Shown: piece after piece, positions 1 to 64,000 of the stretch
Layout of the letters: each line of letters opens with the position of its first letter
Numbering within the stretch: position 1 is the stretch's first letter
Source of the DNA: Escherichia coli
GTDB lineage: Bacteria > Pseudomonadota > Gammaproteobacteria > Enterobacterales > Enterobacteriaceae
DNA length: 64,000 nt
Reading direction: 5' to 3' (one strand)
NCBI RefSeq assembly: GCF_011045215.1
Contig: NZ_CP049201.1
Notes under the pieces: generated by a model
Seen by the model: the letters and a program-made list of their open reading frames with translations, nothing else
What the model was told of the DNA's origin: nothing
Database searches by the model: none
Program-made: the position numbers and the translations under genes

Positions 1-936
1 CTCCCGTACCCCGAAGCCCCGTGTGATAAAGCGCACTTCCGCCCCCGCTTTCAGCAATACCGGTCGGCAGGGCAGCGTTATCGTCATCTGACGCCCCGCT
101 TTCTGCACCCGCTTTACCTTCGACTGTGCACAATGTTCTGCCGTGCCCTGGTCTGGCTGGGTGAAGGGATGACGCTTGTCTGTGGACTCCACATCCACTT
201 TAAGTTCACGCGTGCGACCATCAGACGGAGTAAAGTACCTGACACCAACCTTTCCCCCTTTTCCGCCTCCGGATGCCCCCTGCCGATCGCCCTCCCGGTA
301 ATCCCAGTCTGACACCATATCCGGTGTGATAGTCATCACAGGGGCATCCCTGCCTCCGGTACTCTGCGACGCACCATACTCCAGAAATAACCAGTAACCG
401 TTCGTCGGTTTACTGGTGGCACCGTACATCCCTGCAAGCCGGGAAAGCAGGGACGCATCCGACTCAGATGACTGCATCACCCACGGAATACGAATTTCCT
501 CCAGTACCGGAGATACCCGCGCCACCAGATTATTTTCAGTGGCGATCGTTTTTACCAGGTCACCCAGCGTGACATCGCTGAAGGCGCGGGTTTTCAGTGC
601 AGTCACATCTGCACCATGCCTGGACGCATTCATGGGGGCTGCGGTGGCATAAATGGTGATCCGGCGGGGAGGGCCACCGCTTGCCACCTGACAGACAGTA
701 AAGCTACCCTTATTCACCAGACGTCCGTTAAACCCCAGCCCCAGCGTTAATACTGCGCCTTTCGGTGGCAATGCCAGCGTTTCACTGAACAGCGTTATCA
801 TTAACTCATCAGCCCGCTTTGTGGCAGCACCATTATCGGTATAACGCAGTTCAGCCAGTCCGCGTTTTATTGCTTTCGTGATATCCTCGCCTTCCACCGT
901 CAGACTGAAATCCGGCTGATATTCATTCAGTCCCAT
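1..936 (-). CDS. Tail protein D-like (P2 gpD family), partial; C-terminus beyond window
   Basis: Minus frame open from ATG at 936 to window edge (MGLNEYQPDFSLTVEGEDIT...); follows U and X as in P2/phiCTX tail clusters. Confidence 0.55.
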   Translation of the reverse strand, partial: MGLNEYQPDFSLTVEGEDITKAIKRGLAELRYTDNGAATKRADELMITLFSETLALPPKGAVLTLGLGFNGRLVNKGSFTVCQVASGGPPRRITIYATAAPMNASRHGADVTALKTRAFSDVTLGDLVKTIATENNLVARVSPVLEEIRIPWVMQSSESDASLLSRLAGMYGATSKPTNGYWLFLEYGASQSTGGRDAPVMTITPDMVSDWDYREGDRQGASGGGKGGKVGVRYFTPSDGRTRELKVDVESTDKRHPFTQPDQGTAEHCAQSKVKRVQKAGRQMTITLPCRPVLLKAGAEVRFITRGFGVRE

Positions 937-1145
937 AACTGAAACGTCTCCTTCTCTTCCGGCTCATATGTCCAGTCCGGTAACACAATTTCCACCCCGG
1001 ACGGATACACCGGACCAAGGTCAGCCAGCCCGGGATTGGCTTCCAGTACCGCCGCCAGTGACTGGTTGAGCCCGGCGCTGCCGTAGTGTCTCTGACAGAT
1101 ATCATCCAGCATATCGCCGTCAGTGGTCCGCCAGTTTTTCGCCAT
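927..1145 (-). CDS. Tail protein X (LysM-like, P2 gpX family)
   Basis: 72 aa; ...AVLEANPGLADLGPVYPSGVEIVLPD... resembles P2 gpX; sits between U and D. Confidence 0.65.
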   Translation of the reverse strand: MAKNWRTTDGDMLDDICQRHYGSAGLNQSLAAVLEANPGLADLGPVYPSGVEIVLPDWTYEPEEKETFQLWD

Positions 1146-1614
1146 AGTATTTCAGCTCCAGTGTGAACGTTTTGTTTTTCGGCGCACCGCCGGGAAGAAA
1201 GGACGTGGTGTTATCTGAATAGGCGGTTACAACAAAATACCCCATCACATCCCCCGTCCCGGAAACCAGCAGATGCGGCGCAGGATTTTTATCCACCATC
1301 TGAACCAGCGTATCAAGGGCATCCATCCCCACACCGTCACGAAATCCCGCATGAACCATCCCTTCAAGGCTTATCGTTCTGGCCCCCTTACCGGTATACT
1401 GCAGCAGATCATTTTTTCCGATTAACTGCTGCTCATCCCATCGCCATTCCATGGTGCGCTTCATGGCGTTATACGCCGCTGAATCAATACTGAACTCAAA
1501 CTCACCAAACGACAGCATGACCCGCGAGGCCACATCGGTTAATGAACCAATCCTGTCCCATGCCCTGCGCTCAATCATGTTTGCGCCAAAGCCAACAAAA
1601 TCCACCATCATCAC
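1120..1614 (-). CDS. Tail protein U (P2 gpU family)
   Basis: 164 aa starting MMM..., gpU-like; immediately downstream of tape measure gene. Confidence 0.65.
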   Translation of the reverse strand: MMMVDFVGFGANMIERRAWDRIGSLTDVASRVMLSFGEFEFSIDSAAYNAMKRTMEWRWDEQQLIGKNDLLQYTGKGARTISLEGMVHAGFRDGVGMDALDTLVQMVDKNPAPHLLVSGTGDVMGYFVVTAYSDNTTSFLPGGAPKNKTFTLELKYYGEKLADH

Positions 1615-3266
1615 CCCCAGAATGCATAACTGTCGGTCATGCTGGCCCGCTGGCCAAAATCAATATCACCCAGATTTTTCGTCACCCTGTCTGCCAGCTG
1701 TCCGGCATCCTCGCCGGGCTTCTGGGTGAGGTTAAATTCAGCCCGTATCTGATACGTGGGTTTTACTTCCACCTGGCTGATACTGCCCGGAACGTAGTGA
1801 AGCGCAGAAAGAGGATCCGTTTTTTCCTGCCCCTGTTTTGTAGCGGGTGGGGTGTCATACTTCGCGAGGACATCAAGCGCTTTCTTTTCCCATCCGTCAA
1901 AGTCCGGATCGTCTTCTGGCCCCAGAAAAGGCTCGAGGGACGCCTCAAATTTTTTATCGTCATCACTCAGGAAACCGCGTGTGTCTGTATACGCCTTCAC
2001 AACCTGCTTCGTCAGATCGGGATTTTTTTTAAGCTGATCATCAAACCATTTATCCTGCCCGTTCCTCTTCGCCACTGCCCTTGCCAGCTCTGGCGAGCCT
2101 GTTTTTGCCAGATATTCCAGCACCTCACGCCGGTCACTCCGTGGATCTTCAGCCAGCCCCCACTCGATGGCCTTTTCAGTGAGCCCGGCAATGACTTTTC
2201 CAAAATTCCACGCCCAGGCCGTCACCTTGATCAACATCGGCAGCGCGTCCTCTCTGATAAATGTATTGATTTTTTCCAGCCCGCCGTTTTTAAACCAGTC
2301 CGCCAGGTCGTCCGTGACCTGCTGAATATTCGGTGCCAGCTCTTTCCCCAGCTGTCCACAGATTTCATCAATGGACGAACCCAGAACACCGGTGAGGTTT
2401 GAGACGGCGATATGTCCCCGGACGGCACCATCCGCCCCTTCCCTGGTCACCAGGTTATAGCGCTTCTGCTCCTCAATAAGCTCCCGGTAAGTTTTTCCTG
2501 ACAGACGCATCCAGGTCAGGATCTTATTACCCTCACCACCAAACAATGCATCCGCCATCCCGGCAGCCTTTTGTTCATCCTTCACCTGCAGCAATCGGTC
2601 AAAAAGAAATTCAACCTGCTCCTGGTTGTTTTTTCCCGCCATCGCCCCGGCTTTCAGCCCCAGCGCCCCGAAGACCTGCTGTATGGCACCTTTATCCGAT
2701 GCGCCATTATCATCATCAAAAACCTTGTTGCGGTACTCCTCAAACAGATCCCCGAAGTTTTCCCCGTTCAGCCCCATCTGCTTACCCAGCGAATCCCACG
2801 CTGCATACGTCTCATAATCCACACCGTAACTCCGGGCTATCCCTGCCCGCTCTGCAGTTTCACTGTTCCGGCTAAATGCTGCACCGGCAGCGCCTGCCAG
2901 TGTCAGTCCTGCCCCGACCGAAAGCCCTAACCCCGCTTTCAGAGCGGTCTTTCCACGCCCTTTCCAGCGTTCCAGACGTTCCGCACGTGCCAGCTTACGG
3001 TTAAATTTATCCTGCTCTCCGGTGGCATCATGAATTTTTTTGCCCAGCTTTTCATACTGCTTTCGCAGTTCAGTAATATCCTGCCCTGCCAGTACGCCAG
3101 CCTGAATTTTTCGTTTCAGTACATCCTGCTGGCGAGTCAGGCGAGCCACTTCCTGCGTTGCCCCTGATAATCCGTGCTTCAGTCCATCAACCGATTTTTT
3201 CCACGACGGATCTATCGTGCCGCCGATCCTGATATTCGCTTTCAGGTTATCGCCCACCGTTGCCAT
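1611..3266 (-). CDS. Tail tape measure protein
   Basis: 551 aa, coiled-coil N-terminus and Gly/Ala-rich hydrophobic segment; follows E/E' chaperone gene. Confidence 0.8.
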   Translation of the reverse strand: MATVGDNLKANIRIGGTIDPSWKKSVDGLKHGLSGATQEVARLTRQQDVLKRKIQAGVLAGQDITELRKQYEKLGKKIHDATGEQDKFNRKLARAERLERWKGRGKTALKAGLGLSVGAGLTLAGAAGAAFSRNSETAERAGIARSYGVDYETYAAWDSLGKQMGLNGENFGDLFEEYRNKVFDDDNGASDKGAIQQVFGALGLKAGAMAGKNNQEQVEFLFDRLLQVKDEQKAAGMADALFGGEGNKILTWMRLSGKTYRELIEEQKRYNLVTREGADGAVRGHIAVSNLTGVLGSSIDEICGQLGKELAPNIQQVTDDLADWFKNGGLEKINTFIREDALPMLIKVTAWAWNFGKVIAGLTEKAIEWGLAEDPRSDRREVLEYLAKTGSPELARAVAKRNGQDKWFDDQLKKNPDLTKQVVKAYTDTRGFLSDDDKKFEASLEPFLGPEDDPDFDGWEKKALDVLAKYDTPPATKQGQEKTDPLSALHYVPGSISQVEVKPTYQIRAEFNLTQKPGEDAGQLADRVTKNLGDIDFGQRASMTDSYAFWG

Positions 3267-3427
3267 AACGTCGCCGCCTCTCTTCCGATTCCTCCAGCAT
3301 CATTGACACAAAATCTGCATACGGCAGCGCCATCACATCTCCGGGAGACCACCCGAACCAGGCACCGGCGCGCCGTATCGCTGTCAGGATGCTGTCTTCT
3401 TCCGCCTGACCGGCGGCAGCAAAAAAA
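3247..3427 (-). other. Predicted -1 programmed frameshift extension (E+E')
   Basis: Coding-strand T TTT TTG at 3427-3421; -1 frame stays open 59 codons to a stop at 3249-3247, overlapping the tape measure start. Confidence 0.55.
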
Positions 3428-3686
3428 CATTAAACTGCCGCTCCAGGGCCAGGTAATCACACGCTTCCATATTCATCATGTCCGCCGCATCCATTCCGCA
3501 CAGGCCGGCTATCATATCCAGATCGGCTTCTGCTTCCGGCTTGGTACTCCGGCGATGTAACAGACGATCGCGGACGGTGGGTGCACGCATGGTGACATGC
3601 GAGATTGTCTGACCTGACGCAGTGACATACGGCACGGATAACACAATCTCCACGCTGCTGCAGGGAATACTGTTTATCTCTGGCAT
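3384..3686 (-). CDS. Tail assembly chaperone E (P2 gpE-like)
   Basis: 100 aa ORF between tube and tape measure genes; slippery heptamer near its 3' end. Confidence 0.6.
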   Translation of the reverse strand: MPEINSIPCSSVEIVLSVPYVTASGQTISHVTMRAPTVRDRLLHRRSTKPEAEADLDMIAGLCGMDAADMMNMEACDYLALERQFNVFLLPPVRRKKTAS

Positions 3687-3746
3687 ATTGATTTCCTCTT
3701 AAAAAGAAAAGGCGGCCTGAACCGCCTGAATGACCACTTCTCCGGA

Positions 3747-4265
3747 TCACACCCGGATAATTTTTTTCAGATCCGACAGCACATTCACACCGTTAATGCG
3801 CCGTACAAACTGCTCCGGAATAATGCAGATGGTCTCCAGTCCATCGACAGCCTGGCGGTAATAACTCAGTGACATTTCCACCGACACCGCTGCTTCTGCC
3901 TGCGAGGTGGACGGACGCGCATCCGGCGTGATACTGGTGATCATCCCCTGAAGGGTTTCCACCAGACCGCTTGTTGCACCGCCCACCTGATACGCCTGAC
4001 GGACAACAATTTCTGGCGAATAAATCCCTGCCTGCAATCCCAGCAGAGTCAGTATGGCCACGTCGTATCCGTAAATTTTAAACGAGCAGGTCAGCGCCTC
4101 CATACCGTCATCCACTGACACCGGCGCATCCATCGCACCGGTTTTGATGTCCACCTTCGTGATATTGATGGCCGGAGGCGTGTACTCATGTGCCCCCTGA
4201 AGGCGAATACCACCCGGCAGAAAGAGCGCCCATGCCCGTAGCAGTTTTTTTTCGCACGACATCAT
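3747..4265 (-). CDS. Tail tube protein (P2 FII-like)
   Basis: 172 aa, same length and position as P2 FII downstream of sheath. Confidence 0.75.
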   Translation of the reverse strand: MMSCEKKLLRAWALFLPGGIRLQGAHEYTPPAINITKVDIKTGAMDAPVSVDDGMEALTCSFKIYGYDVAILTLLGLQAGIYSPEIVVRQAYQVGGATSGLVETLQGMITSITPDARPSTSQAEAAVSVEMSLSYYRQAVDGLETICIIPEQFVRRINGVNVLSDLKKIIRV

Positions 4266-5737
4266 ACTGTCAGTTCCTCCTGTGCCAGTTTATTGTTGAT
4301 CATTGTACGCAGCGTCAGGCGTTCCAGTGGTGACTTCGGCCCGAAGTCATAGTCGATATACAACTGCCCGGCAGCCAGGGTTTCTGCTGTATTCAGTTCG
4401 TCGTTCAGCCATGCGCTACCACCGTGGATCGCGCCCAGATTTTTAAGCTGGCGCATGTAGGCATTAATACTGCCGAGAATATCGTCCGCAACATCCCGAT
4501 CAATCGGACGGTCAACATAAGGCAACATGGATTCCTGAACACTGTCTTCAATCACATCAGCCGTACGGCGCACGGACTCAAAGCGCAACTGGCTATGAGA
4601 TGTGCACAGGCGGTTACCCCAGTGTTTAAAACCGTCATGACGAATAATGGTGGAGATGTTTTCCATGTTCAGCAGATTTGCCGTGCAGTTCTGCTCCCCG
4701 AGAATAAATGTATCCACCTGCTCAAGACCGGTGATATTCATCACGTCCTGATTTGATTTGGACCACCACCATCCTTTTTCATAATCAATACGGGCACGCA
4801 GTCCGGCAGCGCGTGCCGAATACGGGCGAAACACTGTTTGTCCGCTGTCATCCGTCACCGACACGCGCGGACGAAGCAGTTCAACACGCCCACCAAATAA
4901 CGTCCGGCGCTGAACCACATCCTGCGGCGTTACCATTGAGGGGGAGTCAATATAGGCAACAGCCCGCAGTTTCGCGGCATACGTTTCCAGCGCCTTTGCC
5001 ACACCATCATCCTCGCTGTAGCCAGTGGCGACAAGAATACGCGGCTGGTAGCCTGTTACGCCTTTGCTCTTCGTCAGAGCTTCCATGGCCTTAATCACTG
5101 CGGCACGCTGTTCTGCCTCCTTCGCTTTCGGTTTGCTTTCCGCACGTACCACAATCACCAGCGCACCGGTCTGGTCAAAAATATCACGCAGGGCAGGATA
5201 CAGCGTTCCGGAAGCCCCCAGCTTTCCGGCCTGCGTGAGTGCCCCCGCCACCACCACCGGCGTATTAACCGGAAATGCCTCATCCTCACCGCCGGACAAC
5301 GTCAGGGTAAAGGGAGATACCACTCCTTCCCCGACAGAATCTGCATTCAGCATGCTGGTATCGGCCATCACCGGTGAATCCTCCAGCGCATTCACAACCT
5401 CCTTCACACGTGACGCAGTGGCATTCGTCTCACCATGTTCATCTGTGCCCAGTGTGATCGTCAGGGTGTTTCCCTCCAGAGCCGCGGTTGTCTCTGCGTT
5501 TTGCTGCGTGCTTCCGTTGGCCACAACTGAAATCTCATTGCCGGACCGCCCGGCTTTTTTCGCTGTAAAATCCAGCGCGGAACTCAACAACCATGATCCG
5601 GCAGTACCGGAAGCACACACACCGCCGGAGGCGTCCGGCGCTGTCCCCACGAGGCCAATCACTGCCGTGGAGACGGTCTGCACGGCCACCGTGCCTGTCG
5701 TCAGTTCAATGGTTTCCACACCATGTAGTCCGGACAT
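4262..5737 (-). CDS. Contractile tail sheath protein (P2 FI-like)
   Basis: N-terminus MSGLHGVETIEL...VSTAVIGLVGTA and C-terminus ...LYIDYDFGP...LTLR resemble P2 FI; ORF track start 5824 is probably an upstream extension. Confidence 0.85.
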   Translation of the reverse strand: MSGLHGVETIELTTGTVAVQTVSTAVIGLVGTAPDASGGVCASGTAGSWLLSSALDFTAKKAGRSGNEISVVANGSTQQNAETTAALEGNTLTITLGTDEHGETNATASRVKEVVNALEDSPVMADTSMLNADSVGEGVVSPFTLTLSGGEDEAFPVNTPVVVAGALTQAGKLGASGTLYPALRDIFDQTGALVIVVRAESKPKAKEAEQRAAVIKAMEALTKSKGVTGYQPRILVATGYSEDDGVAKALETYAAKLRAVAYIDSPSMVTPQDVVQRRTLFGGRVELLRPRVSVTDDSGQTVFRPYSARAAGLRARIDYEKGWWWSKSNQDVMNITGLEQVDTFILGEQNCTANLLNMENISTIIRHDGFKHWGNRLCTSHSQLRFESVRRTADVIEDSVQESMLPYVDRPIDRDVADDILGSINAYMRQLKNLGAIHGGSAWLNDELNTAETLAAGQLYIDYDFGPKSPLERLTLRTMINNKLAQEELTV

Positions 5738-5792
5738 ACATTTCTCCCATAAAAAAACCGCCCCTGAGGCGGTCAGTTGATTTACTTCTTTT

Positions 5793-6338
5793 TCAGGTGT
5801 TTTGTGGAGGTACTGGCCACTCAATGGCGTTATATGAGGTTTTATCAGTGATGGTGCTGAAATCCATCGCCTGCAGCGATTTCGCGTAAATGCGGTACGC
5901 TTTCAGCTTTTCCCTGTCCTCGTCGCTGATTAATCCCAGCAACAGGTCTTTTTCCCATTCGCTGGTCATTATACTGACCTGTTTTAACAGGGCATCACGC
6001 TCGTCTTCCGCTTTAAGTTTGTAGTCGAAAACAAATTCATCATTGCGGTAAAACCAGTAGCCTGATGCTTCAATGCGACGATTAGCGGTAATATCCGGCA
6101 ACTCAATCACGCTTTTATTTTCCGGGCAGATTGAGGTGATGTCTTTTCCGACCCAGACCACTTCGCCAGTTTCAACATAAATAACTTTCAGGGTGTCTGG
6201 TAGAAATTTTTCCTGGGCTTCGTGCCATTCCTGTCCATCATCTGAGAACAGCCACAATAAAAATTTATGCTGTCGCGCCAGCTGGTATTGCTCAATTGTT
6301 TTAGGGTTTTGTACCGTAATATTTTTTAAGTGCATCAT
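5793..6338 (-). CDS. Tail fiber assembly protein (Tfa/gpG-like)
   Basis: 181 aa directly downstream of tail fiber gene; C-terminal ...IEWPVPP typical of Tfa chaperones. Confidence 0.6.
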   Translation of the reverse strand: MMHLKNITVQNPKTIEQYQLARQHKFLLWLFSDDGQEWHEAQEKFLPDTLKVIYVETGEVVWVGKDITSICPENKSVIELPDITANRRIEASGYWFYRNDEFVFDYKLKAEDERDALLKQVSIMTSEWEKDLLLGLISDEDREKLKAYRIYAKSLQAMDFSTITDKTSYNAIEWPVPPQNT

Positions 6339-6340
6339 GA

Positions 6341-7714
6341 TTACAAACTCGCTACATTTCTCCAGACGCCATTAATCAGAACCTGCACCGGGCGTGCATT
6401 GGCCCAGTCCACACTTTCACCGCCATCAACACCACTCAGTAAATGACCTGATGGCGCATTTCCCCCGCGTCCAATACCAATGGCGCTTCCCAGACGTACA
6501 TCCTGCACGCCGCCTGTTTTGGTCTGATAGCGGGCATCAAAGTTTCCGTAGTTTGATGGAGTTATCTGCCCATTTACAGCGAATGTGACGCTACCGTCTG
6601 TATTTCTCTGACTGTAGAAATGCCAGCCGGAATCATCACCAAGCTCTGCAACTACAGGTCTGGATGGATTACCCCATAAATTAAACCCTACGTTCTTCGT
6701 GGAGCTGTTGGAGCTGGATAGCGTGAATTTTTTACTATCCCCGGCCTGAACGTTTTTAAAAGCAATAGCAACTCCATTCTGAAAGCGAAATACGCGCTGA
6801 TTATTAGCATAAACATCCAGAATGCCGTCGCCGTTTTGTTTTATACCTGTATCGTTATCACCGAGAGTAATAGAATTACCACCCAATGCGTTATTCGTAC
6901 CAAGCGCCAGCCCACCATCAATTTTTGCACCGTGGCTGACTGATATAGCGCCTGTTCTCAGATTTATAGCAAATGGCCTTAATGGGCCGATATCACCGTT
7001 TTCGCCCCGTCCTTCAGACGTCGGGATAAAATGAAGATATTCTTCCGAACGACGAAAAATCAGGCCAAAAGCATCGTCGAAAATTCGCAGCGCATTCACC
7101 GTGCCAATTTTCAGCTCCCCGGTCATGGTGTCACCACCGCGCTGAACGGCATTTTTCGCTTTATCCACCGTAGGTTTTAATCCGAGGTTATCAACCGCTT
7201 CATCTTTATCTTCCACATCGGCAAGATTCTCGCCGATGCGCAGATAGCGTTTATCTCCGGCCTCCTGCGTGATAATCGCCCTGTGAGGATCCACCTCCAG
7301 CGTCACACTCTGTGTATGTGTAAGCGCAAGAACCAGTGTCAGTATCACCTCCTTGATAACGGAATCCGTCTGTGCCGGTAAATACGTATCCGGATAACGA
7401 CCATACGCAATCAGCGTGCCACGGCGACTCACCATCCCCAGCTCGCGCAGGGTCTTTCCCGGGTATGACTGACAGTCAATGACAATATCCCCGCTGATAA
7501 AACCTTCGTCCACCACGCCGCCTGAAAAGGGCTCCCGACCAAACTCACCACACAACATGACCATCGCCGCCATCTCATCCGGCGTTGAGGGCAGTGTTTT
7601 CCCGCCCCCGTCACCAATCATCACCTGACTGATGGTCACCACCTCACCGGCATGATATGCAGCTTCAATTTCGGCTGCCCCGGCTGTTGTCAAAACTAGT
7701 CCATGCATACCCAC
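6341..7714 (-). CDS. Tail fiber protein (P2 gpH-like N-terminus)
   Basis: 457 aa; conserved gpH-type N-terminal domain, Gly/Asn-rich distal part. Confidence 0.75.
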   Translation of the reverse strand: MGMHGLVLTTAGAAEIEAAYHAGEVVTISQVMIGDGGGKTLPSTPDEMAAMVMLCGEFGREPFSGGVVDEGFISGDIVIDCQSYPGKTLRELGMVSRRGTLIAYGRYPDTYLPAQTDSVIKEVILTLVLALTHTQSVTLEVDPHRAIITQEAGDKRYLRIGENLADVEDKDEAVDNLGLKPTVDKAKNAVQRGGDTMTGELKIGTVNALRIFDDAFGLIFRRSEEYLHFIPTSEGRGENGDIGPLRPFAINLRTGAISVSHGAKIDGGLALGTNNALGGNSITLGDNDTGIKQNGDGILDVYANNQRVFRFQNGVAIAFKNVQAGDSKKFTLSSSNSSTKNVGFNLWGNPSRPVVAELGDDSGWHFYSQRNTDGSVTFAVNGQITPSNYGNFDARYQTKTGGVQDVRLGSAIGIGRGGNAPSGHLLSGVDGGESVDWANARPVQVLINGVWRNVASL

Positions 7715-7717
7715 AAC

Positions 7718-8299
7718 TCACTCCACCCACTCATCCCGGATACCCCGGGTATCATCAGCACTGATACCACTGACTTTTTCTGTTGCCATCACATAACCGT
7801 AACCAAAAATACGCCCCCTGCTGTTTCCGTAAAGATGAACACTGAACCAGCTGCGCAGATTTTTGGCACGGAGCACCGCATGCTTCAGATCCTGATAGTC
7901 ATTCATCTGTACCGGTAAATCCTTCTGCTCCACATTCAACCGGAAGGTATAGGGTTCACCTGGTGGCGTCTGCTCATACCACTCCACAATCTGTGACCGG
8001 AACGGGCTGTCTGTCAGTGATTCGTTCAGAGCGGCTTTTGTTCCCCGGTGACGATGGATATAAGCGGCACGTTTTATCGCCGCTCTTTTTTCCGCCTCCG
8101 TCCAGTGTTCATTCCAGGCGTCCACCGACATTTCCCAGGCCAGCCATGGCAGCAATTCCGTCGGACATAAATCGGGATTTTTTACATAGCGGATCAGACA
8201 GACCGCGATTTCCGCCAGCATATCACCGGCGGTACTGTCCACCACCCGCTCTGCCCGGCTGGCGCTGACAGGAAGTATGCTTCTGATGATGTCATTCAT
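7718..8299 (-). CDS. Baseplate/tail formation protein I
   Basis: 193 aa between J and tail fiber, as in P2. Confidence 0.65.
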   Translation of the reverse strand: MNDIIRSILPVSASRAERVVDSTAGDMLAEIAVCLIRYVKNPDLCPTELLPWLAWEMSVDAWNEHWTEAEKRAAIKRAAYIHRHRGTKAALNESLTDSPFRSQIVEWYEQTPPGEPYTFRLNVEQKDLPVQMNDYQDLKHAVLRAKNLRSWFSVHLYGNSRGRIFGYGYVMATEKVSGISADDTRGIRDEWVE

Positions 8300-9206
8300 C
8301 GGTTGCCTCCACCTTGTTCAGTGTGACTGAGCGACACCATGGAGCCTGTCCCATCGCCGGAACAATATCACTGGCCGGCGATTTCAGTGCCACCGTAATC
8401 ACCCCCGTCTGATGCAGGGCTCCGTCCATACCGGAGCAGGACGCCACAGAACCAATCCGGTGAACACTGTCAGTGTATGTCTGCAGCGCCTGACGGGCAT
8501 TTTTCATCACCAGTTCACCATCCAGCCCGTAGGGAATATGAATATCTGCAACCACATCGTAGAGAATAATTTCTGCCGCACGGACACTGACAAAATCCGT
8601 CAGAGGTCGAATTTCATCATCATTGACTGACGCTGCCACCTTATCCAGCAGGGGTTGCGATGCCGTACCGTTTCCGGTTCGCGATAACACATAAAGAAAA
8701 ACACGCCCTTCCTGTGAATGCGTTTCCGGCCCGTAGGCTTTCACATCCAGCACATCAGGATCAGCACTCTGTGCAAAATAATGGTAAGCATTTTTCGCAC
8801 CGGCTGTACTGAGTCGCGCCCACGACAACTGAATACGCTCACGAAAGGCATCATCCCCTTCATACACCGCCGGTGTGGGCGGGATAGTGCTGTCATCTGC
8901 CGGAGTAATCACCAGACGTTGCACCTGAAAATTCGCACCAATCTGATCCAGATCGTTCCTGCGGGCACTGGCAAGCAGTACAGCCCGGACTGCATCATTG
9001 ACCTGCTGGCGCATCAGCGCCACCCGAAAAGCAAGCGCCTCCGCCCATTTATACGCCGGATCTGATTCCACCAGGGCCGAAAACAACGTGTCCAGTTCCT
9101 GATATTTCGCCACTATCTGAGTGACCAGCACAGCGGTGTCCGGCACCTCCACCGCATCCGGTACAGGTATCGCGGACAAATCAATAATGGCCTGAGACGT
9201 TGTCAA
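8292..9206 (-). CDS. Baseplate assembly protein J
   Basis: 304 aa, gpJ-like, between W and I. Confidence 0.8.
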   Translation of the reverse strand: MTTSQAIIDLSAIPVPDAVEVPDTAVLVTQIVAKYQELDTLFSALVESDPAYKWAEALAFRVALMRQQVNDAVRAVLLASARRNDLDQIGANFQVQRLVITPADDSTIPPTPAVYEGDDAFRERIQLSWARLSTAGAKNAYHYFAQSADPDVLDVKAYGPETHSQEGRVFLYVLSRTGNGTASQPLLDKVAASVNDDEIRPLTDFVSVRAAEIILYDVVADIHIPYGLDGELVMKNARQALQTYTDSVHRIGSVASCSGMDGALHQTGVITVALKSPASDIVPAMGQAPWCRSVTLNKVEATDE

Positions 9207-9537
9207 TTCTGATTTCCTCCAGACGAATTGTTTCCTGTGTTTCGTTATTCACGCCCAAAAGCGTCAACATGACATTTCCCTCACCGCCGAAGCTCACCTC
9301 CACACGGCGGATCGTCAGTCTCGGTTCCCAGCGTTCAAGAGCGGTAACCGTCTCACGGACAATCCTCACCCGTGTGAAATCATCCTGCGGGTTATCAAGC
9401 AGACTGAACAACCTGCTGCCGTATTCCCTGAGAAGTACCCGGCTGCCGACTGGTGTTGACAAAATATCGGTGACGGACTGACGCAGATGTTCGTTACCGT
9501 GCAGATATCTGCCGGTGGCGGAATCAATACCAATCAT
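9181..9537 (-). CDS. Baseplate protein W (GPW/gp25 family)
   Basis: about 118 aa from MIGIDSATGRY...; between V and J. Confidence 0.7.
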   Translation of the reverse strand: MIGIDSATGRYLHGNEHLRQSVTDILSTPVGSRVLLREYGSRLFSLLDNPQDDFTRVRIVRETVTALERWEPRLTIRRVEVSFGGEGNVMLTLLGVNNETQETIRLEEIRIDNVSGHY

Positions 9538-9571
9538 GAAATTTTTCCGAAAAAAAACGCCGGTGCGGCGT

Positions 9572-10195
9572 TCACATTTCCTGGTTAGGTTTACGGGTGG
9601 TTCCCCCGCTGTCGCCAGGGTGATCATGAGTATTATAAATTTCGCGAATTTTACTCATGCTGCCGGTTTTATCGGTGATCTCCTGTGAGGCACCGATATT
9701 GCCCAGAACCTGCGTATCGGCATTAATCTTCGTTTCTCCCTGCACAGTCAGGGTATCCGTGATTTCCACCGGACCGTCCAGCGTTCCCCTGCCGGTGATT
9801 TTATAGCTGCCGCTTTCAGCCAGCGTGATGGACAGGGCATTGGCTTTACGGTCGTAACGGATTTCCGTTCCGGTATCAAACAAAATAACATGCTCGTGTT
9901 CACTGCCCGCCGGTACAGGAATGGCGTCAATATTCGCCCCCGGATACACACGACCGTTACGCAGATCGCCCGCCTCCGATATCACCGTGACCGCATCTCC
10001 TGGTGCCGGGTAATTACTGACCTGCATGTAACGCCCGGACTGCATCTGAATCCAGGGCAACGGCGGCGAAAGCACATCTCCGATATCCACCCGAACCATC
10101 ACCGGGTTACCCGGGATCACCTCTTCCACCACGCCGCGACGGATCATGTCCGCCACCCTGCGGCGTAACTCTGCCACTTCATCCGCCAGACTCAT
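9572..10195 (-). CDS. Baseplate spike/assembly protein V
   Basis: Start MSLADEVAELRRRVADMIRRG... resembles P2 gpV N-terminus; ORF track 5' extension to 10354 unlikely to be coding. Confidence 0.75.
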   Translation of the reverse strand: MSLADEVAELRRRVADMIRRGVVEEVIPGNPVMVRVDIGDVLSPPLPWIQMQSGRYMQVSNYPAPGDAVTVISEAGDLRNGRVYPGANIDAIPVPAGSEHEHVILFDTGTEIRYDRKANALSITLAESGSYKITGRGTLDGPVEITDTLTVQGETKINADTQVLGNIGASQEITDKTGSMSKIREIYNTHDHPGDSGGTTRKPNQEM

Positions 10196-10711
10196 CGCCG
10201 GTGCCCTCCGCTTTCCAGATAAGACGATAATCCTGCACATGCTTTTTACCGGTTTCCGGTACTTTACCCAGCCAGACTTCCTGTAACGGCACACCTGCCG
10301 GAGCCGCAAACGGATCTTCGCCGACCGGAATGTCCTGTTCAAAAGAGAAAGCAAACAAACAAGATAATAAGTTGAATTTAAAGGAATAAAAAAGGCATCA
10401 TTTTTGCTTTTGGTACAAATTCTAGTCCGTATAAACGCGGAAAAATCCGCTAAATTAAGATAAAAAAGATGCTTAGATAGTTACTATGTTTAGCTTCATG
10501 GCTACGGGGAGTAAGTTTGCTCTTTGCTTAATCTCGGTTATGGAAATCCCCATATCGGCATCATGCCCACCAGCGTGACGCATTTTTTTTAATTTCGCGG
10601 GTATAAAAATTTGACGAGGCGGGCGGTCCCATAAGCAATGGGGTGTAGGGATTCCGATCCCCCTGGGGGGGGTATTAAACACCCACCCTATTTAAATACC
10701 GTCTTTTTTGT

Positions 10712-10757
10712 CACTGTGTGTCACTGGTTGTCACTCTCCGTCACGGTATGCCACCAT
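10712..10757. repeat. Clustered GTCAC(T) direct repeats
   Basis: tgtcactgtgtgtcactggttgtcactctccgtcacgg: four copies within 46 bp in a noncoding stretch between tail and island. Confidence 0.6.
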
Positions 10758-10760
10758 AAG

Positions 10761-11075
10761 TTAACGTCGTAACCGCTCCGGCTTCTTCCAGTGGTAAGTA
10801 ATTTTTTCTTTCTCCTGGTACATCTGCACGCGGCGACGGTATGACAACATCTCCAGAACTCTGGTGCGTATATTGCGCATATCCACGCCGTTAAGCTCAA
10901 TACCGTCACGGCGCATCACCTCAGCCACCACACGCGCGTAATTTTCGGCTATCACGCTGTCCGGCTGCGTGGCCTCCTGTTTGCCTGCTGGTGGTCTGAT
11001 TCCGGCAGCACGGCGAATCATTTTGAGCATTTCGGCTTCGGTCATTGTCATGGCCTCCGTGGTGATGGAAAACAA
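10761..11075 (-). CDS. Hypothetical protein
   Basis: 104 aa ORF (probable start MTMTEAEMLKMI...) just downstream of island terS; no family recognised. Confidence 0.4.
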   Translation of the reverse strand: MFSITTEAMTMTEAEMLKMIRRAAGIRPPAGKQEATQPDSVIAENYARVVAEVMRRDGIELNGVDMRNIRTRVLEMLSYRRRVQMYQEKEKITYHWKKPERLRR

Positions 11076-11084
11076 TGCCGTAAT

Positions 11085-11310
11085 TGTGGCGGGTCCTTCC
11101 TGGAAAATGAAACACCGGGGGTGGCCATACGCGCAATTCTTAACTGTTTATGAAAATTTTTCGGGAAAAGTCAGATCCGTTCTTCTTCTCTGTAACTCAT
11201 TGTTTAATGGTAAAATCATCAAAAAAAGAAAGGATCTGGCAGTGGTCATTCTGGGCCCAAAATGACGTTATCAGATCCTTTCTCAGTTTTGTTCAATAAT
11301 TGCGCGGTTG
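11085..11310 (+). other. cos-like site, inverted copy (cosQ-cosN-cosB-like)
   Basis: Plus strand GGGTCCTTCCTGG..GAAACACCGGGGGTGGCCATACGCGC..TTTATGAAAATTTTTCGGG..CCGTTCTTCTTC aligns with phage lambda cos as I recall it; opposite orientation to the other two cos sites. Confidence 0.55.
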
Positions 11311-11895
11311 TCACTCAGCTCTCTGTTGCCGTAACTTCTCCGGCACGTTTCCGGTTGTTTCCATCAGATAATCTTCCAGAATGCGGGGCAGGTTATCGGC
11401 AGTTTTAGCGCACGCATTACAGGCGCGTGCTGTTTCCCTCCTCAGGCCATCGATCATTGCCGGAGTCATCGCGGGAAACTGCCTTTGCATCGTAAGGGGC
11501 AAGCTATTCATGATGGTTGAAATCTGTTGCGCCAGTTTAGACAGTGCATACATACAAAAGCCGGTATCTATAACCTCTCCTGTCTCCCTGGCGTTCTTCA
11601 GTTCCTGCCCGTCAGCCTGTGCTTTAGTGAGACGGTATCGTTCGTACTCTGTTGTGCCTGGCTGTAAATCTGATTCACCAACGGCACGTAAATCATCAAG
11701 CTCACTGCGGAGTTTTTCTTTTTCGATCTCCTTCTCCCTCTGTACATACCATTCGATCACCTGTGAAGAGTCGAAAGTCACCTCCATACCTTTTCCGCCA
11801 CCAGATACATGGGGGAGCCCTTGCATCTGCCAACGTTCAATTGTGCGCGGATCAACACCGAAAATCTCTGCCAGTCTCTTTTTGTTAACATTCAT
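11311..11895 (-). CDS. Terminase small subunit (lambda Nu1-like)
   Basis: MNVNKKRLAEIFGVDPRTIERWQMQGLP...GGGKG...LQPGTTEYERYRL... closely resembles lambda Nu1 throughout. Confidence 0.85.
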   Translation of the reverse strand: MNVNKKRLAEIFGVDPRTIERWQMQGLPHVSGGGKGMEVTFDSSQVIEWYVQREKEIEKEKLRSELDDLRAVGESDLQPGTTEYERYRLTKAQADGQELKNARETGEVIDTGFCMYALSKLAQQISTIMNSLPLTMQRQFPAMTPAMIDGLRRETARACNACAKTADNLPRILEDYLMETTGNVPEKLRQQRAE

Positions 11896-12130
11896 TTATC
11901 AAATCCTCATCAAAAACCACCTCCGACATGAAACGCCTGAAAAACGGGATTTTCCGGCGTTATGGTGTCGTATGTTTATTATAGTTAATTTAAATAAAAA
12001 CATAATGTTACATGCAAGAAGTACCGACATGCTTTTTCCCTGAAAAATTTTCATAAATAGTGAAAATCTGCGCGTCTGCCGCCCCGCGGTGTTTCTGATT
12101 CTGGAAAGGACCCGTGAAAATTGGGGCGAT
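11896..12130 (-). other. cos site of island (cosQ-cosN-cosB)
   Basis: Minus strand ACGGGTCCTTTCC..GAAACACCGC GGGGCGGCAGAC GCGCAG..CTATTTATGAAAATTTTTCAGG about 190 nt upstream of terS start, matching lambda cos geometry. Confidence 0.6.
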
Positions 12131-12194
12131 CACCACCGTTCCGGATACAAAAAAAATCGCGAGACCTTGCCAGCCTCGCGAACGTTCATTTCAG

Positions 12195-12620
12195 TTACTT
12201 AACAGACAGCAACAGCTTTTCATCTTCGGTCAGTCCGGCGTTGCCATCACCGGCTGCTGGCCCAACACATTTCGGGCTGTGCTTTTCCATGTACGCTTCA
12301 AACAGAAAAGCCGTTTTCTTTTCCTGCATCATTGCCTGGGCATCCACGGCAGCCAGTAACGTTTGTGCATAGGTTACTGTCATTACTTCAGAACCACACT
12401 CAATCAGCTTACTGGTGAACTCAGGGTATTTTGATGCCAGCGGTAACGCCTTGATACCCTCTATGCGCTGTTTATCACTCTCAGCCTTTGCAGTAAGCAC
12501 CGTTCGGGCTTCTGTCAGTGATGCGCCATTATTTGCGAGATTTTCCGCAAGCGTCGGGTATTTCTGCGCCTCAGGCAGTGCCATGATCAATGCTCTGGTT
12601 GAATTTGCTTTCTCAGTCAT
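12195..12620 (-). CDS. Scaffolding protein (Nu3-like)
   Basis: 141 aa; ALPEAQKYPTLAENL.../ALPLASKYPEFTSKL... repeats resemble the C-terminal repeat region of the prophage C protein (24914-26395). Confidence 0.5.
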   Translation of the reverse strand: MTEKANSTRALIMALPEAQKYPTLAENLANNGASLTEARTVLTAKAESDKQRIEGIKALPLASKYPEFTSKLIECGSEVMTVTYAQTLLAAVDAQAMMQEKKTAFLFEAYMEKHSPKCVGPAAGDGNAGLTEDEKLLLSVK

Positions 12621-12634
12621 AAATCACCACAAAA

Positions 12635-12964
12635 TTATTGCCCTAAAGGCTGCACGGAAATACCGGAACCAACAAAAGACGACACTTTTTTCTCGAACGT
12701 GTCCGCTGTATCAGGCCAGTTAATTTCATCGATATTAAAAACCCCGCACTTATAAACCTGTGCGCGGTTTTTTGTGGCCGTGTTAATGTCCGATATGGTC
12801 AGATACACCGCCTTACCGGGTGTACCGTCCCACTCAACCATCAGGCCCGCGCCGTTCTGCATCAGCGGAGTTCTCGCTTTAATTTCTCCGGCACTGGCAA
12901 AACAGGCCAGCGTGCTGACCAGTTCCTGCGTGCCGGAAAGGAATTGCGTGTAAGGTGTTGGCAT
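12635..12964 (-). CDS. Head decoration protein (lambda gpD-like), divergent second copy
   Basis: 109 aa; TPLM...GLMVEWDG...VYKCGVF...WPD...GSGISV pattern matches gpD. Confidence 0.75.
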   Translation of the reverse strand: MPTPYTQFLSGTQELVSTLACFASAGEIKARTPLMQNGAGLMVEWDGTPGKAVYLTISDINTATKNRAQVYKCGVFNIDEINWPDTADTFEKKVSSFVGSGISVQPLGQ

Positions 12965-12974
12965 ACGATCCCCT

Positions 12975-14030
12975 TTATTTCACTTCGACGGTAACAAAGC
13001 GACCAATATCCACGGGTACTGGCTGCGGGGCGCTGTGCGTCTGCACGTATTCAATCGCCGGATCGCCCGGTACGATATAATTTTTCGGGTAGTACATCCC
13101 CTCAGAAAATCCCTCGCGTGCCGCGTCCTGATCCATGATGGCACCATAAGCAACAAGGCCTTTATTTTCGGTATTGCCGAAAACCATCATGTTTTGTTTC
13201 AGGAAATATTGCTGCTGCCCGTTTTCGTCGTCATAACGACCGGAATAAACCACGATCGCCACATCACCGAGATACCCCTTGAAGCTGACAACGCCGCCCA
13301 AATCTTTTAGCGCAAGTTCAAGTGACGAGTTTGAACCGCGACGCGTGTCCATTAGTTCGCGGAATCGACGGAACGAGCGCAAAATACGCCAGGCTTCGCC
13401 ACCCATGACGATAATATTTACCGTACCTTCGGAAAAATCAGCGTAAGCCTCAATGTCGCTTATCGGATCAAACGTTTCGGCATCCTGTTTTGACCATTCT
13501 TTCCCGCCAGCCTGCGTAATATGATTGGTTTCGGGTAATCCCCAGTCAATTTCATAACGCTCAATGCCTTCGCCCTCAATAACGTTACGGCCTGTTGTGA
13601 TGGCATTGACCGCCAGCCATTCAACACGCGCTTTGATGGCAGCAAGCTGTTTTTTCTGGCTGTCGTGAACCATTTTTACGCGGCGTAGTGCCGGGGAAGA
13701 CTGACCATTGCCGATCTGTTCTCCAGGCATGCGCATGATTGTTTTGGTGGGATCAATAACGTGTTTGGGCTTCATATAACCCGGCGTGAACGTGTTCGTT
13801 GTGAAACCTTTGTCACGCATAACCTGGCTGCCTGACATTGGAGAACAAAACGGACTCATGACCACGTTTTCAATATCCAGCGTATCAAGTGCAATATCTC
13901 TGGTGCTGAAAGTAGCGACGTTCGGAAAGAACAACGTAGTAAAGAGTGGATTAAATTTAAATTCCGGCACATCTTCGCGCCCGATATTTTTCAGTAGCGT
14001 TGGTGTGCTTACCAGTTGCGGCGCTGTCAT
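12975..14030 (-). CDS. Major capsid protein (lambda gpE-like), divergent second copy
   Basis: 351 aa; TPGYMKPKH, NITQAGGKEWSKQDAETFDP, DTRRGSNSSLELALKDLG motifs shared with lambda E and the prophage E at 23439-24467. Confidence 0.85.
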   Translation of the reverse strand: MTAPQLVSTPTLLKNIGREDVPEFKFNPLFTTLFFPNVATFSTRDIALDTLDIENVVMSPFCSPMSGSQVMRDKGFTTNTFTPGYMKPKHVIDPTKTIMRMPGEQIGNGQSSPALRRVKMVHDSQKKQLAAIKARVEWLAVNAITTGRNVIEGEGIERYEIDWGLPETNHITQAGGKEWSKQDAETFDPISDIEAYADFSEGTVNIIVMGGEAWRILRSFRRFRELMDTRRGSNSSLELALKDLGGVVSFKGYLGDVAIVVYSGRYDDENGQQQYFLKQNMMVFGNTENKGLVAYGAIMDQDAAREGFSEGMYYPKNYIVPGDPAIEYVQTHSAPQPVPVDIGRFVTVEVK

Positions 14031-14236
14031 TACTCACCCCCATGAGGCTGATTCATACCAAGCGCAGCGCGTAAATGGCTGCGTACCATCCAGCCGACTG
14101 ACGGCTTCACCAGGCACAACGGATCAAGGCCGATTTTTTTTCCTGCCTCTGCGTTCTCCTCAAAGCGCGCATTAAGTGCGGCGATAATATCGGGGCTGAT
14201 GTACACGGATACACCGCCCGGCTTCTGTGTTCCCAT
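14030..14236 (-). CDS. Hypothetical protein
   Basis: Small ORF immediately upstream of island capsid gene; no family recognised. Confidence 0.3.
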   Translation of the reverse strand: MGTQKPGGVSVYISPDIIAALNARFEENAEAGKKIGLDPLCLVKPSVGWMVRSHLRAALGMNQPHGGE

Positions 14237-14494
14237 AAATGAGATTCCTCTTTGACTAAAAAACAAACATAACGAAAAGTCATGTCATGATTTTAATTAT
14301 CGTTGCACTTTTTGCAATATAATTGACTATTGTTGCGAATAATGAAATCATTATGTCGTGGTTTTAATCCTTGTACCACAGAGTTGTTTAGCATTAATCA
14401 CGTTAGCGGCGTGAAATCCCCCGGAACCTCATCCCGGGGGATTTTTTTGCGCACAAAAAAGCCGGGAAAAATCCCGGCTTCTGTCACTCGTTGC

Positions 14495-14917
14495 TTAAAA
14501 CGGTATTTCATCCCCGTACGGATCATCATTTCCCGCCTGTTGTTTTGCTCTGCTCAGTGCATCAGTAGCCTGCCCCTGTTGGCCTTTTTTGCCGCCCGGT
14601 CGCGCCGTTCTGGCACTGATTACACTGTCTGCGATAACCTGCCAGCTCTGCCGCGTTTCGCCGTTCTGGCCTGTCCACTGGCTTACCTGCATGTTACCCG
14701 CCACGCTCACCAGTTCGCCTTTGCGGTGTTTTGCCAGTGCGTCGGCCTGTCTGCCAAACGCCAGGACGGATAACCACATCGTCGCCGTTCCGTCATCTGC
14801 CTGGCTGCACGGCAGGGGAACCGCCATACTCGCCATCGCCATTTGTGTTCCCTTGCTGGTGGTCTTTAACTGCGGGTCAGCCACCAGCCGCCCGTAAGCT
14901 GCTATCTGTGCTGTCAT
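14495..14917 (-). CDS. ssb: Single-stranded DNA-binding protein
   Basis: 140 aa with Gly/Gln-rich linker and acidic C-terminal tip ...DDPYGDEIPF typical of SSB. Confidence 0.7.
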   Translation of the reverse strand: MTAQIAAYGRLVADPQLKTTSKGTQMAMASMAVPLPCSQADDGTATMWLSVLAFGRQADALAKHRKGELVSVAGNMQVSQWTGQNGETRQSWQVIADSVISARTARPGGKKGQQGQATDALSRAKQQAGNDDPYGDEIPF

Positions 14918-15165
14918 GCTGTCTGCTCTCCGGTTTTAACGTTGATGGTTGTCACCTGTTCCGCTTCGGCAATCTCCCGCTCTGTCAGCGTGGCAAAGTT
15001 TGCCGCCGCTGTGGTCATGAATGCGCTTATCAGTTCGGGATGTGCTTTTGCGTATCCTTCTCCGGCATGGCGGTCTATTGTTCTGATTGCCACCTTTAAG
15101 GCGTGCTCTGTCATGTCTAACGCTTTATATTTTGGCGCTGTCTTATCTCTGGTTTTTTTGGTCAT
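14914..15165 (-). CDS. Hypothetical protein
   Basis: 83 aa ORF between replication gene/iterons and ssb. Confidence 0.4.
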   Translation of the reverse strand: MTKKTRDKTAPKYKALDMTEHALKVAIRTIDRHAGEGYAKAHPELISAFMTTAAANFATLTEREIAEAEQVTTINVKTGEQTA

Positions 15166-15188
15166 TTCTCACTATTCCCCACTTTTTC

Positions 15189-15367
15189 GCCTCACTTTTT
15201 AAGCTCCCAACATGATTTCCAACCTTGTTTTTTTGTGATTCTAATATGTTGTTTTTCAATGTGTTTTTTATTCCTCACTTTTGAGCCTATATACAGGTTG
15301 AAAAGTGAGGGGCGCGGTTGCTTTTTGTTCAGTTTCTGCTATCCCCTCACTTTTGTGCCTCACTTTT
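15189..15367. repeat. Iteron cluster (putative island replication origin)
   Basis: CCTCACTTTT at 15189, 15273, 15345, 15358 plus inverted copy AAAAGTGAGG at 15301, directly 3' of helicase-primase gene. Confidence 0.55.
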
Positions 15368-16782
15368 TACAGTGGGCGCACATCATCACCGTCAATAGTG
15401 ATAACGCCGTCTCTTTCCAGCTTGTACAGCCAGCGCCGAAAGTTTTTCATCTCATACCCCAGCTTTTTCATATCATCACGCAATAACGGGATAGTGCATT
15501 TATCGCCGCGCTGTGTGCGTGAACGGATACAGCCCCATAGCGCGGCGTGATTCTCCGTCTTGTTTCCGGCCTCCTCAATGCGCTCCAGTTCAACAGGTGG
15601 GCGCGGCTTATCCACTACCACCAGCGACGTGATTAACTCCTTGTCAGCGTCGATAAAAAGCTCCACCACGCGTAAATCGTATGCGGCCTCTTTCAGTTCC
15701 TCTGCGTCCTTCATTTTGGTGCAGGAGATAACCAGGGCTTCACTGTCTGCACCTTCCCGGCGAATACGGTATTCAGCGTCCAGAGATGCACGAAATGCAC
15801 TGGAACCACGCGCCCCCTTTGTTTCATCCTTGCCGGAATGGTGAACCACCAGTACCGTGGCCCCTGTGCGTCGTTTCAGTTCGTCACATCCACGGATAAA
15901 CGCCCCCATATCCCGCGCGTCATTTTCATCATTACCGCCAAAACACCGCGCCAGCGTATCCAGAATAATCATGCGTACCGGTTTACCCGTTTCCCTTTCA
16001 ACCTGGCGGGAAGCGATGACCATTTCATCAATATCAAACTGTGCTGCCGGAAAAATCGGGCGGTTTACCAGGTACAGATTTTTCACCCGTTCATCATTAA
16101 CGATTTCCCATGCTTTGATACGACGAGGGACACCAATGCCACCTTCACCGACGACATACATCACCGAACCATGCGCCACCCTGCGGCCTCCCCAGTGGCG
16201 ACCCGTGGCAACATGACACGCCCAGGAACACGCGAGGAATGATTTATAGGAACCGCTCGCGCCGTATGTGCTGCACAACGAATTAGCCGGAATCACGCCC
16301 TTAACGACATAATCAAGCTGTGTGTCGTACCCTGCAGATCCAATACTCATTGGTAGCGTGGTTTTTCGCTGGTCGTTTTTTTCTTCCTCCGGTATCTCTC
16401 CGGACCGTCTTTTCTGGCGCTCTCGTTCCAGATATTCGCGCCACCCCTCCCGCTTCTGGCTGTGCATTCCCTCAGGGTAATAATTCGCATCCCGTACACC
16501 TGCCGCTGCCAGCTTTTGCCCGATGGCATTAATATTTGACGGCTTGATGTGGCCTGCCTTGTACAGCCGGACACAATAGCGACCATCGTCGATAATTTTC
16601 AGGTCAGCCAGTTCGTCAAGATGGCTGTCTCCAAGCCATACAGGCGGAACATTGTCGCCAGCAAGTCGCCCGTCCTGCTCCTGCCATTGTTTCGCGTGCG
16701 CCCAGGCATCACTACCCGCAAAAATAATGACTTCGGTCATTTTGTCGTGCGGCTGTTTTTTTAAGTTCGGTGCCAGTTTCAT
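15367..16782 (-). CDS. Replication protein, RepA-like helicase/primase (AAA_25-type P-loop NTPase)
   Basis: 471 aa; Walker A GASGSYKS, Walker B RMIILDTLARCF, ...VLVVHHSGKDE...; N-terminal extra domain. Confidence 0.7.
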   Translation of the reverse strand: MKLAPNLKKQPHDKMTEVIIFAGSDAWAHAKQWQEQDGRLAGDNVPPVWLGDSHLDELADLKIIDDGRYCVRLYKAGHIKPSNINAIGQKLAAAGVRDANYYPEGMHSQKREGWREYLERERQKRRSGEIPEEEKNDQRKTTLPMSIGSAGYDTQLDYVVKGVIPANSLCSTYGASGSYKSFLACSWACHVATGRHWGGRRVAHGSVMYVVGEGGIGVPRRIKAWEIVNDERVKNLYLVNRPIFPAAQFDIDEMVIASRQVERETGKPVRMIILDTLARCFGGNDENDARDMGAFIRGCDELKRRTGATVLVVHHSGKDETKGARGSSAFRASLDAEYRIRREGADSEALVISCTKMKDAEELKEAAYDLRVVELFIDADKELITSLVVVDKPRPPVELERIEEAGNKTENHAALWGCIRSRTQRGDKCTIPLLRDDMKKLGYEMKNFRRWLYKLERDGVITIDGDDVRPL

Positions 16783-17078
16783 TTTTTACCCCTGAATGCG
16801 TTAATCATGTTTTTCATTTTCTGAATGTTCGCCCGTGCCTTTGCGTTGCTGGTGGGCTGTTTGCATGGCGTGGCCTGTATCAGTGAAAAATCACGCCGGA
16901 ACTGATAAACAGGCATCACGCAGTCATAGCCGTACCCATCACGGCGGTAAGTAACGCACCGTCCCGCCACGCTTTTAATCGTTACCGTGCCGCCGTAGTT
17001 ATCCCGGAAAATATCGCCGGGGCGGATTTCAGGCCGAGCGGGGCCGCTGGCAGTAAAGCCAGAAATTTTCTGTTTCAT
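16779..17078 (-). CDS. Hypothetical protein
   Basis: 99 aa ORF, start overlaps helicase-primase gene. Confidence 0.4.
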   Translation of the reverse strand: MKQKISGFTASGPARPEIRPGDIFRDNYGGTVTIKSVAGRCVTYRRDGYGYDCVMPVYQFRRDFSLIQATPCKQPTSNAKARANIQKMKNMINAFRGKK

Positions 17079-17094
17079 GGTTTTTATTCCTCTG

Positions 17095-17294
17095 CGCGGG
17101 TCTTGTTGTGTATTTCCATAACCGCGTTTAATTCATCAATAACCGGGGTTAACAGAGTGCTGAAAGCAGAAAATAAATCCCCCCCCCTGTTCGGCATGAA
17201 CTTCGGTTAATTTAATTAATACCGCTTTCATTTCCAGTGCCCGGTTTAATGCATTCTCAGAATGAATAAGAACATCGAAAGGGATTTTATCCAT
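17095..17294 (-). pseudogene. Small ORF interrupted at G9 homopolymer (frameshift or phase-variable)
   Basis: ATG at 17294 reads MDKIPFDVLIHSENALNRALEMKAVLIKLTEVHAEQGGG then poor frame; with G8 it continues ...DLFSAFSTLLTPVIDELNAVMEIHNKTRAEE to a stop 5 nt before next gene. Confidence 0.35.
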
Positions 17295-17753
17295 GGCTTA
17301 CATCCTCCGGGAATTTTCTTCTGTAACGCGCCTCTGCAACATATTCCGCATAGTCCGACGCAATATTGAGAATCTCCACACCCTCTGACCTGTAGCCACT
17401 GGTACTGATAAGAAAAAATGCGGCTTTCATCATGTCGGCAACGCATAACAACGCATCGCCTGTATGTTCCGGTGCGCCATCAAATTCCTGTTTCAGGGCA
17501 TTAAAACGATCATCACGCATAACCCCCCCCCATTTTCACAATCAGTAATCAGGATGGCTTTAGCCTCATTCAGTGCCATATCAGCACTAAATTGCATAAC
17601 AGCCAGTGAGTGAGGAACGAAATCCCCGGCATATTCTGTTTCGCTGGTGGCGTGCTTATGTGCCCTGTCCGCGATAACAGAAATATCAATCAGCGCGTGC
17701 ATCAGCGTTTTGATGGCTTCGGCGGCTGCGTCCTGACGGGTGTTATTGCACAT
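17287..17753 (-). pseudogene. Gene split by G9 homopolymer (86-aa + 77-aa ORFs; fuse with G10)
   Basis: ORF 17493-17753 ends ...CENGGGLCVMIVLMP; one extra G in the tract at 17523-17531 gives ...GGGVMRDDRFNALKQEF... continuous with ORF 17287-17520. Confidence 0.4.
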
Positions 17754-17949
17754 GGCGCACCTCCTGACGAATACGGGCGGCGAATACCATCACGCAGCCA
17801 TCAGGAGATTGCTGACGCGCTTCCTGTTCGTTGGTGGCCTCAATGGTAATCACGCGCGGTTGTGCCGTGCTCAGGGCGATAAAACGCCAGATGTATTTAT
17901 TCAGGTTGTGCGAGTCCCGCCCTTGCGGGTGTGTGGTATGATTTAACAT
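17743..17949 (-). CDS. Small protein, first gene of leftward island operon (Cro-like position)
   Basis: 68 codons (MLNHTTHPQGRD...RHVQ) with RBS GAGGT; divergent from RHH gene across operator region; not in ORF track as a separate ORF. Confidence 0.4.
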   Translation of the reverse strand: MLNHTTHPQGRDSHNLNKYIWRFIALSTAQPRVITIEATNEQEARQQSPDGCVMVFAARIRQEVRHVQ

Positions 17950-18088
17950 AGCTACCTCGATAATCTTGCTATCGTTGGTGGTTAGACGCCCTGCATGTGT
18001 ACCACCACTGCGGGGCGTTGCGTTTTTTGATGTGCACGTGTTAAGGTGTACACCTAACGAACCAAAACATAACGCCATAGGTGTACAC
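17950..18088. promoter_or_regulatory. Divergent promoter/operator region of island
   Basis: Perfect palindrome GGTGTACACC at 18045-18054 and GGTGTACAC at 18080-18088 just before the RHH start; CACGTG at 18033. Confidence 0.5.
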
Positions 18089-18283
18089 ATGTCAACAGTT
18101 ATTAAGCGCGATAAAAAACAAAAAGGCACAGGAAAGGCCCCACCATTCCATATGCGTATAGTCCCTGAATTGAAGGAGCAGTTTGATAACGAAGCCAGTA
18201 ACGATGGAGTAAGTCTTGCCAACTGGCTTAAAGAGTTAGGGCGCAAAGAACTGCTACGGCGCGGAATTGAACCAAAGGGATAA
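18089..18283 (+). CDS. Ribbon-helix-helix-like DNA-binding protein (putative island repressor or antitoxin)
   Basis: 64 aa from MSTVIKRDKKQKG...; basic N-terminus, start right after operator palindromes. Confidence 0.45.
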   Translation: MSTVIKRDKKQKGTGKAPPFHMRIVPELKEQFDNEASNDGVSLANWLKELGRKELLRRGIEPKG

Positions 18284-18292
18284 CTATCACTA

Positions 18293-18823
18293 ATGTCGCA
18301 ACCAGAGGAGTTGCGACTCCGAAGATTACATAGGAAATTAATGATTATGGGATTCGTCATTTTCATTGCGATCGTAATTTTATCCATTTACGTTCTTACC
18401 AAATTATTTATTTCAGAAAATTCACACGACAAAATTAGAGCCGAGGCATCCAGAAGAATTGCACAAGAAGAGGCCGAACGGGCTAAGTTGTATGAAGAGA
18501 GAAAGGAATCATCTGATAATCCTGTTAATAAACAAAAACGAATAACAACACACGAAGATCATTTTTATATGGATATTCATGGTGGTCACAAATATATATG
18601 TGTTGATGCTAAGTTAGTTTTTGAATATGCAAATTTAAAACACAACTATTTTCTTCACGCCTCTCACTATTTCCCTGAGTTAGAGTATGTTTATGGAAAA
18701 AACGAACATGGGAAAATAGTTAGAGTAGATTTGTACGATAAAAAAATTCAAGCTATTAACCCCGATACTGGCGAAAAAATACCTGGTGTGAGACGTTATC
18801 TACGACAGCACAAGATAAAATAG
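18293..18823 (+). CDS. Hypothetical membrane-anchored protein (AT-rich cargo gene)
   Basis: 176 aa; N-terminal TM helix MIMGFVIFIAIVILSIYVLTKLF; markedly AT-rich; followed by hairpin+T-run terminators. Confidence 0.45.
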   Translation: MSQPEELRLRRLHRKLMIMGFVIFIAIVILSIYVLTKLFISENSHDKIRAEASRRIAQEEAERAKLYEERKESSDNPVNKQKRITTHEDHFYMDIHGGHKYICVDAKLVFEYANLKHNYFLHASHYFPELEYVYGKNEHGKIVRVDLYDKKIQAINPDTGEKIPGVRRYLRQHKIK

Positions 18824-19238
18824 CCCACCGGAATTTTTTTCCGGTTACGCTTTGCCCACCAGCCGCAAATGTGGCATTGTTGGCTATGCTCATGCGTTGG
18901 GGATAACGCGCAATTAGTGTTGAAGGGCCACCGTAGCGGGTGGCCTTTGTTTTGCCTGTTATCCGGCAATTGTGGCGCTTCGCCACACGGTTGATATAAT
19001 CCTCCTGCACAGATTCATTTTTTGCGCAGCAGGTTAATTGTTCGCAAGGGCGCTCCGGCAACTGGGCGCTTTTTGTTTTTACCCACCAGCACAATAAAAA
19101 TCTTCATTTTCCATTTTTGCAAAATTTCATGCTTTCCGGACGACTGGCCATATGTCATTTTTTAGCAGAAGATTTTGCCTTGCTGGTGGGTAGCTTCCCG
19201 GTTAACACGATGTACCGTATAATCAGCACCGCACGCGG

Positions 19239-19820
19239 TTACTGAATACGCTCACCAAAGTAAAACTCAGGCTGATATTCACGTATCAGCCTTTTTTCTT
19301 CTTCCTCCAGCTCACGCTTTTTGCGCTTACATGCCTGTAGTTCCCTCCCCTTCTCGCTGGCACTTATCTGGTATTGCTCTTTGCGACGGGAAAAATCCTG
19401 TAATGCGCCCCACGGGATACCATAAGCCCCCGTTTTTCTGATACCCGGTATCACATTTCTGAATACCCAGTTACTGAAACGATGGGCGAACGTGCCAGGA
19501 GTAGCAGCTTTTCGACTTCTGGCAATCAGCTTGTAAAAACCAGATTCAGAAACGACGCTATGATTTGGATTTCCGCGAATACCGTAAGTTAAAGTTACGG
19601 TATTACTTTCATCATCATCCAGAGCTTGCAACGCCATGCGTGAATTAGTCAGTTCCAGCGCAGCGCAGACATCCTTTGCAACAAACCACGGATCGCCGTT
19701 CAGATACACCACGCGAACGTTCACACTATCAAAGCGCAGAACGACCAGATCACGAATATCACAGAATTTTTTCACTGGACGTGCGTCACCCTTGCCAGTC
19801 ACGGCAATATTTTTATTCAT
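19239..19820 (-). CDS. Bro-N domain protein (putative antirepressor)
   Basis: 193 aa; N-terminal ...GDPWFVAKDVCAALEL... Bro-N-like; coiled-coil C-terminus. Confidence 0.55.
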   Translation of the reverse strand: MNKNIAVTGKGDARPVKKFCDIRDLVVLRFDSVNVRVVYLNGDPWFVAKDVCAALELTNSRMALQALDDDESNTVTLTYGIRGNPNHSVVSESGFYKLIARSRKAATPGTFAHRFSNWVFRNVIPGIRKTGAYGIPWGALQDFSRRKEQYQISASEKGRELQACKRKKRELEEEEKRLIREYQPEFYFGERIQ

Positions 19821-19870
19821 CGCTTTTTACCTCACATACAAAAAACCCCGCATTGCGCGGGGTATATCAA

Positions 19871-20080
19871 TCATTGACGATATTCATTAGCTTGTTTTCG
19901 TTGTCTTTCCAGCCACGATGCAACATCATCACGATGCCATGCGTTGCGTCGCCCAATCTTAAAGGGGCGTGGAAATTTATTTTTTTCATCATTCATGAAA
20001 GCGTAAAATGCACTCATTGCACCGTAGCGAAGCTCTGCCATCACGTCTTTGGTAAATAGAATATTGCCGTTAGTGCTCAT
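19871..20080 (-). CDS. AlpA-family transcriptional regulator/excisionase-like
   Basis: 69 aa, ...RRNAWHRDDVASWLE... typical AlpA/Xis HTH; immediately downstream of P4-type int. Confidence 0.75.
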   Translation of the reverse strand: MSTNGNILFTKDVMAELRYGAMSAFYAFMNDEKNKFPRPFKIGRRNAWHRDDVASWLERQRKQANEYRQ

Positions 20081-20086
20081 ATTGCC

Positions 20087-21319
20087 TCACATATTCACTA
20101 CTTTTAGCCCCTGATGACCACCAGAACGACGGATAATTCCCTTTCTGGCATCATCAACAAAATCACCAATCCATTGCATCATGATCTTACGTTGCTCAAA
20201 ATATTTTGAGCGATTATAAATATCACGAATAGCATCGCCGCTTTTATGGGCTAATGCTGCCTCAATAACATCTGGGTTAAACCCTTCTTCGTTGAGTAAC
20301 GTACTCCACATAGCCCGGAATCCGTGGGCAGTTGCAATACCATAAAATTGTCCATCTTTGAAACACTTATGACGCAACACGCTTGATATAGCTTTCCCCG
20401 GATTCTTTGGAGAAAAAAATATATAGCTACCACATTTTATTTTATTCATTTCATTTAAAATATCCACGGCTTGCCGTGAAAGCGGAACTACGTGTTCACG
20501 TCCACACTTCATTCTTTCAGGGGGAATTGTCCAGATACAATTTTCTAAATCAATTTCCTCCCATTTTGCCTCCCTTGCTTCACATGGTCGTACCATAGTG
20601 AAAATCTGGAACAAAAGAGAGCATCTTATAGAGATATTACTTGTAGTATCCCACCAGTTCAAAAATTCTGATAACAGTTCAACTGGTAATGCCTTTAATG
20701 GGGTATGTTTTTTTGTTGCAAATGCATTTCTTATTGTTGATAGCGGGTTATTTTTAATTACTCCAGAGTTAACACAGTAATTCATTATTTCATTAATTTT
20801 TGAAATAATTTTATCCAATACAGAATTACGATCAGAAAATTGATTAAGCAATGGTATGACCACAGGCGCGGTCATATCATGTATGTACACATTTCCAAAT
20901 ACAGGGATTATATGTCTGTTCAATAACTCTTCTATTGTCTGTAAAGTCGACAGTCGCAAATCACCTTTTTTCTTAAAATTAAACCATTCAATTGCAATAG
21001 CACCAAACGTCTGTAAGTGCTTTCTTTTAGCCTCGAGTCGTTTTTCTGCCCGGTATGATAACGGATCTATATCCCGTGCCAACAATCTGCGCAGATTATC
21101 GCGTTCTTCTCTGGCTTCAACCAGCGTGAAATCGGGGTATCGCCCTATAGTGTATGTTTGCCGCTTCTTCGTAAAAGGTTGTACATAACGAAAACGCCAC
21201 GATTTACTACCGGCTTTTGACACATAAAGCAAAAGCCCAAACCCATCATATAGAGCGTAATCTTTCTCTCGTGGCCTGGCGCTTTTTACCTCTGATGCAG
21301 TAAGAGGCTTCACCGACAT
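20087..21319 (-). CDS. Tyrosine integrase, P4/CP4-57 type
   Basis: N-terminus MSVKPLTASEVKSARPREKDYALYDGFGLLLYVSKAGSKSWRFRY typical of P4-like integrases; C-terminal catalytic domain ...AHGFRAMWSTLLNE... Confidence 0.9.
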   Translation of the reverse strand: MSVKPLTASEVKSARPREKDYALYDGFGLLLYVSKAGSKSWRFRYVQPFTKKRQTYTIGRYPDFTLVEAREERDNLRRLLARDIDPLSYRAEKRLEAKRKHLQTFGAIAIEWFNFKKKGDLRLSTLQTIEELLNRHIIPVFGNVYIHDMTAPVVIPLLNQFSDRNSVLDKIISKINEIMNYCVNSGVIKNNPLSTIRNAFATKKHTPLKALPVELLSEFLNWWDTTSNISIRCSLLFQIFTMVRPCEAREAKWEEIDLENCIWTIPPERMKCGREHVVPLSRQAVDILNEMNKIKCGSYIFFSPKNPGKAISSVLRHKCFKDGQFYGIATAHGFRAMWSTLLNEEGFNPDVIEAALAHKSGDAIRDIYNRSKYFEQRKIMMQWIGDFVDDARKGIIRRSGGHQGLKVVNM

Positions 21320-21433
21320 ACAAGCACTCCAATACAAATTTTTTCTAGTCCATGCGCTGGTTCCTTTTGCCAGAATACTGGCGATAAAAAAGCGAAAAAC
21401 AAGGAACAATGCACACAATGAAAAAACCGCAAC

Positions 21434-21898
21434 TTATTGAATAAGAAGAAAAACAAAAAGAAACGGTAACGAAAGATAATGATTGCATAGTCCAAAAGAG
21501 ACACGGAAAACGATGTAGTCGTCCAGCAGTCGGTCGAAGGTATCCACCTCAGCATCAATAAAAACCGCCGGATCAACGTTATCCAGCCCGAACGTGGCTC
21601 CATCAATCCAGTCAGATAAATCCATTGCCAGACAGCGGGCAAATATCTGCGGTTTTGGCACGTTTTCCGTCTTTCCGGCCCGATCAGTCACCACAAACAG
21701 ATCGCATTTCAGCGTGACCCGTGTCTGCCCGTCGGCAAACTGAGCCTTGTCCCAGCCGGGTACATCCACAAACACGGCAGGCGTCACCAGTTGCGTCACT
21801 TTTTCCGGGTACTCATCGGCATCTTCCACCCAGGGAATTTGTTTCAGACTGTCAATCACTGCCTGATGCCAGGTTCCCATCATCAATGGTTCCATCAT
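21434..21898 (-). CDS. Putative tail-completion/head-tail adaptor-like protein, C-terminus atypical at island junction
   Basis: 154 aa after Z-like gene; last about 20 residues (LCNHYLSLPFLFVFLLIQ) are low-complexity and read into the A-rich junction next to island int. Confidence 0.4.
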   Translation of the reverse strand: MMEPLMMGTWHQAVIDSLKQIPWVEDADEYPEKVTQLVTPAVFVDVPGWDKAQFADGQTRVTLKCDLFVVTDRAGKTENVPKPQIFARCLAMDLSDWIDGATFGLDNVDPAVFIDAEVDTFDRLLDDYIVFRVSFGLCNHYLSLPFLFVFLLIQ

Positions 21899-22617
21899 TC
21901 CATCCCCTTAAATACCCGGAATTTCAGTTCATGCTCAAAATTTTTCAGGATCAGTGCTTCCGCATCAGGGAAAACAAAATCCTCTATACGGTTCAGCATG
22001 GCTTCATAAATATCAATTTCCGCTTCGCGCACCCTTCGTCGTCCGGATGCCTGCCGGACCAGTACCGTCTTACGTCGTGAAATGCGTCCGCGCCGGTTTT
22101 CAGACTCAAACTCATTAACAAAAGCCTCGTCACCTGACCAGGTGGTGACCGGTATTGCCTCCCCGGCGGGCTTAAAACGTATCTCCGGCGCTTTCCTGCG
22201 ACGGGAAGCCGGTGCAAAACGCCCCCGTTCATCACGCAGCTGATGGCGTTCACCGCGTCGCCCCCCACTGATGCGTCCGCGCAGATCACGCACTTTGATG
22301 GCGTTCAGGCCGAACCACACCTTTACCTCATCAAACTCATCGCCATTTCGACGAATGATAAAAGCATTCAGGACACGTTTTTTGATCATTTTCTGGCTGC
22401 GTGGCGCAACCTGTTTTTTAAACTCTGCCATGGCCTTCATCCGCAGTGCGGACGCGGCTCTTTTCAGCGCCACGCCCCAGGCTTTACGGATCTGGCTTTT
22501 TGAACCACCCAGTTTAGCGATAATTTTCAGCACATCATCCTCGTCAATATCGACGACGAGGTTTCGTGCCAGCCGTCGCTGCCGGACAGTGCTTCGTTCA
22601 TGCTCTCTGACTGTCAT
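21895..22617 (-). CDS. Head-tail joining/virion morphogenesis protein (gpZ-like position)
   Basis: About 240 aa basic protein following FII-like gene. Confidence 0.45.
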   Translation of the reverse strand: MTVREHERSTVRQRRLARNLVVDIDEDDVLKIIAKLGGSKSQIRKAWGVALKRAASALRMKAMAEFKKQVAPRSQKMIKKRVLNAFIIRRNGDEFDEVKVWFGLNAIKVRDLRGRISGGRRGERHQLRDERGRFAPASRRRKAPEIRFKPAGEAIPVTTWSGDEAFVNEFESENRRGRISRRKTVLVRQASGRRRVREAEIDIYEAMLNRIEDFVFPDAEALILKNFEHELKFRVFKGME

Positions 22618-23005
22618 AACGTTTACTCGGTCGGACAGGGGCGGCGGGTGTACTTCTTCCGGGTTCTCCCCGCGCAAGAGTAATGGTAATCACACCATGA
22701 CCCGCAGTGCCTGACTCATCCCAGCCAGGATCGACCACCTGGTAGGGTTCGCCGTGGATCATGACCCTGTCATATTTTTTCAGTCCGGCAACCCATGCGC
22801 TCCGGGTAAATAACACCGGTGCAGTATCACGAATTTCGCCGCTGCCAGTGTTCATCCCGGTGTTATCTGCCGGGGCATCAAAAACAGCACGGATTTTTCT
22901 TTCCGTGCCGCCCGGATATATGCTGATTTCCGTCCCCATCGTATCCAGGATGATGTCATCCGCATCACTCATGGCCTGATCGAACAGATTATCGGACATC
23001 ATCAC
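22598..23005 (-). CDS. Head-tail connector protein (lambda FII-like)
   Basis: N-terminus MMMSDNLFDQA... resembles gpFII; follows FI-like gene. Confidence 0.55.
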   Translation of the reverse strand: MMMSDNLFDQAMSDADDIILDTMGTEISIYPGGTERKIRAVFDAPADNTGMNTGSGEIRDTAPVLFTRSAWVAGLKKYDRVMIHGEPYQVVDPGWDESGTAGHGVITITLARGEPGRSTPAAPVRPSKRYDSQRA

Positions 23006-23388
23006 TCCCGGATTTTTTCTGCCAGACCATCCGCCAGCAACGCAGGAACTGTGGCTTCATTAACCAGCACAACACTGGAGGCCCGGGCGAACATCAACAT
23101 TTTGCCCGTCACCGCATCACGGGACGGCATATGTGCCGTTTTCAGCATGCGCACCCGAACGAGTCCCCGCTCAGAATACACCTCATTACGGGCATCCCCT
23201 CCGGATGCATCACGCTGTTCATCATGCACATCATCCTGTTCTGTCCCTTCCCCATCGAATCCGGCGGCCTCCTCTTCCCATTCCGCCAGGCGCTGTTCAA
23301 GATCGGCTTTTGAACCTGAAATATCTGCTTCACGCCCCAGAATCTCTGCCAGCTCCTGCAGGCGTTCAGTCATCTGCTCTTTTGTCAT
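23002..23388 (-). CDS. DNA packaging protein (lambda FI-like)
   Basis: Start MTKEQMTERLQELAE...; acidic linker; position after E as in lambda. Confidence 0.6.
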   Translation of the reverse strand: MTKEQMTERLQELAEILGREADISGSKADLEQRLAEWEEEAAGFDGEGTEQDDVHDEQRDASGGDARNEVYSERGLVRVRMLKTAHMPSRDAVTGKMLMFARASSVVLVNEATVPALLADGLAEKIRE

Positions 23389-23438
23389 CACATTTCTCCC
23401 GTGCGATAAAGAAAAAGGCGGGAATATCCCGCCTGACC

Positions 23439-24467
23439 TTATTTCACCTGAACCACCACAAACGCGTCCGGATCCGGCAACACCATCAACGGCGCAGACT
23501 GCGTCATGGTATATTCGCACCCCGGGTCCCCCACCTCTAACCAGTGTTTCGGATAACGAATTGCAGAGGTGATCCCTTCACTCAGCGCCTGGTTATCCTG
23601 GATTGCGCCATAACAACGGACACCCTCCACCTGAGTGTTTCCAAGAATCAGTGTGCCTTCCGGCAGATAACGCTGCTCATCCCCGTTTTCATCAACATAC
23701 GTTGTTTTCGCCACCATGATGGCCAGATCACCGTAATAACCTTTAAAAGAAACCACGGAACCCAGATCTTTCAGCGCGGTTTCCAGTTCAGATTTTGAGC
23801 CACGGCGGGTATCCAGTTTTTCACGAAACAGCTTAAAACCGTTCAGCATACGCCAGACAGTACCGTCCATAATCGCAATATTGATGGTACCGGAAGCAAA
23901 ATCGCAGTACGCATCCAGATCATGCGTCGGATCAAAGGTGTCAGCATTCTGTTTTGACCATTCGCGTCCCCCTGCCTGCGTTATGTTATTGGCGGCAGAA
24001 CGTCCAAAATCCACTTCCACCGTCTCAAACTGTTCACCGCTCATGGTGTACTTACCCTGCAGAACAGCGCTGACCGCCTGCATTTCTTCCACCTGCACAA
24101 TCGCCTGCTCTTCCTGTTTCAGGTTATCAGTCAGAATACGCAGGCGACGGTAGGCCGGGTCATTAAGACGGGCCGGATCTTCCCCCGGAAGACGCTCCAC
24201 CGCCTGCTGATAATCCAGCCGGTGTTTTGGTTTAACATAGCCGGGGCGTAACACGCGGGTTTCACCACCACGACTGCGCAGTACCTTACCTGACACAACC
24301 GGAGACACATATGCCGCAACCGGTGTTTTTCCGGTGATTTTATCCAGCATCACTTCCTGAGTATGGAAAGTGACCGTACGACGAAAAAACAGCTCCAGAA
24401 ACAGCGCACGGAATTTCACTTTCTGCTCGGTGTAGCCGAGCAACTGACGCGTGGTAAATAACCCCAT
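23439..24467 (-). CDS. Major capsid protein (lambda gpE-like)
   Basis: ...AAYVSPVVSGKVLRSRGG...PGYVKPKH...VQVEEMQAVSAVLQGKYTMSGE...DTRRGSKSELETALKDLG very close to lambda E as recalled. Confidence 0.9.
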   Translation of the reverse strand: MGLFTTRQLLGYTEQKVKFRALFLELFFRRTVTFHTQEVMLDKITGKTPVAAYVSPVVSGKVLRSRGGETRVLRPGYVKPKHRLDYQQAVERLPGEDPARLNDPAYRRLRILTDNLKQEEQAIVQVEEMQAVSAVLQGKYTMSGEQFETVEVDFGRSAANNITQAGGREWSKQNADTFDPTHDLDAYCDFASGTINIAIMDGTVWRMLNGFKLFREKLDTRRGSKSELETALKDLGSVVSFKGYYGDLAIMVAKTTYVDENGDEQRYLPEGTLILGNTQVEGVRCYGAIQDNQALSEGITSAIRYPKHWLEVGDPGCEYTMTQSAPLMVLPDPDAFVVVQVK

Positions 24468-24537
24468 AATTGACTTTCCTTTAAAAACACAAACGAACCG
24501 CATCACGACCCGTTTTTTTCAGTTAATCACTTCACCA

Positions 24538-24903
24538 TCAGGCGTGGCTGATGGCACTTCCCACAAACGCGTTGGCTTTTTTCACCGCATCCACCGAATC
24601 CGGCCAGACCAGCGATTCGGTGGCAAACGTACCGCTTTTGTAGTACGTCAGTGTGGGCTCGGTCCCGGCCAGCGCCAGTGCCAGTACCCCCACAGCCGTT
24701 CCGGCTTTCTGACCATCCCATGCCACCAGTTTTCCGCTGGCGTCATCCAGCATCAGTGGCGTCAGTGAAGGCGTGGCAACACTGATACCGCTGGTACCTG
24801 TTGCGGTATACACCGGATCGCTTCCGGCAAAAATGCGCCCGTCCGCACGCTTTTCTGTGGTGGTTTTAATCATTTTCTCAGTCTCCTGATTTATCTGAAT
24901 CAC
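24538..24903 (-). CDS. Head decoration protein (lambda gpD-like)
   Basis: ...TPLMLDDASGKLVAWDG...YYKSGTFATESLVWPD...GSAISHA matches gpD. Confidence 0.85.
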   Translation of the reverse strand: MIQINQETEKMIKTTTEKRADGRIFAGSDPVYTATGTSGISVATPSLTPLMLDDASGKLVAWDGQKAGTAVGVLALALAGTEPTLTYYKSGTFATESLVWPDSVDAVKKANAFVGSAISHA

Positions 24904-24913
24904 GGATCCCCGC

Positions 24914-26395
24914 TTACGGCATACTCATCAGCAGTTCTTCTTCCCCGTTCCCGGCAGTTCCGCCACCGGAAACGGCACTGGCGGCATGCTGTGCCATGAA
25001 GCGCTCAAAAAGTGTTACCTGTGACGGTTGCGATACTGATGGCGCAGCTGCCAGCAGTGTTTTCGCCTGGTCCACTGTCATTCCCGGCTGTTCAGCCAGC
25101 GCCTGTGCCAGTTTTTCGCGTCCTTTTGCTTCCGGAAGTGCCATTATCTGCTCGCCGGTACTTGCCGCACCGGTTGCCGGTGCCGCTGCCAGTAACATTT
25201 TCGCCTGTTCCACCGTCATTCCCGGCTGTTCAGCCAGCGTCCGTGCCAGTTGTTCACGCCCTTTTGCTTCCGGAAGTGCCACAATCTGATCGCCAGTACT
25301 GTCAGTACCGGCAACCGGTGCCGCTGCCAGTAACGTTTTCGCCTGCTCAACTGACATTCCCTGCTGACCTGCCAGCATCTGCGCCAGTTTTTCGCGTCCT
25401 TTCGCCTCCTGACAATTCAGGATCCCCATCACGCGCTGATTTTCCTGGGACACCGCTTCAGCAACGGTGAGATTTTTTGTTGTCATCGTATTCTCCTGTG
25501 TAACAGAGTCGTTCAGAGCAGAAACCATTACATCAACGGCATCTGCAGCATTAATCAGTTGATCAGCCAGGCCTGTATCAATGCCTGCCTGACCGTCATA
25601 AACGGCAGCCTCGGTATTCATCACCACCTCTGAACTCAGCCCCGTATAAAGTGCCACCTTGTCGACAAACATCCGGCGGGCCTCATCAATACGGCGCTGA
25701 AAATCCGCACGCACACCTGTCGGCAACGCCTGAATACTGTTGCCGTCAACCTTGTGCTGCCCGGAGTAAATCAGCGTGATATCCACCCCTTCCTGTGCCA
25801 GTTGTTTCTCATAACTGATGTGCGCCATCATCACACCAATCGAACCAATTTTTGCCGTCTGCGTGACCAGCCGACGCGTACAGGCTGCCGCCAGCAACAT
25901 GGCGGCTGAACAGGCCATGTCATTACACAGCGCCCACACGGGCTTCTGTTCCCGCAGACGGTAAATCATGTCAGCACAGTCAAACGCCCCGGCAGCCTGA
26001 CCGCCAGGACTGTCGATATCCAGCAAAATACCGCGCACATCCGGATCATTCACCGCCAGCTGAAGACGGGCGGTAAGACCGTCATAGCCTGTCATGCCAG
26101 AGTAAGGCCTCAGGGTACCCATTTTATGTACCAGCGTGCCGCTCACCGGCAGAATGGCGATGCCATTTTTCACCTGATAGCATTTTTCAGGACGCCGGCC
26201 ACCAGACATATAGTCCGCCACCGCCAGTTGCATACCGTCGGCATCAAGCTGAACATCCAGTTGCGGAACGGAAAGACTGCCCGCCCCCATCTCCTTACCC
26301 AGCGCGCAAAAGAAAACCCGCGCATAGGCGGGTTCCAGTAAAAGCGGTTCATTAAATGCCATGGCGGCAATATGCGATAAATTACGACGCATCAC
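24914..26395 (-). CDS. Head maturation protease/scaffold (lambda gpC-Nu3-like, S49 peptidase family)
   Basis: 493 aa; SppA/ClpP-like core ...GILLDIDSPGGQAAG...; C-terminal repeated scaffold-like segment. Confidence 0.85.
   Translation of the reverse strand: MMRRNLSHIAAMAFNEPLLLEPAYARVFFCALGKEMGAGSLSVPQLDVQLDADGMQLAVADYMSGGRRPEKCYQVKNGIAILPVSGTLVHKMGTLRPYSGMTGYDGLTARLQLAVNDPDVRGILLDIDSPGGQAAGAFDCADMIYRLREQKPVWALCNDMACSAAMLLAAACTRRLVTQTAKIGSIGVMMAHISYEKQLAQEGVDITLIYSGQHKVDGNSIQALPTGVRADFQRRIDEARRMFVDKVALYTGLSSEVVMNTEAAVYDGQAGIDTGLADQLINAADAVDVMVSALNDSVTQENTMTTKNLTVAEAVSQENQRVMGILNCQEAKGREKLAQMLAGQQGMSVEQAKTLLAAAPVAGTDSTGDQIVALPEAKGREQLARTLAEQPGMTVEQAKMLLAAAPATGAASTGEQIMALPEAKGREKLAQALAEQPGMTVDQAKTLLAAAPSVSQPSQVTLFERFMAQHAASAVSGGGTAGNGEEELLMSMP
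25030..25390 (-). repeat. Three in-frame tandem repeats of about 108 bp within the protease/scaffold gene
   Basis: Protein repeats ...GMTVEQAKxLLAAAP...TGxQIxALPEAKGREKLAxxLAEQP... x3; DNA repeats read directly. Confidence 0.6.
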
Positions 26396-27953
26396 CTTTT
26401 TCTCCCGTTGTCTGACGGATCTGCTGCTGAAACGCGTCCTTTATCCAGACCGGACGCGGAAGACCGGCAGCCTGTCGCTCCTGAGTTTCCCGTAGCTGCT
26501 GGCGGAAAATCTCCTGATAGTCATCCCCCATCAGGGCCAGCTCTTTCTCGTATGTACTCAGGCCGCCTTCAATGCGCATCACCGCTTCCTGCACTTCCTT
26601 AAGGCCATCAATCGCCATACGACCGGCACCAATCCACTCGGCACGGCACCACCCGGAACGGGCCTCCCAGAATGAGAAACGGGATTTCGGCGGACGGATC
26701 ACACCACGAATAAGGGCTTCCTCCAGCCAGCAGGCAAACATCTGTGACGCCAGGCGACTGGCCACAAATTTTCGTTTTCCCATAAAATACCGCCACGACT
26801 CATTGGCGGATGCCCTGGCACTGGAATAACTGACCTGTGAATAATCACGGGAAAGCTGCTCATAGGACACGCCCAGTCCGGCAGCTATGTAACGTAACAG
26901 CGCCTTTTCCAGTTCAGAAAAACCATTATCCGCATTCTGGGCTGTCTGCAGATTCAGTGAATCTCCCGGGTAAAGATGCGGAATACGGACCCCGCCCAGT
27001 TTTACCGTATTGGTGGCGTAATAACGCGCGTAGCCTTTCATGATGGTGTTCAGGGGATTTTTACCTCCATCTCCCACTCCGGCGATATATTCAAACGCTT
27101 TTTCCGAATCCAGTGTGGATTCAATCGTCGCGGCGTACATCGCCCGCACCACCGCCGACTGCAGTTGCGTGGCCTGCAGTGTGTCGAGCATCTTGAGACG
27201 CTCCATGACGGAATAAAACTGGTTGGCCCCGCGCGTCTGCCCGTCTTCCTGTGGCTGAAACACATGGATCATTCCCGGTCTCCCGGAAGGCAGTGTTGCC
27301 GTAATTCGTGTCCATTTACTGACACCGTAGCCGGGCCAGCCATCATCCTGAACATGGTAGGCCAGCGCTTTTCCGTGTCGGTTTATTTCCACCCCGGCAC
27401 GCATAAAACGATCGCCGGTACCATAACCGGGTGTACTGACACGCTTCGGGCTGATGGTTTTGAATTTCGTCCGGAATAATGACGTGGATTCCGCATCCCA
27501 TACGGGCTGGACAAAAATTTCACCGTTAAACGTATGGACCCCCACCCCTTCACGAATGAATTCGGTAAACGAACGACGTCCTTCCACATCCATCGTACCA
27601 AACACCGGATCGCAGTATTCCATCCACGCAGCCTCAACATCTTCAATAAAAGCATGTGAATCTGCTTCCGACATCCCCAGCCAGCGCCAGTTGGGACGGT
27701 AACTCAGACGAAACATGTGCCCGACAATATGATCCTTATGAATTTCCACTGCATTCGATGCAATACCGTTGTTACGGACCAGATCATCCGCGCGGGCGTT
27801 ACCCAGATGAATGGAAGGTAAGAGCGCCACGTCGGCACTTTCCGGTGCAGGCAGCCATTCTGCCATTTGCCCACCGAACCCGGAACCACCACCAGAATAT
27901 CCCATGCTTTGCCGTAAAGGCTGCCCATGAATATCCACCAGTTCCCCGTTCAC
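26382..27953 (-). CDS. Portal protein (lambda gpB-like)
   Basis: 523 aa, position between W and C. Confidence 0.9.
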   Translation of the reverse strand: MNGELVDIHGQPLRQSMGYSGGGSGFGGQMAEWLPAPESADVALLPSIHLGNARADDLVRNNGIASNAVEIHKDHIVGHMFRLSYRPNWRWLGMSEADSHAFIEDVEAAWMEYCDPVFGTMDVEGRRSFTEFIREGVGVHTFNGEIFVQPVWDAESTSLFRTKFKTISPKRVSTPGYGTGDRFMRAGVEINRHGKALAYHVQDDGWPGYGVSKWTRITATLPSGRPGMIHVFQPQEDGQTRGANQFYSVMERLKMLDTLQATQLQSAVVRAMYAATIESTLDSEKAFEYIAGVGDGGKNPLNTIMKGYARYYATNTVKLGGVRIPHLYPGDSLNLQTAQNADNGFSELEKALLRYIAAGLGVSYEQLSRDYSQVSYSSARASANESWRYFMGKRKFVASRLASQMFACWLEEALIRGVIRPPKSRFSFWEARSGWCRAEWIGAGRMAIDGLKEVQEAVMRIEGGLSTYEKELALMGDDYQEIFRQQLRETQERQAAGLPRPVWIKDAFQQQIRQTTGEKGDAS

Positions 27954-28159
27954 AGCCCCACTCCTGCCGGGCCACGACGCCGTCCGGATACACCCAGCGC
28001 ACTTTCCAGCTCTTCAATATACTGACGCAGTTCACCAATCGTCGCACGCGAATACTGAACCTGCCGTCCGTTCCTGCCGACAGAAACCACAGCACGCCCG
28101 ATCATCAGTTCATGTAATGCCCGACGCGCCTCGCAAAGCATTTCATGCGTATAAACCAT
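27950..28159 (-). CDS. Head-tail joining protein W (lambda gpW-like)
   Basis: 69 aa; ...EARRALHELMIGRAVVSVGRNGRQVQYSRATIGELRQYIEELE...RRRGPAG matches gpW. Confidence 0.8.
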   Translation of the reverse strand: MVYTHEMLCEARRALHELMIGRAVVSVGRNGRQVQYSRATIGELRQYIEELESALGVSGRRRGPAGVGL

Positions 28160-28162
28160 CCT

Positions 28163-30115
28163 TTATCCTCCACTCAGTGCAGCCGCGATCTCTTCCATGC
28201 TCATATCATCCTCATCCTGCTCATCTCTTCGTGCCCTCGCCAGCGCTTCAAGGTCCAGTTGCCACCGCTGTACCGAAACGCGCAGGGCGGCATAAGCATA
28301 TACCAGGCAGTCGAGGGCTTCGTTGCGTCGCCCTTTTTTATCCCACAGCAGTTTCACCCTGCCGTTAACCACCTTTTCCACCAGTTCTTCCGCTACGATT
28401 TGACGCGCCTCTTCTTCCGAAAAAATGTCCGGGTTATCCGGAAAACGGAAGGTATACGGGGCTGCTTCACTTGCAGAAACCACCGGCAGGGCAAAACGCG
28501 CATACAGCATTTCCTTGACGGTATCGGAGCCCACCTCACACAAAAACACACCACGCTGGTTGCGCTTTTTGGGCATGGTGATCACCGGCTTGCCATACAC
28601 CGATGCCCCTTTTATGGGAAGCACAAAAAAAGTGCCGTGTTTCCTGGAACGCTGATACACAATGTCCTGGTCGATACCACCGGTATCCCAGCAGACGCGG
28701 GAAATGGAAATTTCAGTACCGTCAGCATGGCGGTATTTTTTCCGGATCACCGCATCAACACGTTTAAGGGTGTCCTCGTCCTCCGGTCGCCCCATGATAA
28801 TTTGCTTGTCAATCAGAAAGGCTTCTTCGCCGGGAGCCCAGCCCCAGACATAAATTTCATAGCGATCTTTCTGGGAGTCGATCCCGGCAGTCAGGTAAAC
28901 CACCCGCAGGGGAACCTGCGCATCATAGTGGCAGACTTTTTCCAGCAACAACTCAAAGCTCAGTTTTTCTGCCACGGCCTCTTCATAGGGCTCCCCGAGC
29001 GTGGTGTTAATAAACGTCTTGACACCGTTCGGATCCTTCAGCGCATCCAGCCAGTCATAAACAATCTGTACCCAGGTGGTGAACGGACTGTACGCTGTCC
29101 ACACGTGGTACGTGATTGAGCGCGGTGGCGGCATCTCCTCATCACCGGCGCTGTAAAATGCCAGGCCGTCACGCGTCCACATCCCGGTATTGTCACAAAT
29201 CCAGCGCCCGTCGGTCTGGTCAAGCTCCGACTGCCGGATCACACAGCCATTATGTTCACACAGGTAATACACCGTTTCCGGTTTACCCTTCTCCCATTTC
29301 AGGCCAAAGGTTGTCGCATCATCGCCAAACTTAAGATACTGGGCTTCACCACAATGAGGGCATGGCACATAAAACCGCATAAAATGTGCAGATTCGTTCG
29401 CGGCTTTTTCAATCTGACAGGAACCTTTAATTTTTGGCGTTGAGCCGCGTATGGATTTAGGCCATACCGAACCTTCGATACGTTTATCGCCAAGCAGCGT
29501 TGGCGAGCCTTCCTTTTCCACATCCGGTTCAAACGAGGAGAGTTCGTCATAGCAGACCACATCCACTGATTTTTCACGGTAGTTTTTAGCAGCGGCACCC
29601 CCCAGGCACCAGAACCCCACGCCGGAGGAGAAACGCTTCAGGGTGAGTGTGTTGTCACGATGTTTTCTGCCCAGCCATGGCGATAACGCTTTAAGGCTGG
29701 GGACATCCCGGAGCGTTGCTTCCACATGCGCTTTCATAAAATCTTCAGCTGCGGAATCTGTCGGCTGGAAGAGCAGGCTGTTACGGGATTTATGCTCAAT
29801 AAAATACCCGACCACGCCCAGCAGCATTTTGGTGTAACCCACACGCGCCGATTTAATCAGATTAACAGTGCGGATCCTGTCGTGCCCCATGCTGTTCATA
29901 ATGGCGACCTGGAACGGCAGTGTTTTCCATTCCCCATCACCGTATGACGATTCTTTAGGCAGATAATAATTTTGATCAGCCCATTCAACTGCCGTCATCG
30001 GTACAACCCTGACCAGAGGCTGCAGCGCAACTGAAACAGCAGCCATCATATTATTCAGCTGTAGTTCGGATATATTCATCGAGTAACTCCGGCAATTTAT
30101 CCCCTGTCCGCGCAC
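28163..30115 (-). CDS. Terminase large subunit (lambda gpA-like)
   Basis: 650 aa; ATPase and nuclease domains, lambda-A length, overlaps terS end. Confidence 0.92.
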   Translation of the reverse strand: MRGQGINCRSYSMNISELQLNNMMAAVSVALQPLVRVVPMTAVEWADQNYYLPKESSYGDGEWKTLPFQVAIMNSMGHDRIRTVNLIKSARVGYTKMLLGVVGYFIEHKSRNSLLFQPTDSAAEDFMKAHVEATLRDVPSLKALSPWLGRKHRDNTLTLKRFSSGVGFWCLGGAAAKNYREKSVDVVCYDELSSFEPDVEKEGSPTLLGDKRIEGSVWPKSIRGSTPKIKGSCQIEKAANESAHFMRFYVPCPHCGEAQYLKFGDDATTFGLKWEKGKPETVYYLCEHNGCVIRQSELDQTDGRWICDNTGMWTRDGLAFYSAGDEEMPPPRSITYHVWTAYSPFTTWVQIVYDWLDALKDPNGVKTFINTTLGEPYEEAVAEKLSFELLLEKVCHYDAQVPLRVVYLTAGIDSQKDRYEIYVWGWAPGEEAFLIDKQIIMGRPEDEDTLKRVDAVIRKKYRHADGTEISISRVCWDTGGIDQDIVYQRSRKHGTFFVLPIKGASVYGKPVITMPKKRNQRGVFLCEVGSDTVKEMLYARFALPVVSASEAAPYTFRFPDNPDIFSEEEARQIVAEELVEKVVNGRVKLLWDKKGRRNEALDCLVYAYAALRVSVQRWQLDLEALARARRDEQDEDDMSMEEIAAALSGG

Positions 30116-30560
30116 ACTGATTCGCGCCTTTTGCGATAAGGGTTTTCAGATAATCGATATGACGCGGGGTTAAATCCGGGAACTGTCGCTGCATGGATAA
30201 AGGAATGGAATCAAGCGTACTGGACAATGCCATCGCCAGTTTGCTGAGAGCGAAAACGCAGAACCCAGAATCAATGAGCTTGCCTTCGGTTACCTGATTT
30301 TTTAATTGCTGTGCTATTGCCTGTTCTTCAGTCAATTTCCATCTGGCGATAAGTAATTTTTCTTCGTAATCGCTATTTCCATCGTCATCAGTATCGCTTC
30401 TTCCTTTGCGTTTAAGGTATGAAATATAAAAATATCGCCAGGCATCAATATCGTATTCACCACGCTTTCGATTTTTTGGCGCTCCCGGGTGCTTCTGAAG
30501 ATCCCGCAACCAGCGTTCAGTTATACCAAGATGCTCGGCTACCTCCGCCTGCGTTGCCAT
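30051..30560 (-). CDS. Terminase small subunit (Nu1-like C-terminal half, divergent N-terminal HTH)
   Basis: 169 aa; C-terminal ...GKLIDSGFCVFALSKL...LSMQRQFPDLTPRHIDYL... similar to island TerS and lambda Nu1. Confidence 0.8.
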   Translation of the reverse strand: MATQAEVAEHLGITERWLRDLQKHPGAPKNRKRGEYDIDAWRYFYISYLKRKGRSDTDDDGNSDYEEKLLIARWKLTEEQAIAQQLKNQVTEGKLIDSGFCVFALSKLAMALSSTLDSIPLSMQRQFPDLTPRHIDYLKTLIAKGANQCARTGDKLPELLDEYIRTTAE

Positions 30561-30790
30561 ACACCCTCTTTAGCTGTTCACTTTACACTCAACTCCGTTT
30601 TTGCCGCTATTTTCCCACAAACTGGTCGGACTTCCGGTTTTCTTGATAACTAAAAACAATATAATCAATTGGTTAGATAATTAAAAAACCGGAAGTGGAA
30701 CTCGAAAAATTTTCATAAATAGCGCGTTTTTGCGCGTCCTACGACCCCCGGTGTTTCAGATTCCGGAAAGGACCCGCGCAAATGAGAGCA
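30561..30790 (-). other. cos site of prophage (cosQ-cosN-cosB)
   Basis: Minus strand GGGTCCTTTCCGGAATCTGAAACACCG GGGGTCGTAGGA CGCGCAAAAACGCGCTATTTATGAAAATTTTTCG, about 180 nt upstream of terS. Confidence 0.6.
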
Positions 30791-31421
30791 TTTATCATTA
30801 ACATTTACAGATAAGATGACGTACATCATTGCAACGCCATTCAGCCATATACCTGTGGCATTCGTTGTTGCACTCCGTAACCCTGCGACTAAAGTTGAAA
30901 GCATGGCCATCTTTTGCCACCGGCAAATCTTCAATGGATTTCCCCTGCCGGTTTTTTATTTTCGTCGATGCATAACATTGCATTTACATCAATACCGTCT
31001 ATTGTCATAAGTATGTTGTACCGATGCTCGGGTGATATTGGCGGTCTTCGCCAGCCGGTTCTGTGTAGCTGCTCCCTGTGACCGGTTTTTTATTTCTCAC
31101 ATTATCGCAGCCCCTCACTGAAGGGCTGCTGTAATGCCTGTTACTCACAAATCAAACGAACATGCTGACCACTCATTTCAATGCGTAAGTATTGTGGCTT
31201 GCCGTCAATCAACGCGGTGATTAACTTGTCACCTGTAGGTTTCCACATAATTTTCTCCTGTTTTAATGCCCCTTGCCGCCGGGCAGTTGATCAAAGTTCA
31301 TCTTGATTCGACAAGATTTAGAATGAATAAGATAAAATTGGCACAAGCAGCAGAATTTCATGCTTTCTGGACGCTGGCGCACCCTTCATTTTTCAGCAAA
31401 ATATTCTGCTCTTACAGGCGA

Positions 31422-31577
31422 TCAGTTCTGCATACACTGCCGAACACCGTCGACAATTTCACAGACCTGAGAAGCTGTATCGAAAAGCTGGCGCGCCTTA
31501 TCCAGGCTGACGCACCCCACCAATAAAAAAGGCACCAGTATCGCTACCAGTGCCCATTTCGCCGCCGTTCGCGGCAT
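31422..31577 (-). CDS. Small lipoprotein (possible o-spanin or moron)
   Basis: 51 aa; signal peptide with lipobox LLVGC; last gene of lysis region. Confidence 0.35.
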   Translation of the reverse strand: MPRTAAKWALVAILVPFLLVGCVSLDKARQLFDTASQVCEIVDGVRQCMQN

Positions 31578-31873
31578 TCTGTGTGTCCAGTGTTTTCGGC
31601 TCATGTCACCACCACCTGACCGCACTAACCAACTGTGCAATACCATACAAACACAAGCAAAACGCTCCAGCCTTGATTAACCAGGCGGTAGCTACACTGA
31701 TTTCGCTCGTCACCGGAGCTTTCAGTTCAGGGCCGTTTTTCATTGTCAACCTCAGCAGTATTCTTTTATACTTTCCCACGAGGATTTTTTCCGTATTCAC
31801 TGAGCACAATTTCCTTTTCATCGCGTGATAACTAAAAACCCCGGACTGTTCCAGCAGCCGGGGTTTTATTTTT

Positions 31874-32155
31874 TTATTTACTGGTATGAGTGCGGCATCG
31901 GGCTATTTCATTCCGGGCCTTACTGTCACCGCGACAGATGCAACGCACCGTATCGCCGTTCAGTGTGGTAATGTAAGCCTCATCCTCTTTTTCTACCGGA
32001 ATACATGGAATATCCCCGCCCCGGCAATACTCAATTTTTGCAGCAAGATGAGTGTCACGCGGATAGAACTCCAGACGATACATATCCCCCAGGACATGCA
32101 CTTCCTCAACCTGACGGCCATCTTTAGTTACCGTTATTTTTTTCAGTGCGTACAT
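31874..32155 (-). CDS. Hypothetical Cys-rich protein
   Basis: 93 aa from MYALKKITVTKDG... with GGAGG RBS; several Cys pairs; downstream of endolysin. Confidence 0.35.
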   Translation of the reverse strand: MYALKKITVTKDGRQVEEVHVLGDMYRLEFYPRDTHLAAKIEYCRGGDIPCIPVEKEDEAYITTLNGDTVRCICRGDSKARNEIARCRTHTSK

Positions 32156-32222
32156 ACGTACCTCCGTTCTTTCGTTTTTTGAGTAATAAAAAAGGCCGCC
32201 ACAGCGACCTTTGCCAGTACGT

Positions 32223-32789
32223 TTACAAACCAACGCGCGCTTTCATCCAGCCATAGACAAACGACTCATTGGCCTCGCGTTTCTCTGCCAGCTCCAGATA
32301 ACGCTCGCCCTGCGTACAGTTCAGGGCTTTCACCAGTACCAGTTCACCATCCCTGCTGCGATTTTTCAGATATGCCCGTAACGCATTAAGAGTACGCGGT
32401 CCGATGCGTCCATCTGCATCCATATCCGGATAGAGTTTCCCGCGCAGGTTAAAAACATTCAGCCAGCGCTGAAGCATTCTGGACGCCACGGCTGGTCCCA
32501 TGTTCACGCCCGTGTCGCACAACTCTGCGGCAATATCCGGAGACAGATTCTCAACCTGGTCGAATCGTGGTCCGTACCAGTAGTCCGCCTCGAGTATTTC
32601 CAGCGCCTGCCCACGCGTCAGGTCACGCATATCGCCCTGATAACCGTGTGCACGGGCAACTTTTTCAGTGATGCCCCATTTAGTCGGACCACCTTTATCA
32701 TCCGGGTGATTGACGTAACCGCCCTCTTTTCCCAGAATTTCGTCAAAAATTTCATCTTTCGACTTCATATCAGCGCCTTCGTAATACAA
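32223..32789 (-). CDS. Endolysin (GH108-like muramidase with peptidoglycan-binding domain)
   Basis: 188 aa; ...EGGYVNHPDDKGGPTKWGIT... typical GH108 N-terminus; follows holin-like genes. Confidence 0.75.
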   Translation of the reverse strand: MYYEGADMKSKDEIFDEILGKEGGYVNHPDDKGGPTKWGITEKVARAHGYQGDMRDLTRGQALEILEADYWYGPRFDQVENLSPDIAAELCDTGVNMGPAVASRMLQRWLNVFNLRGKLYPDMDADGRIGPRTLNALRAYLKNRSRDGELVLVKALNCTQGERYLELAEKREANESFVYGWMKARVGL

Positions 32790-33060
32790 GGATTTTTGAT
32801 ACGTTCCCGCGTGCTCGTATCACCAGCACGCAGAACACCAGGTTAATCAGGACGACCAGCCAGTTACCGGGTGGAAAGCGACCACACAGATAACAAAGCG
32901 GCGCAAAGGCATAAAGCAGCATCAGCAGCCAGGCCAGCCACGACATCAGCGGTTTATGTCTCGACTCACCACGACGATAAAAAAAGAGCGTCAGCACGAT
33001 AACCGTGCTTAACACCACATTCAGTAATCCGGGAAGGTTACTTAACATTACCGCCTCCAC
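32770..33060 (-). CDS. Holin/antiholin-like membrane protein
   Basis: 96 aa with 2-3 predicted TM helices, immediately upstream of endolysin. Confidence 0.5.
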   Translation of the reverse strand: MEAVMLSNLPGLLNVVLSTVIVLTLFFYRRGESRHKPLMSWLAWLLMLLYAFAPLCYLCGRFPPGNWLVVLINLVFCVLVIRARGNVSKILVLRRR

Positions 33061-33427
33061 CCCGCAGACGGGAGAACAGCCCGGATACCAGCGATGCGAT
33101 ATCCTGCTGGTGGATGAATGAGAGAATCTTCACTGACACCACCGATACCAGTACCGCACAAAGCGCGTCGAGAGATGTGCTGTGGAGATTCAGTTTTTCA
33201 ACCAGGTAAGACGCCATCACATCCGCCCCCAGCACGCCAACAATGAACGACACCAGAAAATGCGCTGCCACACGCCAGACAGAAATCTTCTGTGGTATCG
33301 TGGCCACAAACAGCGCCCCTGCGAATGCACCAAACACAATCCCGAAATCCGTTCCGGTAAACAGCCCGAATACCGTCGCCCCGCCGAGCGCCGCAGCCGT
33401 GCCGGAACCGGATAAGGGTTCAGACAT
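33038..33427 (-). CDS. Putative holin
   Basis: About 130 aa from MSEPLSGSG...; Gly/Ala-rich TM helices; ORF track start 33640 probably over-extended. Confidence 0.5.
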   Translation of the reverse strand: MSEPLSGSGTAAALGGATVFGLFTGTDFGIVFGAFAGALFVATIPQKISVWRVAAHFLVSFIVGVLGADVMASYLVEKLNLHSTSLDALCAVLVSVVSVKILSFIHQQDIASLVSGLFSRLRGGGGNVK

Positions 33428-33896
33428 ACTTTTTCTCCTGTAAATAAAAAAGGGCCGCTGTCGGCCCGTAAAAAAACACCCCGTCAAAGGCACCCGCAGA
33501 TGCCTTTTGTGTGGTGTTATCTGGTGTTTTCTGATGTGGTGTGTGCAGGACACAGATGTGAAAAAGGTCCGCCGGTACGAACCCTGTGTATGGATAAAAA
33601 AATGCCCGTCATGAGACGGGCTAACGCATTCATCATGCAAGAGTTAAGCAGGATTACCTGTATCGAATTATCGGTATCAGAATGAGTCGTCAACCTGCAA
33701 CGCAATTCTGACGAATCGTAGACCCCGGTTCAGGCGACGACTCATTCTGATAACGCATACCATTAACAATGTAAAAAACACAGCACTGAAACTGTAACCG
33801 GCCAGGCATTACAGAATGAAGAAAATAAAGTGTCCGCAACCAGATTCTTCACGAAAATTCGTCAGTGCTGATAAAGCTATGACTCATCAGTTTTAC

Positions 33897-33972
33897 TGGA
33901 GAACGGTGGCGGGAATCGAACCCACATCATCAGCCTGGAAAGCTGAGGTAATAGCCATTATACGATACCCGC
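33897..33972 (-). tRNA. tRNA-Gly(UCC)-like sequence, acceptor stem imperfect (possible pseudo-tRNA)
   Basis: Minus strand GCGGGTATCGTATAATGGCTATTACCTCAGCTTTCCAGGCTGATGATGTGGGTTCGATTCCCGCCACCGTTCTCCA: D-, anticodon- and T-arms like E. coli glyT, but 3' acceptor strand CACCGTTC does not pair with 5' GCGGGTA. Confidence 0.5.
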
Positions 33973-34190
33973 ATACTGTGCTGGCTTCCGGAATCACACG
34001 AATTACCGGGAAAGCCAGCACTGGTCTTTCCGGTGGCAAGCAACACCCCTGTGAACATAAAGACAACCACCTTCCGGACCAGTCAGAATACTAACGACAG
34101 TTTTTCAGACATCAAAAATATATTTGGTGTTCAGTTTTAAATATGTGTATACATCTGTATCAGAAATATACAACTTATATCATCACTGAA

Positions 34191-35237
34191 TTAAAAATCT
34201 TTCGTTATTTCTCTGACCGTCTGATTAAAACGTTCCTCTTCCAGTTCCACGCCAATCGCCCTGCGTCCCAGCAACAGTGCCGCTTTTATCGTGGAACCTG
34301 ACCCCATAAAAAAATCTGCGACCAAATCGCCTGGACGGCTGCTGGCAGTAATTATCTGACGCAACATATCCGCCGGTTTTTCACAGGGATGTTTGCCCGG
34401 ATAATACTGCACGGGCTTGTGCGTCCAGACATCCGTATAAGGAACGACAGCCGATACGGAAAAATAACGCCGCAGTGATTTGTATTCCTCCAGCAGGCTG
34501 ACATATTGCCGGTTCAGTTCGCTGTATGTGCTGACCAGCTGGTGATGTGGCTGCTCCAGTTCACCGCGCTGGTGTTTTTCTGCCGCCACACGTGCAAACA
34601 GCGCCTGCAGTTTACTGTAATCGGCCTCATTCGGTAACTGCCACTGACTGGTACCAAACCAGTGCGAAACCATGTTTTTCTTTCCGGTGGCTTCAGCTAT
34701 CTGTTTTGACGTTATCCCCAGTGATTCACGCGCATCACGGAAGTAAGAAATCAGCGGGGCCATCACGTGCTGTTTAAGCTCGCGCCCCTTTGCCGCATAG
34801 CCGTCATTTTTTGGCTGGTATGGCCCCTGATAATGTTCAGCAAACAGAATGCGCTCTGTTGCCGGGAAATACGCCCGCAGGCTTTCCTTGTTGCACCCGT
34901 TCCAGCGTCCGGACGGCTTCGCCCAGATAATGTGGTTCAGCACATTAAAGCGCTCACGCATCATGATTTCGGTGTCAGATGCCAGGCGATGACCACAGAA
35001 CAGGTAAAGACTTCCGGCAGGCTTCAGTACCCGCCAGAACTGCGCCAGACATCGGTCCAGCCATTGCAGGTAATCATCGTCGCCCTTCCACTGGTTATCC
35101 CAGCCCTCGGGCTTCACTTTAAAGTATGGCGGGTCTGTGACTATCAGATCGACAGAGTTTTCCGGTAATGTCCGGATAAATTCCAGGCAATCCGCGTTGA
35201 TTAACTCACAACTGGATATTTTTACAGTATTAGCCAT
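34191..35237 (-). CDS. DNA methyltransferase (DPPY motif; N6-adenine or N4-cytosine), orphan
   Basis: 348 aa; IVTDPPYF near N-terminus and FMGSGST near C-terminus; no adjacent restriction endonuclease gene. Confidence 0.85.
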   Translation of the reverse strand: MANTVKISSCELINADCLEFIRTLPENSVDLIVTDPPYFKVKPEGWDNQWKGDDDYLQWLDRCLAQFWRVLKPAGSLYLFCGHRLASDTEIMMRERFNVLNHIIWAKPSGRWNGCNKESLRAYFPATERILFAEHYQGPYQPKNDGYAAKGRELKQHVMAPLISYFRDARESLGITSKQIAEATGKKNMVSHWFGTSQWQLPNEADYSKLQALFARVAAEKHQRGELEQPHHQLVSTYSELNRQYVSLLEEYKSLRRYFSVSAVVPYTDVWTHKPVQYYPGKHPCEKPADMLRQIITASSRPGDLVADFFMGSGSTIKAALLLGRRAIGVELEEERFNQTVREITKDF

Positions 35238-35387
35238 AGATCAATAAGCACTTCTCTGATAGGCTCATACCGCTTTTGCGCAAAGCAGATGGGCCTGAGG
35301 TTTGCTTGTGACCCCAACGCATGAGCAGATGGCTGGCAGGTGCCGCTAACACCCACCAGCCGCCCATTACCACAAATTAAAAAGCCT

Positions 35388-35585
35388 TCACTGCGAAAGG
35401 CGTCTGTAACAACCGAACTGATAATCTGCCAGACCCGCCATAACAAGCTGGGTCAGTATTAACTGGCAGCGTTCGCGTGAAAGGTAAGTATTCTGCGCAA
35501 TTTCCCCGACGGTCGCCGGTTCGGTGACGCTTAATTCATTAAACACCACTCTGGCGGTTTTGGTCATATCCTGCTGTTTTAGCAT
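35388..35585 (-). CDS. Hypothetical small protein
   Basis: About 65 aa from MLKQQDMTKTARVV...; ORF track 139-aa version likely over-extended. Confidence 0.3.
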   Translation of the reverse strand: MLKQQDMTKTARVVFNELSVTEPATVGEIAQNTYLSRERCQLILTQLVMAGLADYQFGCYRRLSQ

Positions 35586-35902
35586 GTCTTTTTCCCTATT
35601 CCGGTTAACGTGACATACCAATAACTCTTGTCTGAAAAGCCAGCAAGCTGAAAAACCGGTATTCGTAACCACCAGCGCGTTTAACGTACTGCACCACTTT
35701 TCGGGCACAAAAAACCCGCCTAACGGCGAGCTTAAGCTGTGTAGCGAAGTAACCACTCTTAACACACTAAGCGAAAAAATGCGGACCGCGTTAGTGATTT
35801 TTAGCAAGTTTTGCTTTATTTTTCCTACGTACAGTAAAAATAAGAAATCAATTCCAGCCAGGCTGGCTGAGTTAACACAGGTCTTAGAATGAGGGAACTT
35901 CT

Positions 35903-36913
35903 TTGTACGAAATACATTACGACGTTGAGTCTGAACAGCAAGCTTTTGAATTACTTGAACGTTACCTAAACGGACAAGCTTTACCCGAAAAAATTAGTTT
36001 CAATGGTTGGCCAAGTCTAACCATCAGGTTGACTGGTGAAAAATTCAACAAATCACTCACACCTTCAGTTATGAAAGGATTTGTTGAAATGCAATCGCAA
36101 CTCAATAAGTCTTATGCGCTAGCAAAGTTCGGAACTCCTGATGTCCGCAGGCTAACAAAAGAAGAACTTGATGCTTTAGAAATTGAAGTTACAGTAGAGC
36201 AAGGTTCATCTCTTGTAGAGATTAACATTGATGGCTTCCTAAGCAAGCTTACGCACGAACTGGTAGGGAAAATGAACGCCACAGAGATTGTATTTACGGT
36301 TCTCGGTGCTGCCGTTATATGGGGCGGTGTAACCGTCTTCAAACGCTATCTGGATAACCGTAAAGATACTCGGTTGGCTGAAATTGCTAAAGAAGGCGAC
36401 AAAGAACACCTACGCGCAATGCAAGTGATGACACAGGAGGAAACAAAACGCCTCCAAATCATCTCAGAAATGGTGGCTAAAAAACCTCTACTCGACAATA
36501 TGGATCGAATGTCTTATGACGCTAAAACCACCATGGTTAAATCTTTCGTGCGTTCAGATTCAGCAGAAATTGACGGTGTCACAATAGATTCAGAAACGGC
36601 AAAAGAGCTAGTAACAAATGCTCGTCGACGCTCAGTTGAAATGAGAATAGACGGTATATACCGTATCGAAGAAGTGAATAATACCGACCCCGAAAGCTTC
36701 AAAGTTAAGGTTCGAAAGGTCGATTCTGATCAACGTTTGACCTGCGTTGTTCAGGATATATTCCTTGATGAATCAGGGAACAAAGAAGCCTTACAGCGAG
36801 CTGAATGGGAAAGAAAGCCTGTGCATTTAAGCATCAATGCCAAACACATTGATGGAGATATCAAGTCCGCCGTAATTTTACATGTGAAAGATGTTGAAGA
36901 TAAGCCCGAGTAA
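35903..36913 (+). CDS. Hypothetical protein, reverse-oriented AT-rich moron downstream of Q
   Basis: 336 aa, opposite strand to all flanking late genes, one central hydrophobic segment (IVFTVLGAAVIWGGVTVF), low GC; no family recognised. Confidence 0.5.
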   Translation: MYEIHYDVESEQQAFELLERYLNGQALPEKISFNGWPSLTIRLTGEKFNKSLTPSVMKGFVEMQSQLNKSYALAKFGTPDVRRLTKEELDALEIEVTVEQGSSLVEINIDGFLSKLTHELVGKMNATEIVFTVLGAAVIWGGVTVFKRYLDNRKDTRLAEIAKEGDKEHLRAMQVMTQEETKRLQIISEMVAKKPLLDNMDRMSYDAKTTMVKSFVRSDSAEIDGVTIDSETAKELVTNARRRSVEMRIDGIYRIEEVNNTDPESFKVKVRKVDSDQRLTCVVQDIFLDESGNKEALQRAEWERKPVHLSINAKHIDGDIKSAVILHVKDVEDKPE

Positions 36914-36928
36914 TCGGGCTGTCTGGTT

Positions 36929-37318
36929 TCAAGATTCCACTTCGGCATCCATTTCTAAACTTACATCCAACATACTCAGGCAACCGTCGATAAACCCTTC
37001 AGCCATCTGTATCTCTATACGTATCAATTTCTCATCCTTCCAACGCGCCTTTGCAATCTTGCGCTTGGATATCCTGTATAAATAATGTGCCACAAGAAGC
37101 GAATGCTCATAAGGCCTTTTTTGCTTTAAACAAGCAAGACAACCTTCAATAATTAATGCGTCACTATCTGAACAAGCCAGGCGTTTCTTACTGGTATAGG
37201 GCAGAAGTCCCTTAAACCCGGCAGCTATAGGTGAATAGTCCACACCCGAGCTATCACTAGCCGCCCATGCCCCCCAACGCTCAAGAACCATCTGAATATC
37301 ACGCGCCATCGTTACCAC
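36929..37318 (-). CDS. Antitermination protein Q-like
   Basis: 129 aa immediately upstream of late/lysis region and downstream of RusA, Cys-containing; lambdoid Q position. Confidence 0.6.
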   Translation of the reverse strand: MVTMARDIQMVLERWGAWAASDSSGVDYSPIAAGFKGLLPYTSKKRLACSDSDALIIEGCLACLKQKRPYEHSLLVAHYLYRISKRKIAKARWKDEKLIRIEIQMAEGFIDGCLSMLDVSLEMDAEVES

Positions 37319-37670
37319 CTGTAATTTCGTAAATCTTCACACCCAGCCGACCACCAGGTACGCGCTGACCGCGCACAATATTAATTTCATCAAACTGCTC
37401 GTCGTCGATAAGCAACCCCGCATGTGTCAGTGCATCCAGTGGTGCTTTCAGAATATTGTCCAGGTCACGACGGCGCTTATCCGGTGGCTCTGCAGTAATT
37501 TTTATTGCCAGCCTTCCGGACAGATTTAATTTCAGCCGCTGCTGGCGAACAATGAGCGCCACATCACGGCGATAACGCTCACCGGCTTTTGATACAAAAT
37601 ATGTGCTGCCACGACGTCGCCAGTAGGTGTTTACCGTCGGCGGGTAAGGCAAAACAAACTCTATACGCAT
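37299..37670 (-). CDS. rusA: Holliday junction resolvase RusA
   Basis: 123 aa; MRIEFVLPYPPTVNTYW...DLDNILKAPLDALTHAGLLIDD typical RusA. Confidence 0.85.
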   Translation of the reverse strand: MRIEFVLPYPPTVNTYWRRRGSTYFVSKAGERYRRDVALIVRQQRLKLNLSGRLAIKITAEPPDKRRRDLDNILKAPLDALTHAGLLIDDEQFDEINIVRGQRVPGGRLGVKIYEITGGNDGA

Positions 37671-37682
37671 CAGTAACCTCTT

Positions 37683-38732
37683 TTACCCGAGCACGCCGGT
37701 TGCAAAGGCGTGATCAAGAAAACGAAAAATTAAATCAACCTGGGAACCATGCTTTTCTTCGAACGCCAGCGGATCCGCATGAAGTTCGTTGTGATGTTCC
37801 CGGCATAACGGTAGCGTGAAAATATCGTGGGATTTTGTTCCCATTCCGCCCTGACCATGACCAATCAGGTGATGGGGATCGTCGGCTGGCTTACCACAGC
37901 ACGCACACGGCTGTGTCTTTACCCAGCGTGTATATTTCTCATTTATCCAACGGCGACGTTTAGGTCGCTTCATGAAAGATTCCGGAGACTCCGGATCTAC
38001 GGCAATGCTGACCACCGTCTTTTCCTGTGGTGCGTTCTGTTGCTGGTGGGCGTGAGGTGGTAGCGCAATATTTTTTGTGCGCTGCTTCAGTATGCTGGTA
38101 GCTGTCTGCTCTCCCGGTACGATGTCGCTTTCGCGGTATACTGAGTGGATTTTTTCACCCGGAAGCTTCAGGATTCGACGCGCCATATTTTCGGTCATGG
38201 CATCCACTACATCATTTACAGCAGCCCAGCAGTACAGTTCAGCCAGCGATAATTCCCGCTCCTGTGTACCGCTTATTGCGTGACGTATGACGTCAATCAT
38301 CCAGGCTGTCAGATTTTGTTGAGCAAGCTGCCCGAGTGATTCGGAGGTCTGGTCACGCAGCTGGTTGTCGCAGTGCCAGCACAACACCATCGCGCCGGTG
38401 CCGTAACGATGTATGACGGTTTCACTGTGATGATAGTCACCATGAGGCCACTGGCAGGATTTGACATGACGCAACAGCCAGTCAGACAGTGCGCCAGCGC
38501 CGCCAGCAGCACGAATCACCCGCTCATCGCTGAAAAATGGCAGTAATGATTTATCTTCCGCCAGCGGCTGGCGAACAGCAGGAACAACTCCGAACGGCAG
38601 ACCGCGCATGCTTTTCGGTTCCGGTTCCACCAGCACTCGAGGGTTATGAAATACCTGCATGGATTCACGACCAGGCTTAAGGACCACCAGCCCGAGTTCC
38701 GGTACCGGAACAGGTCGAAGTAATACCCGCAC
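37683..38732 (-). CDS. DUF968-like phage protein with C-terminal Cys/His motif
   Basis: 349 aa; C-terminal ...TQPCACCGKPADDPHHLIGHG...CREHHNELH HNH/zinc-binding-like. Confidence 0.55.
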   Translation of the reverse strand: MRVLLRPVPVPELGLVVLKPGRESMQVFHNPRVLVEPEPKSMRGLPFGVVPAVRQPLAEDKSLLPFFSDERVIRAAGGAGALSDWLLRHVKSCQWPHGDYHHSETVIHRYGTGAMVLCWHCDNQLRDQTSESLGQLAQQNLTAWMIDVIRHAISGTQERELSLAELYCWAAVNDVVDAMTENMARRILKLPGEKIHSVYRESDIVPGEQTATSILKQRTKNIALPPHAHQQQNAPQEKTVVSIAVDPESPESFMKRPKRRRWINEKYTRWVKTQPCACCGKPADDPHHLIGHGQGGMGTKSHDIFTLPLCREHHNELHADPLAFEEKHGSQVDLIFRFLDHAFATGVLG

Positions 38733-38733
38733 G

Positions 38734-39006
38734 TTACCTCCAGATGCGTTGCTGGAATGTGCGGGATGGACGCGGTGGGCGTTCGGAATAAGGGAGCCTG
38801 ACTGAAATTATCCAGTGTCGGAAGTCAGGGCTGAGGTCTTTCTGAAACTCGTACCCACGTCTGCGGTAGTTCTGTATCAGCCATTCGGCCTGTTCTTCAG
38901 TGCAGGGGTCATGCTGATACCAGTCATATTTGAATGTGTGAGAACGCCGCCCGTATCTGCTGGCAGGGGCGGCATCAGAATTGTTAATTTTCTTGTAATG
39001 CACCAC
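38734..39006 (-). CDS. Hypothetical protein
   Basis: 90 aa ORF in nin-like region. Confidence 0.35.
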   Translation of the reverse strand: MVHYKKINNSDAAPASRYGRRSHTFKYDWYQHDPCTEEQAEWLIQNYRRRGYEFQKDLSPDFRHWIISVRLPYSERPPRPSRTFQQRIWR

Positions 39007-39492
39007 TACTATCCTCGTAATGGTGCGACAGACGCCAGTTGTTCAGGCTGGCTTTAACTACAACATTATAATCTAGTCTTTCTTAATGCTGAAGTGACTG
39101 ACCGAATCCGCATGTGATTCTTTGGTGATCAGAATAACATCGGATGGCAATGGCATTACGATAAACTCACCATTCTCAAGAACTATTACTTCATAATTAC
39201 CTGGTATAGAAAGCGCAGCAATTAATTCCTTATCGTTCATAACCAAAATCCCGTGAACTTTAAACACCTCCCCTTAAGGGGACCATCCTTCTTCTCCCTG
39301 CGCGCCAATCAAGTAATGAGATTCTATTTCCCCCGTAATTAGCCTCAAGAACAACAAATCACAAAAACACAAAAAGCCTGTTTGATTAAAAATAATCGTA
39401 ACAAAAAACCCGCCGAAGCGGGTTAAGTGCGGGTGCGTTGAGGATGCCTGACACATCAGAGGTGGCGAGGGATTTCTCCCCCGCCAGGTCTC

Positions 39493-39648
39493 TTACTCCT
39501 CAGATTCGTAAGCTGTGAAGACAGCGACCTCCGTCTGGCCGGTTCGGATTCGTACCTCGCAGAGGTCTTTCCTCATTACCAGTGCCGTCACTATGACGGT
39601 TAAACAGATGACGATCAGGGCGATTAACATCGCCTTTTGCTGCTTCAT
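39493..39648 (-). CDS. hok: Hok/Gef family type I toxin
   Basis: MKQQKAMLIALIVICLTVIVTALVMRKDLCEVRIRTGQTEVAVFTAYESEE; upstream in-frame mok-like extension and hairpin-rich leader. Confidence 0.8.
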   Translation of the reverse strand: MKQQKAMLIALIVICLTVIVTALVMRKDLCEVRIRTGQTEVAVFTAYESEE

Positions 39649-40102
39649 AGCCTGCTTCTCCTTGCCTTTCGGCACGTAAGAGGCTAACCTACGTTTGTGT
39701 AGCATAGATTGGGCCTCAGATTAATGTTAAGCGTCTTGCCGGACGCGTAATGTTAACTGGGGCTTTTCTCTGTCTGCCTTACAGTGGCATGCCCGAGGCA
39801 GACAGCCTCAGGCACCCGCAACAATCTTACCGACACCGATAAGAAAACGCTATTTTTTATTGCCAGAACCTTCTGCCCAGGCTAATGTATCCGCGTCAGA
39901 ACGGCGCAATGCGCTCGCCTGAGATACGTTTACTTGTCATTGGTGGCAACAGATAACGGCAATTGTTGTTTCTGTTTGTTTCCTTCAAAAACCCCGGACC
40001 ATCAATCCGGGGTTTTTGTTTGTTATCCCCAGCGGCAAATCGAATACACCATCAGCGCCACCGCCATCGCAATTCCTGCCGTTGTGAATGCTTCAGGCCA
40101 GG

Positions 40103-40465
40103 TCATCGTAAAATATCCTCCACGCTTATCAGTCCGTTTCGCTCCAGGTAGTCCATCACCTTATCCGGCAGTTTGCAGTCCGGCTTCGCTTTCCTCAGTT
40201 GCCAGGTTAACTGCTTTACCTGCATGGTTAACTCGTCGACCAGACGCTGATACCCCACTGGTTTGTATTCATAAAATTTACCAACTGGCGCTGCTGCCAG
40301 CGATTGCAGTGCAATTTCCAGAACAGCAATATCCATCTTATATGCGCGAATGAGGTCATGGTCGATTGTACCTGGTATGCACAGTCTCTGTGATTCAATA
40401 GTCTCCTCTGCGTGGGCTATTAACTGCTCTTTGGTAAACCGTTCTTCTTTGGTCAAAGTCGCCAT
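40103..40465 (-). CDS. Hypothetical protein
   Basis: 120 aa ORF. Confidence 0.4.
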
Positions 40466-41088
40466 TTTATTCTTCCTCTTCGTCTTTTATTTCGTGATAT
40501 GAGTAATTGCAGTGATTAAAGAAAACATCAATTGCCTCGTTTTCTATTTCCTCAGGAATCGCGTCATCATCCACTTCAAATACATCTTCACGCACGCCAC
40601 CAACAATCCTCGTTTCGATAACTATTTTGAATTTTCGCATTGTCTTACCACCATTTCTGGCAGTCTCCTGATGTTCTGAGGGTGCAGAAATCCCTCCGGT
40701 TAAGGATTTTATTTTCGATAATAATATTGGTTATTCTGGTCTGGTTTTTGTCGCCCTGCGTATCCGCGCTTTCACATTGCGCTCAATCTGAATTAGCTTT
40801 TCTATATTTTTACGTCTTTCCCGTTCCTCCTGACGCAATTGTTTTACATCATCTGCCAGTCTGGTTTCTCTTTTCGCCACAGAGAGCATCCAGTCAAATG
40901 GCTCCACAACTGCACCGCAGATTTTACAACGGACCTGACGCTCTTTTTCATCAACCCTGACAGAGGCGTGATGGCAATATGGTTTCTCCGATGACTCATA
41001 AAGAAAATTAACCTGATTACGTGGGTCATCCTCTTTTACCGGAAATAAAACAATATTACTTAACTCATCTTCTGGTTTTATTTCCACG

Positions 41089-41418
41089 TCACTCTCCTTT
41101 GATGCGAATACCTGCCACACGTAGTGCATGCTCCAAATCAGCCAGATAAAGCCAGCGTCCATGCTCTCTGGGCATCATGACATATTGCTCATCGGCATTT
41201 ATCGGATGACCCCTTCGAAGGTCATAGCAAGTCGGTAACTGCACTGTCCTTGCTTCCAGCTCTGCAATGCGTTTATCTCTGGCTTCCAGTTCGTCCAGTA
41301 ACGCCAGCACAACCTGCGGTGTGACTTTCATGCGAAACGCCAGCAGTTTCTGAGGTGTGGACACTGTTTTTATTGCCTCTGCCACATCACGCAACGCCTG
41401 GTTGTTAATCTGATTCAC
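41089..41418 (-). CDS. Hypothetical protein
   Basis: 109 aa ORF, coiled-coil segment. Confidence 0.4.
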   Translation of the reverse strand: MNQINNQALRDVAEAIKTVSTPQKLLAFRMKVTPQVVLALLDELEARDKRIAELEARTVQLPTCYDLRRGHPINADEQYVMMPREHGRWLYLADLEHALRVAGIRIKGE

Positions 41419-41756
41419 TGCATCACCTCACGATTCCTCAACCAGATACAAACCGGTCCATCCTCGGTGTCATGAATGGAGCCAATAAACCAGCCCTCAC
41501 CCTCTGGTCGTTCAGGTTCCCATGCGGAAATATCGGGACCATCTGCATCCGGGTTAAAATCATCTTCATCCATACTGCGAATAGTCCACTGAAGATTATT
41601 TACCTTCATCCAGGCGTTAAATTCTTCCGTCGAAATATACTCCCGGCCATCACAAAATTTTTCATATTCAGGATGCGTCCAGCAGCCATATTCATCACGT
41701 TCTACCGGCAGTTCTTTGATTTCAATCAAAACATTAACTCCATTAAGATAATGCAA
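41415..41756 (-). CDS. Hypothetical protein
   Basis: 113 aa acidic ORF. Confidence 0.4.
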   Translation of the reverse strand: MHYLNGVNVLIEIKELPVERDEYGCWTHPEYEKFCDGREYISTEEFNAWMKVNNLQWTIRSMDEDDFNPDADGPDISAWEPERPEGEGWFIGSIHDTEDGPVCIWLRNREVMQ

Positions 41757-41921
41757 AACAAATTAACCACACCACGACAACCGATGCTATTAACACCCTG
41801 ATTGCAAACAGCGGGCTGATATGTCGAAAAGGATTTTCCCAGATAATAAAAGCCGCTGCCAGAAATGCACTGATAAGTAAAACAATAACAAACAGCTCAA
41901 TTTTGATTATCCAGAACATAT

Positions 41922-42212
41922 TCACTGCATCGCCTTCTGTAAAATAACCGCATGCCCCAGCTTCTCCGCCAGCGCCAGTTCTGCCTTAGCACCCGCCGAC
42001 CGCTGCCAGCCATTCAGCATGTAAATCGCATCCACGCAACGTATCATCGCCATGCAGATATCCATGTACTGCGACTGAGTCAGTCCGTCCGGAAGTACTG
42101 CCGGGTTTAAGACGGTATGCCCTTCCCGTTTCAGTTCCTCTTCCGCTTTGTGAAACGCCTCACGGTTGAAGTTTTCATGGCCAGTCATCGGCCCTGCGAC
42201 ATAAACCTTCAT
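41922..42212 (-). CDS. DUF4406-like protein (nucleoside 2-deoxyribosyltransferase-like fold)
   Basis: 96 aa; MKVYVAGPMTG...N...A pattern. Confidence 0.55.
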   Translation of the reverse strand: MKVYVAGPMTGHENFNREAFHKAEEELKREGHTVLNPAVLPDGLTQSQYMDICMAMIRCVDAIYMLNGWQRSAGAKAELALAEKLGHAVILQKAMQ

Positions 42213-42658
42213 ATCGTTTTTACTGTCCCTTTATTGTCCCTGTAAAACATCAAAACCCGCTGCATAACATCGCTATTCCGGCACTCACGACAGATTATGT
42301 TCTGACGCCTGTCATAGCGGCGTATTTCTCCATCTGGTAATGAATAAATCAGGTCTGGGTCGCTCTTTTTCTTCGCTCTGTTTTTCTTCACTCCCCCTTT
42401 CGCGATCTTTTGGTGAGCCCTTTCCCAGTCCCTGTGCGCCTGCTCAGACGGAAATACCCCGTAGTCAGAGTTGTACACCTCACCGCTGGCAGCAAGCTCT
42501 CTGGATAAGCGACCGGTAGTGACTCTGCTGACACCCGTTTTATCTGCCAACTGCTGATGTGTTTCTCGCCCACTCTGGCGTACGAGCTCCACAATGCGCG
42601 CCTTCACTTCTTCCCGTTGTTCGTGTGTGAAAGGTTTTGCCATAAGCGCCTCCGGCAA
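42209..42658 (-). CDS. Hypothetical protein
   Basis: 149 aa ORF. Confidence 0.4.
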   Translation of the reverse strand: MPEALMAKPFTHEQREEVKARIVELVRQSGRETHQQLADKTGVSRVTTGRLSRELAASGEVYNSDYGVFPSEQAHRDWERAHQKIAKGGVKKNRAKKKSDPDLIYSLPDGEIRRYDRRQNIICRECRNSDVMQRVLMFYRDNKGTVKTI

Positions 42659-43429
42659 TCACTTTTCTGATGCAACACGGCGGGAAGAATCAGTCATCTG
42701 CCGGAAAATATCCCGGTGCTTGTTCAGCTCCCGCAGCGCAGCGCAGACACGTTCCCACTTCCGGATATGACTTTTTGCCCGGCGCAGTTCACGGTTTGCC
42801 ATATGTAGCGATGGCAGCATTACATAGTCGGTATGTTTTTCGGTGAACAATGGCAGTGACTGCACAATATCCGCCACCGTTTCTGTTTTAATTTCTTCCT
42901 GTGTTGCAACCTCCTGTACTGGTAACGCAACCCCCGCTGGCTGAGGAAAGGCTTTACCATCAGTTTCCGCTACCGATGCGGCTTTCAGTTCTGCTGGTAA
43001 ATTCTCGCCTGGCATGCAGTAACGAAATTTACCGTTCTGATTAACGCGTGCCAGTCGCCCTGTTGAGGTTACTACCGCCAGCGTGGAAGCAACCTTGCGA
43101 ATGCTGACACCGAACTTACCCGCCAGTTCCTCACACGTTTTAGCCCCCTCCTGGCCGATAAACTCAATCATCATGTCAGCGGTAACTTTTTGTTCGCCCA
43201 CCCCGGTTAGCACATCCGGTGCTTCAGATTGTACTGGCTGCTCTTCGGTTACCCCGGATTCACCTTCGCCAGCCAGAAACCAGGTGTGGCCAGTTTTATC
43301 AACGACGCCATTTCTTTTGAGTTCCCACAGCTCGTTCAGAACTTCTTCACGACTGATTTCAAGTCGTGCGACCAGTTCCACCGACGTGGCTTTTCCCATT
43401 GCTTTCAGTGCATCAAAAACGGTCTCCAT
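42659..43429 (-). CDS. Hypothetical protein
   Basis: 256 aa ORF downstream of DnaC-like gene. Confidence 0.4.
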
Positions 43430-43468
43430 TAAAATTTCCTCCCGGTAAAATTATTTCTCAATTCCTGG

Positions 43469-44197
43469 CTAACCAACATTTGAACGCCAGCTCTCCCAGT
43501 TAAAATTCACCCAGCGACCACCGTTCATGGTCATGCGGTCCATCACGCGCTCGCCAAGCAGCGTATTCATTGCCGTATGGTTCAGGTTCGTCAGCATCCC
43601 GACGCTGTGCATCGAGGCTGTTCTGCGATCGACTATCTGGTTCAGTGTGACCTGTTCGTTACGCGTATCCCGCTGCATACCAATTTCATCCAGGACAAGC
43701 AGGTCAACTTCACACAACCCCTGCAAAAATTTTTCGCCCGAGTTTTTGTTGTCGTAGTTGCCGTGTAACGCCAGCATCACATCCGCCACCGTCACCACAA
43801 TCACGCTGCGACCTTTCGCCAGAAGATGGTTGCCAATGGCTGCTGCCAGATGATTCTTTCCGGTACCCGGCTTACCGCTGAACACGAAATTTGTGCATCC
43901 GGTCATCATTTCTTCCGCGATGGATTTTGCCTGGCTCAGCGCGTGGCGTTGGCCATCGTTCTTCACCTGGTAATTCGCAAACGAACACTTCTGGTGCAAC
44001 AGTTGGATACCGGAACGCTTCATAATTTTCTCCACCCGGATCTGGCGATTCTGGCGGTTAATTTCCTCACTACGCTTTCGCCCTTCTGCAAGCTGCCACT
44101 CTCGCCACTCGTCCACTGTCCGGTACGGCGCGGTTACATGCTGCGGGGCCAGCTTACGGATACGCTCAAGAACACCACCTGCCGCAATATTTTTCAT
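43469..44197 (-). CDS. DnaC-like helicase loader (IstB-like ATPase)
   Basis: 242 aa; Walker A GKPGTGKNHLAAAIG, Walker B LLVLDEIG. Confidence 0.8.
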   Translation of the reverse strand: MKNIAAGGVLERIRKLAPQHVTAPYRTVDEWREWQLAEGRKRSEEINRQNRQIRVEKIMKRSGIQLLHQKCSFANYQVKNDGQRHALSQAKSIAEEMMTGCTNFVFSGKPGTGKNHLAAAIGNHLLAKGRSVIVVTVADVMLALHGNYDNKNSGEKFLQGLCEVDLLVLDEIGMQRDTRNEQVTLNQIVDRRTASMHSVGMLTNLNHTAMNTLLGERVMDRMTMNGGRWVNFNWESWRSNVG

Positions 44198-44203
44198 AAC
44201 CCG

Positions 44204-45313
44204 TTACCCCCTGAATCCCGGCGGAATTTCGGTATCCGGTTCAGAAATATGATTCACACAACGCTGGTTGTTCGTGCCGCTTACCGGGAGCAACCAGGGG
44301 TTTTCAAAATTCCGGTCCGGTCCAAAAAACGTCGTCGCTCGCTGAACAAATTCCGTTCCCGCTTTCCCGGTCGCCGCCAGGTATCTCGCGTAACGCCTCA
44401 CACCATCCAGCATGGTCTCTGGTGGCACCCCCTCGCGCAATCTGGCCTTCCAGGCACTGAATGCGGATTTCTTCGGGTTTGCCCCGGCACGCAACGGGTA
44501 TTCCCGCCAGACCTGTTCGAACACATCCGGATAATCCACTCGTCCCACAGGCCGCCCGGTGTTTTCCGGGACTACCCGATCGGCTTCCCGCTGAATGGCG
44601 GAATCGGCTTCAGGCTGCTGCAGTTGGTGTGATTGCTCCGACCCTGCGGTCATCACCTGCTGCACAGCGCCCGAATCGGTTTTCAGCGCATACGCCGAAT
44701 CGGCTTCCGGTGTCGTGCCTGCTGGCTGACCAGAATTTACGGTCTGAACATCCCCTGCCTGGTTCGTGGTGTTTTTTTCGCCATGAGCTATAGTGTTTTT
44801 GTCCTGTTCTTTCTCCTGCTCCTGTTCCTGTTCTTGGCTTCGAAGCCCCTTAAAAGCCCCTTCGAAGCCCCTTACCGAATTTCGGCTATTATTCCGCCTC
44901 ACATCCAGATGGAAATCCGTTTTATATCTGTCGTAAAACGCTGACAGAAAAGCGTTTTCAGGTAATGATGCATACTCATTCCTGACACCTGCACAACGGT
45001 TATCGCCAGGCTTCAACGTTTCCCCAACCTGCCAGGCTGCCATTTCATGGACCCAGACCATCTCGGCATCATGGTCATAGCTACAAAAACCAGCTTCAAC
45101 AGCCCTTTTAAGCCCCTTTGAAGCCCCTTCCAGACCAAGCCCGGTTTCATGAGCAAGGTATAAAACTGGCAGGTAATACAAACCCAGCATATTTGCGTGA
45201 GGGGATGTCATCAGGTAAAAAGCAACAACTTGCGCTTCTGCACCCGCCTTTCTAAGTTCTCTCCCCGTTTCTCCCAGCCAGAATCGCGGAGAAACTTTTG
45301 CGTAATCACGCAT
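44204..45313 (-). CDS. Replication initiator/replisome organizer (lambda O-like role) with internal iterons
   Basis: About 369 aa from MRDYAKVSPRFW...; central low-complexity QEQEQEQEK linker; iterons inside coding sequence. Confidence 0.6.
   Translation of the reverse strand: MRDYAKVSPRFWLGETGRELRKAGAEAQVVAFYLMTSPHANMLGLYYLPVLYLAHETGLGLEGASKGLKRAVEAGFCSYDHDAEMVWVHEMAAWQVGETLKPGDNRCAGVRNEYASLPENAFLSAFYDRYKTDFHLDVRRNNSRNSVRGFEGAFKGLRSQEQEQEQEKEQDKNTIAHGEKNTTNQAGDVQTVNSGQPAGTTPEADSAYALKTDSGAVQQVMTAGSEQSHQLQQPEADSAIQREADRVVPENTGRPVGRVDYPDVFEQVWREYPLRAGANPKKSAFSAWKARLREGVPPETMLDGVRRYARYLAATGKAGTEFVQRATTFFGPDRNFENPWLLPVSGTNNQRCVNHISEPDTEIPPGFRG
44838..45135. repeat. Two clusters of AAGCCCCTT iterons inside the replication initiator gene (putative ori)
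   Basis: cgAAGCCCCTTaaAAGCCCCTTcgAAGCCCCTT at 44838-44876 and agCCCTTTTAAGCCCCTTTGAAGCCCCTT at 45100-45135. Confidence 0.55.
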
Positions 45314-45530
45314 GGCTACCTCATCTGGTGCCGAACCTTCCTCCGGATATAATCTGTGGTTCCCAATCGACAGAACCAGAGGAGGTTCGACATGTATTTT
45401 TTGAAAAGCCTTTATCAGGCTCATGTATTAAATGTTGCAGCAACAAACCGCTGGTGTAACAGCCCCGAAATGCTCCCGGATTACAGAGCCTGGCTGCGCG
45501 CCGAAACATACCTTCGTCTCGACATATTGA

Positions 45531-46040
45531 TTAGCGAACTTCAAAAAGAGACTGCATCCATTCATAACCTTCAGGGTATCGACGCTGTTCGCATTCTGGT
45601 ATCGCGCCATAGTGCTCTCTCAATAATTGAAGTGCGTCATCTCTCTTTTTCTGAACTGATTTTCTTGCTTCAACCAGCTCTGGAATCAGCGAATATCCCA
45701 CCGAAAGTGATCCAATACCCACCTCATGTTGACGAGCAGTTACAAGATGTGCCATACAACCAGCGTGCTGGATTGACTCCCTGCTCAGAGGCTGAATGGG
45801 ATCACTCTCTGCTGAAGAAATACCAAGATTTGTATAATCCTCAATAAGCCCGGCACACGCTTCTGCATCAGCCAGCTTTATTCTGGTTTCCTTGCGCTGC
45901 TCTCTGGCTGACAAACGCCAGAGCAGCGCATTAGCTTTATGTATCAACCACTCTGCCAGCTCCACATCAGATAAACCGCCACGCCAGATGTGCGGACTGT
46001 TTTCGTAAACGCTCAGTGTCAATTTTTTGTCATTACTCAT
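45531..46040 (-). CDS. Hypothetical protein
   Basis: About 169 aa from MSNDKKLTLSVYE... Confidence 0.4.
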   Translation of the reverse strand: MSNDKKLTLSVYENSPHIWRGGLSDVELAEWLIHKANALLWRLSAREQRKETRIKLADAEACAGLIEDYTNLGISSAESDPIQPLSRESIQHAGCMAHLVTARQHEVGIGSLSVGYSLIPELVEARKSVQKKRDDALQLLREHYGAIPECEQRRYPEGYEWMQSLFEVR

Positions 46041-46053
46041 ATTTATTACCCAA

Positions 46054-46479
46054 TTAATGCACAGCCAGAGTGTTTCCTGCCGGGCCACCACGATTCATCT
46101 GATCGAACAGAACGATCGCTGATGCAACGAAATCATCAATATCTTTCACCAGCCGTTCCTTCGTCTCTACCAACTCCCGAAAATAAGCGGAACTGTGGCT
46201 GCGCATTCGGGCCACCAGCGGAGGCGGCATTGCTTTTTCGATCGCTGGTAACAACGCCTGAATTTTTTTAACCGCATCAGGGGTGTCTTTATCCAGCCAA
46301 CGGAAAATTTTCTGGGTATTACGAGCCAGCGCTTCCGGATGCCTGTCGTCATATAGCTCCGGGAACGTCATACCCAGCTCAAAATAAGCCTGGGTTATTT
46401 CAGCTGCCGGAACTTTTTCACCGTCCGGATGCGCCCAGGCATTCATCGCCATACGGATGTGTTCATGCTTGATTTTCAT
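46054..46479 (-). CDS. YdaT-like protein (Rac-type)
   Basis: 141 aa MKIKHEHIRMAMNAWAHPDGEK...; follows Cro-like gene as ydaT follows ydaS in Rac (from memory). Confidence 0.5.
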   Translation of the reverse strand: MKIKHEHIRMAMNAWAHPDGEKVPAAEITQAYFELGMTFPELYDDRHPEALARNTQKIFRWLDKDTPDAVKKIQALLPAIEKAMPPPLVARMRSHSSAYFRELVETKERLVKDIDDFVASAIVLFDQMNRGGPAGNTLAVH

Positions 46480-46738
46480 GAATCAACTCCGGTGTATTTG
46501 GTGTGTTAGCCTTATCTCCAGCAGGCAACCCGTCAGTTGGATTCGGGTATAAATCTGGTCGCAATTCATGAGGAGTCACCCCAGTTGCAATATAAATTTG
46601 ACGAACCCGTTCCCCCGTCGGAACTCGACCATTGTATTCATTTGCCCATTTGTGTATTTGAGATGGCCAAGCCCCTATTGCACGCCCTAGTGGACGAATA
46701 CCACCAGCAATCTTTATTGCTTTGTCCAATGCTGTCAT
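46463..46738 (-). CDS. YdaS/Cro-like HTH regulator
   Basis: 91 aa, first gene of rightward early operon, divergent from repressor gene. Confidence 0.55.
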   Translation of the reverse strand: MTALDKAIKIAGGIRPLGRAIGAWPSQIHKWANEYNGRVPTGERVRQIYIATGVTPHELRPDLYPNPTDGLPAGDKANTPNTPELIHENQA

Positions 46739-46841
46739 ACAACCTCCAGTTCAACTAATCATAACAATTGTTCACTTAAAACGAACATAAGTCAACACCT
46801 CGAGGAATTGTTAGTGTTCACTGAACGGTTATAATTGCTAA
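46739..46841. promoter_or_regulatory. Immunity-region divergent promoter/operators
   Basis: Palindrome GTTCACTGAAC and related TTGTTCACTT half-sites between divergent repressor and cro-like genes. Confidence 0.45.
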
Positions 46842-47231
46842 ATGGACATGAGAAAAAAGCAATACGACACCCCGCTAGCAGAAAGGTTAGATGCGATCTC
46901 TCAACAGCATCATTTAAGTGGTTCAGATTTAGCGCGTATCGCTGGTGTAGGTCGTTCATCAGTCAACGCATGGAAAAAAAGAGGAACAATCAGTAAAGAT
47001 TCCGCAGCCAAAATTGCAGAAGCCACAAACGTTTCCCTTTCTTGGCTACTGACAGGGAAAGAAGAGACAAATAGAGAAGCGCTTGATGATGACGAGAAGG
47101 CCCTGCTTGATGTTTACAGAAACCTGCCACCTGTAGAACGTAGAAATATGCTGGCAGCTTTTCAAATGCGACTTCAAAAACTGACCGAATTTTACTCAGA
47201 ATACGTCGACCCAATAACACGACAAAAATAA
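46842..47231 (+). CDS. Prophage repressor, HTH (RacR-like; no S24 peptidase domain)
   Basis: 129 aa; N-terminal HTH ...LSGSDLARIAGVGRSSVNAWKK... Confidence 0.6.
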   Translation: MDMRKKQYDTPLAERLDAISQQHHLSGSDLARIAGVGRSSVNAWKKRGTISKDSAAKIAEATNVSLSWLLTGKEETNREALDDDEKALLDVYRNLPPVERRNMLAAFQMRLQKLTEFYSEYVDPITRQK

Positions 47232-47399
47232 TTCTTTATTTTACAGAATCATACCGCCGCAAGGCGGTTTTTTTTACCTTTTACGTATTCATAATGTTGA
47301 CTTTTGTTCACCCAAAGAGAACAATGTATTCCATCAAAGCACAACGGTGCGACAGGTCTTAGTTCCGCTACCCCGGCGTTAAGGGGAAATGAGGTCAAC

Positions 47400-47555
47400 A
47401 TGGATACTATCGATCTTGGCAACAACGAATCTCTGGTATACGGCGTGTTCCCCAACCAGGACGGCACGTTCACCGCCATGACGTATACCAAAAGCAAAAC
47501 GTTTAAAACCGAATCTGGCGCGCGTCGCTGGCTGGAAAGAAACTCAGGTGAGTGA
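47400..47555 (+). CDS. YdaF-like small protein
   Basis: 51 aa MDTIDLGNNESLVYGVFPNQDGTFTAM... with good RBS. Confidence 0.45.
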   Translation: MDTIDLGNNESLVYGVFPNQDGTFTAMTYTKSKTFKTESGARRWLERNSGE

Positions 47556-47556
47556 T

Positions 47557-47685
47557 ATGGATTTCGACACAATCATGGAAAAGGCTTACGAAGAATACTT
47601 CGAAGGCCTTGCCGAAGGCGAAGAAGCTCTCAGCTTCAGCGAATTTAAACAGGCGCTTTCCAGTTCGGTAAAATCTAACGGCTGA
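47557..47685 (+). CDS. YdaG-like small protein
   Basis: 42 aa MDFDTIMEKAYEEYFEGLAEGEE...; below ORF-track length cutoff, read directly. Confidence 0.35.
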   Translation: MDFDTIMEKAYEEYFEGLAEGEEALSFSEFKQALSSSVKSNG

Positions 47686-47714
47686 TAAGCGAAGCGGCAC
47701 CGCGAGGAATCAGT

Positions 47715-47933
47715 ATGCAGAAACGAGAACCCCTCATCATCGCACCAGACTATACCGATGATGAACTTTATGAGTGGATGCGCGGGAAGATACGCGCCAT
47801 TAATGACCTGAAGCAGGCCACTGACCACAAAGAGCGCCTCTCTGAAACACTGACGTCAGTGACGCAGGATATTATCGCTCTGGCAAAAAGCGCGGCATTA
47901 AACGTTTCGCGACCGGTAAAAACAACTGACTAA
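47715..47933 (+). CDS. Hypothetical protein
   Basis: 72 aa ORF. Confidence 0.4.
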   Translation: MQKREPLIIAPDYTDDELYEWMRGKIRAINDLKQATDHKERLSETLTSVTQDIIALAKSAALNVSRPVKTTD

Positions 47934-48102
47934 TGAGGTTAACCATGAATGAGGCAGAACTGAGACACGTTATAGCATTGCTTCTGGAAGATGCAAAACG
48001 TCTACATGAACTGGAACCAAATGCAGGCACAGGGGCCCGTATTTTGTTAGCAAAAAAATGTCTTGCTTCACAAGTGGTAAAAGCAACTGAACAGCGAGGT
48101 TA

Positions 48103-48741
48103 ATGATGGAATTTAAAGATTTACCGCTATCAATCCAGGGGATTGCAGCACACACACTACGTCAACGTCTGAACGAAGCTATGGCTGAATCTGCAACGAA
48201 AGAAACCATTGATAACATGGCTCGTAATGTGCACGATGCGTTTACCGGATTGTATTTCTGTGCGTCTGTAAATAAACACGACCCAGAGAGTGTGGCAAAG
48301 AAAATTGCAGAAACGACAGTGCAAAACATCAATACGAAACCAACCGAAGACGAAATTGACCAGCCTGCCAGTGAACAAAAGAAAGAAAAATCGCCATATG
48401 CGGGGAACATGTTTGTTTATGACAAACTTATCCGAATTCGTGGCGAAATTCCGACTGAATACCTGGCAAAAATTCACCAGGCATTACTTAAAAATCTGGA
48501 AACGGAAGTATTTGATGGCAACACCAACGGCTCCTTCGTGGTGTCAGCCCTCACAAAAGAATGGGATACAGATAATCGCCGGAATGTTGCTACATGGTTA
48601 TTCAGCAACAAAGCTGCTGCCCTGGAAGCTGCGGCCTGTATTTGCGACCTGCTAAGGACAGACCGCAAATACAACCTGGATGTGTATAGCTATATTTATG
48701 CTGAACACTATCCACTCTGGATTGACTGGTTTAAAGGGTAA
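48103..48741 (+). CDS. Hypothetical protein
   Basis: 212 aa ORF in leftward early region. Confidence 0.45.
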   Translation: MMEFKDLPLSIQGIAAHTLRQRLNEAMAESATKETIDNMARNVHDAFTGLYFCASVNKHDPESVAKKIAETTVQNINTKPTEDEIDQPASEQKKEKSPYAGNMFVYDKLIRIRGEIPTEYLAKIHQALLKNLETEVFDGNTNGSFVVSALTKEWDTDNRRNVATWLFSNKAAALEAAACICDLLRTDRKYNLDVYSYIYAEHYPLWIDWFKG

Positions 48742-49983
48742 CACCTGCGGGACCGAGCCGACCAGCACCACGATTATTTTATCCTCCATTAAGGGGTGAA
48801 TTAAAAATGGAGACCAACACGCTGCTACGTGTGGTCGTGCGCCGGACACGGATAACCTTCCGGCATGCTCTTTAACAATCTGGATATCCACAACAGCAAT
48901 AACCTACGGATTGCTGCTCAATGCTCTACCTATCTCTTCTTCAGATGGGGGCGGTATATAGTCATCATTGCGTTCAAATTTAAAGCGCGAATCACATTTC
49001 AGGCATTTAGAAATATGGAACTTATCATGCTCACCAATTTCAACAGGTTGAAGTATTGCTATTACACCATGCTGATAGCAATTGGGACAGGCATAGTGAA
49101 AACATGTGTCTTCTTCGTCGAGGCTGTTCCTGAAAGCATAGACAAAATGCCCAAAACCAGTTTTGTGTATCGTATAGCATTCAAGTTTTCGATTACGCTC
49201 GTCAATTTCATGACATTTTTACTTAAGCAAGAGTATTTCCTCGTACTGAAGCGCGAGCGTTTTCGCTAGCTCTGCGTTCTGTATTTGTAAGTCTGCCAGT
49301 TGGCGACGCATTTCGTAGACAGCCTTTTCACGTTCAGATTGGCTTTTTGCATCAAGTATTACCTGTAATAAATCAATCGAGACTTTAATTGCCGTTATTG
49401 ATGAAGTTATTCCAGATAGCATTCTTAACTCTCTTTGTTGTTGGGGTATCCGGATTATACAAAATTCTTGTTGTTGGGGAACAACAGGAACCACCTCGCC
49501 TGATGTGGTTAAAAGCAGGCACACAACACGAAAGCGCACGGCGAAGGTTTCTTTTCCTTAGAAGGCTTGTCGTTAGATTTCTTCGGCCGTGCGCTTCCGG
49601 TTGTGGCAATCCGCGAAATGGCGCGGCGGTAAGTATGGCGGGGTTATCCTTACCCCCACTGGTAGCACCGGGTTGTCAGGTTGACCATACGCTTAAGTGA
49701 CAACCCCGCTACAACATCTCCATGTTGAGGCTTGTGTGAGACCTTTGGCGGCATCAGTTTAATTGCTGGCTGATGTCCGCCCTTTTTAAAGTGAATTTTG
49801 TGATGTGGTGAATGCGGCTAAGCGCACGCGGAACAGTTAAAAGACCATTTGTTCTCCGTATCAATACTTATGGGTAGGTACTTGCAGGCGGGTCCCTGTA
49901 TTCCGGCGTTAATTGTTAACTGGTTAACGTCACCTGGAGGCACCAGGCACCGCATCACAAAATTCATTGTTGAGGACGCGATA

Positions 49984-50172
49984 ATGGAAACGTTATTACT
50001 CAATTCCACTACGCCTGAGACTCGTTTTGAAATTGGCGTTATCACTGGCGATAAAAACTTTATTGAGGATGCCATTAATCAGATAAAGCATGAGCCAGAT
50101 TCATCAAATGAGATATGCATTGCTTCAATGCTGGCCCGTTTACGCCCGACGCAAAAAGGATGCTGGCAATGA
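49984..50172 (+). CDS. Hypothetical protein
   Basis: About 62 aa from METLLLNSTTPE... Confidence 0.35.
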   Translation: METLLLNSTTPETRFEIGVITGDKNFIEDAINQIKHEPDSSNEICIASMLARLRPTQKGCWQ

Positions 50173-50372
50173 ATACCACATTTGCACTTGTTCTGACGGT
50201 TTTTCTTGTTTCCGGTGAACCAGTTGACATGGTTATTGGCGTATACAGCTCAATGAAAGAATGCATGGCTGCCGCAGATGAACAGAAAATTCCCGGTAAC
50301 TGTTATCCGGTCGATAAAGTTATTCACCAGGATAATAACGAAATCCCGGCAGGACTTAAAACAGCGCCGTAA
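50169..50372 (+). CDS. Hypothetical small secreted/membrane protein
   Basis: About 67 aa from MNTTFALVLTVFLVSG... signal-peptide-like. Confidence 0.4.
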   Translation: MNTTFALVLTVFLVSGEPVDMVIGVYSSMKECMAAADEQKIPGNCYPVDKVIHQDNNEIPAGLKTAP

Positions 50373-50449
50373 TTGATATTCGGTTTCATTTTTATATGTC
50401 AGCAATGACAGGGATTTGTTCACCCTTAAATCTGTAATGAGGTTTATCA

Positions 50450-52885
50450 ATGAGCACTGATAAAGAAGAATTTGCATTATATTGTGAAGCAAAAAATGAC
50501 AAAGTCAGAAAACGCCTTGGAATTAAAGGTGGTTTTTACTGGACTACAGCAAAAAAATTATCTGTTGCCATCTCCCGCTGCATTACCGCAATGGATGACA
50601 ACGATTATGATGAAGACGACTTTAAAAAACCCGTCCGCGTCCATTTACCCGTTGTGAATGACCTTCCACCTGAAGGCGTGTTTGATACTGAATTCTGTAA
50701 CCGTTACGAAAAAGGCGGGGAAGATGGCATCACAATGGTATTTATCGCGCCCTCACCCTCTGCGCAGGACAAACCAGCCAACATTGACAATACCAACGTC
50801 AACGGCGAAGACATGACTGAGATTGAGGAGAACATGCTCCTGCCGGTTTCAGGTCAGATTCTGCCTGTTCGATGGCTGGCACAGCACGGCAGCAAAAAAC
50901 CGATCACACACGTTTCGCGGGACGAACTGCGCGCATTACATAACGCACAGGATGAAAAACTTCCCGCCGTTACCGCGCTGGCTATCTCAAATAAAGCAGC
51001 GCAACTCGAACCGCTGGAGATTCGCGATCTCCACAAACTGGTGCGAGACACTGACAAAGTTTTCCCCGCCCCCGTAAATTCGGACCTGGGACTGATAACC
51101 TCTTTTATCGAAGCATACCTAGACGCCGACTACACCGATCGCGGTCTGCTGACAAAAGAGTGGATGAAAGGAAATCGTGTTTCGCGTATCACCCGTACGG
51201 CTTCCGGTGCAAATGCCGGTGGCGGGAACAAAACCGATCGCAATCCGAATTTAGTACACACCTTCGATACGCTGGATGTGGAGATTGCAACAGCCACACT
51301 TCCGATGGATTTTAATATTTATGAAATTCCGGGCAGCGTTTATCGTCGCGCAAAAGAAATCGTCCTGAAAAGAGAAAGTCCGTTCAAAGAATGGTCCGCA
51401 GCACTTCGCGCAACCCCGGGTATTCTGGATTATTCCCGCGCCGCTATTTTTGCACTTATCCGGAGCGCTCACCCTGAGTTTTATCACTACCCGGGACGCC
51501 TTCAGGGGTATATCAACGCCCACTTAACGGAGACTGATCACGAGAACCCCAGCAAGGAAACTCTCACTGCTGCACGACATACACCGGAAAAAGACATCCT
51601 GGAAGAAGTTAACCGCGAACTGGCTGCTGAACGCGAAACAGAAGAAGAAAAAAATAATGAGGAAAAATCACAACCGTCTGACGCAATGGCAGATGAACAG
51701 GCAACGACTGAAGCAATGGGACAGGATACAACTGAATATCGCCAGGACACACAATCGCTGGATACTCAGGCACAGATAAATCCGGTTAATCAGGTAAAAG
51801 TTACCGCTGACGAAGTAAACAAAATTATGCAGGCAGCCAATATCAACCAGCCTGATGCCGACAAAATACTGGCAGTCCATCGCGGTGAATTCGTTGACGG
51901 AATTAGCGACCCGAATGATCCGAAATGGGTTAAGGGGATTGAAACCCGCGATTCTGTGAACCAGAACCAGCCCGAATCGGAACAAAACAGCCAAAATGCG
52001 TTACAAAACGAGCCAGAAACGAAACAGCCTGAACCAGAAGAGCAACAAGAACCGGAAAAAGTCTGCACCGCCTGCGGTCAGACCGGCGGCGGCAACTGTC
52101 CTGACTGTGGCGCGGTGATGGGCGACGCAACATACCAGGAAACATTCGATGAAAAAAATCAGGCTGAAGTTCAGGAAGATGATCCGGAGGAAATGGAAGG
52201 CGCTGAACATCCGAACAATGAGAATGCTGGTAACGATCAGTATCACGCCAGCGATAGTGAAACTGGCGAGGCGACAGATCCCTTAATTAATGTGAACGGT
52301 CATCACGAAATCACATCCACCAGCAGTACGTGTGACCATCTAATGATCGACCTTGAAACCATGGGAAAAAATCCTGATGCCCCGATTATCTCAATAGGTG
52401 CAATATTTTTCGATCCGCAAACCGGAGATATGGGACCGGAATTTAGTAAGACTATAGATCTGGAAACAGCTGGCGGAGTCATTGATCGTGACACCATTAA
52501 ATGGTGGCTTAAGCAATCACGCGAGGCGCAATCTGCCATTCTGACCGATGAAATCCCGTTAGATGATGCACTGTTGCAATTGCGGGAATTTATCGACGAA
52601 AACTCCGGCGAATTTTTTGTTCGTGTCTGGGGAAATGGAGCCAGCTTCGACAACGTAATTTTACGCCGTTCATATGAACGGCAGGGGATCCCCTGCCCGT
52701 GGCGTTACTACAACGATCGCGATGTACGCACAATTCTTGAACTGGGAAAAGCCATAGACTTCGATGCCAGAACGGCTATTCCATTCGAAGGCGTACCCCA
52801 CAATGCGCTGGACGATGCCCGTCACCAGGCAAAACAAGTTTCAGCTATCTGGCAAAACCTGATCCCGAGTCAGGCTGATTTTTAA
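50450..52885 (+). CDS. RecE-like protein with C-terminal DEDDh (DnaQ-type) 3'-5' exonuclease domain
   Basis: 811 aa; N-terminal two-thirds resemble Rac RecE non-catalytic region (recollection); C-terminus has IDLETMG, GNGASFDN, HNALDDARH exonuclease motifs. Confidence 0.65.
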   Translation: MSTDKEEFALYCEAKNDKVRKRLGIKGGFYWTTAKKLSVAISRCITAMDDNDYDEDDFKKPVRVHLPVVNDLPPEGVFDTEFCNRYEKGGEDGITMVFIAPSPSAQDKPANIDNTNVNGEDMTEIEENMLLPVSGQILPVRWLAQHGSKKPITHVSRDELRALHNAQDEKLPAVTALAISNKAAQLEPLEIRDLHKLVRDTDKVFPAPVNSDLGLITSFIEAYLDADYTDRGLLTKEWMKGNRVSRITRTASGANAGGGNKTDRNPNLVHTFDTLDVEIATATLPMDFNIYEIPGSVYRRAKEIVLKRESPFKEWSAALRATPGILDYSRAAIFALIRSAHPEFYHYPGRLQGYINAHLTETDHENPSKETLTAARHTPEKDILEEVNRELAAERETEEEKNNEEKSQPSDAMADEQATTEAMGQDTTEYRQDTQSLDTQAQINPVNQVKVTADEVNKIMQAANINQPDADKILAVHRGEFVDGISDPNDPKWVKGIETRDSVNQNQPESEQNSQNALQNEPETKQPEPEEQQEPEKVCTACGQTGGGNCPDCGAVMGDATYQETFDEKNQAEVQEDDPEEMEGAEHPNNENAGNDQYHASDSETGEATDPLINVNGHHEITSTSSTCDHLMIDLETMGKNPDAPIISIGAIFFDPQTGDMGPEFSKTIDLETAGGVIDRDTIKWWLKQSREAQSAILTDEIPLDDALLQLREFIDENSGEFFVRVWGNGASFDNVILRRSYERQGIPCPWRYYNDRDVRTILELGKAIDFDARTAIPFEGVPHNALDDARHQAKQVSAIWQNLIPSQADF

Positions 52886-52949
52886 TGTTCAACCCCGGTC
52901 GTCGCCCACTAGCTATAGTGGTGGCGACCATGATTAGCGAACGACGCTC

Positions 52950-53198
52950 ATGGCAAGACTTATTCTGCTCACTGAGTGGGCAAAAGAGGAATTCAGCGAT
53001 CCGGTCCCTACTCCGGGCACGTTAAGTAAATACGCTAAAGCCGGAATGATATTTCCTCTCCCCAAAAAAGTTGGAAGACACTGGCGAGTGGATCCACGAG
53101 CTCGCTTTGTCGGAATGGTAAACAAGCCGGAGGTGATCGCCACAGATCACCCTGCTTTGAAGAGGATACTGGAAGATGGCGCGCCCGCGAAAATATAA
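52950..53198 (+). CDS. Excisionase-like protein
   Basis: 82 aa directly upstream of and overlapping int. Confidence 0.6.
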   Translation: MARLILLTEWAKEEFSDPVPTPGTLSKYAKAGMIFPLPKKVGRHWRVDPRARFVGMVNKPEVIATDHPALKRILEDGAPAKI

Positions 53199-54306
53199 AA
53201 CCGAAGTTCCGGGACTATCTCCGTATTTTGACAAAAGAAATAACAAAGTTTACTGGCGTTACAGGCATCCCATAACAGGCAAAAATCACGGTCTCGGCAG
53301 TATTGACCAGAAACTGGCAGAAACTATTGCAGCAGAAGCGAACAGCCGTCTTGCCAGGCAGCAAATGGAACAAATGCTCAGTCTGCAGGAGAAAATTATT
53401 AATGATACCGGCGGTTCATCAACCGTTTCCATTTTTCTGAATAATTACAGAAAAATTCAACAGGAAAGATATGAAAACGGAGAGATCAAACTCAACACGC
53501 TGAAACAAAAAGCGGCCCCTCTCAGGGTATTTGATGAACGTTTTGGCACCAGACCGTTAGATGCCATAACTGTAAAAGATGTGGTATCGGTGCTGGAAGA
53601 GTACAAGGCCAGAGGACATAACAGAATGGGGCAAATTTTCAGGAAGGTACTGATCGATGTTTTCCGGGAAGCTCAGCAAACAGGCGATGTTCCGCCAGGC
53701 TTTAACCCTGCAGAATCGGCAAAAAAACCGCAGGTGCGGATATCAAGACAGCGACTGACTTTTGATGAGTGGATGATGATTTATAACGCAGCGGAAAAGG
53801 ATGGTTACTTTTTACAGCGCGGCATGCTGCTGGCACTGATGACAGGCCAGCGCCTTTCAGATATTTGCAAAATGCAATTTTCGGATATCCGGGATGGTTA
53901 TCTTCATGTCGAACAGCAAAAAACAGGAACCCGGATTGCCATCCCTCTTGCTCTGCGTTGCAATAAATTAAATCTCACCCTGGATGATGTGGTGTCATCC
54001 TGTCGCGATTGCGTTCTTAGTCCGTGGCTATTGCACCACCATCATGCGAAAGGGACAGCCAAGCGCGGCGGGATGGTTAAGCCAGCAACGTTAACAGTTG
54101 CATTTAAAAAAGCGCGGGATTCTGTGGATTACAACTGGCGTGCTAATGGCACCCCACCCTCTTTCCATGAGCAGAGATCTTTATCAGAGCGATTGTTCAG
54201 AGAGCAGGGAATTGATACCCAAATTTTGCTGGGTCATTCGAATCAAAAAATGACCGATATTTACAACGATGCACGCGGCAAGGAGTGGAAAAAACTGGTC
54301 ATTTGA
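53176..54306 (+). CDS. Tyrosine integrase, lambda type
   Basis: 376 aa; MARPRKYKTEVPGLSPY... N-terminal arm-binding domain; catalytic ...LLGHSNQKMTDIY...; last prophage gene before ompW. Confidence 0.9.
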   Translation: MARPRKYKTEVPGLSPYFDKRNNKVYWRYRHPITGKNHGLGSIDQKLAETIAAEANSRLARQQMEQMLSLQEKIINDTGGSSTVSIFLNNYRKIQQERYENGEIKLNTLKQKAAPLRVFDERFGTRPLDAITVKDVVSVLEEYKARGHNRMGQIFRKVLIDVFREAQQTGDVPPGFNPAESAKKPQVRISRQRLTFDEWMMIYNAAEKDGYFLQRGMLLALMTGQRLSDICKMQFSDIRDGYLHVEQQKTGTRIAIPLALRCNKLNLTLDDVVSSCRDCVLSPWLLHHHHAKGTAKRGGMVKPATLTVAFKKARDSVDYNWRANGTPPSFHEQRSLSERLFREQGIDTQILLGHSNQKMTDIYNDARGKEWKKLVI

Positions 54307-54351
54307 TGACCAGTTTTGCAGAGGAGTTTTGCAGAGATTTTGCAGAGAAAA
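54307..54351. repeat. Three TTTTGCAGAG direct repeats at prophage-chromosome junction (att region?)
   Basis: agTTTTGCAGAGgagTTTTGCAGAGatTTTGCAGAGaaaa between int stop and ompW stop. Confidence 0.45.
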
Positions 54352-54990
54352 TTAAAAGCGGTACCCGGCAGAGAACATAAACACCCACGGATCCAGTCGT
54401 ACCGCGTCTTTCACGGGTGTTCCGTTAGATTTATAGCTGGCTGTGGTATCGATATCCATGTACCACACTGACATGTTAACCAACCAGTCACGGTTAATCA
54501 GATAATCAACCCCCACCTGCCCGGCAGCTCCCCAGGAATCTTTCAGACTGAGATCGGAAAGCCCCGCCTCTTTGCCATGATCGTTAAATCCATTATCAAA
54601 GAAGGTGGTGTAGTTAATACCTGCCCCAACATAAGGACGGAATTTGCTGCTGGCATCACCAAAATACCACTGCGCCATCAGTGTTGGCGGCAGATGATGA
54701 ACGGTTGCAATATCGCCGGTCGCCCGGGTGCCGATTTTATGGCGGAACGGCGTCGCTGCCAGTAATTCCACACCAATGTTGTCGGTCGCCATATAAGTAA
54801 ACGTCAGGCCCAGTTGAGTGTTATTGGTCACGCTGAATCCACCCAGACTTCCTAACGTACCACCAGCACCTTCTGTTGGACGTACGGTTGCAGAACCTGC
54901 ACGCATAAAAAATTCGCCTGCTTCATGCGCAAAGGCACTGCCAGAGAGAAGAGTTGTTACTGCCAAAGCCGCCACTGTTAACTTTTTCAT
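54352..54990 (-). CDS. ompW: Outer membrane protein W
   Basis: 212 aa; MKKLTVAALAVTTLLSGSAFA signal peptide; ...SAGYRF C-terminus. Confidence 0.95.
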   Translation of the reverse strand: MKKLTVAALAVTTLLSGSAFAHEAGEFFMRAGSATVRPTEGAGGTLGSLGGFSVTNNTQLGLTFTYMATDNIGVELLAATPFRHKIGTRATGDIATVHHLPPTLMAQWYFGDASSKFRPYVGAGINYTTFFDNGFNDHGKEAGLSDLSLKDSWGAAGQVGVDYLINRDWLVNMSVWYMDIDTTASYKSNGTPVKDAVRLDPWVFMFSAGYRF

Positions 54991-55346
54991 ATCCGCTCCG
55001 TCGTTATGGTTATAAAAACGTGACGAATATACCTACATTGGAGTAACAAATGATCCTACATAGATCACATTACATATGATAATTCACCATTTATTGATCT
55101 GGATTAATTTAGAAGTTGCATTGAGAATCCTGGTTAACGTGATTTAAATCAATTTTTAAATATTTTCGCTACGCAAATATTAACTCGTTCGCCACTTGCC
55201 GCGGTTTGCCCACGCCTGAAGGCCAGCAATTACCTCCGCTTTACAAAGATATGCTTTTCCATACAAGACCTGATGCTGCCACCCGAGGCTTAACCAGGGT
55301 ACAATTGCCCGCTAATTAACACCTGCATAAAACTCAAGGAGAGTGC

Positions 55347-56090
55347 ATGTCTATCACGGCGCAGTCCGTATACCGTGACACCGGAAATTTCTTCCGTAAT
55401 CAATTTATGACCATTCTGTTGGTATCGTTGCTATGTGCGTTTATCACAGTGGTGTTAGGGCATGTTTTCTCACCCAGTGATGCACAGCTTGCGCAGCTCA
55501 ATGACGGCGTGCCCGTTAGCGGCAGTAGTGGGTTGTTCGACCTGGTTCAGAATATGTCACCGGAACAGCAACAAATTTTGCTGCAGGCTTCAGCGGCGTC
55601 CACTTTTTCAGGATTAATCGGTAACGCCATTCTCGCCGGAGGCGTAATATTAATTATCCAGCTGGTGTCTGCGGGTCAGAGAGTCAGTGCGCTGCGAGCT
55701 ATTGGTGCCAGTGCGCCGATATTGCCAAAGTTATTTATTCTGATTTTTCTGACTACCCTTTTAGTACAGATTGGCATCATGCTGGTGGTCGTTCCGGGAA
55801 TTATCATGGCCATATTACTGGCCCTGGCACCGGTGATGTTGGTACAGGACAAAATGGGCGTTTTTGCCTCGATGCGTAGCAGTATGCGGCTGACTTGGGC
55901 GAATATGCGTCTGGTGGCACCCGCAGTACTGAGCTGGTTGCTGGCAAAAACACTGTTGCTGCTTTTTGCCTCTTCTTTTGCCGCATTAACCCCGGAAATT
56001 GGTGCCGTACTGGCGAACACCTTGAGCAACCTGATTTCAGCCATATTGCTCATCTATCTGTTCCGCCTGTATATGTTGATTCGCCAATAA
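55347..56090 (+). CDS. yciC: Inner membrane protein YciC
   Basis: 247 aa multi-TM protein; K-12 synteny. Confidence 0.9.
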
Positions 56091-56119
56091 CCTTAAGCAT
56101 TTGATTACGGAATCGTAAA

Positions 56120-56659
56120 ATGAAGCAGTTTCTTGATTTTTTACCGCTGGTTGTCTTTTTCGCGTTTTACAAGATTTATGACATCTATGCGGCTACTGCG
56201 GCGCTGATCGTCGCCACGGCGATTGTGCTTATCTATAGCTGGGTTCGCTTTCGTAAGGTTGAGAAGATGGCCCTGATCACTTTTGTTCTGGTGGTCGTCT
56301 TCGGTGGCTTGACGCTGTTCTTCCACAATGATGAGTTTATAAAATGGAAGGTTACTGTCATTTATGCCCTGTTTGCGGGTGCCCTGTTAGTCAGCCAATG
56401 GGTGATGAAAAAGCCGCTAATTCAGCGGATGCTGGGTAAAGAACTCACGCTGCCGCAACCGGTATGGTCGAAGCTGAATCTGGCCTGGGCTGTTTTCTTT
56501 ATCCTTTGCGGTCTGGCAAACATCTACATCGCATTCTGGCTGCCGCAAAATATTTGGGTCAACTTTAAAGTCTTTGGCCTGACCGCCCTTACCTTAATCT
56601 TCACATTGTTAAGCGGTATCTATATCTACCGCCACATGCCGCAGGAAGATAAATCCTAA
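56120..56659 (+). CDS. yciB: Inner membrane protein YciB (septation protein A family)
   Basis: 179 aa; synteny yciC-yciB-yciA. Confidence 0.9.
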
Positions 56660-56763
56660 CCAGACTGCCAGTCCTTCGGGGCTGGCGCTGTATCTCCTCT
56701 GTTCTCCTCAGGAAAATCATAGTAGCATCGCGCCTGTGATTTTCCTTTTAAGTCGGTTTTACC

Positions 56764-57162
56764 ATGTCTACAACACATAACGTCCCTCAGGGCGATCTTG
56801 TTTTACGTACTTTAGCCATGCCCGCCGATACCAATGCCAATGGTGACATCTTTGGTGGTTGGTTAATGTCACAAATGGATATTGGCGGCGCTATTCTGGC
56901 GAAAGAAATTGCCCACGGTCGCGTAGTGACTGTGCGGGTTGAAGGAATGACTTTCTTACGGCCGGTTGCGGTCGGCGATGTGGTGTGCTGCTATGCACGC
57001 TGTGTCCAGAAAGGGACGACATCGGTCAGCATTAATATTGAAGTGTGGGTGAAAAAAGTAGCGTCTGAACCAATCGGGCAACGCTATAAAGCGACAGAAG
57101 CATTATTTAAGTATGTCGCGGTTGATCCTGAAGGAAAACCTCGCGCCTTACCTGTTGAGTAA
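56764..57162 (+). CDS. yciA: Acyl-CoA thioesterase YciA
   Basis: 132 aa hotdog-fold thioesterase; synteny. Confidence 0.9.
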   Translation: MSTTHNVPQGDLVLRTLAMPADTNANGDIFGGWLMSQMDIGGAILAKEIAHGRVVTVRVEGMTFLRPVAVGDVVCCYARCVQKGTTSVSINIEVWVKKVASEPIGQRYKATEALFKYVAVDPEGKPRALPVE

Positions 57163-57201
57163 TAGTCAAAAGCCTCCGGTCGGAGGCTTTTGACTTTCTG
57201 C

Positions 57202-57921
57202 TTACTGAATTTCGGTGGTGCCGTTAATTTTAAACAGGATATTCACCACAATCCCACTGCCTGGCTTACCCGGCTCATAACGCCATCTGCGCATCGCATT
57301 TTTCACCTCACGCTCAAACATGTTCGCAGGCTTGGCTGAGAGGATTTGTACGTTATCCACGCGACCATCCGGCGTGACGTCAAATTTAACTTTAACCTGC
57401 CCTTCAATGCGCAATGCCTGTGCTCGTGCCGGATACTGCGGCTGATTACGGCTTAATGCGCGTGGTCCTGAAGCCACACTGGTAACCGGCTTGCTGGTTG
57501 CAGCCGTTGCTGTACTTGATGTCGGGCGTGCCGGTGTCGTATTTTCAAACGGTGATGCCGGACGCGACTCTACGGGTTTGACATCGCGTTTTGGCTGCTC
57601 CTGTACCTTTTTCACCGGCTTCGGTTTTGGCTTAGGTTTCGGCTTCGGCTTTTCAATGACCACCGGTGCTTCTTTTGGCGGTTCAGGAATCGGCTCAGGT
57701 TCCGGTTCTGGCTCTACCACCGGCTCCGGTGGCGGCTGAACGGCTTGTGGCGGTTCGAGATCAGCAGGCGCAACCATCGTGACAGAAATCGGCTGCGCAG
57801 GCGCAGGTAGTTCAATAACCTGATGTACCGAGGTATAGAGCAGACCCGCCACAACAGCACCATGAATGCAGACCGAAAGTAACGTCGGCCAGGGGAAGCG
57901 GCGAGGTAAATCAAGGGTCAT
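57202..57921 (-). CDS. tonB: TonB energy transducer
   Basis: [21 protein letters not shown]...; (EP)n and (KP)n repeats; 239 aa from internal Met of ORF-track ORF. Confidence 0.95.
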
Positions 57922-58144
57922 TGAAGTCATAATCATTTCAGTAGAAAAACCAGGTCTCGATTTTAAATGCAAATAGCAATCATATTCAATAAGGCAAGAC
58001 GATCAGGATCAGTGAAAATGTCATTTTTGGCGTAATTGACCTTACTTTATGCATGGTCTTAACAAAGACATCATCTTTCCGTTGCAGATCTTCGCCCTTT
58101 CAAATAACGTACTTTACAACTTTCCCGAACAAGGAGTTGTGCCC

Positions 58145-58441
58145 GTGTTGTATGTTATTTACGCTCAAGACAAAGCTGATAGCCTCGAAAAACGCCTTTC
58201 CGTTCGTCCGGCACATTTAGCACGTTTACAGTTACTGCATGATGAAGGTCGTTTGTTGACAGCTGGTCCAATGCCAGCGGTAGACAGTAACGATCCAGGG
58301 GCTGCGGGATTTACTGGCTCAACCGTTATTGCTGAATTTGAATCGCTGGAAGCAGCTCAGGCCTGGGCCGATGCTGACCCGTACGTAGCGGCAGGAGTCT
58401 ATGAACACGTTTCAGTGAAACCATTTAAGAAAGTGTTCTGA
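58145..58441 (+). CDS. yciI: YciI-like protein
   Basis: 98 aa from GTG 58145 preceded by AAGGAG; synteny between tonB and kch. Confidence 0.8.
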
Positions 58442-58741
58442 GTAGAGATCCAATATTTAAGGGCACGGTTTTTGCAACCGTGTTCTTGTTTGGCCTTTCC
58501 TTATAGGTCGGTCATTGCATTCACCACCACAAGCAGATAATAACTTTATCTGTATTTCTTTATATGATGTGAGCATGTTCAGGAAAAATGCCCTTTCCTG
58601 ACGCAGAGTTGCTCACTCAAAACCTTTGATTACTGCAGATAAAGTCATCTACTATTGTTTAACACATTCACGTGTCGCATGTATGTTCAGAAAATGTGCA
58701 CGTTAAGATAATTAAACAAAATTGTGGTTACAGAGGTATCA

Positions 58742-59995
58742 GTGAGTCACTGGGCTACATTCAAACAAACAGCAACAAATTTATGGGTGACCCTACGGCA
58801 CGACATTCTCGCGCTGGCCGTCTTTTTAAATGGGTTGCTTATTTTTAAAACAATCTATGGTATGTCGGTCAATTTGCTTGATATTTTCCATATCAAAGCA
58901 TTTTCAGAGTTGGATCTCTCCTTGCTGGCAAACGCCCCACTATTTATGCTCGGCGTCTTTCTTGTCCTGAACTCCATTGGCTTACTGTTCCGGGCAAAGC
59001 TCGCATGGGCAATCAGTATCATTTTGTTGTTGATAGCGCTAATTTACACCCTGCATTTTTATCCCTGGCTGAAATTTAGTATTGGATTTTGCATTTTTAC
59101 GCTGGTGTTTTTACTGATACTGCGCAAAGACTTCTCCCACAGTAGCGCCGCAGCCGGGACAATTTTTGCATTTATTAGTTTCACGACATTACTGTTTTAC
59201 TCAACCTACGGTGCGCTTTATTTAAGCGAAGGTTTTAATCCGCGAATAGAAAGTTTGATGACCGCGTTCTATTTTTCGATAGAAACCATGTCAACCGTCG
59301 GCTATGGAGATATTGTCCCTGTTTCTGAATCAGCACGATTGTTCACTATTTCGGTCATTATTTCCGGCATTACCGTTTTTGCCACATCTATGACCTCAAT
59401 TTTTGGTCCGCTTATCCGCGGGGGATTCAACAAACTTGTAAAAGGAAACAATCATACAATGCATCGTAAAGATCATTTTATTGTTTGCGGACATTCGATT
59501 CTCGCTATCAATACGATCCTGCAACTGAATCAACGCGGACAAAACGTAACGGTTATCAGCAACTTGCCTGAAGATGATATCAAGCAACTTGAGCAACGCT
59601 TAGGCGATAACGCTGATGTTATCCCCGGTGACAGTAATGACAGTTCAGTATTAAAGAAAGCGGGAATCGATCGTTGCCGGGCCATTCTGGCGCTGAGTGA
59701 TAACGATGCAGATAACGCGTTTGTTGTACTCTCGGCAAAAGATATGAGCAGTGATGTCAAAACAGTTCTCGCCGTCAGTGATAGCAAAAACCTGAATAAG
59801 ATTAAGATGGTACATCCGGATATCATTCTCTCACCGCAACTGTTTGGCAGCGAAATTCTGGCGCGAGTTTTAAATGGTGAAGAGATTAATAATGATATGC
59901 TCGTTTCAATGTTGTTGAACTCAGGTCATGGTATTTTCAGCGATAACGATGAACAAGAAACGAAAGCTGACAGTAAAGAATCGGCGCAAAAATAG
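58742..59995 (+). CDS. kch: Voltage-gated potassium channel Kch
   Basis: 417 aa from GTG (MSHWATFKQT...); selectivity filter TVGYGD; RCK domain. Confidence 0.9.
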   Translation: MSHWATFKQTATNLWVTLRHDILALAVFLNGLLIFKTIYGMSVNLLDIFHIKAFSELDLSLLANAPLFMLGVFLVLNSIGLLFRAKLAWAISIILLLIALIYTLHFYPWLKFSIGFCIFTLVFLLILRKDFSHSSAAAGTIFAFISFTTLLFYSTYGALYLSEGFNPRIESLMTAFYFSIETMSTVGYGDIVPVSESARLFTISVIISGITVFATSMTSIFGPLIRGGFNKLVKGNNHTMHRKDHFIVCGHSILAINTILQLNQRGQNVTVISNLPEDDIKQLEQRLGDNADVIPGDSNDSSVLKKAGIDRCRAILALSDNDADNAFVVLSAKDMSSDVKTVLAVSDSKNLNKIKMVHPDIILSPQLFGSEILARVLNGEEINNDMLVSMLLNSGHGIFSDNDEQETKADSKESAQK

Positions 59996-60049
59996 AGTTT
60001 AAAGACGGAAGAGTAAACTTATTGGGCACCGCAATGGTGCCCAGTACAT

Positions 60050-60223
60050 TTAGATATTGTAGATCGCAAACAATAACGAGTTACGCTGTTTGTTTAGAAT
60101 GCACTTCCTGATGCTGTGGATACGCATATTTCGGCGCGATTGCCCCTCAAGCCAACGCGATTTACGTCGGCTAGCCTGACGCTGCATGCGCCAGCGCCCC
60201 ACTTCCGTTCTACTCCGCTTCAT
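60050..60223 (-). CDS. yciY: Small protein YciY-like
   Basis: 57 aa MKRSRTEVGRWRMQRQASRRK... between kch and clsA; assignment from memory. Confidence 0.4.
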   Translation of the reverse strand: MKRSRTEVGRWRMQRQASRRKSRWLEGQSRRNMRIHSIRKCILNKQRNSLLFAIYNI

Positions 60224-60365
60224 GTTAACTACTCTATGCAATAACAGAATGGTCATTATACCCCCGCCCCCGACGCTGACCAGTGGTTTTCCCGCGTTTT
60301 TATTTGCCAGATGAATCCATATGCGTAAACTCATAACAATGCGCTTTCAAAAGGATTTCTAATCT

Positions 60366-62190
<1,825 letters not shown>

Positions 62191-62242
62191 ATAATCACTT
62201 TCGGCGTGAAAAAGGGCTGACAACTGTCAGCCCTTTTTGTGT

Positions 62243-63247
62243 TTAAAGCGGATCGACTTTCAGGCAAGAAACGGCGTGTCTGAAACTCCCCTCCAGCACA
62301 GGACGTGTTTTGGCACACTCCGGACCGGCAATCGGGCAACGGGTACGGAAAACACAACCGGAAGGCGGGTTGATCGGCGACGGTAATTCTCCTTCCAGTA
62401 ACTGGATGGTTTTGTTCTTCTCCAGATCCGGATCAGGTATGGGGACTGCCGACATCAATGCCCTGGTGTAAGGATGTAGTGGATTGTGGTAGACCTCATC
62501 ATAGGTCCCCAGTTCTACCGCATGGCCGAGATACATCACTAACACACGATCGGAAATGTGTTTTACCACGGCCAGGTCGTGAGCGATAAAAATTAATGAC
62601 AATCCCATCTCACGTTGTAACTGCTGGAGCAGGTTGACCACCTGCGCCTGAATTGACACGTCCAGCGCCGACACCGGCTCATCACAGATAATCAGCTTCG
62701 GTTCAAGAATAAGAGCACGAGCAATCCCGATACGCTGGCACTGCCCACCGGAGAACTCATGCGGATAGCGGTTAATCAGGTTAGGCAATAACCCGACTTT
62801 CAGCATCATCGCCTTCACGCGCTCGCGAACTTCCTGGCGTGACATTTTCGGATGATAGGTACGCAGCGGTTCAGCGATAATCTCGCCGATGGTCATACGC
62901 GGGTTTAGCGATGCCAACGGATCCTGGAAAATCATCTGAATATCACTGCGAACGGCACGCCATTCATCGGGCTTCATGCCCAGCAACTCTTTACCTAACC
63001 AGGCAACATGACCGTCGGTCGCCTTGACCAAACCGATGATGGCGCGAGCAAAGGTGGACTTACCGCATCCCGATTCCCCTACCACACCTAATGTTTCCCC
63101 TTCATACAGGCGAAGAGTTACACCATCGACGGCTTTGAGAGTTTTCGGCGGTTGCCAGAACCACTGTTTGCCATCTTTGATTTCAAAGTGCACTTTCAGA
63201 TCGGCGATTTCGAGGAGGACTTTTCTTCCTTCGGTTACAGCATTCAT
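62243..63247 (-). CDS. oppF: Oligopeptide ABC transporter ATP-binding protein OppF
   Basis: 334 aa; Walker A GESGCGKST, signature LSGGQ, Walker B IICDE. Confidence 0.95.
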   Translation of the reverse strand: MNAVTEGRKVLLEIADLKVHFEIKDGKQWFWQPPKTLKAVDGVTLRLYEGETLGVVGESGCGKSTFARAIIGLVKATDGHVAWLGKELLGMKPDEWRAVRSDIQMIFQDPLASLNPRMTIGEIIAEPLRTYHPKMSRQEVRERVKAMMLKVGLLPNLINRYPHEFSGGQCQRIGIARALILEPKLIICDEPVSALDVSIQAQVVNLLQQLQREMGLSLIFIAHDLAVVKHISDRVLVMYLGHAVELGTYDEVYHNPLHPYTRALMSAVPIPDPDLEKNKTIQLLEGELPSPINPPSGCVFRTRCPIAGPECAKTRPVLEGSFRHAVSCLKVDPL

Positions 63248-64000
63248 AACAGTTCCTCCACCGGTTTAAAGCAAGCACGCAGACGGCCAGGCGTAAACTC
63301 TTCCAGCGGCGGTGCGCTACTACAAATTTCCATCGCATGCGGACAACGTGGCTGGAACGGGCAACCTTTCGGTAATCGCAGCAAGTTTGGCGGATTACCC
63401 GGGATGGTCAACATTGTTTCACCTTCCGCATCAAGACGCGGCACCGCGTTGAGCAAACCGATAGAATAAGGATGAACGGGTTGATAAAAGACATCGCGCG
63501 CATTGCCATATTCCATCGTGCGCCCGGCGTACATTACCAGCACTTTGTCGCAGATCCCCGCCACCACGCCAAGATCGTGGGTGATCATAATGATGGCGGT
63601 ATTAAATTCCCGCTTCAGTTCATTCAATAGCGTCATGATCTGCGCCTGTACGGTGACGTCCAGCGCAGTAGTGGGTTCATCTGCAATCAGCAGCTTAGGT
63701 CGACATAGCAATGCCATCGCAATCATGACTCGCTGACGCATGCCGCCAGAAAATTCGTGCGGGTACATTTTCATGCGTTTACGCGCTTCCGGCATTTTAA
63801 CCGCATCGAGCATCCGCACCGACTCTTCAAACGCCTCAGCTTTGCTCATGTTCTTATGCAGCCTCAGCACTTCCATCAACTGCTCACCGACGCGCATATA
63901 GGGATTCAACGAAGTCATTGGGTCCTGAAAAATCATTGAGATTTGTTCAGCGCGCAGTTTATTGAGTTCACGCTCTGGCAAATTGAGGATTTCACGCCCA
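63244..64000 (-). CDS. oppD: Oligopeptide ABC transporter ATP-binding protein OppD, partial (N-terminus beyond window)
   Basis: ABC ATPase C-terminal part (FSGGMRQR, LLIADEPTTALD); frame open to window edge. Confidence 0.9.
   Translation of the reverse strand, partial: GREILNLPERELNKLRAEQISMIFQDPMTSLNPYMRVGEQLMEVLRLHKNMSKAEAFEESVRMLDAVKMPEARKRMKMYPHEFSGGMRQRVMIAMALLCRPKLLIADEPTTALDVTVQAQIMTLLNELKREFNTAIIMITHDLGVVAGICDKVLVMYAGRTMEYGNARDVFYQPVHPYSIGLLNAVPRLDAEGETMLTIPGNPPNLLRLPKGCPFQPRCPHAMEICSSAPPLEEFTPGRLRACFKPVEELL

Follow-up and report, generated by a model that had tools for sequence, protein, structure and literature searches.

What is the element repeated in tandem within the protease/scaffold gene of this Escherichia coli prophage, how does it relate to repeats in other phages, and what might its copy number do? 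An earlier note, made from the letters alone, had described three tandem in-frame repeats of about 108 bp in the Nu3-like scaffold portion of a gpC homolog, and had suggested that changes in their number would alter scaffold length, could influence capsid size, and could provide homology for recombination between the phage and a nearby satellite island. Here "the window" is the entire 64,000-nucleotide stretch of contig NZ_CP049201.1 (assembly GCF_011045215.1) that was analyzed, and all coordinates refer to it. The gene and its surroundings comprise the following features.

24914 to 26392, minus strand: coding sequence of the gpC-like prohead protease/scaffold, 492 aa from the ATG at 26392.
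25505 to 26392, minus strand: S49 (SppA-like) protease domain, aa 1-296, the N-terminal two thirds of the protein.
25493 to 25497, minus strand: Shine-Dalgarno sequence AGGAG, read from the sequence, 6 nt upstream of an internal ATG at 25486.
24914 to 25486, minus strand: nested Nu3-like scaffold coding sequence, predicted 190 aa (MTTKNLTV...), in frame and with the protease C-terminus in common.
26382 to 27953: lambda-family portal gene (Phage_portal_2, PHROGs).
24538 to 24903: gene for a D-like decoration protein (HDPD, PHROGs).
23439 to 24506: gene for an E-like major capsid protein (Phage_cap_E, PHROGs).
28163 to 30115: large terminase, assigned from its translation alone.
30051 to 30560: Nu1-type small terminase.

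The mechanically called open reading frame runs from 24914 to 26395 on the minus strand (493 codons) and begins with a GTG at 26395, one codon before the ATG at 26392 that is the likely start codon of the protease gene. The exact 492-residue product is present in NCBI as WP_164475802.1 ("S49 family peptidase [Escherichia coli]"), encoded on one contig of 5,409,430 bp. Pfam places Peptidase_S49 (PF01343) at aa 147-291 (E = 3.7e-33), SppA structures in the PDB are matched with an E value of 2e-17, and the PHROGs assignment is phrog_53 (head maturation protease, E = 2e-204). Residues S163 and K215 are invariant in 58 homologues and are, by analogy, candidates for the Ser/Lys dyad of the protease. 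The C-terminal 191 residues match PHROG families for head scaffolding and capsid assembly in three stretches. At the place homologous to the internal start, all eight genes compared carry GGAG or GAGG with a Met (among them lambda, N15, phage 21, and Gifsy-1), and the N15 and phage 21 records annotate this position as the start of the scaffold. The gene is flanked by the lambda-family portal on one side and by the D-like and E-like genes on the other. By its S49 domain, its portal, D, and E neighbors, and its internal Shine-Dalgarno sequence and ATG, the gene is a lambda C/Nu3-type protease with a predicted nested scaffold, and the repeats fall in the part common to both products; on this point the gpC homology and Nu3-like placement proposed earlier hold. 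The prophage adjoins ompW.

Structure and family databases cover the two parts of the protein differently. Foldseek searches with the full-length model returned SppA with a probability of 1.00 and only protease/crotonase-like folds overall; no solved structure was found for the scaffold part, structure matches being restricted to the protease domain (SppA, ClpP), and no family in Pfam or NCBIfam covers the repeat unit. Matches to T2SSK, HTH_15, and HU-like families were weak, near or below the Pfam cut-offs, and were not used.

Within the C-terminal third of the S49 prohead protease we delimited three repeat units and the tail that follows them.

25286 to 25423, minus strand: repeat unit 1, aa 325-370 of the 493-aa ORF, ILNCQEAKGREKLAQMLAGQQGMSVEQAKTLLAAAP followed by the linker VAGTDSTGDQ.
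25148 to 25285, minus strand: repeat unit 2, aa 371-416, IVALPEAKGREQLARTLAEQPGMTVEQAKMLLAAAP followed by the linker ATGAASTGEQ.
25010 to 25147, minus strand: repeat unit 3, aa 417-462, with its core at 25040-25147, IMALPEAKGREKLAQALAEQPGMTVDQAKTLLAAAP.
24917 to 25039, minus strand: conserved C-terminal tail, SVSQPSQVTLFERFMAQHAASAVSGGGTAGNGEEELLMSMP, common to the protease and the scaffold.

The period of the array is 138 bp (46 aa), with three in-frame tandem copies at 25010-25423 on the minus strand, an interval that contains the 25030-25390 given earlier. Tandem Repeats Finder, the check that had been suggested, confirms the array and returns a period of 138 rather than 108 (25060-25409, 2.5 copies, 83% matches, without indels, score 490), and a second repeat search recovers three copies of 138 nt spaced by 138 and 138. 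When 25010-25423 is compared with itself at an offset of 138, 201 of 276 positions are identical (73%), against at most 136 matches (mean, 117) for the best of all offsets in 1,000 shuffled arrays; the tandem in-frame repeat is real and far above chance. Self-matching at an offset of 108 is 27%, which is chance level, and a 108-bp period is thereby ruled out. The earlier description was therefore right as to three tandem units in frame and wrong as to their period: each unit consists of a conserved 36-aa (108-bp) core followed by a variable linker of about 10 aa, and it was this core that the "108 bp / 36 aa" had measured. The core consensus is I-x-x-x-x-EAKGRE-x-LA-x-x-LA-x-Q-x-GM[ST]V-x-QAK-x-LLAAAP, and the Nu3 core motif ENxR[IV]MGIL.C.EA.GRE...GM[ST]V..A..[IL]LAAAP is found in the window units. 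The reading frame is open across the whole array.

Each unit is predicted to be an independent three-helix mini-domain of about 40 residues. The AlphaFold2 model of the full protein (58-sequence alignment) has a modest mean pLDDT of 64.6, within which the units reach 83 to 88, the linkers are lower, and the tail is low; a single unit modeled from an 81-sequence alignment gives a pLDDT of 84 and three short helices. The model thus agrees with the reiterated 36-aa helical module that had been proposed.

This repeat has a precedent in GenBank record M81255, which covers the head operon of phage 21: three repeat_region features in gene 6 are named "Tri1 box," "Tri box," and "Tri3 box," measure 104, 111, and 114 bp, begin at intervals of 140 and 141 bp, and are noted as "function unknown; putative." Their translations (QEAKGREQLATMLAGQQGMSVEQARAILAAAAPQ, IMVCEEANGREQLAATLAAMPEMTVEKARPILAASPQ, and IMALDEAKGAEAQAEQLAACPGMTVESARAVLAAGSGK) show the same motif as the window repeats. 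The record is said to stem from Smith & Feiss 1993 (Gene 126:1). Literature searches turned up no paper on the phage 21 boxes or on tandem repeats in scaffolds, and so the precedent rests on the annotation in M81255. A hidden Markov model of the unit scores 58 to 81 bits on every unit of the window, phage 21, Gifsy-1, and lambda; window units score 74 to 76 bits (unit 1, 75.8), the phage 21 boxes 59 to 68, and the lambda unit 68.5, rising to 74.0 for lambda with a broader model built on the 81-sequence alignment. In tblastn the Nu3 part of the window protein matches phage 21 and Gifsy-1 over 522 to 579 nt (87 to 99% of the Nu3 part), with identities of 54.6% to phage 21 (over 87% of the Nu3 part) and 56.5% to Gifsy-1. 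On the strength of sequence comparison, the window repeats are shown to be homologous to the Tri boxes of phage 21 gene 6 and to the single unit of lambda.

The likeness to phage 21 extends to the arrangement of the genes: its head-tail preconnector gp5 contains the nested scaffold gp6, operon position and nested start both match, and its three boxes of 104 to 114 bp at 140/141 bp parallel the 108-bp cores of the window at 138/138 bp. The two nevertheless belong to different sequence lineages; the phage 21 units are more diverged from one another, whereas arrays of the window lineage have three to five copies and linkers rich in Gly, Thr, and Ser. Lambda gpC/gpNu3 shares the S49 protease, the in-frame nested scaffold with a common C-terminus, the C-terminal tail, and the conserved core (...ENSRIMGILNCEEAHGREEQARVLAETPGMTV..ARRILAAAP), but it has a single unit preceded by a low-complexity segment of about 50 aa, and its Nu3 has 131 aa compared with 190 in the window. 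STM2605 of Gifsy-1, a lambda gpC homologue, has three units, spaced as in the window, and the tail; it differs in having about 56% identity in the scaffold part and in that its repeats are unannotated in its record. The tail is kept in phage 21, in Gifsy-1, and in the protein of the satellite island described below.

Among relatives, unit number and protein length are as follows.

Lambda and N15: one unit; proteins of 439 and 447 aa.
Burkholderia AH2, Klebsiella SAKp11, and Vibrio ST2-1pr: one unit; 442, 446, and 417 aa.
Phage 21, Gifsy-1, and PhiR12_2: three units; 501, 498, and 501 aa.
The window: three units; 492 aa.
The five nearest complete E. coli prophages (88-96% DNA identity): four units; 535-538 aa.

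Copy number, which the earlier note had asked to see compared among related prophages, thus varies from one to five. Of the 120 best protein clusters, 61 have three units and 40 have four, compared with 15 that have two and 2 that have five; one cluster that resembled a six-unit array (P0150) instead carries an internal duplication of 156 aa. With a profile of the unit, 2,241 representatives at 50% identity were recovered as carrying it, and the best 150 of these comprise 137 with one unit, 10 with two, and 3 with three. Because 137 of those 150 have one unit, the single unit is, as far as these profile matches go, the common state in the family, and arrays are by the same measure derived; they are found mainly in enterobacterial prophages of the 21/Gifsy type, and Bradyrhizobium has them independently.

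The window array also bears marks of how copy number changes. At the DNA level its unit 1 is 96% identical to unit 1 of the four-copy relatives, and its unit 3 is orthologous to their unit 4 (93-96%). Unit 2 is 93-96% identical to both unit 2 and unit 3 of the relatives and, read base by base, alternates between them as a mosaic. A separate three-unit allele (P0136; 492 aa, 96% identical, 196 member sequences) has a clean hybrid of units 2 and 3, and some two-unit proteins (e.g., P0155) begin with a hybrid of phage 21 units 1 and 2. Two adjacent units are identical in the five-unit proteins, and units 1 and 2 of a Cronobacter protein are nearly so. Mosaic units, hybrid units, and identical neighbors are what unequal homologous recombination and gene conversion inside an array leave behind, and they show that these processes change the copy number.

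A mosaic unit 2 could instead mean that the true locus has four units, of which one was collapsed during assembly. All of the closest complete E. coli genomes have four units, the relatives' units 2 and 3 are closely similar to each other as well as to window unit 2, and many database entries for the gene cover only part of the protein, perhaps because contigs end at the array. We consider such a collapse highly improbable, however: the exact protein comes from a single 5.41-Mb contig, the three-unit allele with 196 members is independent of it, and the array is in frame, with its other units only 62-75% identical in DNA. Loss of frame and assembly error had been named in advance as the findings that would undo the repeats; the repeats are in frame, and the single contig makes assembly error unlikely.

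The units are under purifying selection at the protein level, as estimated from substitution ratios. For the cores of unit 1 and the last unit pooled, omega is 0.065 between the window and E. coli E41 and 0.134 between the window and TK3046; for the last-unit cores against E41 it is 0.05 at a dS of 0.84, and for the protease domain against the same two strains it is 0.09-0.10. Paralogous unit cores within the window give 0.20-0.34, and linker 1 against linker 2 gives 0.42, over 10 codons only. Proteins from Burkholderia, Xylella, Vibrio, and Bradyrhizobium still have the motif, which persists in distant proteobacterial phages whose DNA can no longer be aligned; it is this retention, together with the low omega values, that places selection on the protein.

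These values bear on whether the copy number has any function. If a single unit were all that is needed, the extra copies would be passengers of replication slippage or unequal crossing-over and the length of the array a neutral polymorphism, in keeping with the prevalence of the single unit across the family and with frequent gain and loss, as seen in the identical adjacent units of P0111, P0113, and P0148. Functionless copies would, however, be expected to decay or to acquire frameshifts, whereas the motif is kept in all units and not in the first alone, the last unit has the low omega given above, and phage 21 and Gifsy-1 each conserve all three units despite about 45% divergence between units. 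We therefore regard neutral extra copies as unlikely.

The window also contains a satellite island, at about 10.4-21.4 kb, that encodes a related protein.

12195 to 12620, minus strand: satellite-island scaffold-like protein, 141 aa, with two degenerate units and a similar C-terminal tail.

This protein aligns to window units 2 and 3 plus the tail with 35% identity (E = 1e-11; tblastn, BLASTP) and matches phrog_1999 and phrog_53, which bears out the proposal that the island scaffold resembles one or two units of the phage gene. Its exact sequence is present on 74 contigs. Compared with the phage array, the island units are without the E-A-K-G-R-E signature, and the tail is kept. The island further encodes an integrase, a Bro-N-type anti-repressor-like protein, a primase/helicase, an SSB, an E-like capsid protein that is 46% identical to that of the phage, a D-like decoration protein, and a full-length Nu1-type small terminase (Pfam Phage_Nu1, E = 2e-68). 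Its position is within the late region of the prophage, with neck/tail-completion genes on one side and the P2-type baseplate gene V on the other, an arrangement common to three complete E. coli genomes. A search for att repeats at the island ends gave no convincing long direct repeats.

EcCICFT073 is a characterized lambda-mobilized PICI for which capsid and decoration genes are mentioned (PMC6092414). The order at its right end (major capsid, decoration, small ORF, Nu1/TerS-like) is that of the window island; the major capsid proteins are 65% identical and the scaffold-like ORFs 30% identical. EcCICFT073 has, at the equivalent place, a homologous two-unit scaffold-like ORF. The only annotation of the scaffold-like ORF is "hypothetical." By its gene content (integrase, primase/helicase, and the block of capsid, decoration, small ORF, and Nu1-like genes), the window island appears to fit an EcCICFT073-type PICI.

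A homologous gene in the island raises the possibility that the repeats act as DNA or RNA, either as a regulatory element or by serving both phage and island as a substrate for recombination, and the phage 21 record does list them as DNA "boxes" of unknown function. The longest exact identity between the island and phage scaffold genes is 13 nt (15 nt between the capsid genes), too little to make homologous exchange through the repeats plausible, so that the recombination suggested by the earlier note is not borne out. Nor does the region offer a regulatory element: nothing comes near any Rfam gathering score, no promoter-like sites are present, and the antisense ORFs in the array match no Pfam family, which leaves no RNA family, promoter, or credible antisense gene there. 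Orthologous units, moreover, differ mainly by synonymous changes. A nucleic acid role is on these grounds extremely improbable.

We consider it probable that the repeats are three copies of the core mini-domain of lambda-Nu3-type scaffolds, serving as contact modules of which one to five are tolerated. The C-terminal segment with the units would be made twice, once as the protease tail and once as the nested Nu3-like scaffold, and the units would fold separately, joined by flexible linkers rich in Ala, Gly, and Thr and followed by the conserved tail. In procapsid assembly and in the scaffold core, the units may act as equivalent contact modules whose partner could be the shell protein, the portal, or another scaffold molecule, and the protease would be carried into the procapsid by the shared scaffold segment of unit(s) and tail. 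Extra copies could increase valency or reach by providing several equivalent contacts per flexible chain, and one to five copies would be tolerated with the capsid type unchanged. A possible analogue is the helix-turn-helix domain at the C-terminus of the P22 scaffolding protein gp8, a small helical domain that binds coat protein. In lambda, Nu3 is required for portal incorporation, and interactions with B, C, E, and itself have been reported (PMC3224144).

The biochemical role of the units is probably that of an assembly contact. Since the nearly invariant E-A-x-G-R-E signature is gone from the island versions but the tail remains in them, the shell-binding element may be the C-terminal tail rather than the unit. 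If copy number itself is selectively neutral, as it might be, the idea of valency explains nothing further.

An alternative to valency is length. The nested scaffold has 131 aa in lambda, 190 in the window, and 236 in the four-copy relatives, so its length does follow unit number, as had been expected, and could act as a ruler by which unit number sets scaffold length and hence capsid size. Scaffold-driven changes in capsid size have precedents in satellites, namely, SaPI CpmA/CpmB and P4 Sid. Genome sizes nonetheless argue against such a ruler. Phages with one unit have genomes of 33.6 to 59.3 kb (ST2-1pr, 33.6; N15, 46.4; lambda, 48.5; AH2, 58.1; SAKp11, 59.3), a range that encloses the 42.9 to 51.9 kb of the three-unit phages (phage 21, Gifsy-1, and PhiR12_2), and the portal, D, and E genes are homologous in all of them. 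Alleles with three, four, and five units also sit in prophage head modules that are otherwise 88-96% identical. With unit number unrelated to genome size and the head gene set unchanged, the suggested influence on capsid size is unsupported, and a length ruler is very unlikely; we retain the reading of the units as contact modules.

The window array is a further instance of a repeat already annotated in phage 21 and is ordinary for 21/Gifsy-type lambdoid head modules; it adds no new kind of system. The array may also account for truncated "S49 family peptidase, partial" entries from short-read assemblies, if contigs break there. Besides capsid and decoration proteins of their own, EcCICFT073-type islands encode a Nu3 paralogue of two units with a helper-type tail. 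One idea set in this context, which we regard as a long shot, is that the number of Nu3 core modules is an evolvable valency knob in the conflict between helper and satellite. If so, additional units would give the helper scaffold and protease an edge in nucleating procapsids or recruiting the portal, and adaptation rather than neutral change would lie behind the rapid gain and loss of units (one to five) among enterobacterial prophages. The "hypothetical" gene beside the capsid and decoration genes of the satellite island can now be read as a Nu3-like scaffold. For the family as a whole, the core of Nu3-type scaffolds emerges as a discrete, independently predicted mini-domain, and the natural series from one to five copies is usable for asking what the Nu3 core domain binds.

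An EcCICFT073-like satellite island lies at window positions 10400-21420, within the late operon of the prophage, flanked on one side by neck and tail-completion genes and on the other by the baseplate gene V. It encodes a single-stranded DNA-binding protein (SSB) together with the following:

20087-21418, integrase
15367-16782, primase/helicase
12975-14030, E-like major capsid protein
12635-12964, D-like decoration gene
12195-12620, scaffold-like gene
11311-11895, Nu1-type small terminase

No portal, protease, or large terminase gene was seen in the island (10400-21420). Its placement in the prophage late operon is common to only three complete E. coli genomes; many other genomes carry the island core at other places.

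At the right end of EcCICFT073 itself (L016:2084-2497, E. coli CFT073), a 137-aa "hypothetical protein" is encoded after the capsid and decoration genes. This protein is a two-unit homologue of the Nu3-like scaffold, with 30% identity to the island protein of the window (E = 3e-09). Neither island version has the E-A-K-G-R-E signature found in the phage units, but the F-E-x-[FY]-M-x-x-H-S-P tail is retained in both. A Nu1-family small terminase is encoded twice in the window, in the island (11311-11895) and in the prophage (30051-30560); the island protein aligns over the whole of Pfam Phage_Nu1 (model positions 1-162 of 164; E = 2e-68), and the prophage protein over the C-terminal half only (E = 6e-20). 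Between the island's protein and its EcCICFT073 counterpart, which is 144 aa long, only the N-terminal HTH is shared.

At 23002-23520, the mechanical ORF and the end of the major capsid gene overlap. Since its match to the DNA-packaging chaperone FI is confined to residues 45-169, its true start is probably the internal Met, where the annotation of E. coli SA53-3 places it.

Two long antisense ORFs, both Pro/Val/Ala-rich, cross the repeat array of the protease/scaffold gene:

25012-25470, + strand, 152 aa
24996-25289, + strand, 97 aa

Neither matched a Pfam family, and they look like by-products of repeated G+C-rich coding sequence. Very many database entries for the protease/scaffold gene (among the relatives P0001-P0062) are "S49 family peptidase, partial" fragments, an abundance that breaks in short-read contigs at the array could explain; the 138-aa entries P0042, P0044, and P0047 represent the scaffold in frameshifted form.

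Two further relatives of this gene are rearranged. In P0149 (610 aa), from a related E. coli prophage, the protease/scaffold is naturally fused in frame to baseplate protein V, an arrangement that corresponds to window 25040-25147 joined to 9572-10354, and the junction falls inside repeat unit 3, between …EQPGMTV and IGDVLSPPLPW…. The fusion implies deletion of D, E, FI, the neck genes, and the intervening genes in that prophage. P0150 (657 aa), on a 5.59-Mb E. coli contig, is a phage 21-type gene with an internal 156-aa duplication running from the end of the protease domain past the nested start and across ∼2.3 units; because the duplication includes the nested start, two internal scaffold starts are predicted to be present.

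Follow-up and report, generated by a model that had tools for sequence, protein, structure and literature searches.

The window, a stretch of 64,000 nucleotides of Escherichia coli DNA, carries at 31422-33427 on the minus strand a six-gene lysis cassette (Table 1), in which all the elements named beforehand in a sequence-only reading are present. On the same strand, a Q antiterminator gene (PF06530) and a tRNA lie upstream of the cassette, which is best explained as the Q-dependent late lysis genes of a phiP27-type E. coli prophage. The gene order (holin_8, holin_3_7, endolysin and F, all encoding homologous proteins) is that of phiP27, with identities of 85% for holin A, 79% for holin B and 93% for F, while the endolysin is exchanged between loci (GH108 in the window, M15 in phiP27). 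Holin A matches PF16931 Phage_holin_8 (E 3.7e-22) and phrog_198 'holin' (E 1.5e-41), holin B matches PF05449 Phage_holin_3_7 (E 9.4e-21) and phrog_217 'holin', and the endolysin matches PF05838 (E 1.2e-26), PF09374 (E 2.6e-26) and phrog_315 'endolysin'. The two holin-like genes and the GH108 endolysin proposed from the sequence alone are thus borne out by Pfam and PHROG matches. In E. coli C5 the counterpart of holin A is labelled 'putative holin'. The end of holin A overlaps holin B by 11 nt, and the endolysin starts 1 nt past the holin B stop. As the endolysin and F are parted by two terminators in the window, their co-expression would need Q antitermination.

Table 1. Genes and RNA or DNA features of the lysis cassette, in order of transcription.
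Feature	Coordinates	Strand	Description
Holin A	33038..33427	-	129 aa, 3-4 TMDs; first gene of the cassette
Holin B	32770..33048	-	92 aa counted from ATG, 3 TMDs, cationic C-terminus
Endolysin	32223..32768	-	181 aa; GH108 catalytic and PG_binding_3 domains
Terminator-like hairpin and T-run	32185..32212	-	Between endolysin and D; consensus scan and sequence reading
D	31874..32155	-	93-aa soluble protein, GGAGG ribosome-binding site
Intrinsic-terminator-like hairpin	31834..31867	-	CCCCGG..CCGGGG and T5, immediately 3' of D
E	31606..31821	-	71-aa ORF, cationic N-terminus, single C-terminal TMD
F	31422..31604	-	60-aa prolipoprotein, conserved last gene of the cassette
Conserved RNA hairpin and U-run	31530..31555	-	11-bp stem, inside the signal-peptide codons of F

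The F precursor consists of a 17-aa basic n-region, the h-region ALVAILVPFLLVG and the lipobox LLVGC, with Cys31 followed by Val at position +2, and its only hydrophobic segment in a TMD scan is the signal peptide. The mature form is predicted to be a Pro-free amphipathic helix of 30 aa containing Cys48 and Cys57 (muH 0.45-0.62, about 0.5, and net charge -2 to +3 across members), and AF2 returns a single helix at low confidence (pLDDT 65). The presence and the lipobox of this LLVGC lipoprotein had been recognised correctly in the sequence-only reading, but not its length: 60 aa is preferred over 51 aa because an AGGTGG Shine-Dalgarno sequence precedes the upstream ATG and the resulting N-terminal extension (RKHWTHR) is conserved, and the shorter start is disfavoured as the internal Met is Thr in many homologues. 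F matches phrog_7528 (E 1.4e-38). No named family was found for it by Pfam, NCBIfam, PHROGs, PADLOC or PDB profile searches, and among 1.84 billion representatives a profile search gave only 23 clusters, none from a named family. Every source names F 'hypothetical', and in most cases it is either missing from the annotation or called in the wrong frame (phiP27 L32, E. coli C5, vB_Apl-pPE4).

Genes D and E are insertions in a variable slot between the endolysin and F and do not belong to the cassette core. D (phrog_33497) lacks a TMD and has five Cys; a Cys-rich soluble 93-aa protein had been noted here earlier, and while its presence and solubility stand, the cysteines are not conserved across the family. 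E matches phrog_1115 (E 3.5e-18) and phrog_4493, and its likely starts yield products of 45-56 aa; the TMD occupies residues 43-68 with about three residues beyond it, and the stop codon lies 1 nt ahead of the ATG of F. E is missing from 31 of 73 cassettes, and across loci the slot ahead of F holds at least five unrelated types of small tail-anchored ORF. The G+C content of F is in line with that of the lysis genes, while that of D and E is lower (0.45 in E). D, flanked by two terminators, fits the label of a moron, E perhaps does so, and F does not.

Judged by comparative sequence analysis of about 200 related loci, with cassette positions counted in 73 cassettes, it is F, and not D or E, that is the conserved part of the cassette. 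Homologues of F form about 160 clusters. The endolysin stop and the F start are separated by -4 to +15 nt, with no intervening gene, in 31 of the 73 cassettes; the two genes overlap by ATGA in Yersinia, are spaced by 14-15 nt with an AGGTG Shine-Dalgarno sequence in minimal cassettes of E. coli and Salmonella, and in distant relatives of F (37-65% identity) lie 0-10 nt apart behind a different holin (PF05106). The endolysins preceding F are of three types (GH108, M15_4 and an unclassified 131-aa protein), four terminase types are found alongside it, and it is carried by both the myovirus phiP27 and the lambda-like siphovirus phiSTEC1575-Stx2k. In the 22-23 aligned members Gly30 and Cys31 never vary and the next residue is V, A or T; Cys48 and Cys57, spaced C-x8/9-C, are likewise invariant, and the lipobox and both cysteines are retained even in relatives at 37% identity, whose nucleotide sequences have diverged. 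A pN/pS of 0.27 among 44 distinct nucleotide sequences, and of 0.24 in the mature part, indicates purifying selection. The signal peptide is unusually conserved, and part of the conservation of F is at the nucleotide level owing to the embedded hairpin (dG -22 kcal/mol, z -4.4), which was flagged by a terminator scan and looks like a terminator. Its stem is nucleotide-invariant in 28 of 28 variants, including copies from Yersinia, Salmonella and Cronobacter, and pS is lower in this segment of F (0.14 vs 0.28).

The slot held by F is filled by Rz/Rz1 in sister cassettes. Locus L084 has a canonical Rz/Rz1 between the genes that flank F elsewhere, and in L064 and L118 Rz/Rz1 is inserted directly after the endolysin. 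Beside Rz/Rz1, F is N-truncated in L064 and L118, although it may still be intact there, carries a frameshift in L188 and in GER2 is a pseudogene with three stops; the argument for redundancy between F and Rz/Rz1 draws on these four loci only. Neither F nor Rz/Rz1 is present in about nine cassettes whose holins and endolysin are the same, among them those of LT-II toxin prophages; F may therefore be dispensable, or those prophages may be defective.

The absence of a recognisable i-spanin/o-spanin pair, pointed out from the sequence alone, was upheld by six-frame lipobox, TMD and tblastn searches, in which a canonical pair in an alternative frame was also looked for and not found. When all six frames of the 64-kb window were scanned for lipoboxes, under both strict and relaxed settings, F was the sole credible lipoprotein; the late strand near the cassette showed no ORF with an N-terminal TMD, and lambda Rz/Rz1 probes had no tblastn match in the window. 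These probes do detect genuine Rz/Rz1 in L064, L084, L118 and L188. No protein with an N-terminal TMD and a periplasmic coiled coil was found near, overlapping or embedded in F. Likewise, no ORF with an N-terminal TMD adjoins F in the minimal cassettes, and three F-bearing phage genomes have no such protein in common except for the signal peptide of StxB. E was rejected as an i-spanin, given its C-terminal TMD with about three residues after it, its basic N-terminus, which predicts a cytoplasmic location, and its absence from minimal cassettes. As candidates for an unlinked i-spanin, the window offers two ORFs with an N-terminal TMD (18293-18823 and 36272-36913, both on the plus strand), which are on the strand opposite to the cassette, have no Pfam or PADLOC identity and lack counterparts in phiP27 or Stx2k. 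A non-lytic type 10 secretion system (T10SS), an idea that arose from GH108 muramidases and neighbouring toxin genes in relatives, was also rejected, because the window has the complete late region of a phage but no gene for a cargo.

The homologue of F in phiP27 is already catalogued as an o-spanin, with a doubtful partner. SpaninDB lists phiP27 as having a 'separated' two-component spanin, made up of a 51-aa o-spanin (20706..20861) and a 64-aa i-spanin with a TTG start (20348..20542) (Kongari 2018, PMC6139136). The former is the direct homologue of F (93% identity). The latter ORF is absent from the window and every other locus, and has no PHROG of its own. The pairing is doubtful because this ORF occurs only in phiP27 and runs antisense to a real gene, the 90-aa gene of phrog_36812; on these sequence grounds it is probably spurious. 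A literature search found no experiments on phiP27-type lysis or on orphan o-spanins.

Taken together, the data point to F as the protein that would perform the outer membrane step of lysis without a phage-encoded inner membrane subunit, a reading to which a probability of about 0.5 is given. The sequence-only reading had left the choice between a stand-alone o-spanin and an unrelated moron, and the comparative evidence (position, independence of context and G+C content) favours the former. Holins A and B would make the inner membrane permeable and the GH108 endolysin would break down the murein. F would be exported, lipid-modified at Cys31 and, with Val at +2, sorted to the inner leaflet of the outer membrane, where it may lie as a 30-residue amphipathic helix whose two cysteines probably link oligomers by disulfides. 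It would build up harmlessly as long as the murein is intact and, once the wall is gone, may destabilise the outer membrane, alone or via a conserved host envelope component. Since a helix of 30 residues (about 4.5 nm) cannot span the distance to the inner membrane, F cannot act like a spanin. In working without a phage inner membrane subunit it would resemble a bacteriocin-release lipoprotein (BRP) or a tethered 'disruptin' more than a membrane-fusing spanin.

An alternative that is quite unlikely is that F is the o-spanin of a true two-component spanin with an unrecognised partner, which may be an E-type protein, a holin, or an unlinked phage or host protein. Periplasmic cysteines are a spanin hallmark, matched by those invariant in F, and an i-spanin role is in principle open to proteins whose TMD is C-terminal, in addition to the published classification of the phiP27 homologue as part of a separated two-component system (Kongari 2018, PMC6139136). 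The stop codon of E is 1-2 nt from the ATG of F in the window and in many other loci, suggesting coupled translation, and in L094 and L095 a 144-aa protein with an N-terminal TMD is encoded 245 nt downstream of F. However, E is lacking in 31 of the 73 cassettes, has few residues past its TMD and a predicted cytoplasmic N-terminus, and is replaced by unrelated small ORFs in the same slot. A specific contact with a holin is also unlikely, as holins are swapped for another family or diverge down to 26-28% identity while F is still at 77%. This alternative is further opposed by the lack of a shared N-terminal-TMD protein in the three F-bearing genomes and by the nature of the phiP27 'i-spanin', a phage-unique ORF antisense to a real gene. 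Moreover, the phiP27 pair would have 62 periplasmic residues combined, the shortest of 528 systems (PMC6139136).

It is unlikely that F is instead a late-expressed accessory lipoprotein without a role in lysis, acting in receptor masking, in a superinfection block (like T5 Llp or Cor) or in the protection of progeny from debris. Small prophage lipoproteins that end lysis regions are often morons, such as lambda bor, and this explanation also gains from the position of F at a mosaic boundary taking up toxin genes, IS elements and small ORFs, from the cassettes that lack F and from its presence beside Rz/Rz1 in L064 and L118. Nevertheless, F overlaps or abuts the endolysin gene, a sequence scan found no promoter-like site private to it, it has no PADLOC match, its G+C is like that of the lysis genes and unlike that of the adjacent inserts, and it has decayed in two of the four contexts bearing Rz/Rz1. 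F is also unchanged between a tail-fibre myovirus and a gpJ lambda-like siphovirus and across four packaging modules, and hence does not co-vary with receptor specificity. That the F frame is incidental to a conserved hairpin-terminator RNA or DNA element and encodes no functional protein is highly improbable: the nucleotide-invariant hairpin with its U-run inside the ORF and the reduced pS of that segment would be accounted for, but not the pN/pS of the hairpin-free mature part, the lipobox and two cysteines kept to 37% identity despite nucleotide divergence, or the good Shine-Dalgarno sequence at the conserved start.

The reading of F as a lysis protein acting without an inner membrane subunit finds partial parallels in several known systems. 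Like lambda Rz1 and other o-spanins, F is a small (predicted) outer membrane lipoprotein with a consensus lipobox, encoded after the endolysin and with conserved periplasmic cysteines. Its residue at +2 is non-Asp, as in o-spanins, in line with the predicted sorting to the outer membrane, and Cys48 and Cys57 would be available for intermolecular disulfides. Unlike o-spanins it has no i-spanin, be it embedded, overlapping, adjacent or unlinked, it has no sequence match to any spanin family, and its mature length falls short of bridging the periplasm; Rz1, at 40 aa, is unstructured and contains 10 Pro, in contrast to the Pro-free, helical (predicted) mature F. The BRPs or colicin lysis proteins (PF02402 Lysis_col) are also prolipoproteins of about 45-60 aa with an unusually conserved signal peptide, the mature lipopeptide being about 30 aa (range about 27-35 aa, into which F fits), and they permeabilise the outer membrane alone, in dependence on OMPLA; F, too, would act alone. 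However, BRPs are Gly/Ser-rich and have no extra cysteines, their genes belong to SOS-regulated colicin operons instead of following an endolysin, and no F member matches Lysis_col significantly (best E 0.072, in one of 22 members). In a spanin-less coliphage the phiKT gp28 disruptin stands in for spanins in disrupting the outer membrane (bioRxiv 10.1101/515445). It shares with F a short amphipathic helix, but is a soluble cationic peptide, while F is lipid-anchored (predicted) and near neutral. The u-spanin T1 gp11 is similarly the product of a single lysis-cassette gene with an N-terminal lipoprotein signal, but its C-terminal TMD and long, beta-rich periplasmic domain are both lacking in F. 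T5 Llp, phi80/N15 Cor and lambda Bor are small phage-encoded outer membrane lipoproteins, some with disulfides; F differs from these exclusion lipoproteins in being coupled to the endolysin gene, in having no family match and in showing neither linkage to nor co-variation with a tail receptor module. A receptor-masking lipoprotein would also be expected to be made in the lysogen or early in infection. On a bolder reading, which is less likely than not, the F family would be a third class of phage outer membrane lysis effector: a lipid-anchored, disulfide-bonded amphipathic helix of 30 residues that breaches the outer membrane once the murein is degraded, with neither membrane fusion nor an inner membrane subunit. 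On this reading F is conserved as the only gene behind the endolysin in hundreds of prophages of enterobacteria, the Shiga-toxin phages phiP27 and Stx2k among them.

In about 13% of the phages that infect Gram-negative hosts no spanin can be identified (PMC6139136), and the phiKT disruptin is the only alternative to spanins tested experimentally so far. For phiP27, the reference spanin database contains an i-spanin call that is probably false and is corrected by this analysis. If the proposed role is true, F would be the second such alternative: a conserved mini-lipoprotein that has no partner and occupies the slot of the spanins. It occurs in E. coli prophages that are amenable to genetics and encode Stx2e, Stx2k and LT-II toxins, the release of which needs lysis.

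The window belongs to the E. coli chromosome, its cls-kch flank being 99.6% identical to E. coli genomes, and carries a lambdoid prophage with its late genes on the minus strand. DUF968, RusA and the Q antiterminator, then a DNA methylase and a tRNA, lie 5' of the lysis cassette, and its last gene, the prolipoprotein F, is followed by a Nu1-like small terminase and the large terminase. The sequence-only reading had described two holins, a GH108 endolysin, a soluble protein (D), a small ORF (E) and a lipoprotein here, and all are present. The lipoprotein, given there as 51 aa, is in fact 60 aa long, as indicated by conservation of the N-extension and an AGGTGG Shine-Dalgarno at the upstream ATG; many homologues have Thr in place of the internal Met that starts the shorter form. 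At the position of the window tRNA, between methylase and holins, relatives have a tRNA-Gly, Arg, Thr or Ile gene, and where the window has two hairpins upstream of holin A they have Stx or other toxin genes; readthrough of both hairpins would require Q antitermination. Between F and the terminase genes there is a 35-aa ORF whose ribosome-binding site, AGGAG, is strong.

Features of the lysis region of the prophage
Feature	Coordinates	Strand	Length	Family or remark
Q antiterminator	36929-37318			PF06530
DNA methylase	34191-35237			upstream of cassette
tRNA	33902-33972	minus		Rfam 36.4 bits (gathering score 29); missed by ARAGORN
Two terminator-like hairpins	33452-33467, 33604-33621	minus		G+C-rich, with T-runs; just upstream of holin A
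Holin A	33427..33038	minus	129 aa	PF16931
Holin B	33048..32770	minus	92 aa	PF05449
Endolysin	32768..32223	minus	181 aa	GH108 + PG_binding_3
Terminator-like hairpin				between endolysin and D
D	32155..31874	minus	93 aa	phrog_33497
Clear terminator				between D and E
E	31821..31606	minus	71 aa (ORF)	phrog_1115/4493
F	31604..31422	minus	60 aa	phrog_7528
35-aa ORF (MWKPTGDKL...)	31141-31248	minus	35 aa	phrog_8025, E 6e-22

Judged from its variation, F is a constrained protein: pN/pS is 0.27 overall and 0.24 in the mature part (44 distinct nucleotide sequences), and G30, C31, C48 and C57, together with much of the h-region, are invariant in the alignments. The mature part lacks proline, is amphipathic (muH about 0.5) with a net charge of -2 to +3, and is predicted to be helical by Jpred (25/30 residues) and likewise, at low confidence, by AF2. 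The signal-peptide codons also contain a hairpin with a U-run (31530-31555, minus; 11-bp stem, dG -22 kcal/mol, z -4.4), which looks like an intrinsic terminator within a late-operon gene; it is nucleotide-invariant in 28/28 variants, including Yersinia, Salmonella and Cronobacter copies, and synonymous variation in this stretch is half as high as in the mature part. Beside the constraint on the protein, it is very improbable that the ORF is a non-coding artefact.

The cassette group comprises phiP27, phiSTEC1575-Stx2k, SerU-LTIIb and the prophages of roughly 400 complete E. coli genomes. For comparison, 80 IMG/VR loci were collected via holin A and 120 via a motif inside F, loci with divergent F homologues (Yersinia, Cronobacter, Salmonella) and with more distant relatives were added, and all genes were mapped across the loci by tblastn. 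In 31 of 73 cassettes no gene separates F from the endolysin, and F starts at -4 to +15 nt relative to the endolysin stop, while the remainder have insertions of 281-1175 nt at this point, containing D, unrelated small C-terminal-TMD ORFs (the E types; 44-, 49- and 50-aa), a KilA-N gene or other material. The slot is an insertion hot spot in L003, L006, L021, L022, L046, L051, L055 and L084, where LT-II enterotoxin genes, a KilA-N gene and an IS21-type element are found, and it also holds at least five unrelated single-C-terminal-TMD small ORFs (phrog_1115/4493, 4906, 12997 and others).

D and E are thus non-core components by locus comparison. D is a moron-like insert with a strong RBS, terminators on both sides, a G+C of 0.48 versus 0.51-0.56 in the lysis genes, and a family spread over Enterobacterales; its confident AF2 model, a beta-meander plus helix, has no informative structural neighbour. 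It is a soluble 93-aa protein as first described, but the Cys-richness then noted is not a trait of its family. E belongs with several other small tail-anchored membrane proteins, interchangeable in this slot; its stop lies 1 nt from the F ATG and its 3' end supplies the F Shine-Dalgarno. By analogy it could be a holin modulator, loosely like small lysis factors such as LambdaSo Lcc6, or a moron.

The endolysins preceding F are GH108, M15_4 or an unclassified 131-aa type, four different terminase types follow it, and it occurs both in the contractile-tailed phage phiP27 and in the lambda-like siphovirus Stx2k. When 1.84 billion representative proteins were searched with an F profile, only 23 clusters were returned; their most distant members (37-65% identity) retain lipobox and both cysteines and lie 0-10 nt after an endolysin, with a lambda-S-type holin (PF05106) instead of holins A and B. 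F is therefore linked to endolysin 3' ends and to nothing else. Annotation misses the family systematically: RefSeq E. coli C5 (L002 5198-5380) and phage vB_Apl-pPE4 (PP818812.1 20079-20258) have no annotation for F, and in phiP27 (L001 4592-4780) a different frame is annotated instead (L32).

The reported absence of a recognisable spanin pair holds. In six frames of the 64-kb window, a strict lipobox scan returned F and two obvious antisense artefacts only, and a relaxed scan added nothing but further antisense noise. ORFs having a single, N-terminal TMD and 45 or more residues beyond it occur only on the strand opposite the cassette (18293-18823 and 36272-36913, the latter also placed at 35903-36913, both plus); in both the TMD is followed by a charged helical region. 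Neither ORF has a Pfam or PADLOC identity, and they may be lysogen-expressed morons. Rz/Rz1 probes gave no tblastn match in the window and found true Rz/Rz1 in four other loci. No N-TMD protein is common to phiP27, Stx2k and the window prophage except the StxB signal peptide; a 144-aa N-TMD protein 245 nt downstream of F in L094 and L095 is absent elsewhere. Kongari et al. 2018 (PMC6139136) filed the phiP27 system under 'separated' two-component spanins; at 32 + 30 residues, its periplasmic span is the shortest among 528 systems. The o-spanin listed is the F homologue, and the 'i-spanin', a 64-aa ORF starting with TTG (phiP27 20348-20542; L001 4267-4461, plus), has no PHROG family, lacks homologues in about 200 related loci and is antisense to a 90-aa ORF (L001 4251-4523, minus; phrog_36812, E 5e-20). 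This i-spanin is probably a spurious call, and the F family has been seen once before, then filed under a doubtful two-component model. That F has an unrecognised partner is, beside these searches, an unlikely alternative to its acting alone.

Canonical spanin genes occur at the position of F in some relatives. In L084 an embedded Rz/Rz1 takes the place that F has in L002 and L006, between a 44-aa ORF upstream and the MKKLLVTVKPF gene downstream; where Rz/Rz1 directly follows an M15 endolysin, as in L064 and L118, the F located downstream has lost its N-region; in L188 F is frameshifted; and in phage GER2 (S-R-Rz/Rz1) it is a pseudogene with three in-frame stops. GER2 is a 933W-like Stx phage with a canonical cassette, its decayed F (L096 3474-3680; MG710528.1 about 46781-46987) lying between Rz and the terminase genes. 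From four loci, this suggests functional redundancy of F and Rz/Rz1. F is also broken in loci that lack Rz/Rz1 (L170/L128, L140/L160, L189, L201), and about nine cassettes, LT-II toxin prophages among them, lack both. L003, L026, L068 and L041-L044, which include SerU-LTIIb, have the same two holins and endolysin with neither F nor Rz/Rz1; either these prophages are defective in lysis or they can do without the outer-membrane step. Such losses sit comfortably with F as a late accessory or exclusion lipoprotein, its place next to the endolysin gene less so, and this reading is possible at a fairly low probability; what little is left falls to other functions, for instance controlling when lysis occurs.

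The simplest reading, with a probability of about 0.5, is that F carries out, or is required for, the outer-membrane lysis step without a phage-encoded inner-membrane subunit. A 30-residue helix is too short to bridge the periplasm, so that the spanin fusion mechanism is inapplicable to F. The nearest functional precedent is given by the colicin lysis lipoproteins, which are of the same size class and act alone, although they are not sequence relatives; phiKT disruptin (bioRxiv 10.1101/515445) is another, but F lacks its cationic and soluble character. Identity remains at 77% in F where the holins drop to 26-28% or are replaced and endolysin families are swapped, and because F is conserved despite this turnover it more probably targets a conserved feature of the host envelope than a second phage protein. 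Of the two options first offered for the lipoprotein, a stand-alone o-spanin or an unrelated moron, the former appears to hold in that F occupies the place of a spanin, and the cassette varies the known three-step lysis scheme in that an orphan mini-lipoprotein fills the spanin slot.

Follow-up and report, generated by a model that had tools for sequence, protein, structure and literature searches.

The tRNA-Gly(UCC)-like element located between the methylase and lysis genes of a lambdoid prophage is very probably a non-functional pseudogene, the relic of a tRNA-Gly(UCC) gene carried by the phage, and does nothing as a tRNA. It occupies 76 nt on the minus strand of the window, the whole 64-kb stretch of DNA analysed here. 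In related prophages an intact, glyT-like tRNA-Gly gene is found at the identical spot, and intermediate alleles connect the two, bearing out the decayed phage tRNA that was among the readings offered in the preliminary description; the alignments suggested there, to glyT and to the tRNA-Gly genes of other phages, revealed both orthology and a graded allelic series. The match to tRNA-Gly is far beyond chance, because the element is orthologous to annotated tRNA-Gly genes of related prophages.

The late region of the prophage displays a lambdoid organisation in which Q, the methylase, the element, two consecutive holins, a GH108 endolysin, Nu1 and the large terminase follow each other, all on the minus strand (Table 1). 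The integrase adjoins host genes, while the tail genes run off the left end of the window, and E. coli O157/O55 matches the host flank (opp/cls/kch) at 99.0% identity. The position of the integrase and the host flank therefore place the element ~20 kb inside an Escherichia/Shigella prophage, away from the att site. Between Q and the methylase, the opposite strand carries a 336-aa ORF that matches phrog_6191. At the same spot relatives contain an ompC-like porin (C5) or a CPBP endopeptidase (BCE049), and this variety of cargo identifies the Q-methylase gap as a moron slot. The prophage also carries a hok/sok-type toxin-antitoxin module, with a strong match to the sok antitoxin RNA. Matches to C4 antisense RNA and isrK (P1/P7-type immunity RNAs) were observed in related IMG/VR prophage contigs (L008, 10288-11132; L014, 2814-3002) and none in the window.

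Table 1. Features of the prophage around the tRNA-Gly-like element (coordinates of the window)
Feature	Coordinates	Strand	Remarks
Integrase	53176-54306		adjoins host genes
sok antitoxin RNA match	39643-39817	-	RF01794, 109 bits, E 7e-24
Antiterminator Q	37318..36929	-	
336-aa ORF	35903-36913	+	phrog_6191 (function unknown), E 8e-143
N6_N4 DNA methyltransferase	34191..35237	-	upstream neighbour of the element
Weakened promoter-like site	34088..34115	-	TTGATG-16-TAGTAT (8/12); below the scanner's threshold
thrU-like tRNA remnant	33977..34021	-	directly 5' of the element; alignment, fold
tRNA-Gly(UCC)-like element, very probably a decayed pseudogene	33897..33972	-	reads 33972 to 33897; 5' acceptor strand, D, anticodon and T arms intact, 3' acceptor damaged
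Element, tRNA positions 1-48	33925-33972	-	
Element, last 29 alignment columns	33897-33924	-	
92-aa ORF	33816-34094	+	antisense to the relic
Three-way junction, probable terminator	33773..33870	-	closing stem CAGCACUG/CAGUGCUG and two inner hairpins, then UGUGUUUUUU
Long hairpin	33675-33752	-	17-bp perfect arms UAUCAGAAUGAGUCGUC...GACGACUCAUUCUGAUA
Terminator-like hairpin	33604-33621	-	U tail
Terminator-like hairpin	33452-33467	-	U tail
First holin (Phage_holin_8)	33038..33430	-	downstream neighbour; followed by the second holin and the GH108 endolysin

The preliminary description had reported a UCC tRNA-Gly-like sequence between the methyltransferase and lysis genes, resembling E. coli glyT over the D arm, the anticodon arm and the T arm. 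Both statements hold, with the addition that the element lies on the minus strand, which had been left unstated. The element reads GCGGGUAUCGUAUAAUGGCUAUUACCUCAGCUUUCCAGGCUGAUGAUGUGGGUUCGAUUCCCGCCACCGUUCUCCA on that strand, and comparison with the K-12 gene (record NC_000913.3) reveals 61 identical residues over positions 1-65, the four differences being C6U, C32U, A38G and C50U; in the phage lineage U6 is paired with A67. The D arm, the UCC anticodon (loop UUUCCAG) and the T arm with its GUUCGAUUC loop are all present and near-identical to those of glyT, as are U33 and a purine at position 37. While the host gene belongs to the thrU-tyrU-glyT-thrT-tufB operon, the element resides in a prophage. 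The two sequences differ strongly 3' of the T arm, where the element contains CACCGUUCUCCA and glyT contains UGCCCGCUCCA, such that UGCCCGC-UCCA of glyT corresponds to CACCGUU-CUCCA in the element. The 3' acceptor strand is CACC-GUU rather than UGCCCGC, and the end is UCUCCA rather than UCCA. The CACC-GUU strand comprises a 1-nt deletion and a C>U substitution, superimposed on two changes (C66 and a UC insertion before CCA) that belong to an allele group termed type B.

In the standard register, the acceptor stem of the element retains three Watson-Crick pairs (U6-A67, G5-C68 and G4-C69) and a G1.U72 wobble out of seven, with A7xC, G3xG and C2xU unpaired, while five pairs may be formed if G3 is bulged. 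The claim that the 3' acceptor strand cannot pair with the 5' strand is thus correct in that the canonical 7-bp stem is absent and a slight overstatement in view of the five pairs of the bulged register. No substitute 3' acceptor strand (YACCCGC) was identified within 900 nt downstream of the element. An alternative register or a split gene was rejected, as YACCCGC is matched in full just once in the window, by chance, at 514(+). ARAGORN detected zero tRNAs in the whole 64-kb window. Rfam model RF00005 scores the element at 36.4 bits (gathering score 29; E=5.7e-4 for the whole window), through an alignment in which the acceptor stem has to accommodate a deletion and several mismatches. Neither program found a canonical cloverleaf in another register, the outcome that the preliminary description had regarded as refuting its observation. 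A permissive Rfam scan of 33400-34300 for other RNA families returned sub-threshold noise only.

Folding of the element into a cloverleaf is predicted to be 10.9 kcal/mol less favourable than its predicted fold, compared with a gap of 0.9 for the intact gene. In the predicted fold of both alleles that carry the deletion, the 5' GCGGG pairs with CCCGC of the T stem. E. coli tRNA genes, as a rule, encode the 3' CCA directly after the discriminator; in the element the CCA is displaced from this position, either as ...GUU C UCCA or, in the bulged register, as U-CUCCA. The identity set of GlyRS comprises U73, G1:C72, C2:G71, G3:C70, C35 and C36. The element keeps C35 and C36, while G1:C72 is now a G.U pair and the partner of G3 is deleted. 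The element would yield no chargeable tRNA and would be transcribed at most passively, within the late transcript or that of the tRNA unit.

The tRNA-Gly alleles form a graded series, starting with K-12 glyT (3' end ...CCCGCUGCCCGCUCCA; Rfam score of 64.9 bits and cloverleaf of -27.5 kcal/mol) and the intact phage gene, termed type A (3' end ...CCCGCUACCCGCUCCA; 65.6 bits and -25.5 kcal/mol), which differs from glyT by a single compensatory pair change (U6:A67 in place of C6:G67) and is called by ARAGORN. Type B (...CCCGCCACCCGCUCUCCA; 54.3 or 51.6 bits, with variants at 46.8 and 45.6, and -23.8 or -21.9 kcal/mol) is also called by ARAGORN and is distinguished by U32, G38, an A7xC66 mismatch and the UC inserted before CCA, an insertion common to all type-B alleles. 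Type-B genes, such as those of C5, R1 and BCE049, are annotated as tRNA-Gly and share U32, G38, C66, the UC insertion and the flanks with the element. The 1-nt deletion of the window allele is also present in BCE049, NS-NP030 and KS-NP019 (...CACC-GCUCUCCA; 41.4 bits and -16.7 kcal/mol), where ARAGORN makes no call. The window allele (...CACC-GUUCUCCA; 36.4 bits and -12.3 kcal/mol), likewise not called, adds C72>U to this deletion allele and displays the lowest Rfam score of the alleles seen. The NCBI pipeline labels the deletion allele of BCE049 as an ordinary tRNA-Gly; therefore, not all scanners reject such alleles.

The same gene order, with an annotated tRNA-Gly at the spot, was observed in E. 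coli C5, BCE049, R1, CEA224S, ESC818 and A36 and in phage SerU-LTIIb (KU052038), and PGAP annotates a tRNA-Gly at the equivalent position in many genomes. The 1.1-kb region of the element has no exact match, the best being that of E. coli C5 (97.6%). Eight loci were included in the methylase-to-holin intergenic alignment and 16 in the type-B comparison. The intact prophage tRNA-Gly genes of SerU-LTIIb, CEA224S, ESC818 and A36 have the same position and neighbours as the element and are identical to it over positions 1-31; CEA224S also contains the Thr-like remnant found upstream in the window. In contrast with the element, the intact copies present a perfect 7-bp acceptor stem, an encoded CCA and a score of 65.6 bits, and intact Thr, Arg or Ile tRNAs often lie upstream of them, together with a promoter-like site (TTGAAA-16-TATTAT or TAATAT) that matches at 9-10 of 12 positions and is homologous to the weakened site of the window. 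The arrays comprise Ile-Arg-Thr-Gly in ESC818 and Thr-Gly in A36, while the locus of SerU-LTIIb reads methylase, tRNA-Arg, tRNA-Gly and holin. The tRNA-Arg(UCU) of SerU-LTIIb (L001, 3863-3938 (-)) has a thrU-type body a few bases from the phage tRNA-Thr(UGU), UGU>UCU included, and looks like an anticodon switch within a duplicated tRNA.

The prophage tRNA arrays look host-derived, as type A is so close to glyT and the phage tRNA-Thr is near-identical to K-12 thrU. Gly codons GGA and GGG together represent 42.7% in prophage ORFs and 36.7% in a small host sample, a modest and not decisive difference as a rationale for the ancestral tRNA gene. Stx phage 933W carries the tRNA genes ileZ-argN-argO upstream of its toxin and lysis genes. 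Like the element, these genes lie in a Q-dependent late region upstream of the lysis cassette, although they encode different tRNA species and are regarded as functional, whereas the element is decayed. A search of the literature on the tRNA locus of LT-II phages and on ileZ/argN/argO of Stx phages returned nothing usable.

The thrU-like remnant directly 5' of the element terminates in A-CA and lacks the D and anticodon arms but keeps its leader, acceptor stem and a degenerate T arm. Its acceptor stem, GCUGGCU/AGCCAGC, displays two compensatory differences from thrU, and the remnant is predicted to fold as an acceptor/T-arm minihelix hairpin (-25 kcal/mol, z -5.6), in which all four stem polymorphisms among relatives (4/4) are wobble-compatible. 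This decayed Thr neighbour and the weakened promoter-like site upstream likewise point to decay of the array. Downstream of the element, the three-way junction is probably the terminator of the tRNA transcription unit; its closing stem is conserved whether the tRNA-Gly gene upstream is intact or decayed, and a U run is located at the end of the junction. Between this junction and the next terminator lies a long hairpin, of which four pairs covary between two clades ~26% apart (RNAalifold) and which matches no Rfam family; this hairpin may represent a structured RNA, or a small RNA, within the late leader. Between the relic and the first holin gene there are also two strong hairpins with U tails that resemble intrinsic terminators, and late transcription presumably passes both of them under Q.

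Type B is rare and was found in 13 of 5426 complete E. coli genomes, in 10 IMG/VR contigs and in 3 metagenome contigs, while the exact allele of the window is absent from the 5426 complete genomes, the IMG/VR and metagenome matches and the species reference genomes. The type-B anticodon arm produced 0 hits in the reference genomes of 100,044 species, which makes type B a derived state of the phage lineage. Capture of type B from glyT of another species was rejected on the same count (0/100,044 species reference genomes), the arm being matched elsewhere in only 3 metagenome contigs. L011, the closest relative (97.7% identity over 2869 bp), carries undeleted type B. The three changes in the 76 nt of the window allele fit the background rate, given the divergence of 2.3% from L011. 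Among the 16 type-B loci, six of 77 sites segregate in the tRNA, against a density of ~10% in the 3' end of the methylase gene, in the remnant and in the intergenic DNA. One variant, G53A (L008), breaks the universal G53:C61 pair, and no covarying pairs were found in the type-B tRNA-Gly across the 16 loci. Judged from these sequences, the pattern of variation argues for relaxed constraint and not for maintenance.

Variation is unevenly distributed along the type-B tRNA. Positions 1-48 display 0/48 variable sites in the 16 loci, where ~5 are expected, while the last 29 columns contain all six. The invariance of the 5' 48 nt may reflect recombinational homogenisation, residual constraint or chance; residual constraint, rather than pure neutrality, would count against the relic interpretation. 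CEA224S shares the upstream sequence of the window, remnant included, up to tRNA position 31, whereas from position 32 onwards its sequence is that of type A and the flank downstream differs from that of the window. Within type B there is a second joint ~55 nt downstream of the tRNA, and from there on the sequences of two clades are ~26% different. The tRNA-Gly gene thus acts as a recombination joint, as revealed by the mosaic breakpoints at positions 31/32 and ~55 nt downstream, and this property may explain the 5' invariance. A 92-aa plus-strand ORF, antisense to the relic, constitutes an annotation trap, existing only because the 1-nt deletion fuses two frames. A protein-coding explanation was rejected, as in C5 and R1 this ORF is split, and the ORFs on the minus strand over the element also lack conservation.

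The ancestor of the element would have been a glyT-like tRNA gene of E. coli lambdoid prophages, located between the late-region methylase and the lysis cassette, usually in a small array with a thrU-like tRNA-Thr and sometimes Arg and Ile tRNAs, behind its own promoter-like site. As the array decayed, the Thr-like neighbour would have lost its D and anticodon arms and the promoter-like hexamers would have weakened. In the Gly gene, the type-B changes (U32, G38, A7xC66 and UC inserted before CCA) would have come first, followed by deletion of the single C that pairs with G3 in the 3' strand of the acceptor stem and by the change of C72 to U. The outcome would be a gene with no 7-bp acceptor stem and no CCA beside the discriminator, with a predicted misfold and with two acceptor-stem identity pairs of E. 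coli GlyRS, G1:C72 and G3:C70, lost.

A working, if aberrant, tRNA-Gly(UCC) would need a G3-bulged stem with G1.U, a trimmed 3' trailer and an enzymatically added CCA. E. coli is able to add CCA to precursors lacking it, and the three arms and the UCC anticodon are intact; moreover, the Rfam score above the gathering threshold and the conceivable five-pair bulged acceptor helix both count against the relic interpretation, and a sister deletion allele is annotated tRNA-Gly by PGAP. A tRNA of this kind is nevertheless very unlikely, as ARAGORN rejects the sequence, the predicted misfold remains 10.9 kcal/mol more favourable than the bulged-stem cloverleaf, the G3:C70 pair is gone and G1:C72 is weakened, no CCA follows the discriminator, and the closest relatives lack both mutations, with no compensating changes. 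An att duplication of glyT, left by tRNA-targeted integration as the preliminary description had considered, draws on the fact that, in general, tRNA genes serve many prophages as integration sites and become partly duplicated. The properties of the element are the opposite of those of an att duplication, which keeps the 3' part: the whole gene is present, with a perfect 5' part and a damaged 3' end. It is internal to the prophage, with ~20 kb separating it from the integrase end, is syntenic with intact tRNA arrays in other phages, and carries the phage-specific U6:A67 and not the C6:G67 of the host. Position and anatomy lead to the rejection of this origin, the probability of which is close to nil.

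The element could also act as a non-decoding, tRNA-like component of the late transcript, together with the adjacent hairpin, either as a signal for stabilisation or for processing by RNase P/E, or by serving as a decoy for defence nucleases that target tRNAs. The invariant 5' 48 nt, compared with flanks that vary by ~10%, the very stable remnant hairpin with its wobble-compatible polymorphisms and the known action of phage tRNAs against tRNA nucleases are compatible with such a role, the last including a lambdoid thrU-type tRNA-Thr(UGU) that counters P2 Old (PMC12445682; PMC10264068). These two papers bear on intact arrays and not on the relic. Against a non-decoding role, covarying pairs are lacking, the 3' third is hypervariable with structure-breaking changes (G53A and the deletion), the window allele is predicted to lose the tRNA shape, type B is rare (13/5426 genomes), and the 5' invariance is also explicable by recombination among many identical prophage tRNA-Gly copies (joint 31/32). 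This explanation is regarded as very unlikely, and the regulatory tRNA-like element proposed at the outset gained no positive support, its diversity being similar to that of the flanks and disruptive mutations accumulating. There is little likelihood, too, that the type-B sequence, the broken allele included, and the acceptor/T-arm minihelix are kept as a non-decoding RNA that would direct processing or stability of the late transcript or act as a decoy for anti-phage nucleases that attack tRNAs; if true, such a role would explain the constant 5' 48 nt despite the drifting 3' end.

The sequence of the window is a new allele and an ordinary, well-explained tRNA pseudogene, not a new type of element, and the result is mostly a clean negative in which a puzzling-looking feature is resolved as an ordinary pseudogene. 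Sister alleles that share the 1-nt deletion are tagged plain tRNA-Gly by automated pipelines, which calls for caution in annotation. The locus also provides an example of a tRNA gene at which phage modules have been joined by recombination into a mosaic (breakpoint 31/32), and it documents how a host-derived (glyT/thrU-like) tRNA array has decayed step by step within the late region of lambdoid prophages.

Follow-up and report, generated by a model that had tools for sequence, protein, structure and literature searches.

Organization of the prophage late region

The window, that is, the whole 64-kb stretch of Escherichia coli DNA that was analysed, carries a prophage that ends beside ompW; the adjoining chromosomal DNA shares 99.0% identity with E. 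coli O157:H7 and O55:H7. The genes and signals around the lysis region of the prophage are the following:

28163-30560, minus strand: small and large terminase
32223..33640, minus strand: lysis cassette, two holins and a GH108 endolysin
32223-32789, minus strand: GH108 endolysin (PF05838 and PF09374)
32770-33060, minus strand: holin (PF05449)
33038-33640, minus strand: holin (PF16931)
33902..33972, minus strand: degenerate tRNA-Gly(UCC)-like sequence (Rfam tRNA model, 36.4 bits against a gathering threshold of 29, with acceptor-stem mismatches)
34191..35237, minus strand: methyltransferase gene of the M.EcoGII family (beta-class N6-adenine), an intact ORF of 348 aa with an ATG start
35384..35401, minus strand: terminator-like hairpin with a U-run, found by terminator scan, overlapping the stop of the 65-aa gene
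35388..35585, minus strand: 65-aa gene (phrog_331, E=8.4e-46), weakly winged-helix-like
35586..35790, minus strand: late-operon leader, putative pR'-proximal region with tR' (hairpin 35712-35733 followed by a U-tract)
35903..36913, plus strand: 336-aa gene (phrog_6191), in a slot of variable content that separates Q from the late leader
36929..37318, minus strand: antiterminator Q (PF06530, E=4.5e-50)
37299-37670, minus strand: RusA
37683-38732, minus strand: DUF968 gene of the ydfU type, with an HNH-like tail
53176-54306: lambda-type integrase at the prophage end, beside ompW

The elements thus follow the order Q, leader with terminator, 65-aa gene, methyltransferase gene, degenerate tRNA-Gly, holins and endolysin, a layout shared by phiP27, phage 1720a-02, many Stx2 phages, E. 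coli prophages and prophages of Pantoea and Klebsiella. The initial annotation had placed the methyltransferase between Q and the lysis genes, and this position is confirmed by Q on one side (36929-37318) and the holins and endolysin on the other (32223-33640), all of them on the minus strand. Q is 76% identical to the Q of 1720a-02 and shows a weak sequence link to Q21 structures. The 65-aa gene is the usual neighbour of the methyltransferase gene, being located upstream of it in 60 out of 89 loci, and its product is 78-97% identical in phiP27, 1720a-02, Pantoea and Klebsiella. This protein has two cysteines only and gave sub-threshold matches only, to HTH domains of the TrmB/MarR type. A 139-aa ORF considered as an alternative form of the small gene was discarded as an over-extension; PGAP annotates the 198-nt version. 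ARAGORN detected no tRNA in the window, and an intact copy of the tRNA-Gly is present in strain CEA224S.

Relatives of the methyltransferase gene occur in 1891 of the 5426 complete E. coli genomes of the collection (about a third); a single genome may hold as many as five of them, and the closest is 97.1% identical in DNA. They are also found in 37 phage records, which include phiP27 (89.7% DNA identity), 1720a-02 and many Stx2a, Stx2c and Stx2d phages, the overall range being 83-90%.

The methyltransferase is a member of the M.EcoGII family

The DPPY-motif methyltransferase reported in the initial annotation at positions 34191-35237 corresponds exactly to an ORF whose DPPY motif lies at aa 35-38. 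The protein matches the Pfam family N6_N4_Mtase (PF01555) over aa 29-340 with 152.1 bits, so far above the cut-off of 26.7 bits (E=2.8e-44) that a chance ORF is excluded. DPPY is followed by the target recognition domain (TRD) and then by FMGSG at aa 310-314, which is the motif order of the beta class, and no other ORF of at least 80 aa in the window carries a motif IV of the form [DNS]PP[YFWH]. PADLOC assigned the protein to MTase_II (PDLC03265, E=2.2e-154). The Rossmann core (residues 8-114 and 281-340) aligned to solved beta-class enzymes with E values of 1e-14 to 1e-24, and no relative of residues ~115-280, comprising the linker and the TRD, was found among solved structures. A poor AlphaFold model, computed from a shallow alignment of 23 sequences and with a mean pLDDT of 64.4, predicts helices at residues 146-255, with linkers below 50.

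Results showed that the protein shares 86% identity (297/345) with M.EcoGII over its full length and without large gaps; identity rises to 95% for the catalytic N-terminal portion and is 83% for the TRD (residues 160-237, where 13 of 78 residues differ). M.EcoGII, which has 349 aa and is encoded by a prophage, comes like M.EcoGI from E. coli O104:H4 C227-11 (GenBank EGT69837.1; Murray et al. 2018, PMC5778455). Identity reaches 88% with Anc291 and 73% with SUPREM/Anc284, two reconstructed ancestral variants; the sequences of M.EcoGII, Anc291 and SUPREM were taken from the machine-read supplement of PMC11551740, which contains reading errors (for instance 'NHHIW' and 'GRRRAIG'), and hence the three identities are slightly underestimated. 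None of the representatives of the 90% clusters retrieved has the exact M.EcoGII sequence; the most similar one is 92.5% identical to it. The enzyme of phage 1720a-02, described as a very similar relative of M.EcoGII (PMC5778455), shares 86% protein identity with that of the window.

Members of the family have been characterised. M.EcoGII modifies adenine in any context, and its methylation blocks many restriction enzymes; the modified share of dA was 86% in vivo, on its expression plasmid, and as high as 99% in vitro (PMC5778455). Anc291 and Anc284 methylate both DNA and RNA, and the RNA assays gave no sequence motif; an AlphaFold model of the family depicts the TRD as a bundle of helices that includes a helix-turn-helix, with a long linker between it and the core (PMC11551740). 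With 86% identity to M.EcoGII, 88% to Anc291 and 73% to SUPREM/Anc284, the window protein falls inside the span of enzymes already tested as context-free, and we infer from the published biochemistry of the family that it is non-specific as well. The helical TRD would impose no sequence context.

A different reading is that of an orphan enzyme writing a defined motif, possibly with a regulatory purpose. The NCBI name of its close homologues, 'site-specific DNA-methyltransferase', speaks for specificity, as do the 13 TRD positions that differ from M.EcoGII; about 14% of all residues differ from this enzyme, and few substitutions can alter specificity. The name is, however, a generic annotation, and full-length identities of 86-88% to two enzymes without specificity and of 73% to a third one point in the opposite direction. 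Moreover, every NCBIfam equivalog gave a score far below its cut-off, including those of specific enzymes (110.9 against 292 for PRK11524, of the YhdJ type; 80.2 against 244 for PRK13699; 72.3 against 830 for CcrM). We therefore regard a motif-specific enzyme as unlikely. Overall, 34191..35237 is an ordinary gene: its family is known, characterised and very common, and it stands where such genes usually do. Belonging to the M.EcoGII family makes the gene a known entity and not an open question; since the family is characterised and sold as a reagent, the gene itself adds nothing new.

No partner nuclease accompanies the methyltransferase

The initial annotation had also described the methyltransferase as lacking an adjacent endonuclease gene. 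No neighbour in the window bears a nuclease signature, and a cognate endonuclease gene adjoining the methyltransferase gene, as expected for a Type II restriction-modification system, is not present. All ORFs lying up to 2.5 kb from the methyltransferase gene were clustered for 87 loci, which span many genera. The small gene came back in 57 of these loci, antiterminators in 39 and 14, and DUF968 in 36; endolysins, spanins, holins and RusA were recurrent as well, but nucleases were not.

Two neighbours could still be taken for the missing half of a restriction-modification system. The 336-aa ORF has no assigned function: it gave no match in Pfam, NCBIfam or PADLOC, and its 82 homologues in Enterobacterales are all 'hypothetical' and devoid of Pfam domains. 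The DUF968 protein, for its part, has a sub-threshold HNH-like match and a PHROG labelled 'HNH endonuclease', and a GIY-YIG nuclease occupies in phiP27 the slot filled here by the 336-aa gene. Against such a partnership, the AlphaFold model of the 336-aa protein (pLDDT 85.6) shows no nuclease fold, with no PDB match at E<=0.001 and weak OB-fold similarity only, while the slot between Q and the leader is filled by unrelated genes or left empty in close relatives (empty in 1720a-02 and CEA224S, a CPBP protease in NS-NP030). The ydfU-type DUF968 gene adjoins Q in the Qin prophage of K-12, where the methyltransferase is absent, and a non-specific methyltransferase would offer a Type II partner no cognate site. 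A restriction-modification half is thus extremely improbable and, as far as sequence analysis tells, the methyltransferase is an orphan.

A conserved RNA structure precedes the methyltransferase start codon

The spacer between the 65-aa gene and the methyltransferase gene contains the following elements:

35238..35367, minus strand: structured RNA leader, directly 5' of the methyltransferase ATG
35321-35367, minus strand: leader domain 1, a hairpin
35238-35314, minus strand: leader domain 2, with a basal helix pairing 35303-35314 with 35238-35250

The basal helix of domain 2 occupies nucleotides -1 to -13 before the AUG, and inspection by eye revealed no Shine-Dalgarno sequence at the usual distance. 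The length of the spacer is well maintained: 147-154 nt in Escherichia, Klebsiella, Pantoea, Mixta, Citrobacter, Kluyvera, Buttiauxella, Mangrovibacter, Hafnia and Rosenbergiella, and ~142 nt in Providencia and Proteus. Its conservation is at the level of coding sequence, yet it accumulates single-base indels that break the frame. An upstream ORF of 47 aa (35230-35373, with a stop overlapping the ATG) was considered and rejected, because such indels disrupt its frame between relatives and its stop is unconserved.

Folding of the window leader gave a minimum free energy of -70.9 kcal/mol (z=-2.98), and none of 200 shuffled sequences folded as well. In a MAFFT alignment of 30 leader sequences, a structure of 43 base pairs is paired in 91.5% of the cells, compared to 32-41% when the 3' partners were slid by 1-3 columns. 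Both sides changed in 13 of the 43 pairs of this alignment; shuffled alignments averaged 7.8 such pairs, and none out of 500 reached 13. A covariance model built from the same alignment matched the window once (35235-35391, 140.5 bits) and, in 52 of the 87 sources, located a leader that reaches up to the methyltransferase start codon. Other matches of the model were restricted to one weak partial match elsewhere in a locus and two weak ones upstream in Vibrio. When the alignment was extended to 55 sequences, compensatory changes appeared in 30 of the 43 pairs (173 cells), against 13-17 pairs (26-50 cells) in slid controls and with none of 500 shuffles as high, although this alignment was fitted to the covariance model and leans towards the structure. 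Pairing amounts to 90-91% on the sense strand versus 84% on the antisense strand, and G-U pairs exceed A-C mismatches (196 versus 61), which favours the strand in the sense of the mRNA. Overall, the existence of a conserved RNA structure in the spacer is well supported by covariation.

Searches of Rfam 15 gave no match to the leader at E<=1 in 10 kb or at E<=10 in 700 nt. In Xenorhabdus and Photorhabdus, where the spacer is only 76-107 nt long, the covariance model detected no leader; a single Photorhabdus locus retains the first hairpin alone (E=0.006). In 22 loci the leader occurs although the 65-aa gene is missing, and hence the leader belongs to the methyltransferase gene and not to the gene pair. 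Anti-sRNAs of prophages, of the AgvB/AsxR class, were discarded as an explanation of the leader, given that those sit 3' of moron genes.

The leader RNA is the only part of the locus that seems new. A tentative but quite possible reading is that the spacer is an undescribed cis-regulatory RNA whose basal helix would hide the 13 nt before the AUG and so gate the translation of a harmful enzyme, and that the 65-aa protein might open this helix in a way reminiscent of com and mom of phage Mu. The reading of the leader as a device limiting translation, the regulatory role and the link to the 65-aa protein are speculation. How phages control a harmful context-free methyltransferase was not described in the literature searched; the leader RNA and the small upstream gene provide a testable handle on this question, and regulated leaders could help to express M.EcoGII-type enzymes, which are hard to clone.

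The gene occupies a late position behind terminators

The ~200-nt block upstream of the 65-aa gene is near-identical in 1720a-02, where it lies directly after Q, and in phiP27. The hairpin at 35712-35733 is seen in the centroid fold, and the stem at 35384..35401 is retained through compensatory changes in Pantoea and Klebsiella. A sigma-70 consensus scan from Q to the methyltransferase gene retrieved no promoter, and by eye no convincing pair of hexamers was found in 35760-35810. The leader together with the terminator hairpin corresponds to the arrangement found next to lambdoid late promoters, tR' included.

In this arrangement Q presumably switches on the late transcription that runs through the methyltransferase gene, which would be the second gene of a Q-dependent late transcript. 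Such a place in the operon leads us to expect the gene to be silent in the lysogen and its product to be made only after induction, when Q-modified polymerase would pass the terminators and the enzyme would be produced shortly before lysis. We infer this late timing from the published biochemistry of the family: M.EcoGI and M.EcoGII are unexpressed in lysogens and slow growth when they are expressed (PMC5778455), a silence that the position of the gene behind terminators fits. The literature searched held nothing specific on induction-dependent expression of the methyltransferase in Stx phages.

These considerations affect how the gene can be studied. The initial annotation had proposed that finding no lysogen-specific methylation motif would refute its interpretation. 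This criterion is unsuitable and would lead to a wrong rejection, because the family is expected to leave no methylation in an uninduced lysogen and to have no motif. Methylome surveys of lysogens would be expected to miss the enzyme, and a motif test would thus give a false negative.

Proposed role in protecting packaged DNA

The ORF probably encodes a functional, SAM-dependent N6-adenine methyltransferase of the M.EcoGII family which, expressed late in dependence on Q and acting irrespective of context, would protect packaged DNA beforehand from restriction. The enzyme would methylate adenines on any DNA in the cell, be it replicating phage, a satellite-like island or the host chromosome, and packaged DNA would already be shielded, on arrival in the next host, from restriction of Types I, II and III that is sensitive to adenine methylation. 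The benefit is extrapolated from the published biochemistry of the family. The initial annotation had offered either an anti-restriction or an epigenetic function. The former agrees with the published view that M.EcoGII-like enzymes serve to overcome host restriction (PMC5778455), whereas the latter, as far as the lysogen is concerned, is disfavoured by the silence of M.EcoGI and M.EcoGII in lysogens and by the terminator in front of the gene. No report of hypermethylated virion DNA, or of lower plating on restricting hosts after loss of the gene, was found in the literature searched.

Methylation would also have a cost. For a plasmid heavily modified by M.EcoGII, transformation of E. coli drops by 4-5 orders of magnitude (PMC5778455), so that full methylation could be detrimental to the phage and methylation may naturally be kept low. 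In vitro, m6A-dependent Type IV enzymes cut DNA modified by M.EcoGII.

The island alluded to in the initial annotation exists, as a satellite-like element of ~11 kb inside the prophage:

~10.4-21.4 kb: satellite-like island, between the neck and baseplate genes
11311-11895: island small terminase
12975-14030: island second major capsid protein
15367-16782: island primase-helicase
20087-21418: island P4-type integrase

It also encodes an anti-repressor, a repressor, an SSB-like protein and a head decoration protein. That a context-free enzyme acting in trans would methylate island DNA too, as had been suggested, is a reasonable expectation.

Two other readings have to be weighed against the protection of packaged DNA. 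The main task of the enzyme could be host takeover or a late modification of RNA, either through global adenine methylation that disturbs transcription or replication or through marking of phage RNA. The activity of M.EcoGII on RNA and on DNA:RNA hybrids in vitro is consistent with this idea, and so are the slower growth caused by expression and the poor establishment of hypermethylated plasmid. The RNA activity of M.EcoGII is nevertheless weak compared to that on DNA, Anc284 being 12-fold higher on RNA (PMC11551740), and a gene placed immediately before the lysis genes leaves little time for a takeover, which makes such a main role decidedly unlikely. Alternatively, the gene could be an inert passenger of a defective prophage, intact in sequence and never expressed. 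The morphogenesis region is split by the island, the tRNA that follows the methyltransferase gene is degenerate, and the exact late region was found in no complete E. coli genome of the collection, the best of which covers 71% of it. A prophage with an 11-kb island in its morphogenesis genes may indeed be defective, and the gene would then perhaps never be expressed in this strain. On the other hand, the ORF, the leader RNA, the small gene, Q, the holins and the endolysin are all intact, and purifying selection clearly acts on the family in the different genera (mean column identity of 83% among 23 proteins). An inert passenger is accordingly improbable, and protection of packaged DNA by a functional enzyme is the reading that we prefer.

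Comparison with known systems

The closest counterpart is M.EcoGII itself, which resembles the window enzyme in size (349 and 348 aa, respectively), in sequence (86% identity, TRD included), in the beta-class order of motifs, in being borne by a prophage and in having no partner endonuclease; relatives of M.EcoGII occupy the equivalent position between Q and the lysis genes. With M.RsrI, M.MboIIA, CcrM and the structures PDB 8urk and 9c3u, the likeness is that of the catalytic Rossmann core, whereas the linker and the TRD find no counterpart in solved structures.

At the level of gene order, phiP27 (gene L24) and 1720a-02, together with Stx2a, Stx2c and Stx2d phages, share with the window Q, the 65-aa gene, the 150-nt spacer and the methyltransferase gene followed by a tRNA. 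Those phages carry stx and intact tRNAs (ileZ, argO) between the methyltransferase gene and the holins, unlike the window, where a degenerate tRNA-Gly is the only tRNA-like element and toxin genes are missing.

A review has paired Mom with M.EcoGII. As for control, the locus resembles com-mom of phage Mu in its mode of working only: in both, a small gene immediately precedes the enzyme gene, whose beginning is covered by an RNA stem. The parallel is attractive but unproven: in Mu, the stem lying over the beginning of the gene for a toxic adenine-modifying enzyme, made late, is opened by the small protein encoded ahead of it. Unlike the window enzyme, Mom is no methyltransferase, and the two have no relationship in sequence; Com is a zinc-finger protein. 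The 65-aa protein, unlike Com, contains two cysteines only and has a winged-helix-like look, and the leader, in a further difference from com-mom, also occurs without the small gene, as the 22 loci mentioned above illustrate.

A conserved RNA leader precedes the methyltransferase

The gene for the M.EcoGII-family adenine methyltransferase is preceded by two features:

35238-35367 (-), conserved structured RNA leader, adjoining the methyltransferase ATG on its 5′ side
35388-35585 (-), 65-aa gene of phrog_331, with sub-threshold winged-helix matches

Strong covariation was found in the RNA leader, whose basal helix covers nucleotides -1 to -13 before the methyltransferase ATG. The leader matched no Rfam family and was present, across many genera, in 52 of the 87 related loci. 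M.EcoGII-family genes usually have the 65-aa gene as their neighbour on the upstream side (60/89 loci); this small gene diverges much faster than the methyltransferase, with identities of 38-50% versus 68% in the comparison with Xenorhabdus and Photorhabdus.

Variable cargo between Q and a conserved late leader

Further upstream, towards the antiterminator gene Q, lie the following features:

35586-35790 (-), late leader, with the sequence GTTAAGAGTGGTTACTTCGC(C/T)ACACAGCTTAA ahead of a terminator hairpin
35903-36913 (+), 336-aa gene in the slot that separates Q from the late leader, in the opposite orientation

This slot is a hot spot whose cargo is unrelated from one relative to the next: a GIY-YIG nuclease-family protein in phiP27 (L001 7593-8822) and a CPBP protease in E. 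coli NS-NP030 (L003 4958-5776), while it is empty in phage 1720a-02 and in E. coli CEA224S. The 336-aa gene, whose end lies 15 nt away from the stop codon of Q, belongs to an uncharacterised Enterobacterales protein family. In a confident structure model of its product, the C-terminal part forms an OB-like barrel; a hydrophobic stretch was recognised by eye at about residues 127-146. This gene may be a moron or a defence gene.

The sequence ahead of the hairpin contains a single variable base across three phages. The late leader could give rise in lysogens to a short terminated RNA similar to StxS, an RNA described for Sp5 (PMC7547250).

Other features of the window and of related prophages

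The window carries no amino-methyltransferase motif besides that of the 34191-35237 gene. A second methyltransferase of a different family occurs in the early or nin region of related prophages:

L008 1941-2585, MT-A70 methyltransferase, Klebsiella prophage
L006 1-94, C5 methylase, Pantoea prophage
L002 9526-10179, Dam-type enzyme, phage 1720a-02

Three further regions of the window were annotated:

39403-39817 (-), hok/sok toxin-antitoxin locus with flanking isrK-like sequence, comprising sok (39643-39817, 109 bits), a Hok-like ORF (39493-39705) and the adjoining isrK-like sequence (39403-39484, 30.5 bits against a gathering score of 50)
~10400-21430 (-), satellite-like island inside the prophage morphogenesis genes
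33902-33972 (-), degenerate tRNA-Gly(UCC), 36.4 bits with the Rfam tRNA model

The island encodes a P4-type integrase, an anti-repressor, a repressor, a primase-helicase and an SSB-like gene, together with its own major capsid protein, a head decoration protein, a protease-like gene and a small terminase. It bears a putative resemblance to capsid-forming phage-inducible islands. As for the tRNA-Gly(UCC), its acceptor stem is broken and ARAGORN does not accept the sequence; an intact version is present in E. coli CEA224S. Its position corresponds to that of ileZ/argO in Stx phages.

Follow-up and report, generated by a model that had tools for sequence, protein, structure and literature searches.

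The hok gene encodes a small membrane toxin and is silenced by the antisense RNA sok. A 51-residue open reading frame with a hairpin-rich leader, lying in the 64,000-nt stretch of Escherichia coli DNA analyzed here (the window), raised the question of whether an entire locus of this kind is present, where it begins and ends, and what it might do for the prophage that carries it. The original prediction had placed a hok/sok-like type I toxin-antitoxin locus at 39493-39960, and this assignment held. The sequence very probably specifies a complete hok/mok/sok cassette of the HokD/HokW subgroup on the minus strand, extending from 39829 to 39403, and each family hallmark that can be checked from sequence (toxin, mok, Sok, tac-fbi, the ucb/dcb boxes, the metastable 5' hairpin and the Rfam match) was found there. 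Coordinates of the features are collected in Table 1.

Identity, limits and prophage setting

The proposed Hok reading frame is canonical. Its product matches the Pfam HOK_GEF profile over the full length of the model (positions 1-42 of 42) with 78.9 bits versus a cut-off of 22 (E 2e-22). The RNA upstream of the toxin start matches Rfam RF01794 from 39817 to 39643 on the minus strand, again over the entire model (positions 1-157 of 157), with 109.2 bits versus a gathering score of 59 (E 7e-24). Note that, despite its name 'sok', RF01794 models the leader of the hok mRNA as far as the hok AUG and is oriented along the hok-sense strand. With the window toxin the NCBIfam models for plasmid Hok (NF007279, 47.2 bits versus 73) and HokA (NF007290, 41.4 bits versus 89) do not reach their cut-offs, and close copies of the gene are named hokD by PGAP.

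The mok-like upstream extension that had been proposed was also found, as a 70-residue frame continuous with hok, the product of which matches PHROG 251 ('MokW-like host killing') with 109.9 bits. The mok frame is in phase with hok in the window and in phage 933W, whereas in Rac 442/2 and the plasmid type of locus the two frames differ, and the Mok leader peptide varies between homologues. This variability and the lack of a conserved frame are consistent with a view in which translation of mok, and not the peptide produced, is what counts.

The limits of the cassette differ from those first given. The core of the interval 39493-39960 was correct. However, its upstream part (39826-39960) is unrelated spacer, and the 3' UTR (39492-39403) had been omitted. 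Homology to about 80 of 84 related loci spans only from about 39825 to about 39404, with a few window-type loci reaching further upstream, and thus 39826-39960 lies outside the cassette. This spacer is a rare, unrelated sequence present in 38 of 5,426 E. coli genomes. Across the full 160 nt from 39826 to 39985, Rfam gave only sub-threshold matches driven by the terminator, and the 38 genomes carry no annotation there. The 3' UTR belongs to the locus and holds the protective hairpin, fbi and the terminator. The 3' UTR also showed a likeness to the IsrK sRNA (Rfam RF01394), which was judged by score and by an isrK-orf45-anrP gene context and rejected, the score being 30.5 bits versus a gathering score of 50. 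When the IsrK lead was followed to a Salmonella prophage, the sole related match was a decayed hok pseudogene and there was no IsrK match.

The gene neighbors in the window bear out the prophage and the nin-like region. We are highly confident that the cassette is self-contained as a transcription unit and that it sits in the nin-like part of a lambdoid prophage of the Rac/Qin type, with the replication genes on one side and the DUF968-RusA-Q segment on the other. In minus-strand gene order YdaT and YdaS lie furthest upstream. The terminator hairpin upstream of hok is preceded by a 27-residue hydrophobic reading frame, itself preceded by several small phage reading frames and DUF1627, and two small phage reading frames on the minus strand separate hok from DUF968. 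The closest chromosome, that of strain R1, is 99.7% identical over the locus with the same annotation and has terminase and lysis genes beyond Q.

Table 1. Features of the cassette and of the surrounding prophage, in window coordinates.
Feature	Coordinates	Strand	Basis or remark
CI-like repressor, divergent	46842-47231	+	window annotation
DnaC-like and replication genes	43469-45424	-	window annotation
Terminator hairpin upstream of hok	39986-40018	-	window sequence
hok promoter, putative -10 TAAGAT	39824-39829	-	read from sequence
Full-length hok mRNA, putative +1 at 39817, 3' end after terminator U-run	39403-39817	-	start from Rfam model position 1 and conserved block boundary
tac, GGGUGCCUGAGG	39806-39817	-	paired with fbi in MFE fold
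Leader helix, nt 13-22/39-48, 10 bp, CUGUCUGCCU/AGGCAGACAG	39770-39805	-	inverted repeat and RNA fold
tac partner in metastable 5' hairpin, nt 19-32	39786-39799	-	folds of 3'-trimmed mRNA
ucb (anti-SD) box, GCCCCAG	39757-39763	-	pairs with mok SD in closed form
Sok antisense RNA, predicted, ~71 nt: single-stranded 5' tail, long hairpin, U-run	39697-39767	+	mapped from sokW
mok Shine-Dalgarno, GAGG	39714-39717	-	8 nt 5' of mok AUG; sequestered in MFE fold
mok frame, 70 aa: 19-aa leader MLHKRRLASYVPKGKEKQA plus Hok, in frame	39493-39705	-	longest ORF in frame
Sok-target (sokT) hairpin with mok start codon	39686-39710	-	helix 108-115/125-132
sok promoter: -35 TTGCCT (39662-39667), 17-nt spacer, -10 TAACCT (39685-39690)	39662-39690	+	sequence reading and conservation
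dcb box, GCCUC	39680-39684	-	pairs with mok SD region in open form
hok Shine-Dalgarno, AAGGAG	39658-39663	-	9 nt 5' of hok AUG
hok toxin gene, 51 aa, MKQQKAMLIALIVICLTVIVTALVMRKDLCEVRIRTGQTEVAVFTAYESEE	39493-39648	-	Pfam PF01848 (HOK_GEF)
3' UTR hairpin, UGGCGGGGGA/UCCCUCGCCA, G+C-rich, 5' of fbi	39463-39486	-	fold; colinear with plasmid hairpin
fbi, CCUCAACGCACCC	39431-39443	-	paired with tac in MFE fold
Intrinsic terminator of hok mRNA	39403-39424	-	stem 39424-39407, then T-run
DUF968	37683-38732	-	window annotation
RusA	37299-37670	-	window annotation
Q antiterminator	36929-37318	-	window annotation
DNA methylase	34191-35237	-	window annotation

Promoters and the Sok antisense RNA

For the comparative analyses 80 IMG/VR loci were fetched, from which 49 unique full-length units were aligned. 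A consensus promoter scan of the locus called neither the hok nor the sok promoter, and therefore both were placed by homology and published mutagenesis. A sense-strand scan result within the leader, TTAACA-18-TATGCT, was treated as a chance occurrence, there being 2 sites versus 0.8 expected.

The putative sok promoter agrees with the consensus at 7 of 12 positions, and both of its hexamers are conserved in 48 of 49 homologues. Mutation of the same -10 in hokW-sokW (primers YO-421/422) unleashed toxicity (PMC8621323), and the window sequence is identical to that altered in the published 'promoter-less' sokW mutant, the -10 included. The Sok coordinates were transferred from the sokW annotation of phage 933W (AF125520 58664-58734) through an alignment with 933W. 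The predicted RNA would be convergent with hok and would cover the mok translation-initiation region. Its fold has a free energy of -30.3 kcal/mol (z -4.5). Both the Sok promoter and the hok reading frame, the loss of either of which the original prediction had named as counting against it, are intact in the sequence.

The putative hok promoter has an A-tract upstream (39851-39860), and a convincing -35 was not found. Among the 49 unique relatives, 42 have TAGAAT as the -10 at an equal distance from the +1, and most of these have a TTTGCG-like -35 (TTTGCG-17-TAGAAT). The TAAGAT of the window type is found in five.

The most variable segment of the cassette is a 20-nt patch (39712-39693) that takes in the 5' tail of Sok together with its target and overlaps the sokT hairpin. 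Entropy in the patch is 0.39, versus 0.10 overall and 0.04 in the coding sequence, so that the patch is about tenfold more variable than the hok coding sequence and occurs as seven sequence types in 49 near-identical cassettes. Speculatively, the patch might be a specificity code that is kept diverse so that co-resident cassettes avoid silencing one another. A separate speculation concerns the early-right operon (replication to Q), within which the cassette lies in the sense orientation: antiterminated read-through at induction might collide with the convergent sok promoter and thereby free Hok exactly at that moment. We regard this pair of ideas as rather doubtful.

Folding of the hok mRNA

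RNA folding, which had been suggested as a check together with alignment to hokD/relF, supported the assignment. The predicted minimum free energy (MFE) of the full-length hok mRNA is -175 kcal/mol (z -6.8), a value that no shuffled sequence out of 100 reached. In the MFE fold the fold-back is an 11-bp helix in which GGGUGC/UGAGG at the 5' end (39817-39806) pairs with CCUCA/GCACCC (39443-39431) just 5' of the intrinsic terminator, although an alternative fbi register (UCAGGCAUCC, 39451-39442) is possible. In the 49 homologues 99.8% of the alignment cells of the tac-fbi helix are paired, and the only changes are from G-C to G-U. A compensatory change, U-A to C-G, is seen when the window is compared with the plasmid R1-type locus.

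The inverted repeat that had been noted at about 39770-39805 is exact, with arms CTGTCTGCC at 39770-39778 and GGCAGACAG at 39798-39806, and it forms a 10-bp helix in the RNA fold. Pair 15-47 of this leader helix shows compensatory variation, being A-U in 37 and G-C in 10 of the 49 sequences. A metastable 5' hairpin (nt 1-13/19-32) appears in the predicted folds once the RNA is trimmed past fbi and competes with the leader helix. Its pair 12-20 occurs as G-C, G-U and, in unit L052, A-U among the 49 aligned units. The window copy carries a private U-to-C change within tac at 39811 (mRNA position 7), under which the alternative pairings are retained or become stronger, as with C7-G25 in the 5' hairpin.

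In the closed form the ucb box covers the mok Shine-Dalgarno sequence through MFE pairs 55-57/103-105 and 59-61/99-101. The ucb box is invariant across the 49-unit alignment and colinear with AAAGCCCCG of the plasmid locus. When tac was forced onto ucb in constrained folds, GAGGC (101-105) and GCCUC (134-138) paired around the target hairpin, as expected of an SD/dcb interaction. However, MFE folding did not reproduce the open tac/ucb form as the optimum of the 3'-trimmed mRNA. The open form with its SD/dcb pairing is suboptimal, about 7 kcal/mol above an MFE fold that keeps the mok Shine-Dalgarno paired, and thus prediction alone is no proof of a switch. Nor can covariation judge the ucb/dcb switch, because all of the boxes are invariant.

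The hairpin in the 3' UTR shows compatible variation, one of its pairs being G-U in 30, A-U in 10 and G-C in nine sequences. By analogy with the R1 model (PMC9841398) it is likely to act as the 3' end protector of the truncated mRNA. Over the cassette as a whole, three pairs with double changes were found in the 49 phage homologues, the same as in shuffled alignments. These global covariation statistics are weak and most pairs are uninformative because the alignment is shallow (96% identity). A consensus fold that included a plasmid-type locus retained the tac-fbi helix and gave 24 pairs with double changes, but the plasmid leader is partly misaligned (columns 23-100) and hence only the tac-fbi and 3' helices of that fold are interpretable.

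Known relatives, proposed regulation and role

The closest named relatives of the cassette are hokD/relF, the family to which an alignment had been proposed, and hokW-sokW of phage 933W and the Sakai prophage Sp5. The hokW-sokW cassette is 92% identical to the window in nucleotide sequence over the entire transcription unit and has the same order of elements (tac, 5' helix, ucb, Sok hairpin, mok, hok, 3' hairpin and fbi). Its mok is in frame, its Sok -35 and -10 hexamers are identical, it is likewise prophage-borne, and the HokW toxin is identical to the window Hok at 47 of 51 residues. The two cassettes differ in their setting, since that of 933W follows the tail-fiber gene close to the right end of the phage genome, whereas that of the window lies in the nin-like region. 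Several differences in the Sok 5' tail and its target assign them to different 'specificity types'. The hok promoters also differ: in 933W TAGAAT directly follows a small reading frame, whereas TAAGAT in the window follows the 160-nt spacer and a terminator. In the 933W record, homology with the window stops short of the terminator hairpin.

The hokD (relF) gene of the K-12 Qin cryptic prophage encodes a toxin with 49 of 51 residues identical to the window Hok. It has a nearly identical 3' UTR with fbi and terminator, and, as in the window, a DUF968/YdfU gene and Q lie downstream. However, the alignment of K-12 hokD with the window starts only about 15 nt 5' of the hok AUG and runs to the terminator. 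The hok Shine-Dalgarno is the only upstream element retained; tac, ucb, the Sok target, the mok start, the Sok gene and the -10 of the sok promoter have been lost and replaced by relBE. The window therefore carries the intact form of the locus that survives truncated as hokD in K-12. This has value for annotation, as automated pipelines usually mark only the 51-residue coding sequence and miss mok, sok and the RNA elements.

Plasmid R1 hok/sok was compared by way of an R1-type locus (L085) on a Klebsiella IncFII plasmid. The same elements are colinear with those of the window, the MFE fold likewise joins tac to fbi, and in both loci the hok Shine-Dalgarno shares positions with the Sok -35 (TTGCCT). 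Both types fall in RF01794 territory and both toxins belong to HOK_GEF. In contrast, the two loci resemble each other at the DNA level only over about 75 nt surrounding the Sok promoter, the plasmid-type mok is read in a different frame from hok and stops within it, whereas the window mok is in frame, and the plasmid-type Sok hairpin is about 20 nt shorter. R1 Hok is about 44% identical to HokW (PMC8621323), which itself differs from the window toxin at four of 51 residues. The R1 locus is plasmid-borne with a proven role in post-segregational killing, whereas the window cassette is prophage-borne.

Cassettes of this type are common. Among 5,426 complete E. coli genomes, a 581-nt query matched 4,723, the median being two places per genome and the maximum nine, and the matches are annotated hokD or Hok/Gef. 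The query also matched 102 phage records, including 933W and VT2-Sakai, where the genes are annotated mokW, hokW and sokW. The cassette type is already known: it is annotated in the 933W GenBank record, was functionally tested in 2021 (PMC8621323) and has been surveyed over thousands of genomes in a 2025-26 preprint. The window locus is real but ordinary.

In the R1 model tac and fbi lock the mRNA and ucb covers the mok Shine-Dalgarno until slow 3' trimming gives a refolded, translatable, Sok-binding form; the duplex decays through RNase III, and a metastable 5' hairpin forms during transcription (PMC9841398). All of the sequence elements that the model requires are present at the window locus; they are complementary in the way needed, and they are conserved or covary. 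Processing, RNA half-lives, translational coupling and toxicity would by analogy follow the R1 model. A weak promoter would give a stable hok mRNA of about 415 nt, the nascent 5' end of which would fold into the metastable hairpin. In the finished RNA tac would pair with fbi and ucb would cover the mok Shine-Dalgarno, such that the RNA would be neither translated nor bound by Sok. Slow 3' trimming would remove fbi and allow the 5' end to refold, which would free the ribosome site of mok and the hairpin targeted by Sok. Abundant, short-lived Sok made from the convergent promoter would then pair with this region and block translation of mok and of the coupled hok, and the duplex would be degraded. 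Should the supply of Sok stop, Hok would be made and inserted into the inner membrane, which would collapse. Points against this mechanism are the open form lying about 7 kcal/mol above the MFE of the trimmed RNA, the hok promoter lacking a convincing -35, the 7 of 12 consensus match of the sok promoter, a private Thr25-to-Met change in the toxin, the shallow homologue alignment and the lack of post-segregational killing by chromosomal hokA, hokB and hokC loci.

The role of the cassette in this prophage is most likely release of Hok upon prophage induction, hastening lysis and phage release, as judged by analogy with hokW-sokW of Sp5. HokW is toxic and is neutralized by sokW expressed from its own promoter, with a partial contribution of RNase III and Hfq. 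Upon RecA-dependent induction the sokW RNA is lost and HokW becomes detectable in the inner membrane, and in a hokW-sokW deletion strain growth arrest came about 40 min later and phage release was halved (all PMC8621323). The cassette may affect lysis timing upon induction of this prophage. Note that in Sp5 the cassette occupies a position close to the end of the prophage, not the nin region, and thus the induction-linked role may not transfer.

That a functional cassette might instead serve mainly in prophage addiction or abortive infection, as the original prediction had suggested, is possible although we consider it unlikely. Plasmid hok/sok gives post-segregational killing and reduces T4 plating according to work cited in PMC8621323, and the survey found hok about fourfold enriched in prophages (23% versus 5% expected). 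However, the same survey found that hok is not enriched beside defense systems, the PADLOC models gave no match to Hok or its neighbors here, and neither role has been demonstrated for a prophage copy of the HokD/HokW type in the literature found. In experiments on prophage copies, help with phage release and lysis on induction is the one role demonstrated (PMC8621323), and the sole direct test of such a copy gave a positive effect on phage release.

The remaining alternatives concern whether a working cassette is present at all. We consider it very improbable that the locus is an inactive relic, intact in appearance yet unexpressed or non-toxic like the chromosomal hok loci of K-12. K-12 hokA, hokC, hokD and hokE are inactivated according to the literature, and native chromosomal hokA, hokB and hokC gave no post-segregational killing in work cited in bioRxiv 10.1101/2025.08.07.668861. 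A relic would also be consistent with the private Thr25-to-Met and tac changes of the window copy, with a promoter context lacking a good -35, and with the decayed hok pseudogene of the Salmonella prophage, which occupies the equivalent prophage position. In contrast, the K-12 hokD defect (leader and sok lost to relBE) is absent here and the locus contains no IS element, frameshift or stop. Each regulatory box is conserved in intact form, as are the two Shine-Dalgarno sequences, the Sok promoter and the two terminators. The tac change at 39811 makes the alternative pairings stronger and disrupts none of them, and of 45 diverse Hok homologues assayed in the literature 42 proved toxic. That the reading frame and hairpins arose by chance in a non-coding spacer has virtually no probability. 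Only the small size of the reading frame favors it, whereas the Pfam (E 2e-22) and Rfam (E 7e-24) matches, the fold (z -6.8) and the 4,723 matching genomes all oppose it.

The window copy has two private changes, which none of the 48 homologues compared shares: one at 39811 and one in Hok codon 25 (39575), where the window has ATG (Met) and each of the 48 has ACG (Thr). The exact Met25 Hok is WP_206438885.1, recorded from a single E. coli chromosome, and the 70-residue form is QIF13990.1, whereas the Thr25 form occurs on at least 1,000 contigs. The main text of PMC9841398 gave no positional data on residue T26 of R1 Hok. A suspicious clustering of the two substitutions in hok was considered and rejected: the private changes are not abnormally clustered because the flanks diverge more (5-10% from the nearest genome), hok being the best-conserved piece. 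Finally, the codon for Hok Tyr47 (39510-39508) lies within a UACG motif, as in K-12 hokD. The local hairpin at this site in the window is predicted to be weak. At the K-12 hokD UACG, low-level A-to-I editing by TadA, which converts the residue to Cys, has been reported (PMC12214031).

Variable and copy-specific positions in the hok cassette

In a comparison of 49 near-identical loci, no other 20-nt stretch of the cassette varied as much as a patch overlapping both the antisense RNA Sok and the start of mok (39693-39712), where seven sequence types were found. This variability could have arisen because hok/sok copies residing in the same genome avoid cross-talk with one another. Two substitutions, U7-to-C and Thr25-to-Met, are private to the window copy, and the exact Met25 Hok protein (WP_206438885.1) is on record from only one E. 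coli chromosome. The UACG motif around the Tyr47 codon is identical to that of hokD, the relative in the K-12 Qin prophage. Low-level A-to-I editing of K-12 hokD by TadA has been reported to convert this Tyr to Cys, the new residue being the second cysteine of a disulfide (PMC12214031). The hairpin around the window Tyr47 codon is predicted to be weak.

Features of the hok cassette and the surrounding prophage
Feature	Position	Strand	Context
tRNA-like sequence	33902-33972	-	between lysis genes and methylase
336-aa ORF, TTG start	35903-36913	+	opposite strand; DNA methylase and Q on either side
hok Tyr47 codon	39508-39510	-	inside UACG motif
Thr25-to-Met	39575		within Hok
Variable patch	39693-39712		Sok 5' tail, Sok target, Mok codons 2-7
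Promoter-like site TTAACA-18-TATGCT	39701-39730	- (hok-sense)	inside hok leader
U7-to-C	39811		within tac, the 5'-end element of hok mRNA
Spacer + hairpin	39826-40022		160-nt spacer, then 13-bp hairpin (39986-40018)
Hydrophobic ORF, 27 aa	40023-40106	-	
YdaT-like gene	46054-46479		paired with YdaS-like gene
YdaS-like gene	46463-46738		paired with YdaT-like gene
CI-type repressor	46842-47231		divergent from YdaS-like/YdaT-like pair

Sequences flanking the hok reading frame

The TTAACA-18-TATGCT site is probably a chance occurrence, because two promoter-like sites were found versus 0.8 expected in shuffled sequences. Upstream of hok, the stop codon of the 27-aa ORF lies directly 5' of the hok promoter in most phage contexts, including that of phage 933W, and therefore this ORF travels together with the cassette. 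Searches of Pfam and PHROG with the ORF gave no match. Here the spacer and its hairpin, which is terminator-like when read on either strand, separate the ORF from hok as an insertion limited to this context. Among 5,426 E. coli genomes, 38 have the insertion; it carries no annotation and gave only sub-threshold matches in an Rfam search. Inspection of the spacer by eye also picked out TTGCCA (39861-39866)-17-TAATGT (39884-39889), which weakly resembles a plus-strand promoter.

At the other end of the cassette, the hok 3' UTR (39403-39484, minus strand) aligned end-to-end with the model of the Salmonella sRNA IsrK at 30.5 bits, which is below the gathering score of 50. This link is unsupported, because the related sequence of a Salmonella prophage (L086, 1200-1640), in the same position upstream of Q, is a decayed hok pseudogene that has no IsrK match.

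Other prophage genes

The tRNA-like sequence scored 36.4 bits with the Rfam tRNA model (gathering score 29) and has a UCC (Gly) anticodon loop and acceptor stem mismatches. ARAGORN made no call on it; the PGAP annotation of E. coli strain R1, the closest chromosome, has a tRNA-Gly at the homologous place. The window sequence may be a degenerate phage tRNA. The 336-aa ORF had no match in Pfam, NCBIfam or PADLOC; it could be a moron or simply spurious. The YdaS-like/YdaT-like pair, labelled 'toxins' by Pfam names, and the CI-type repressor together form the Rac-type immunity region (46054-47231).
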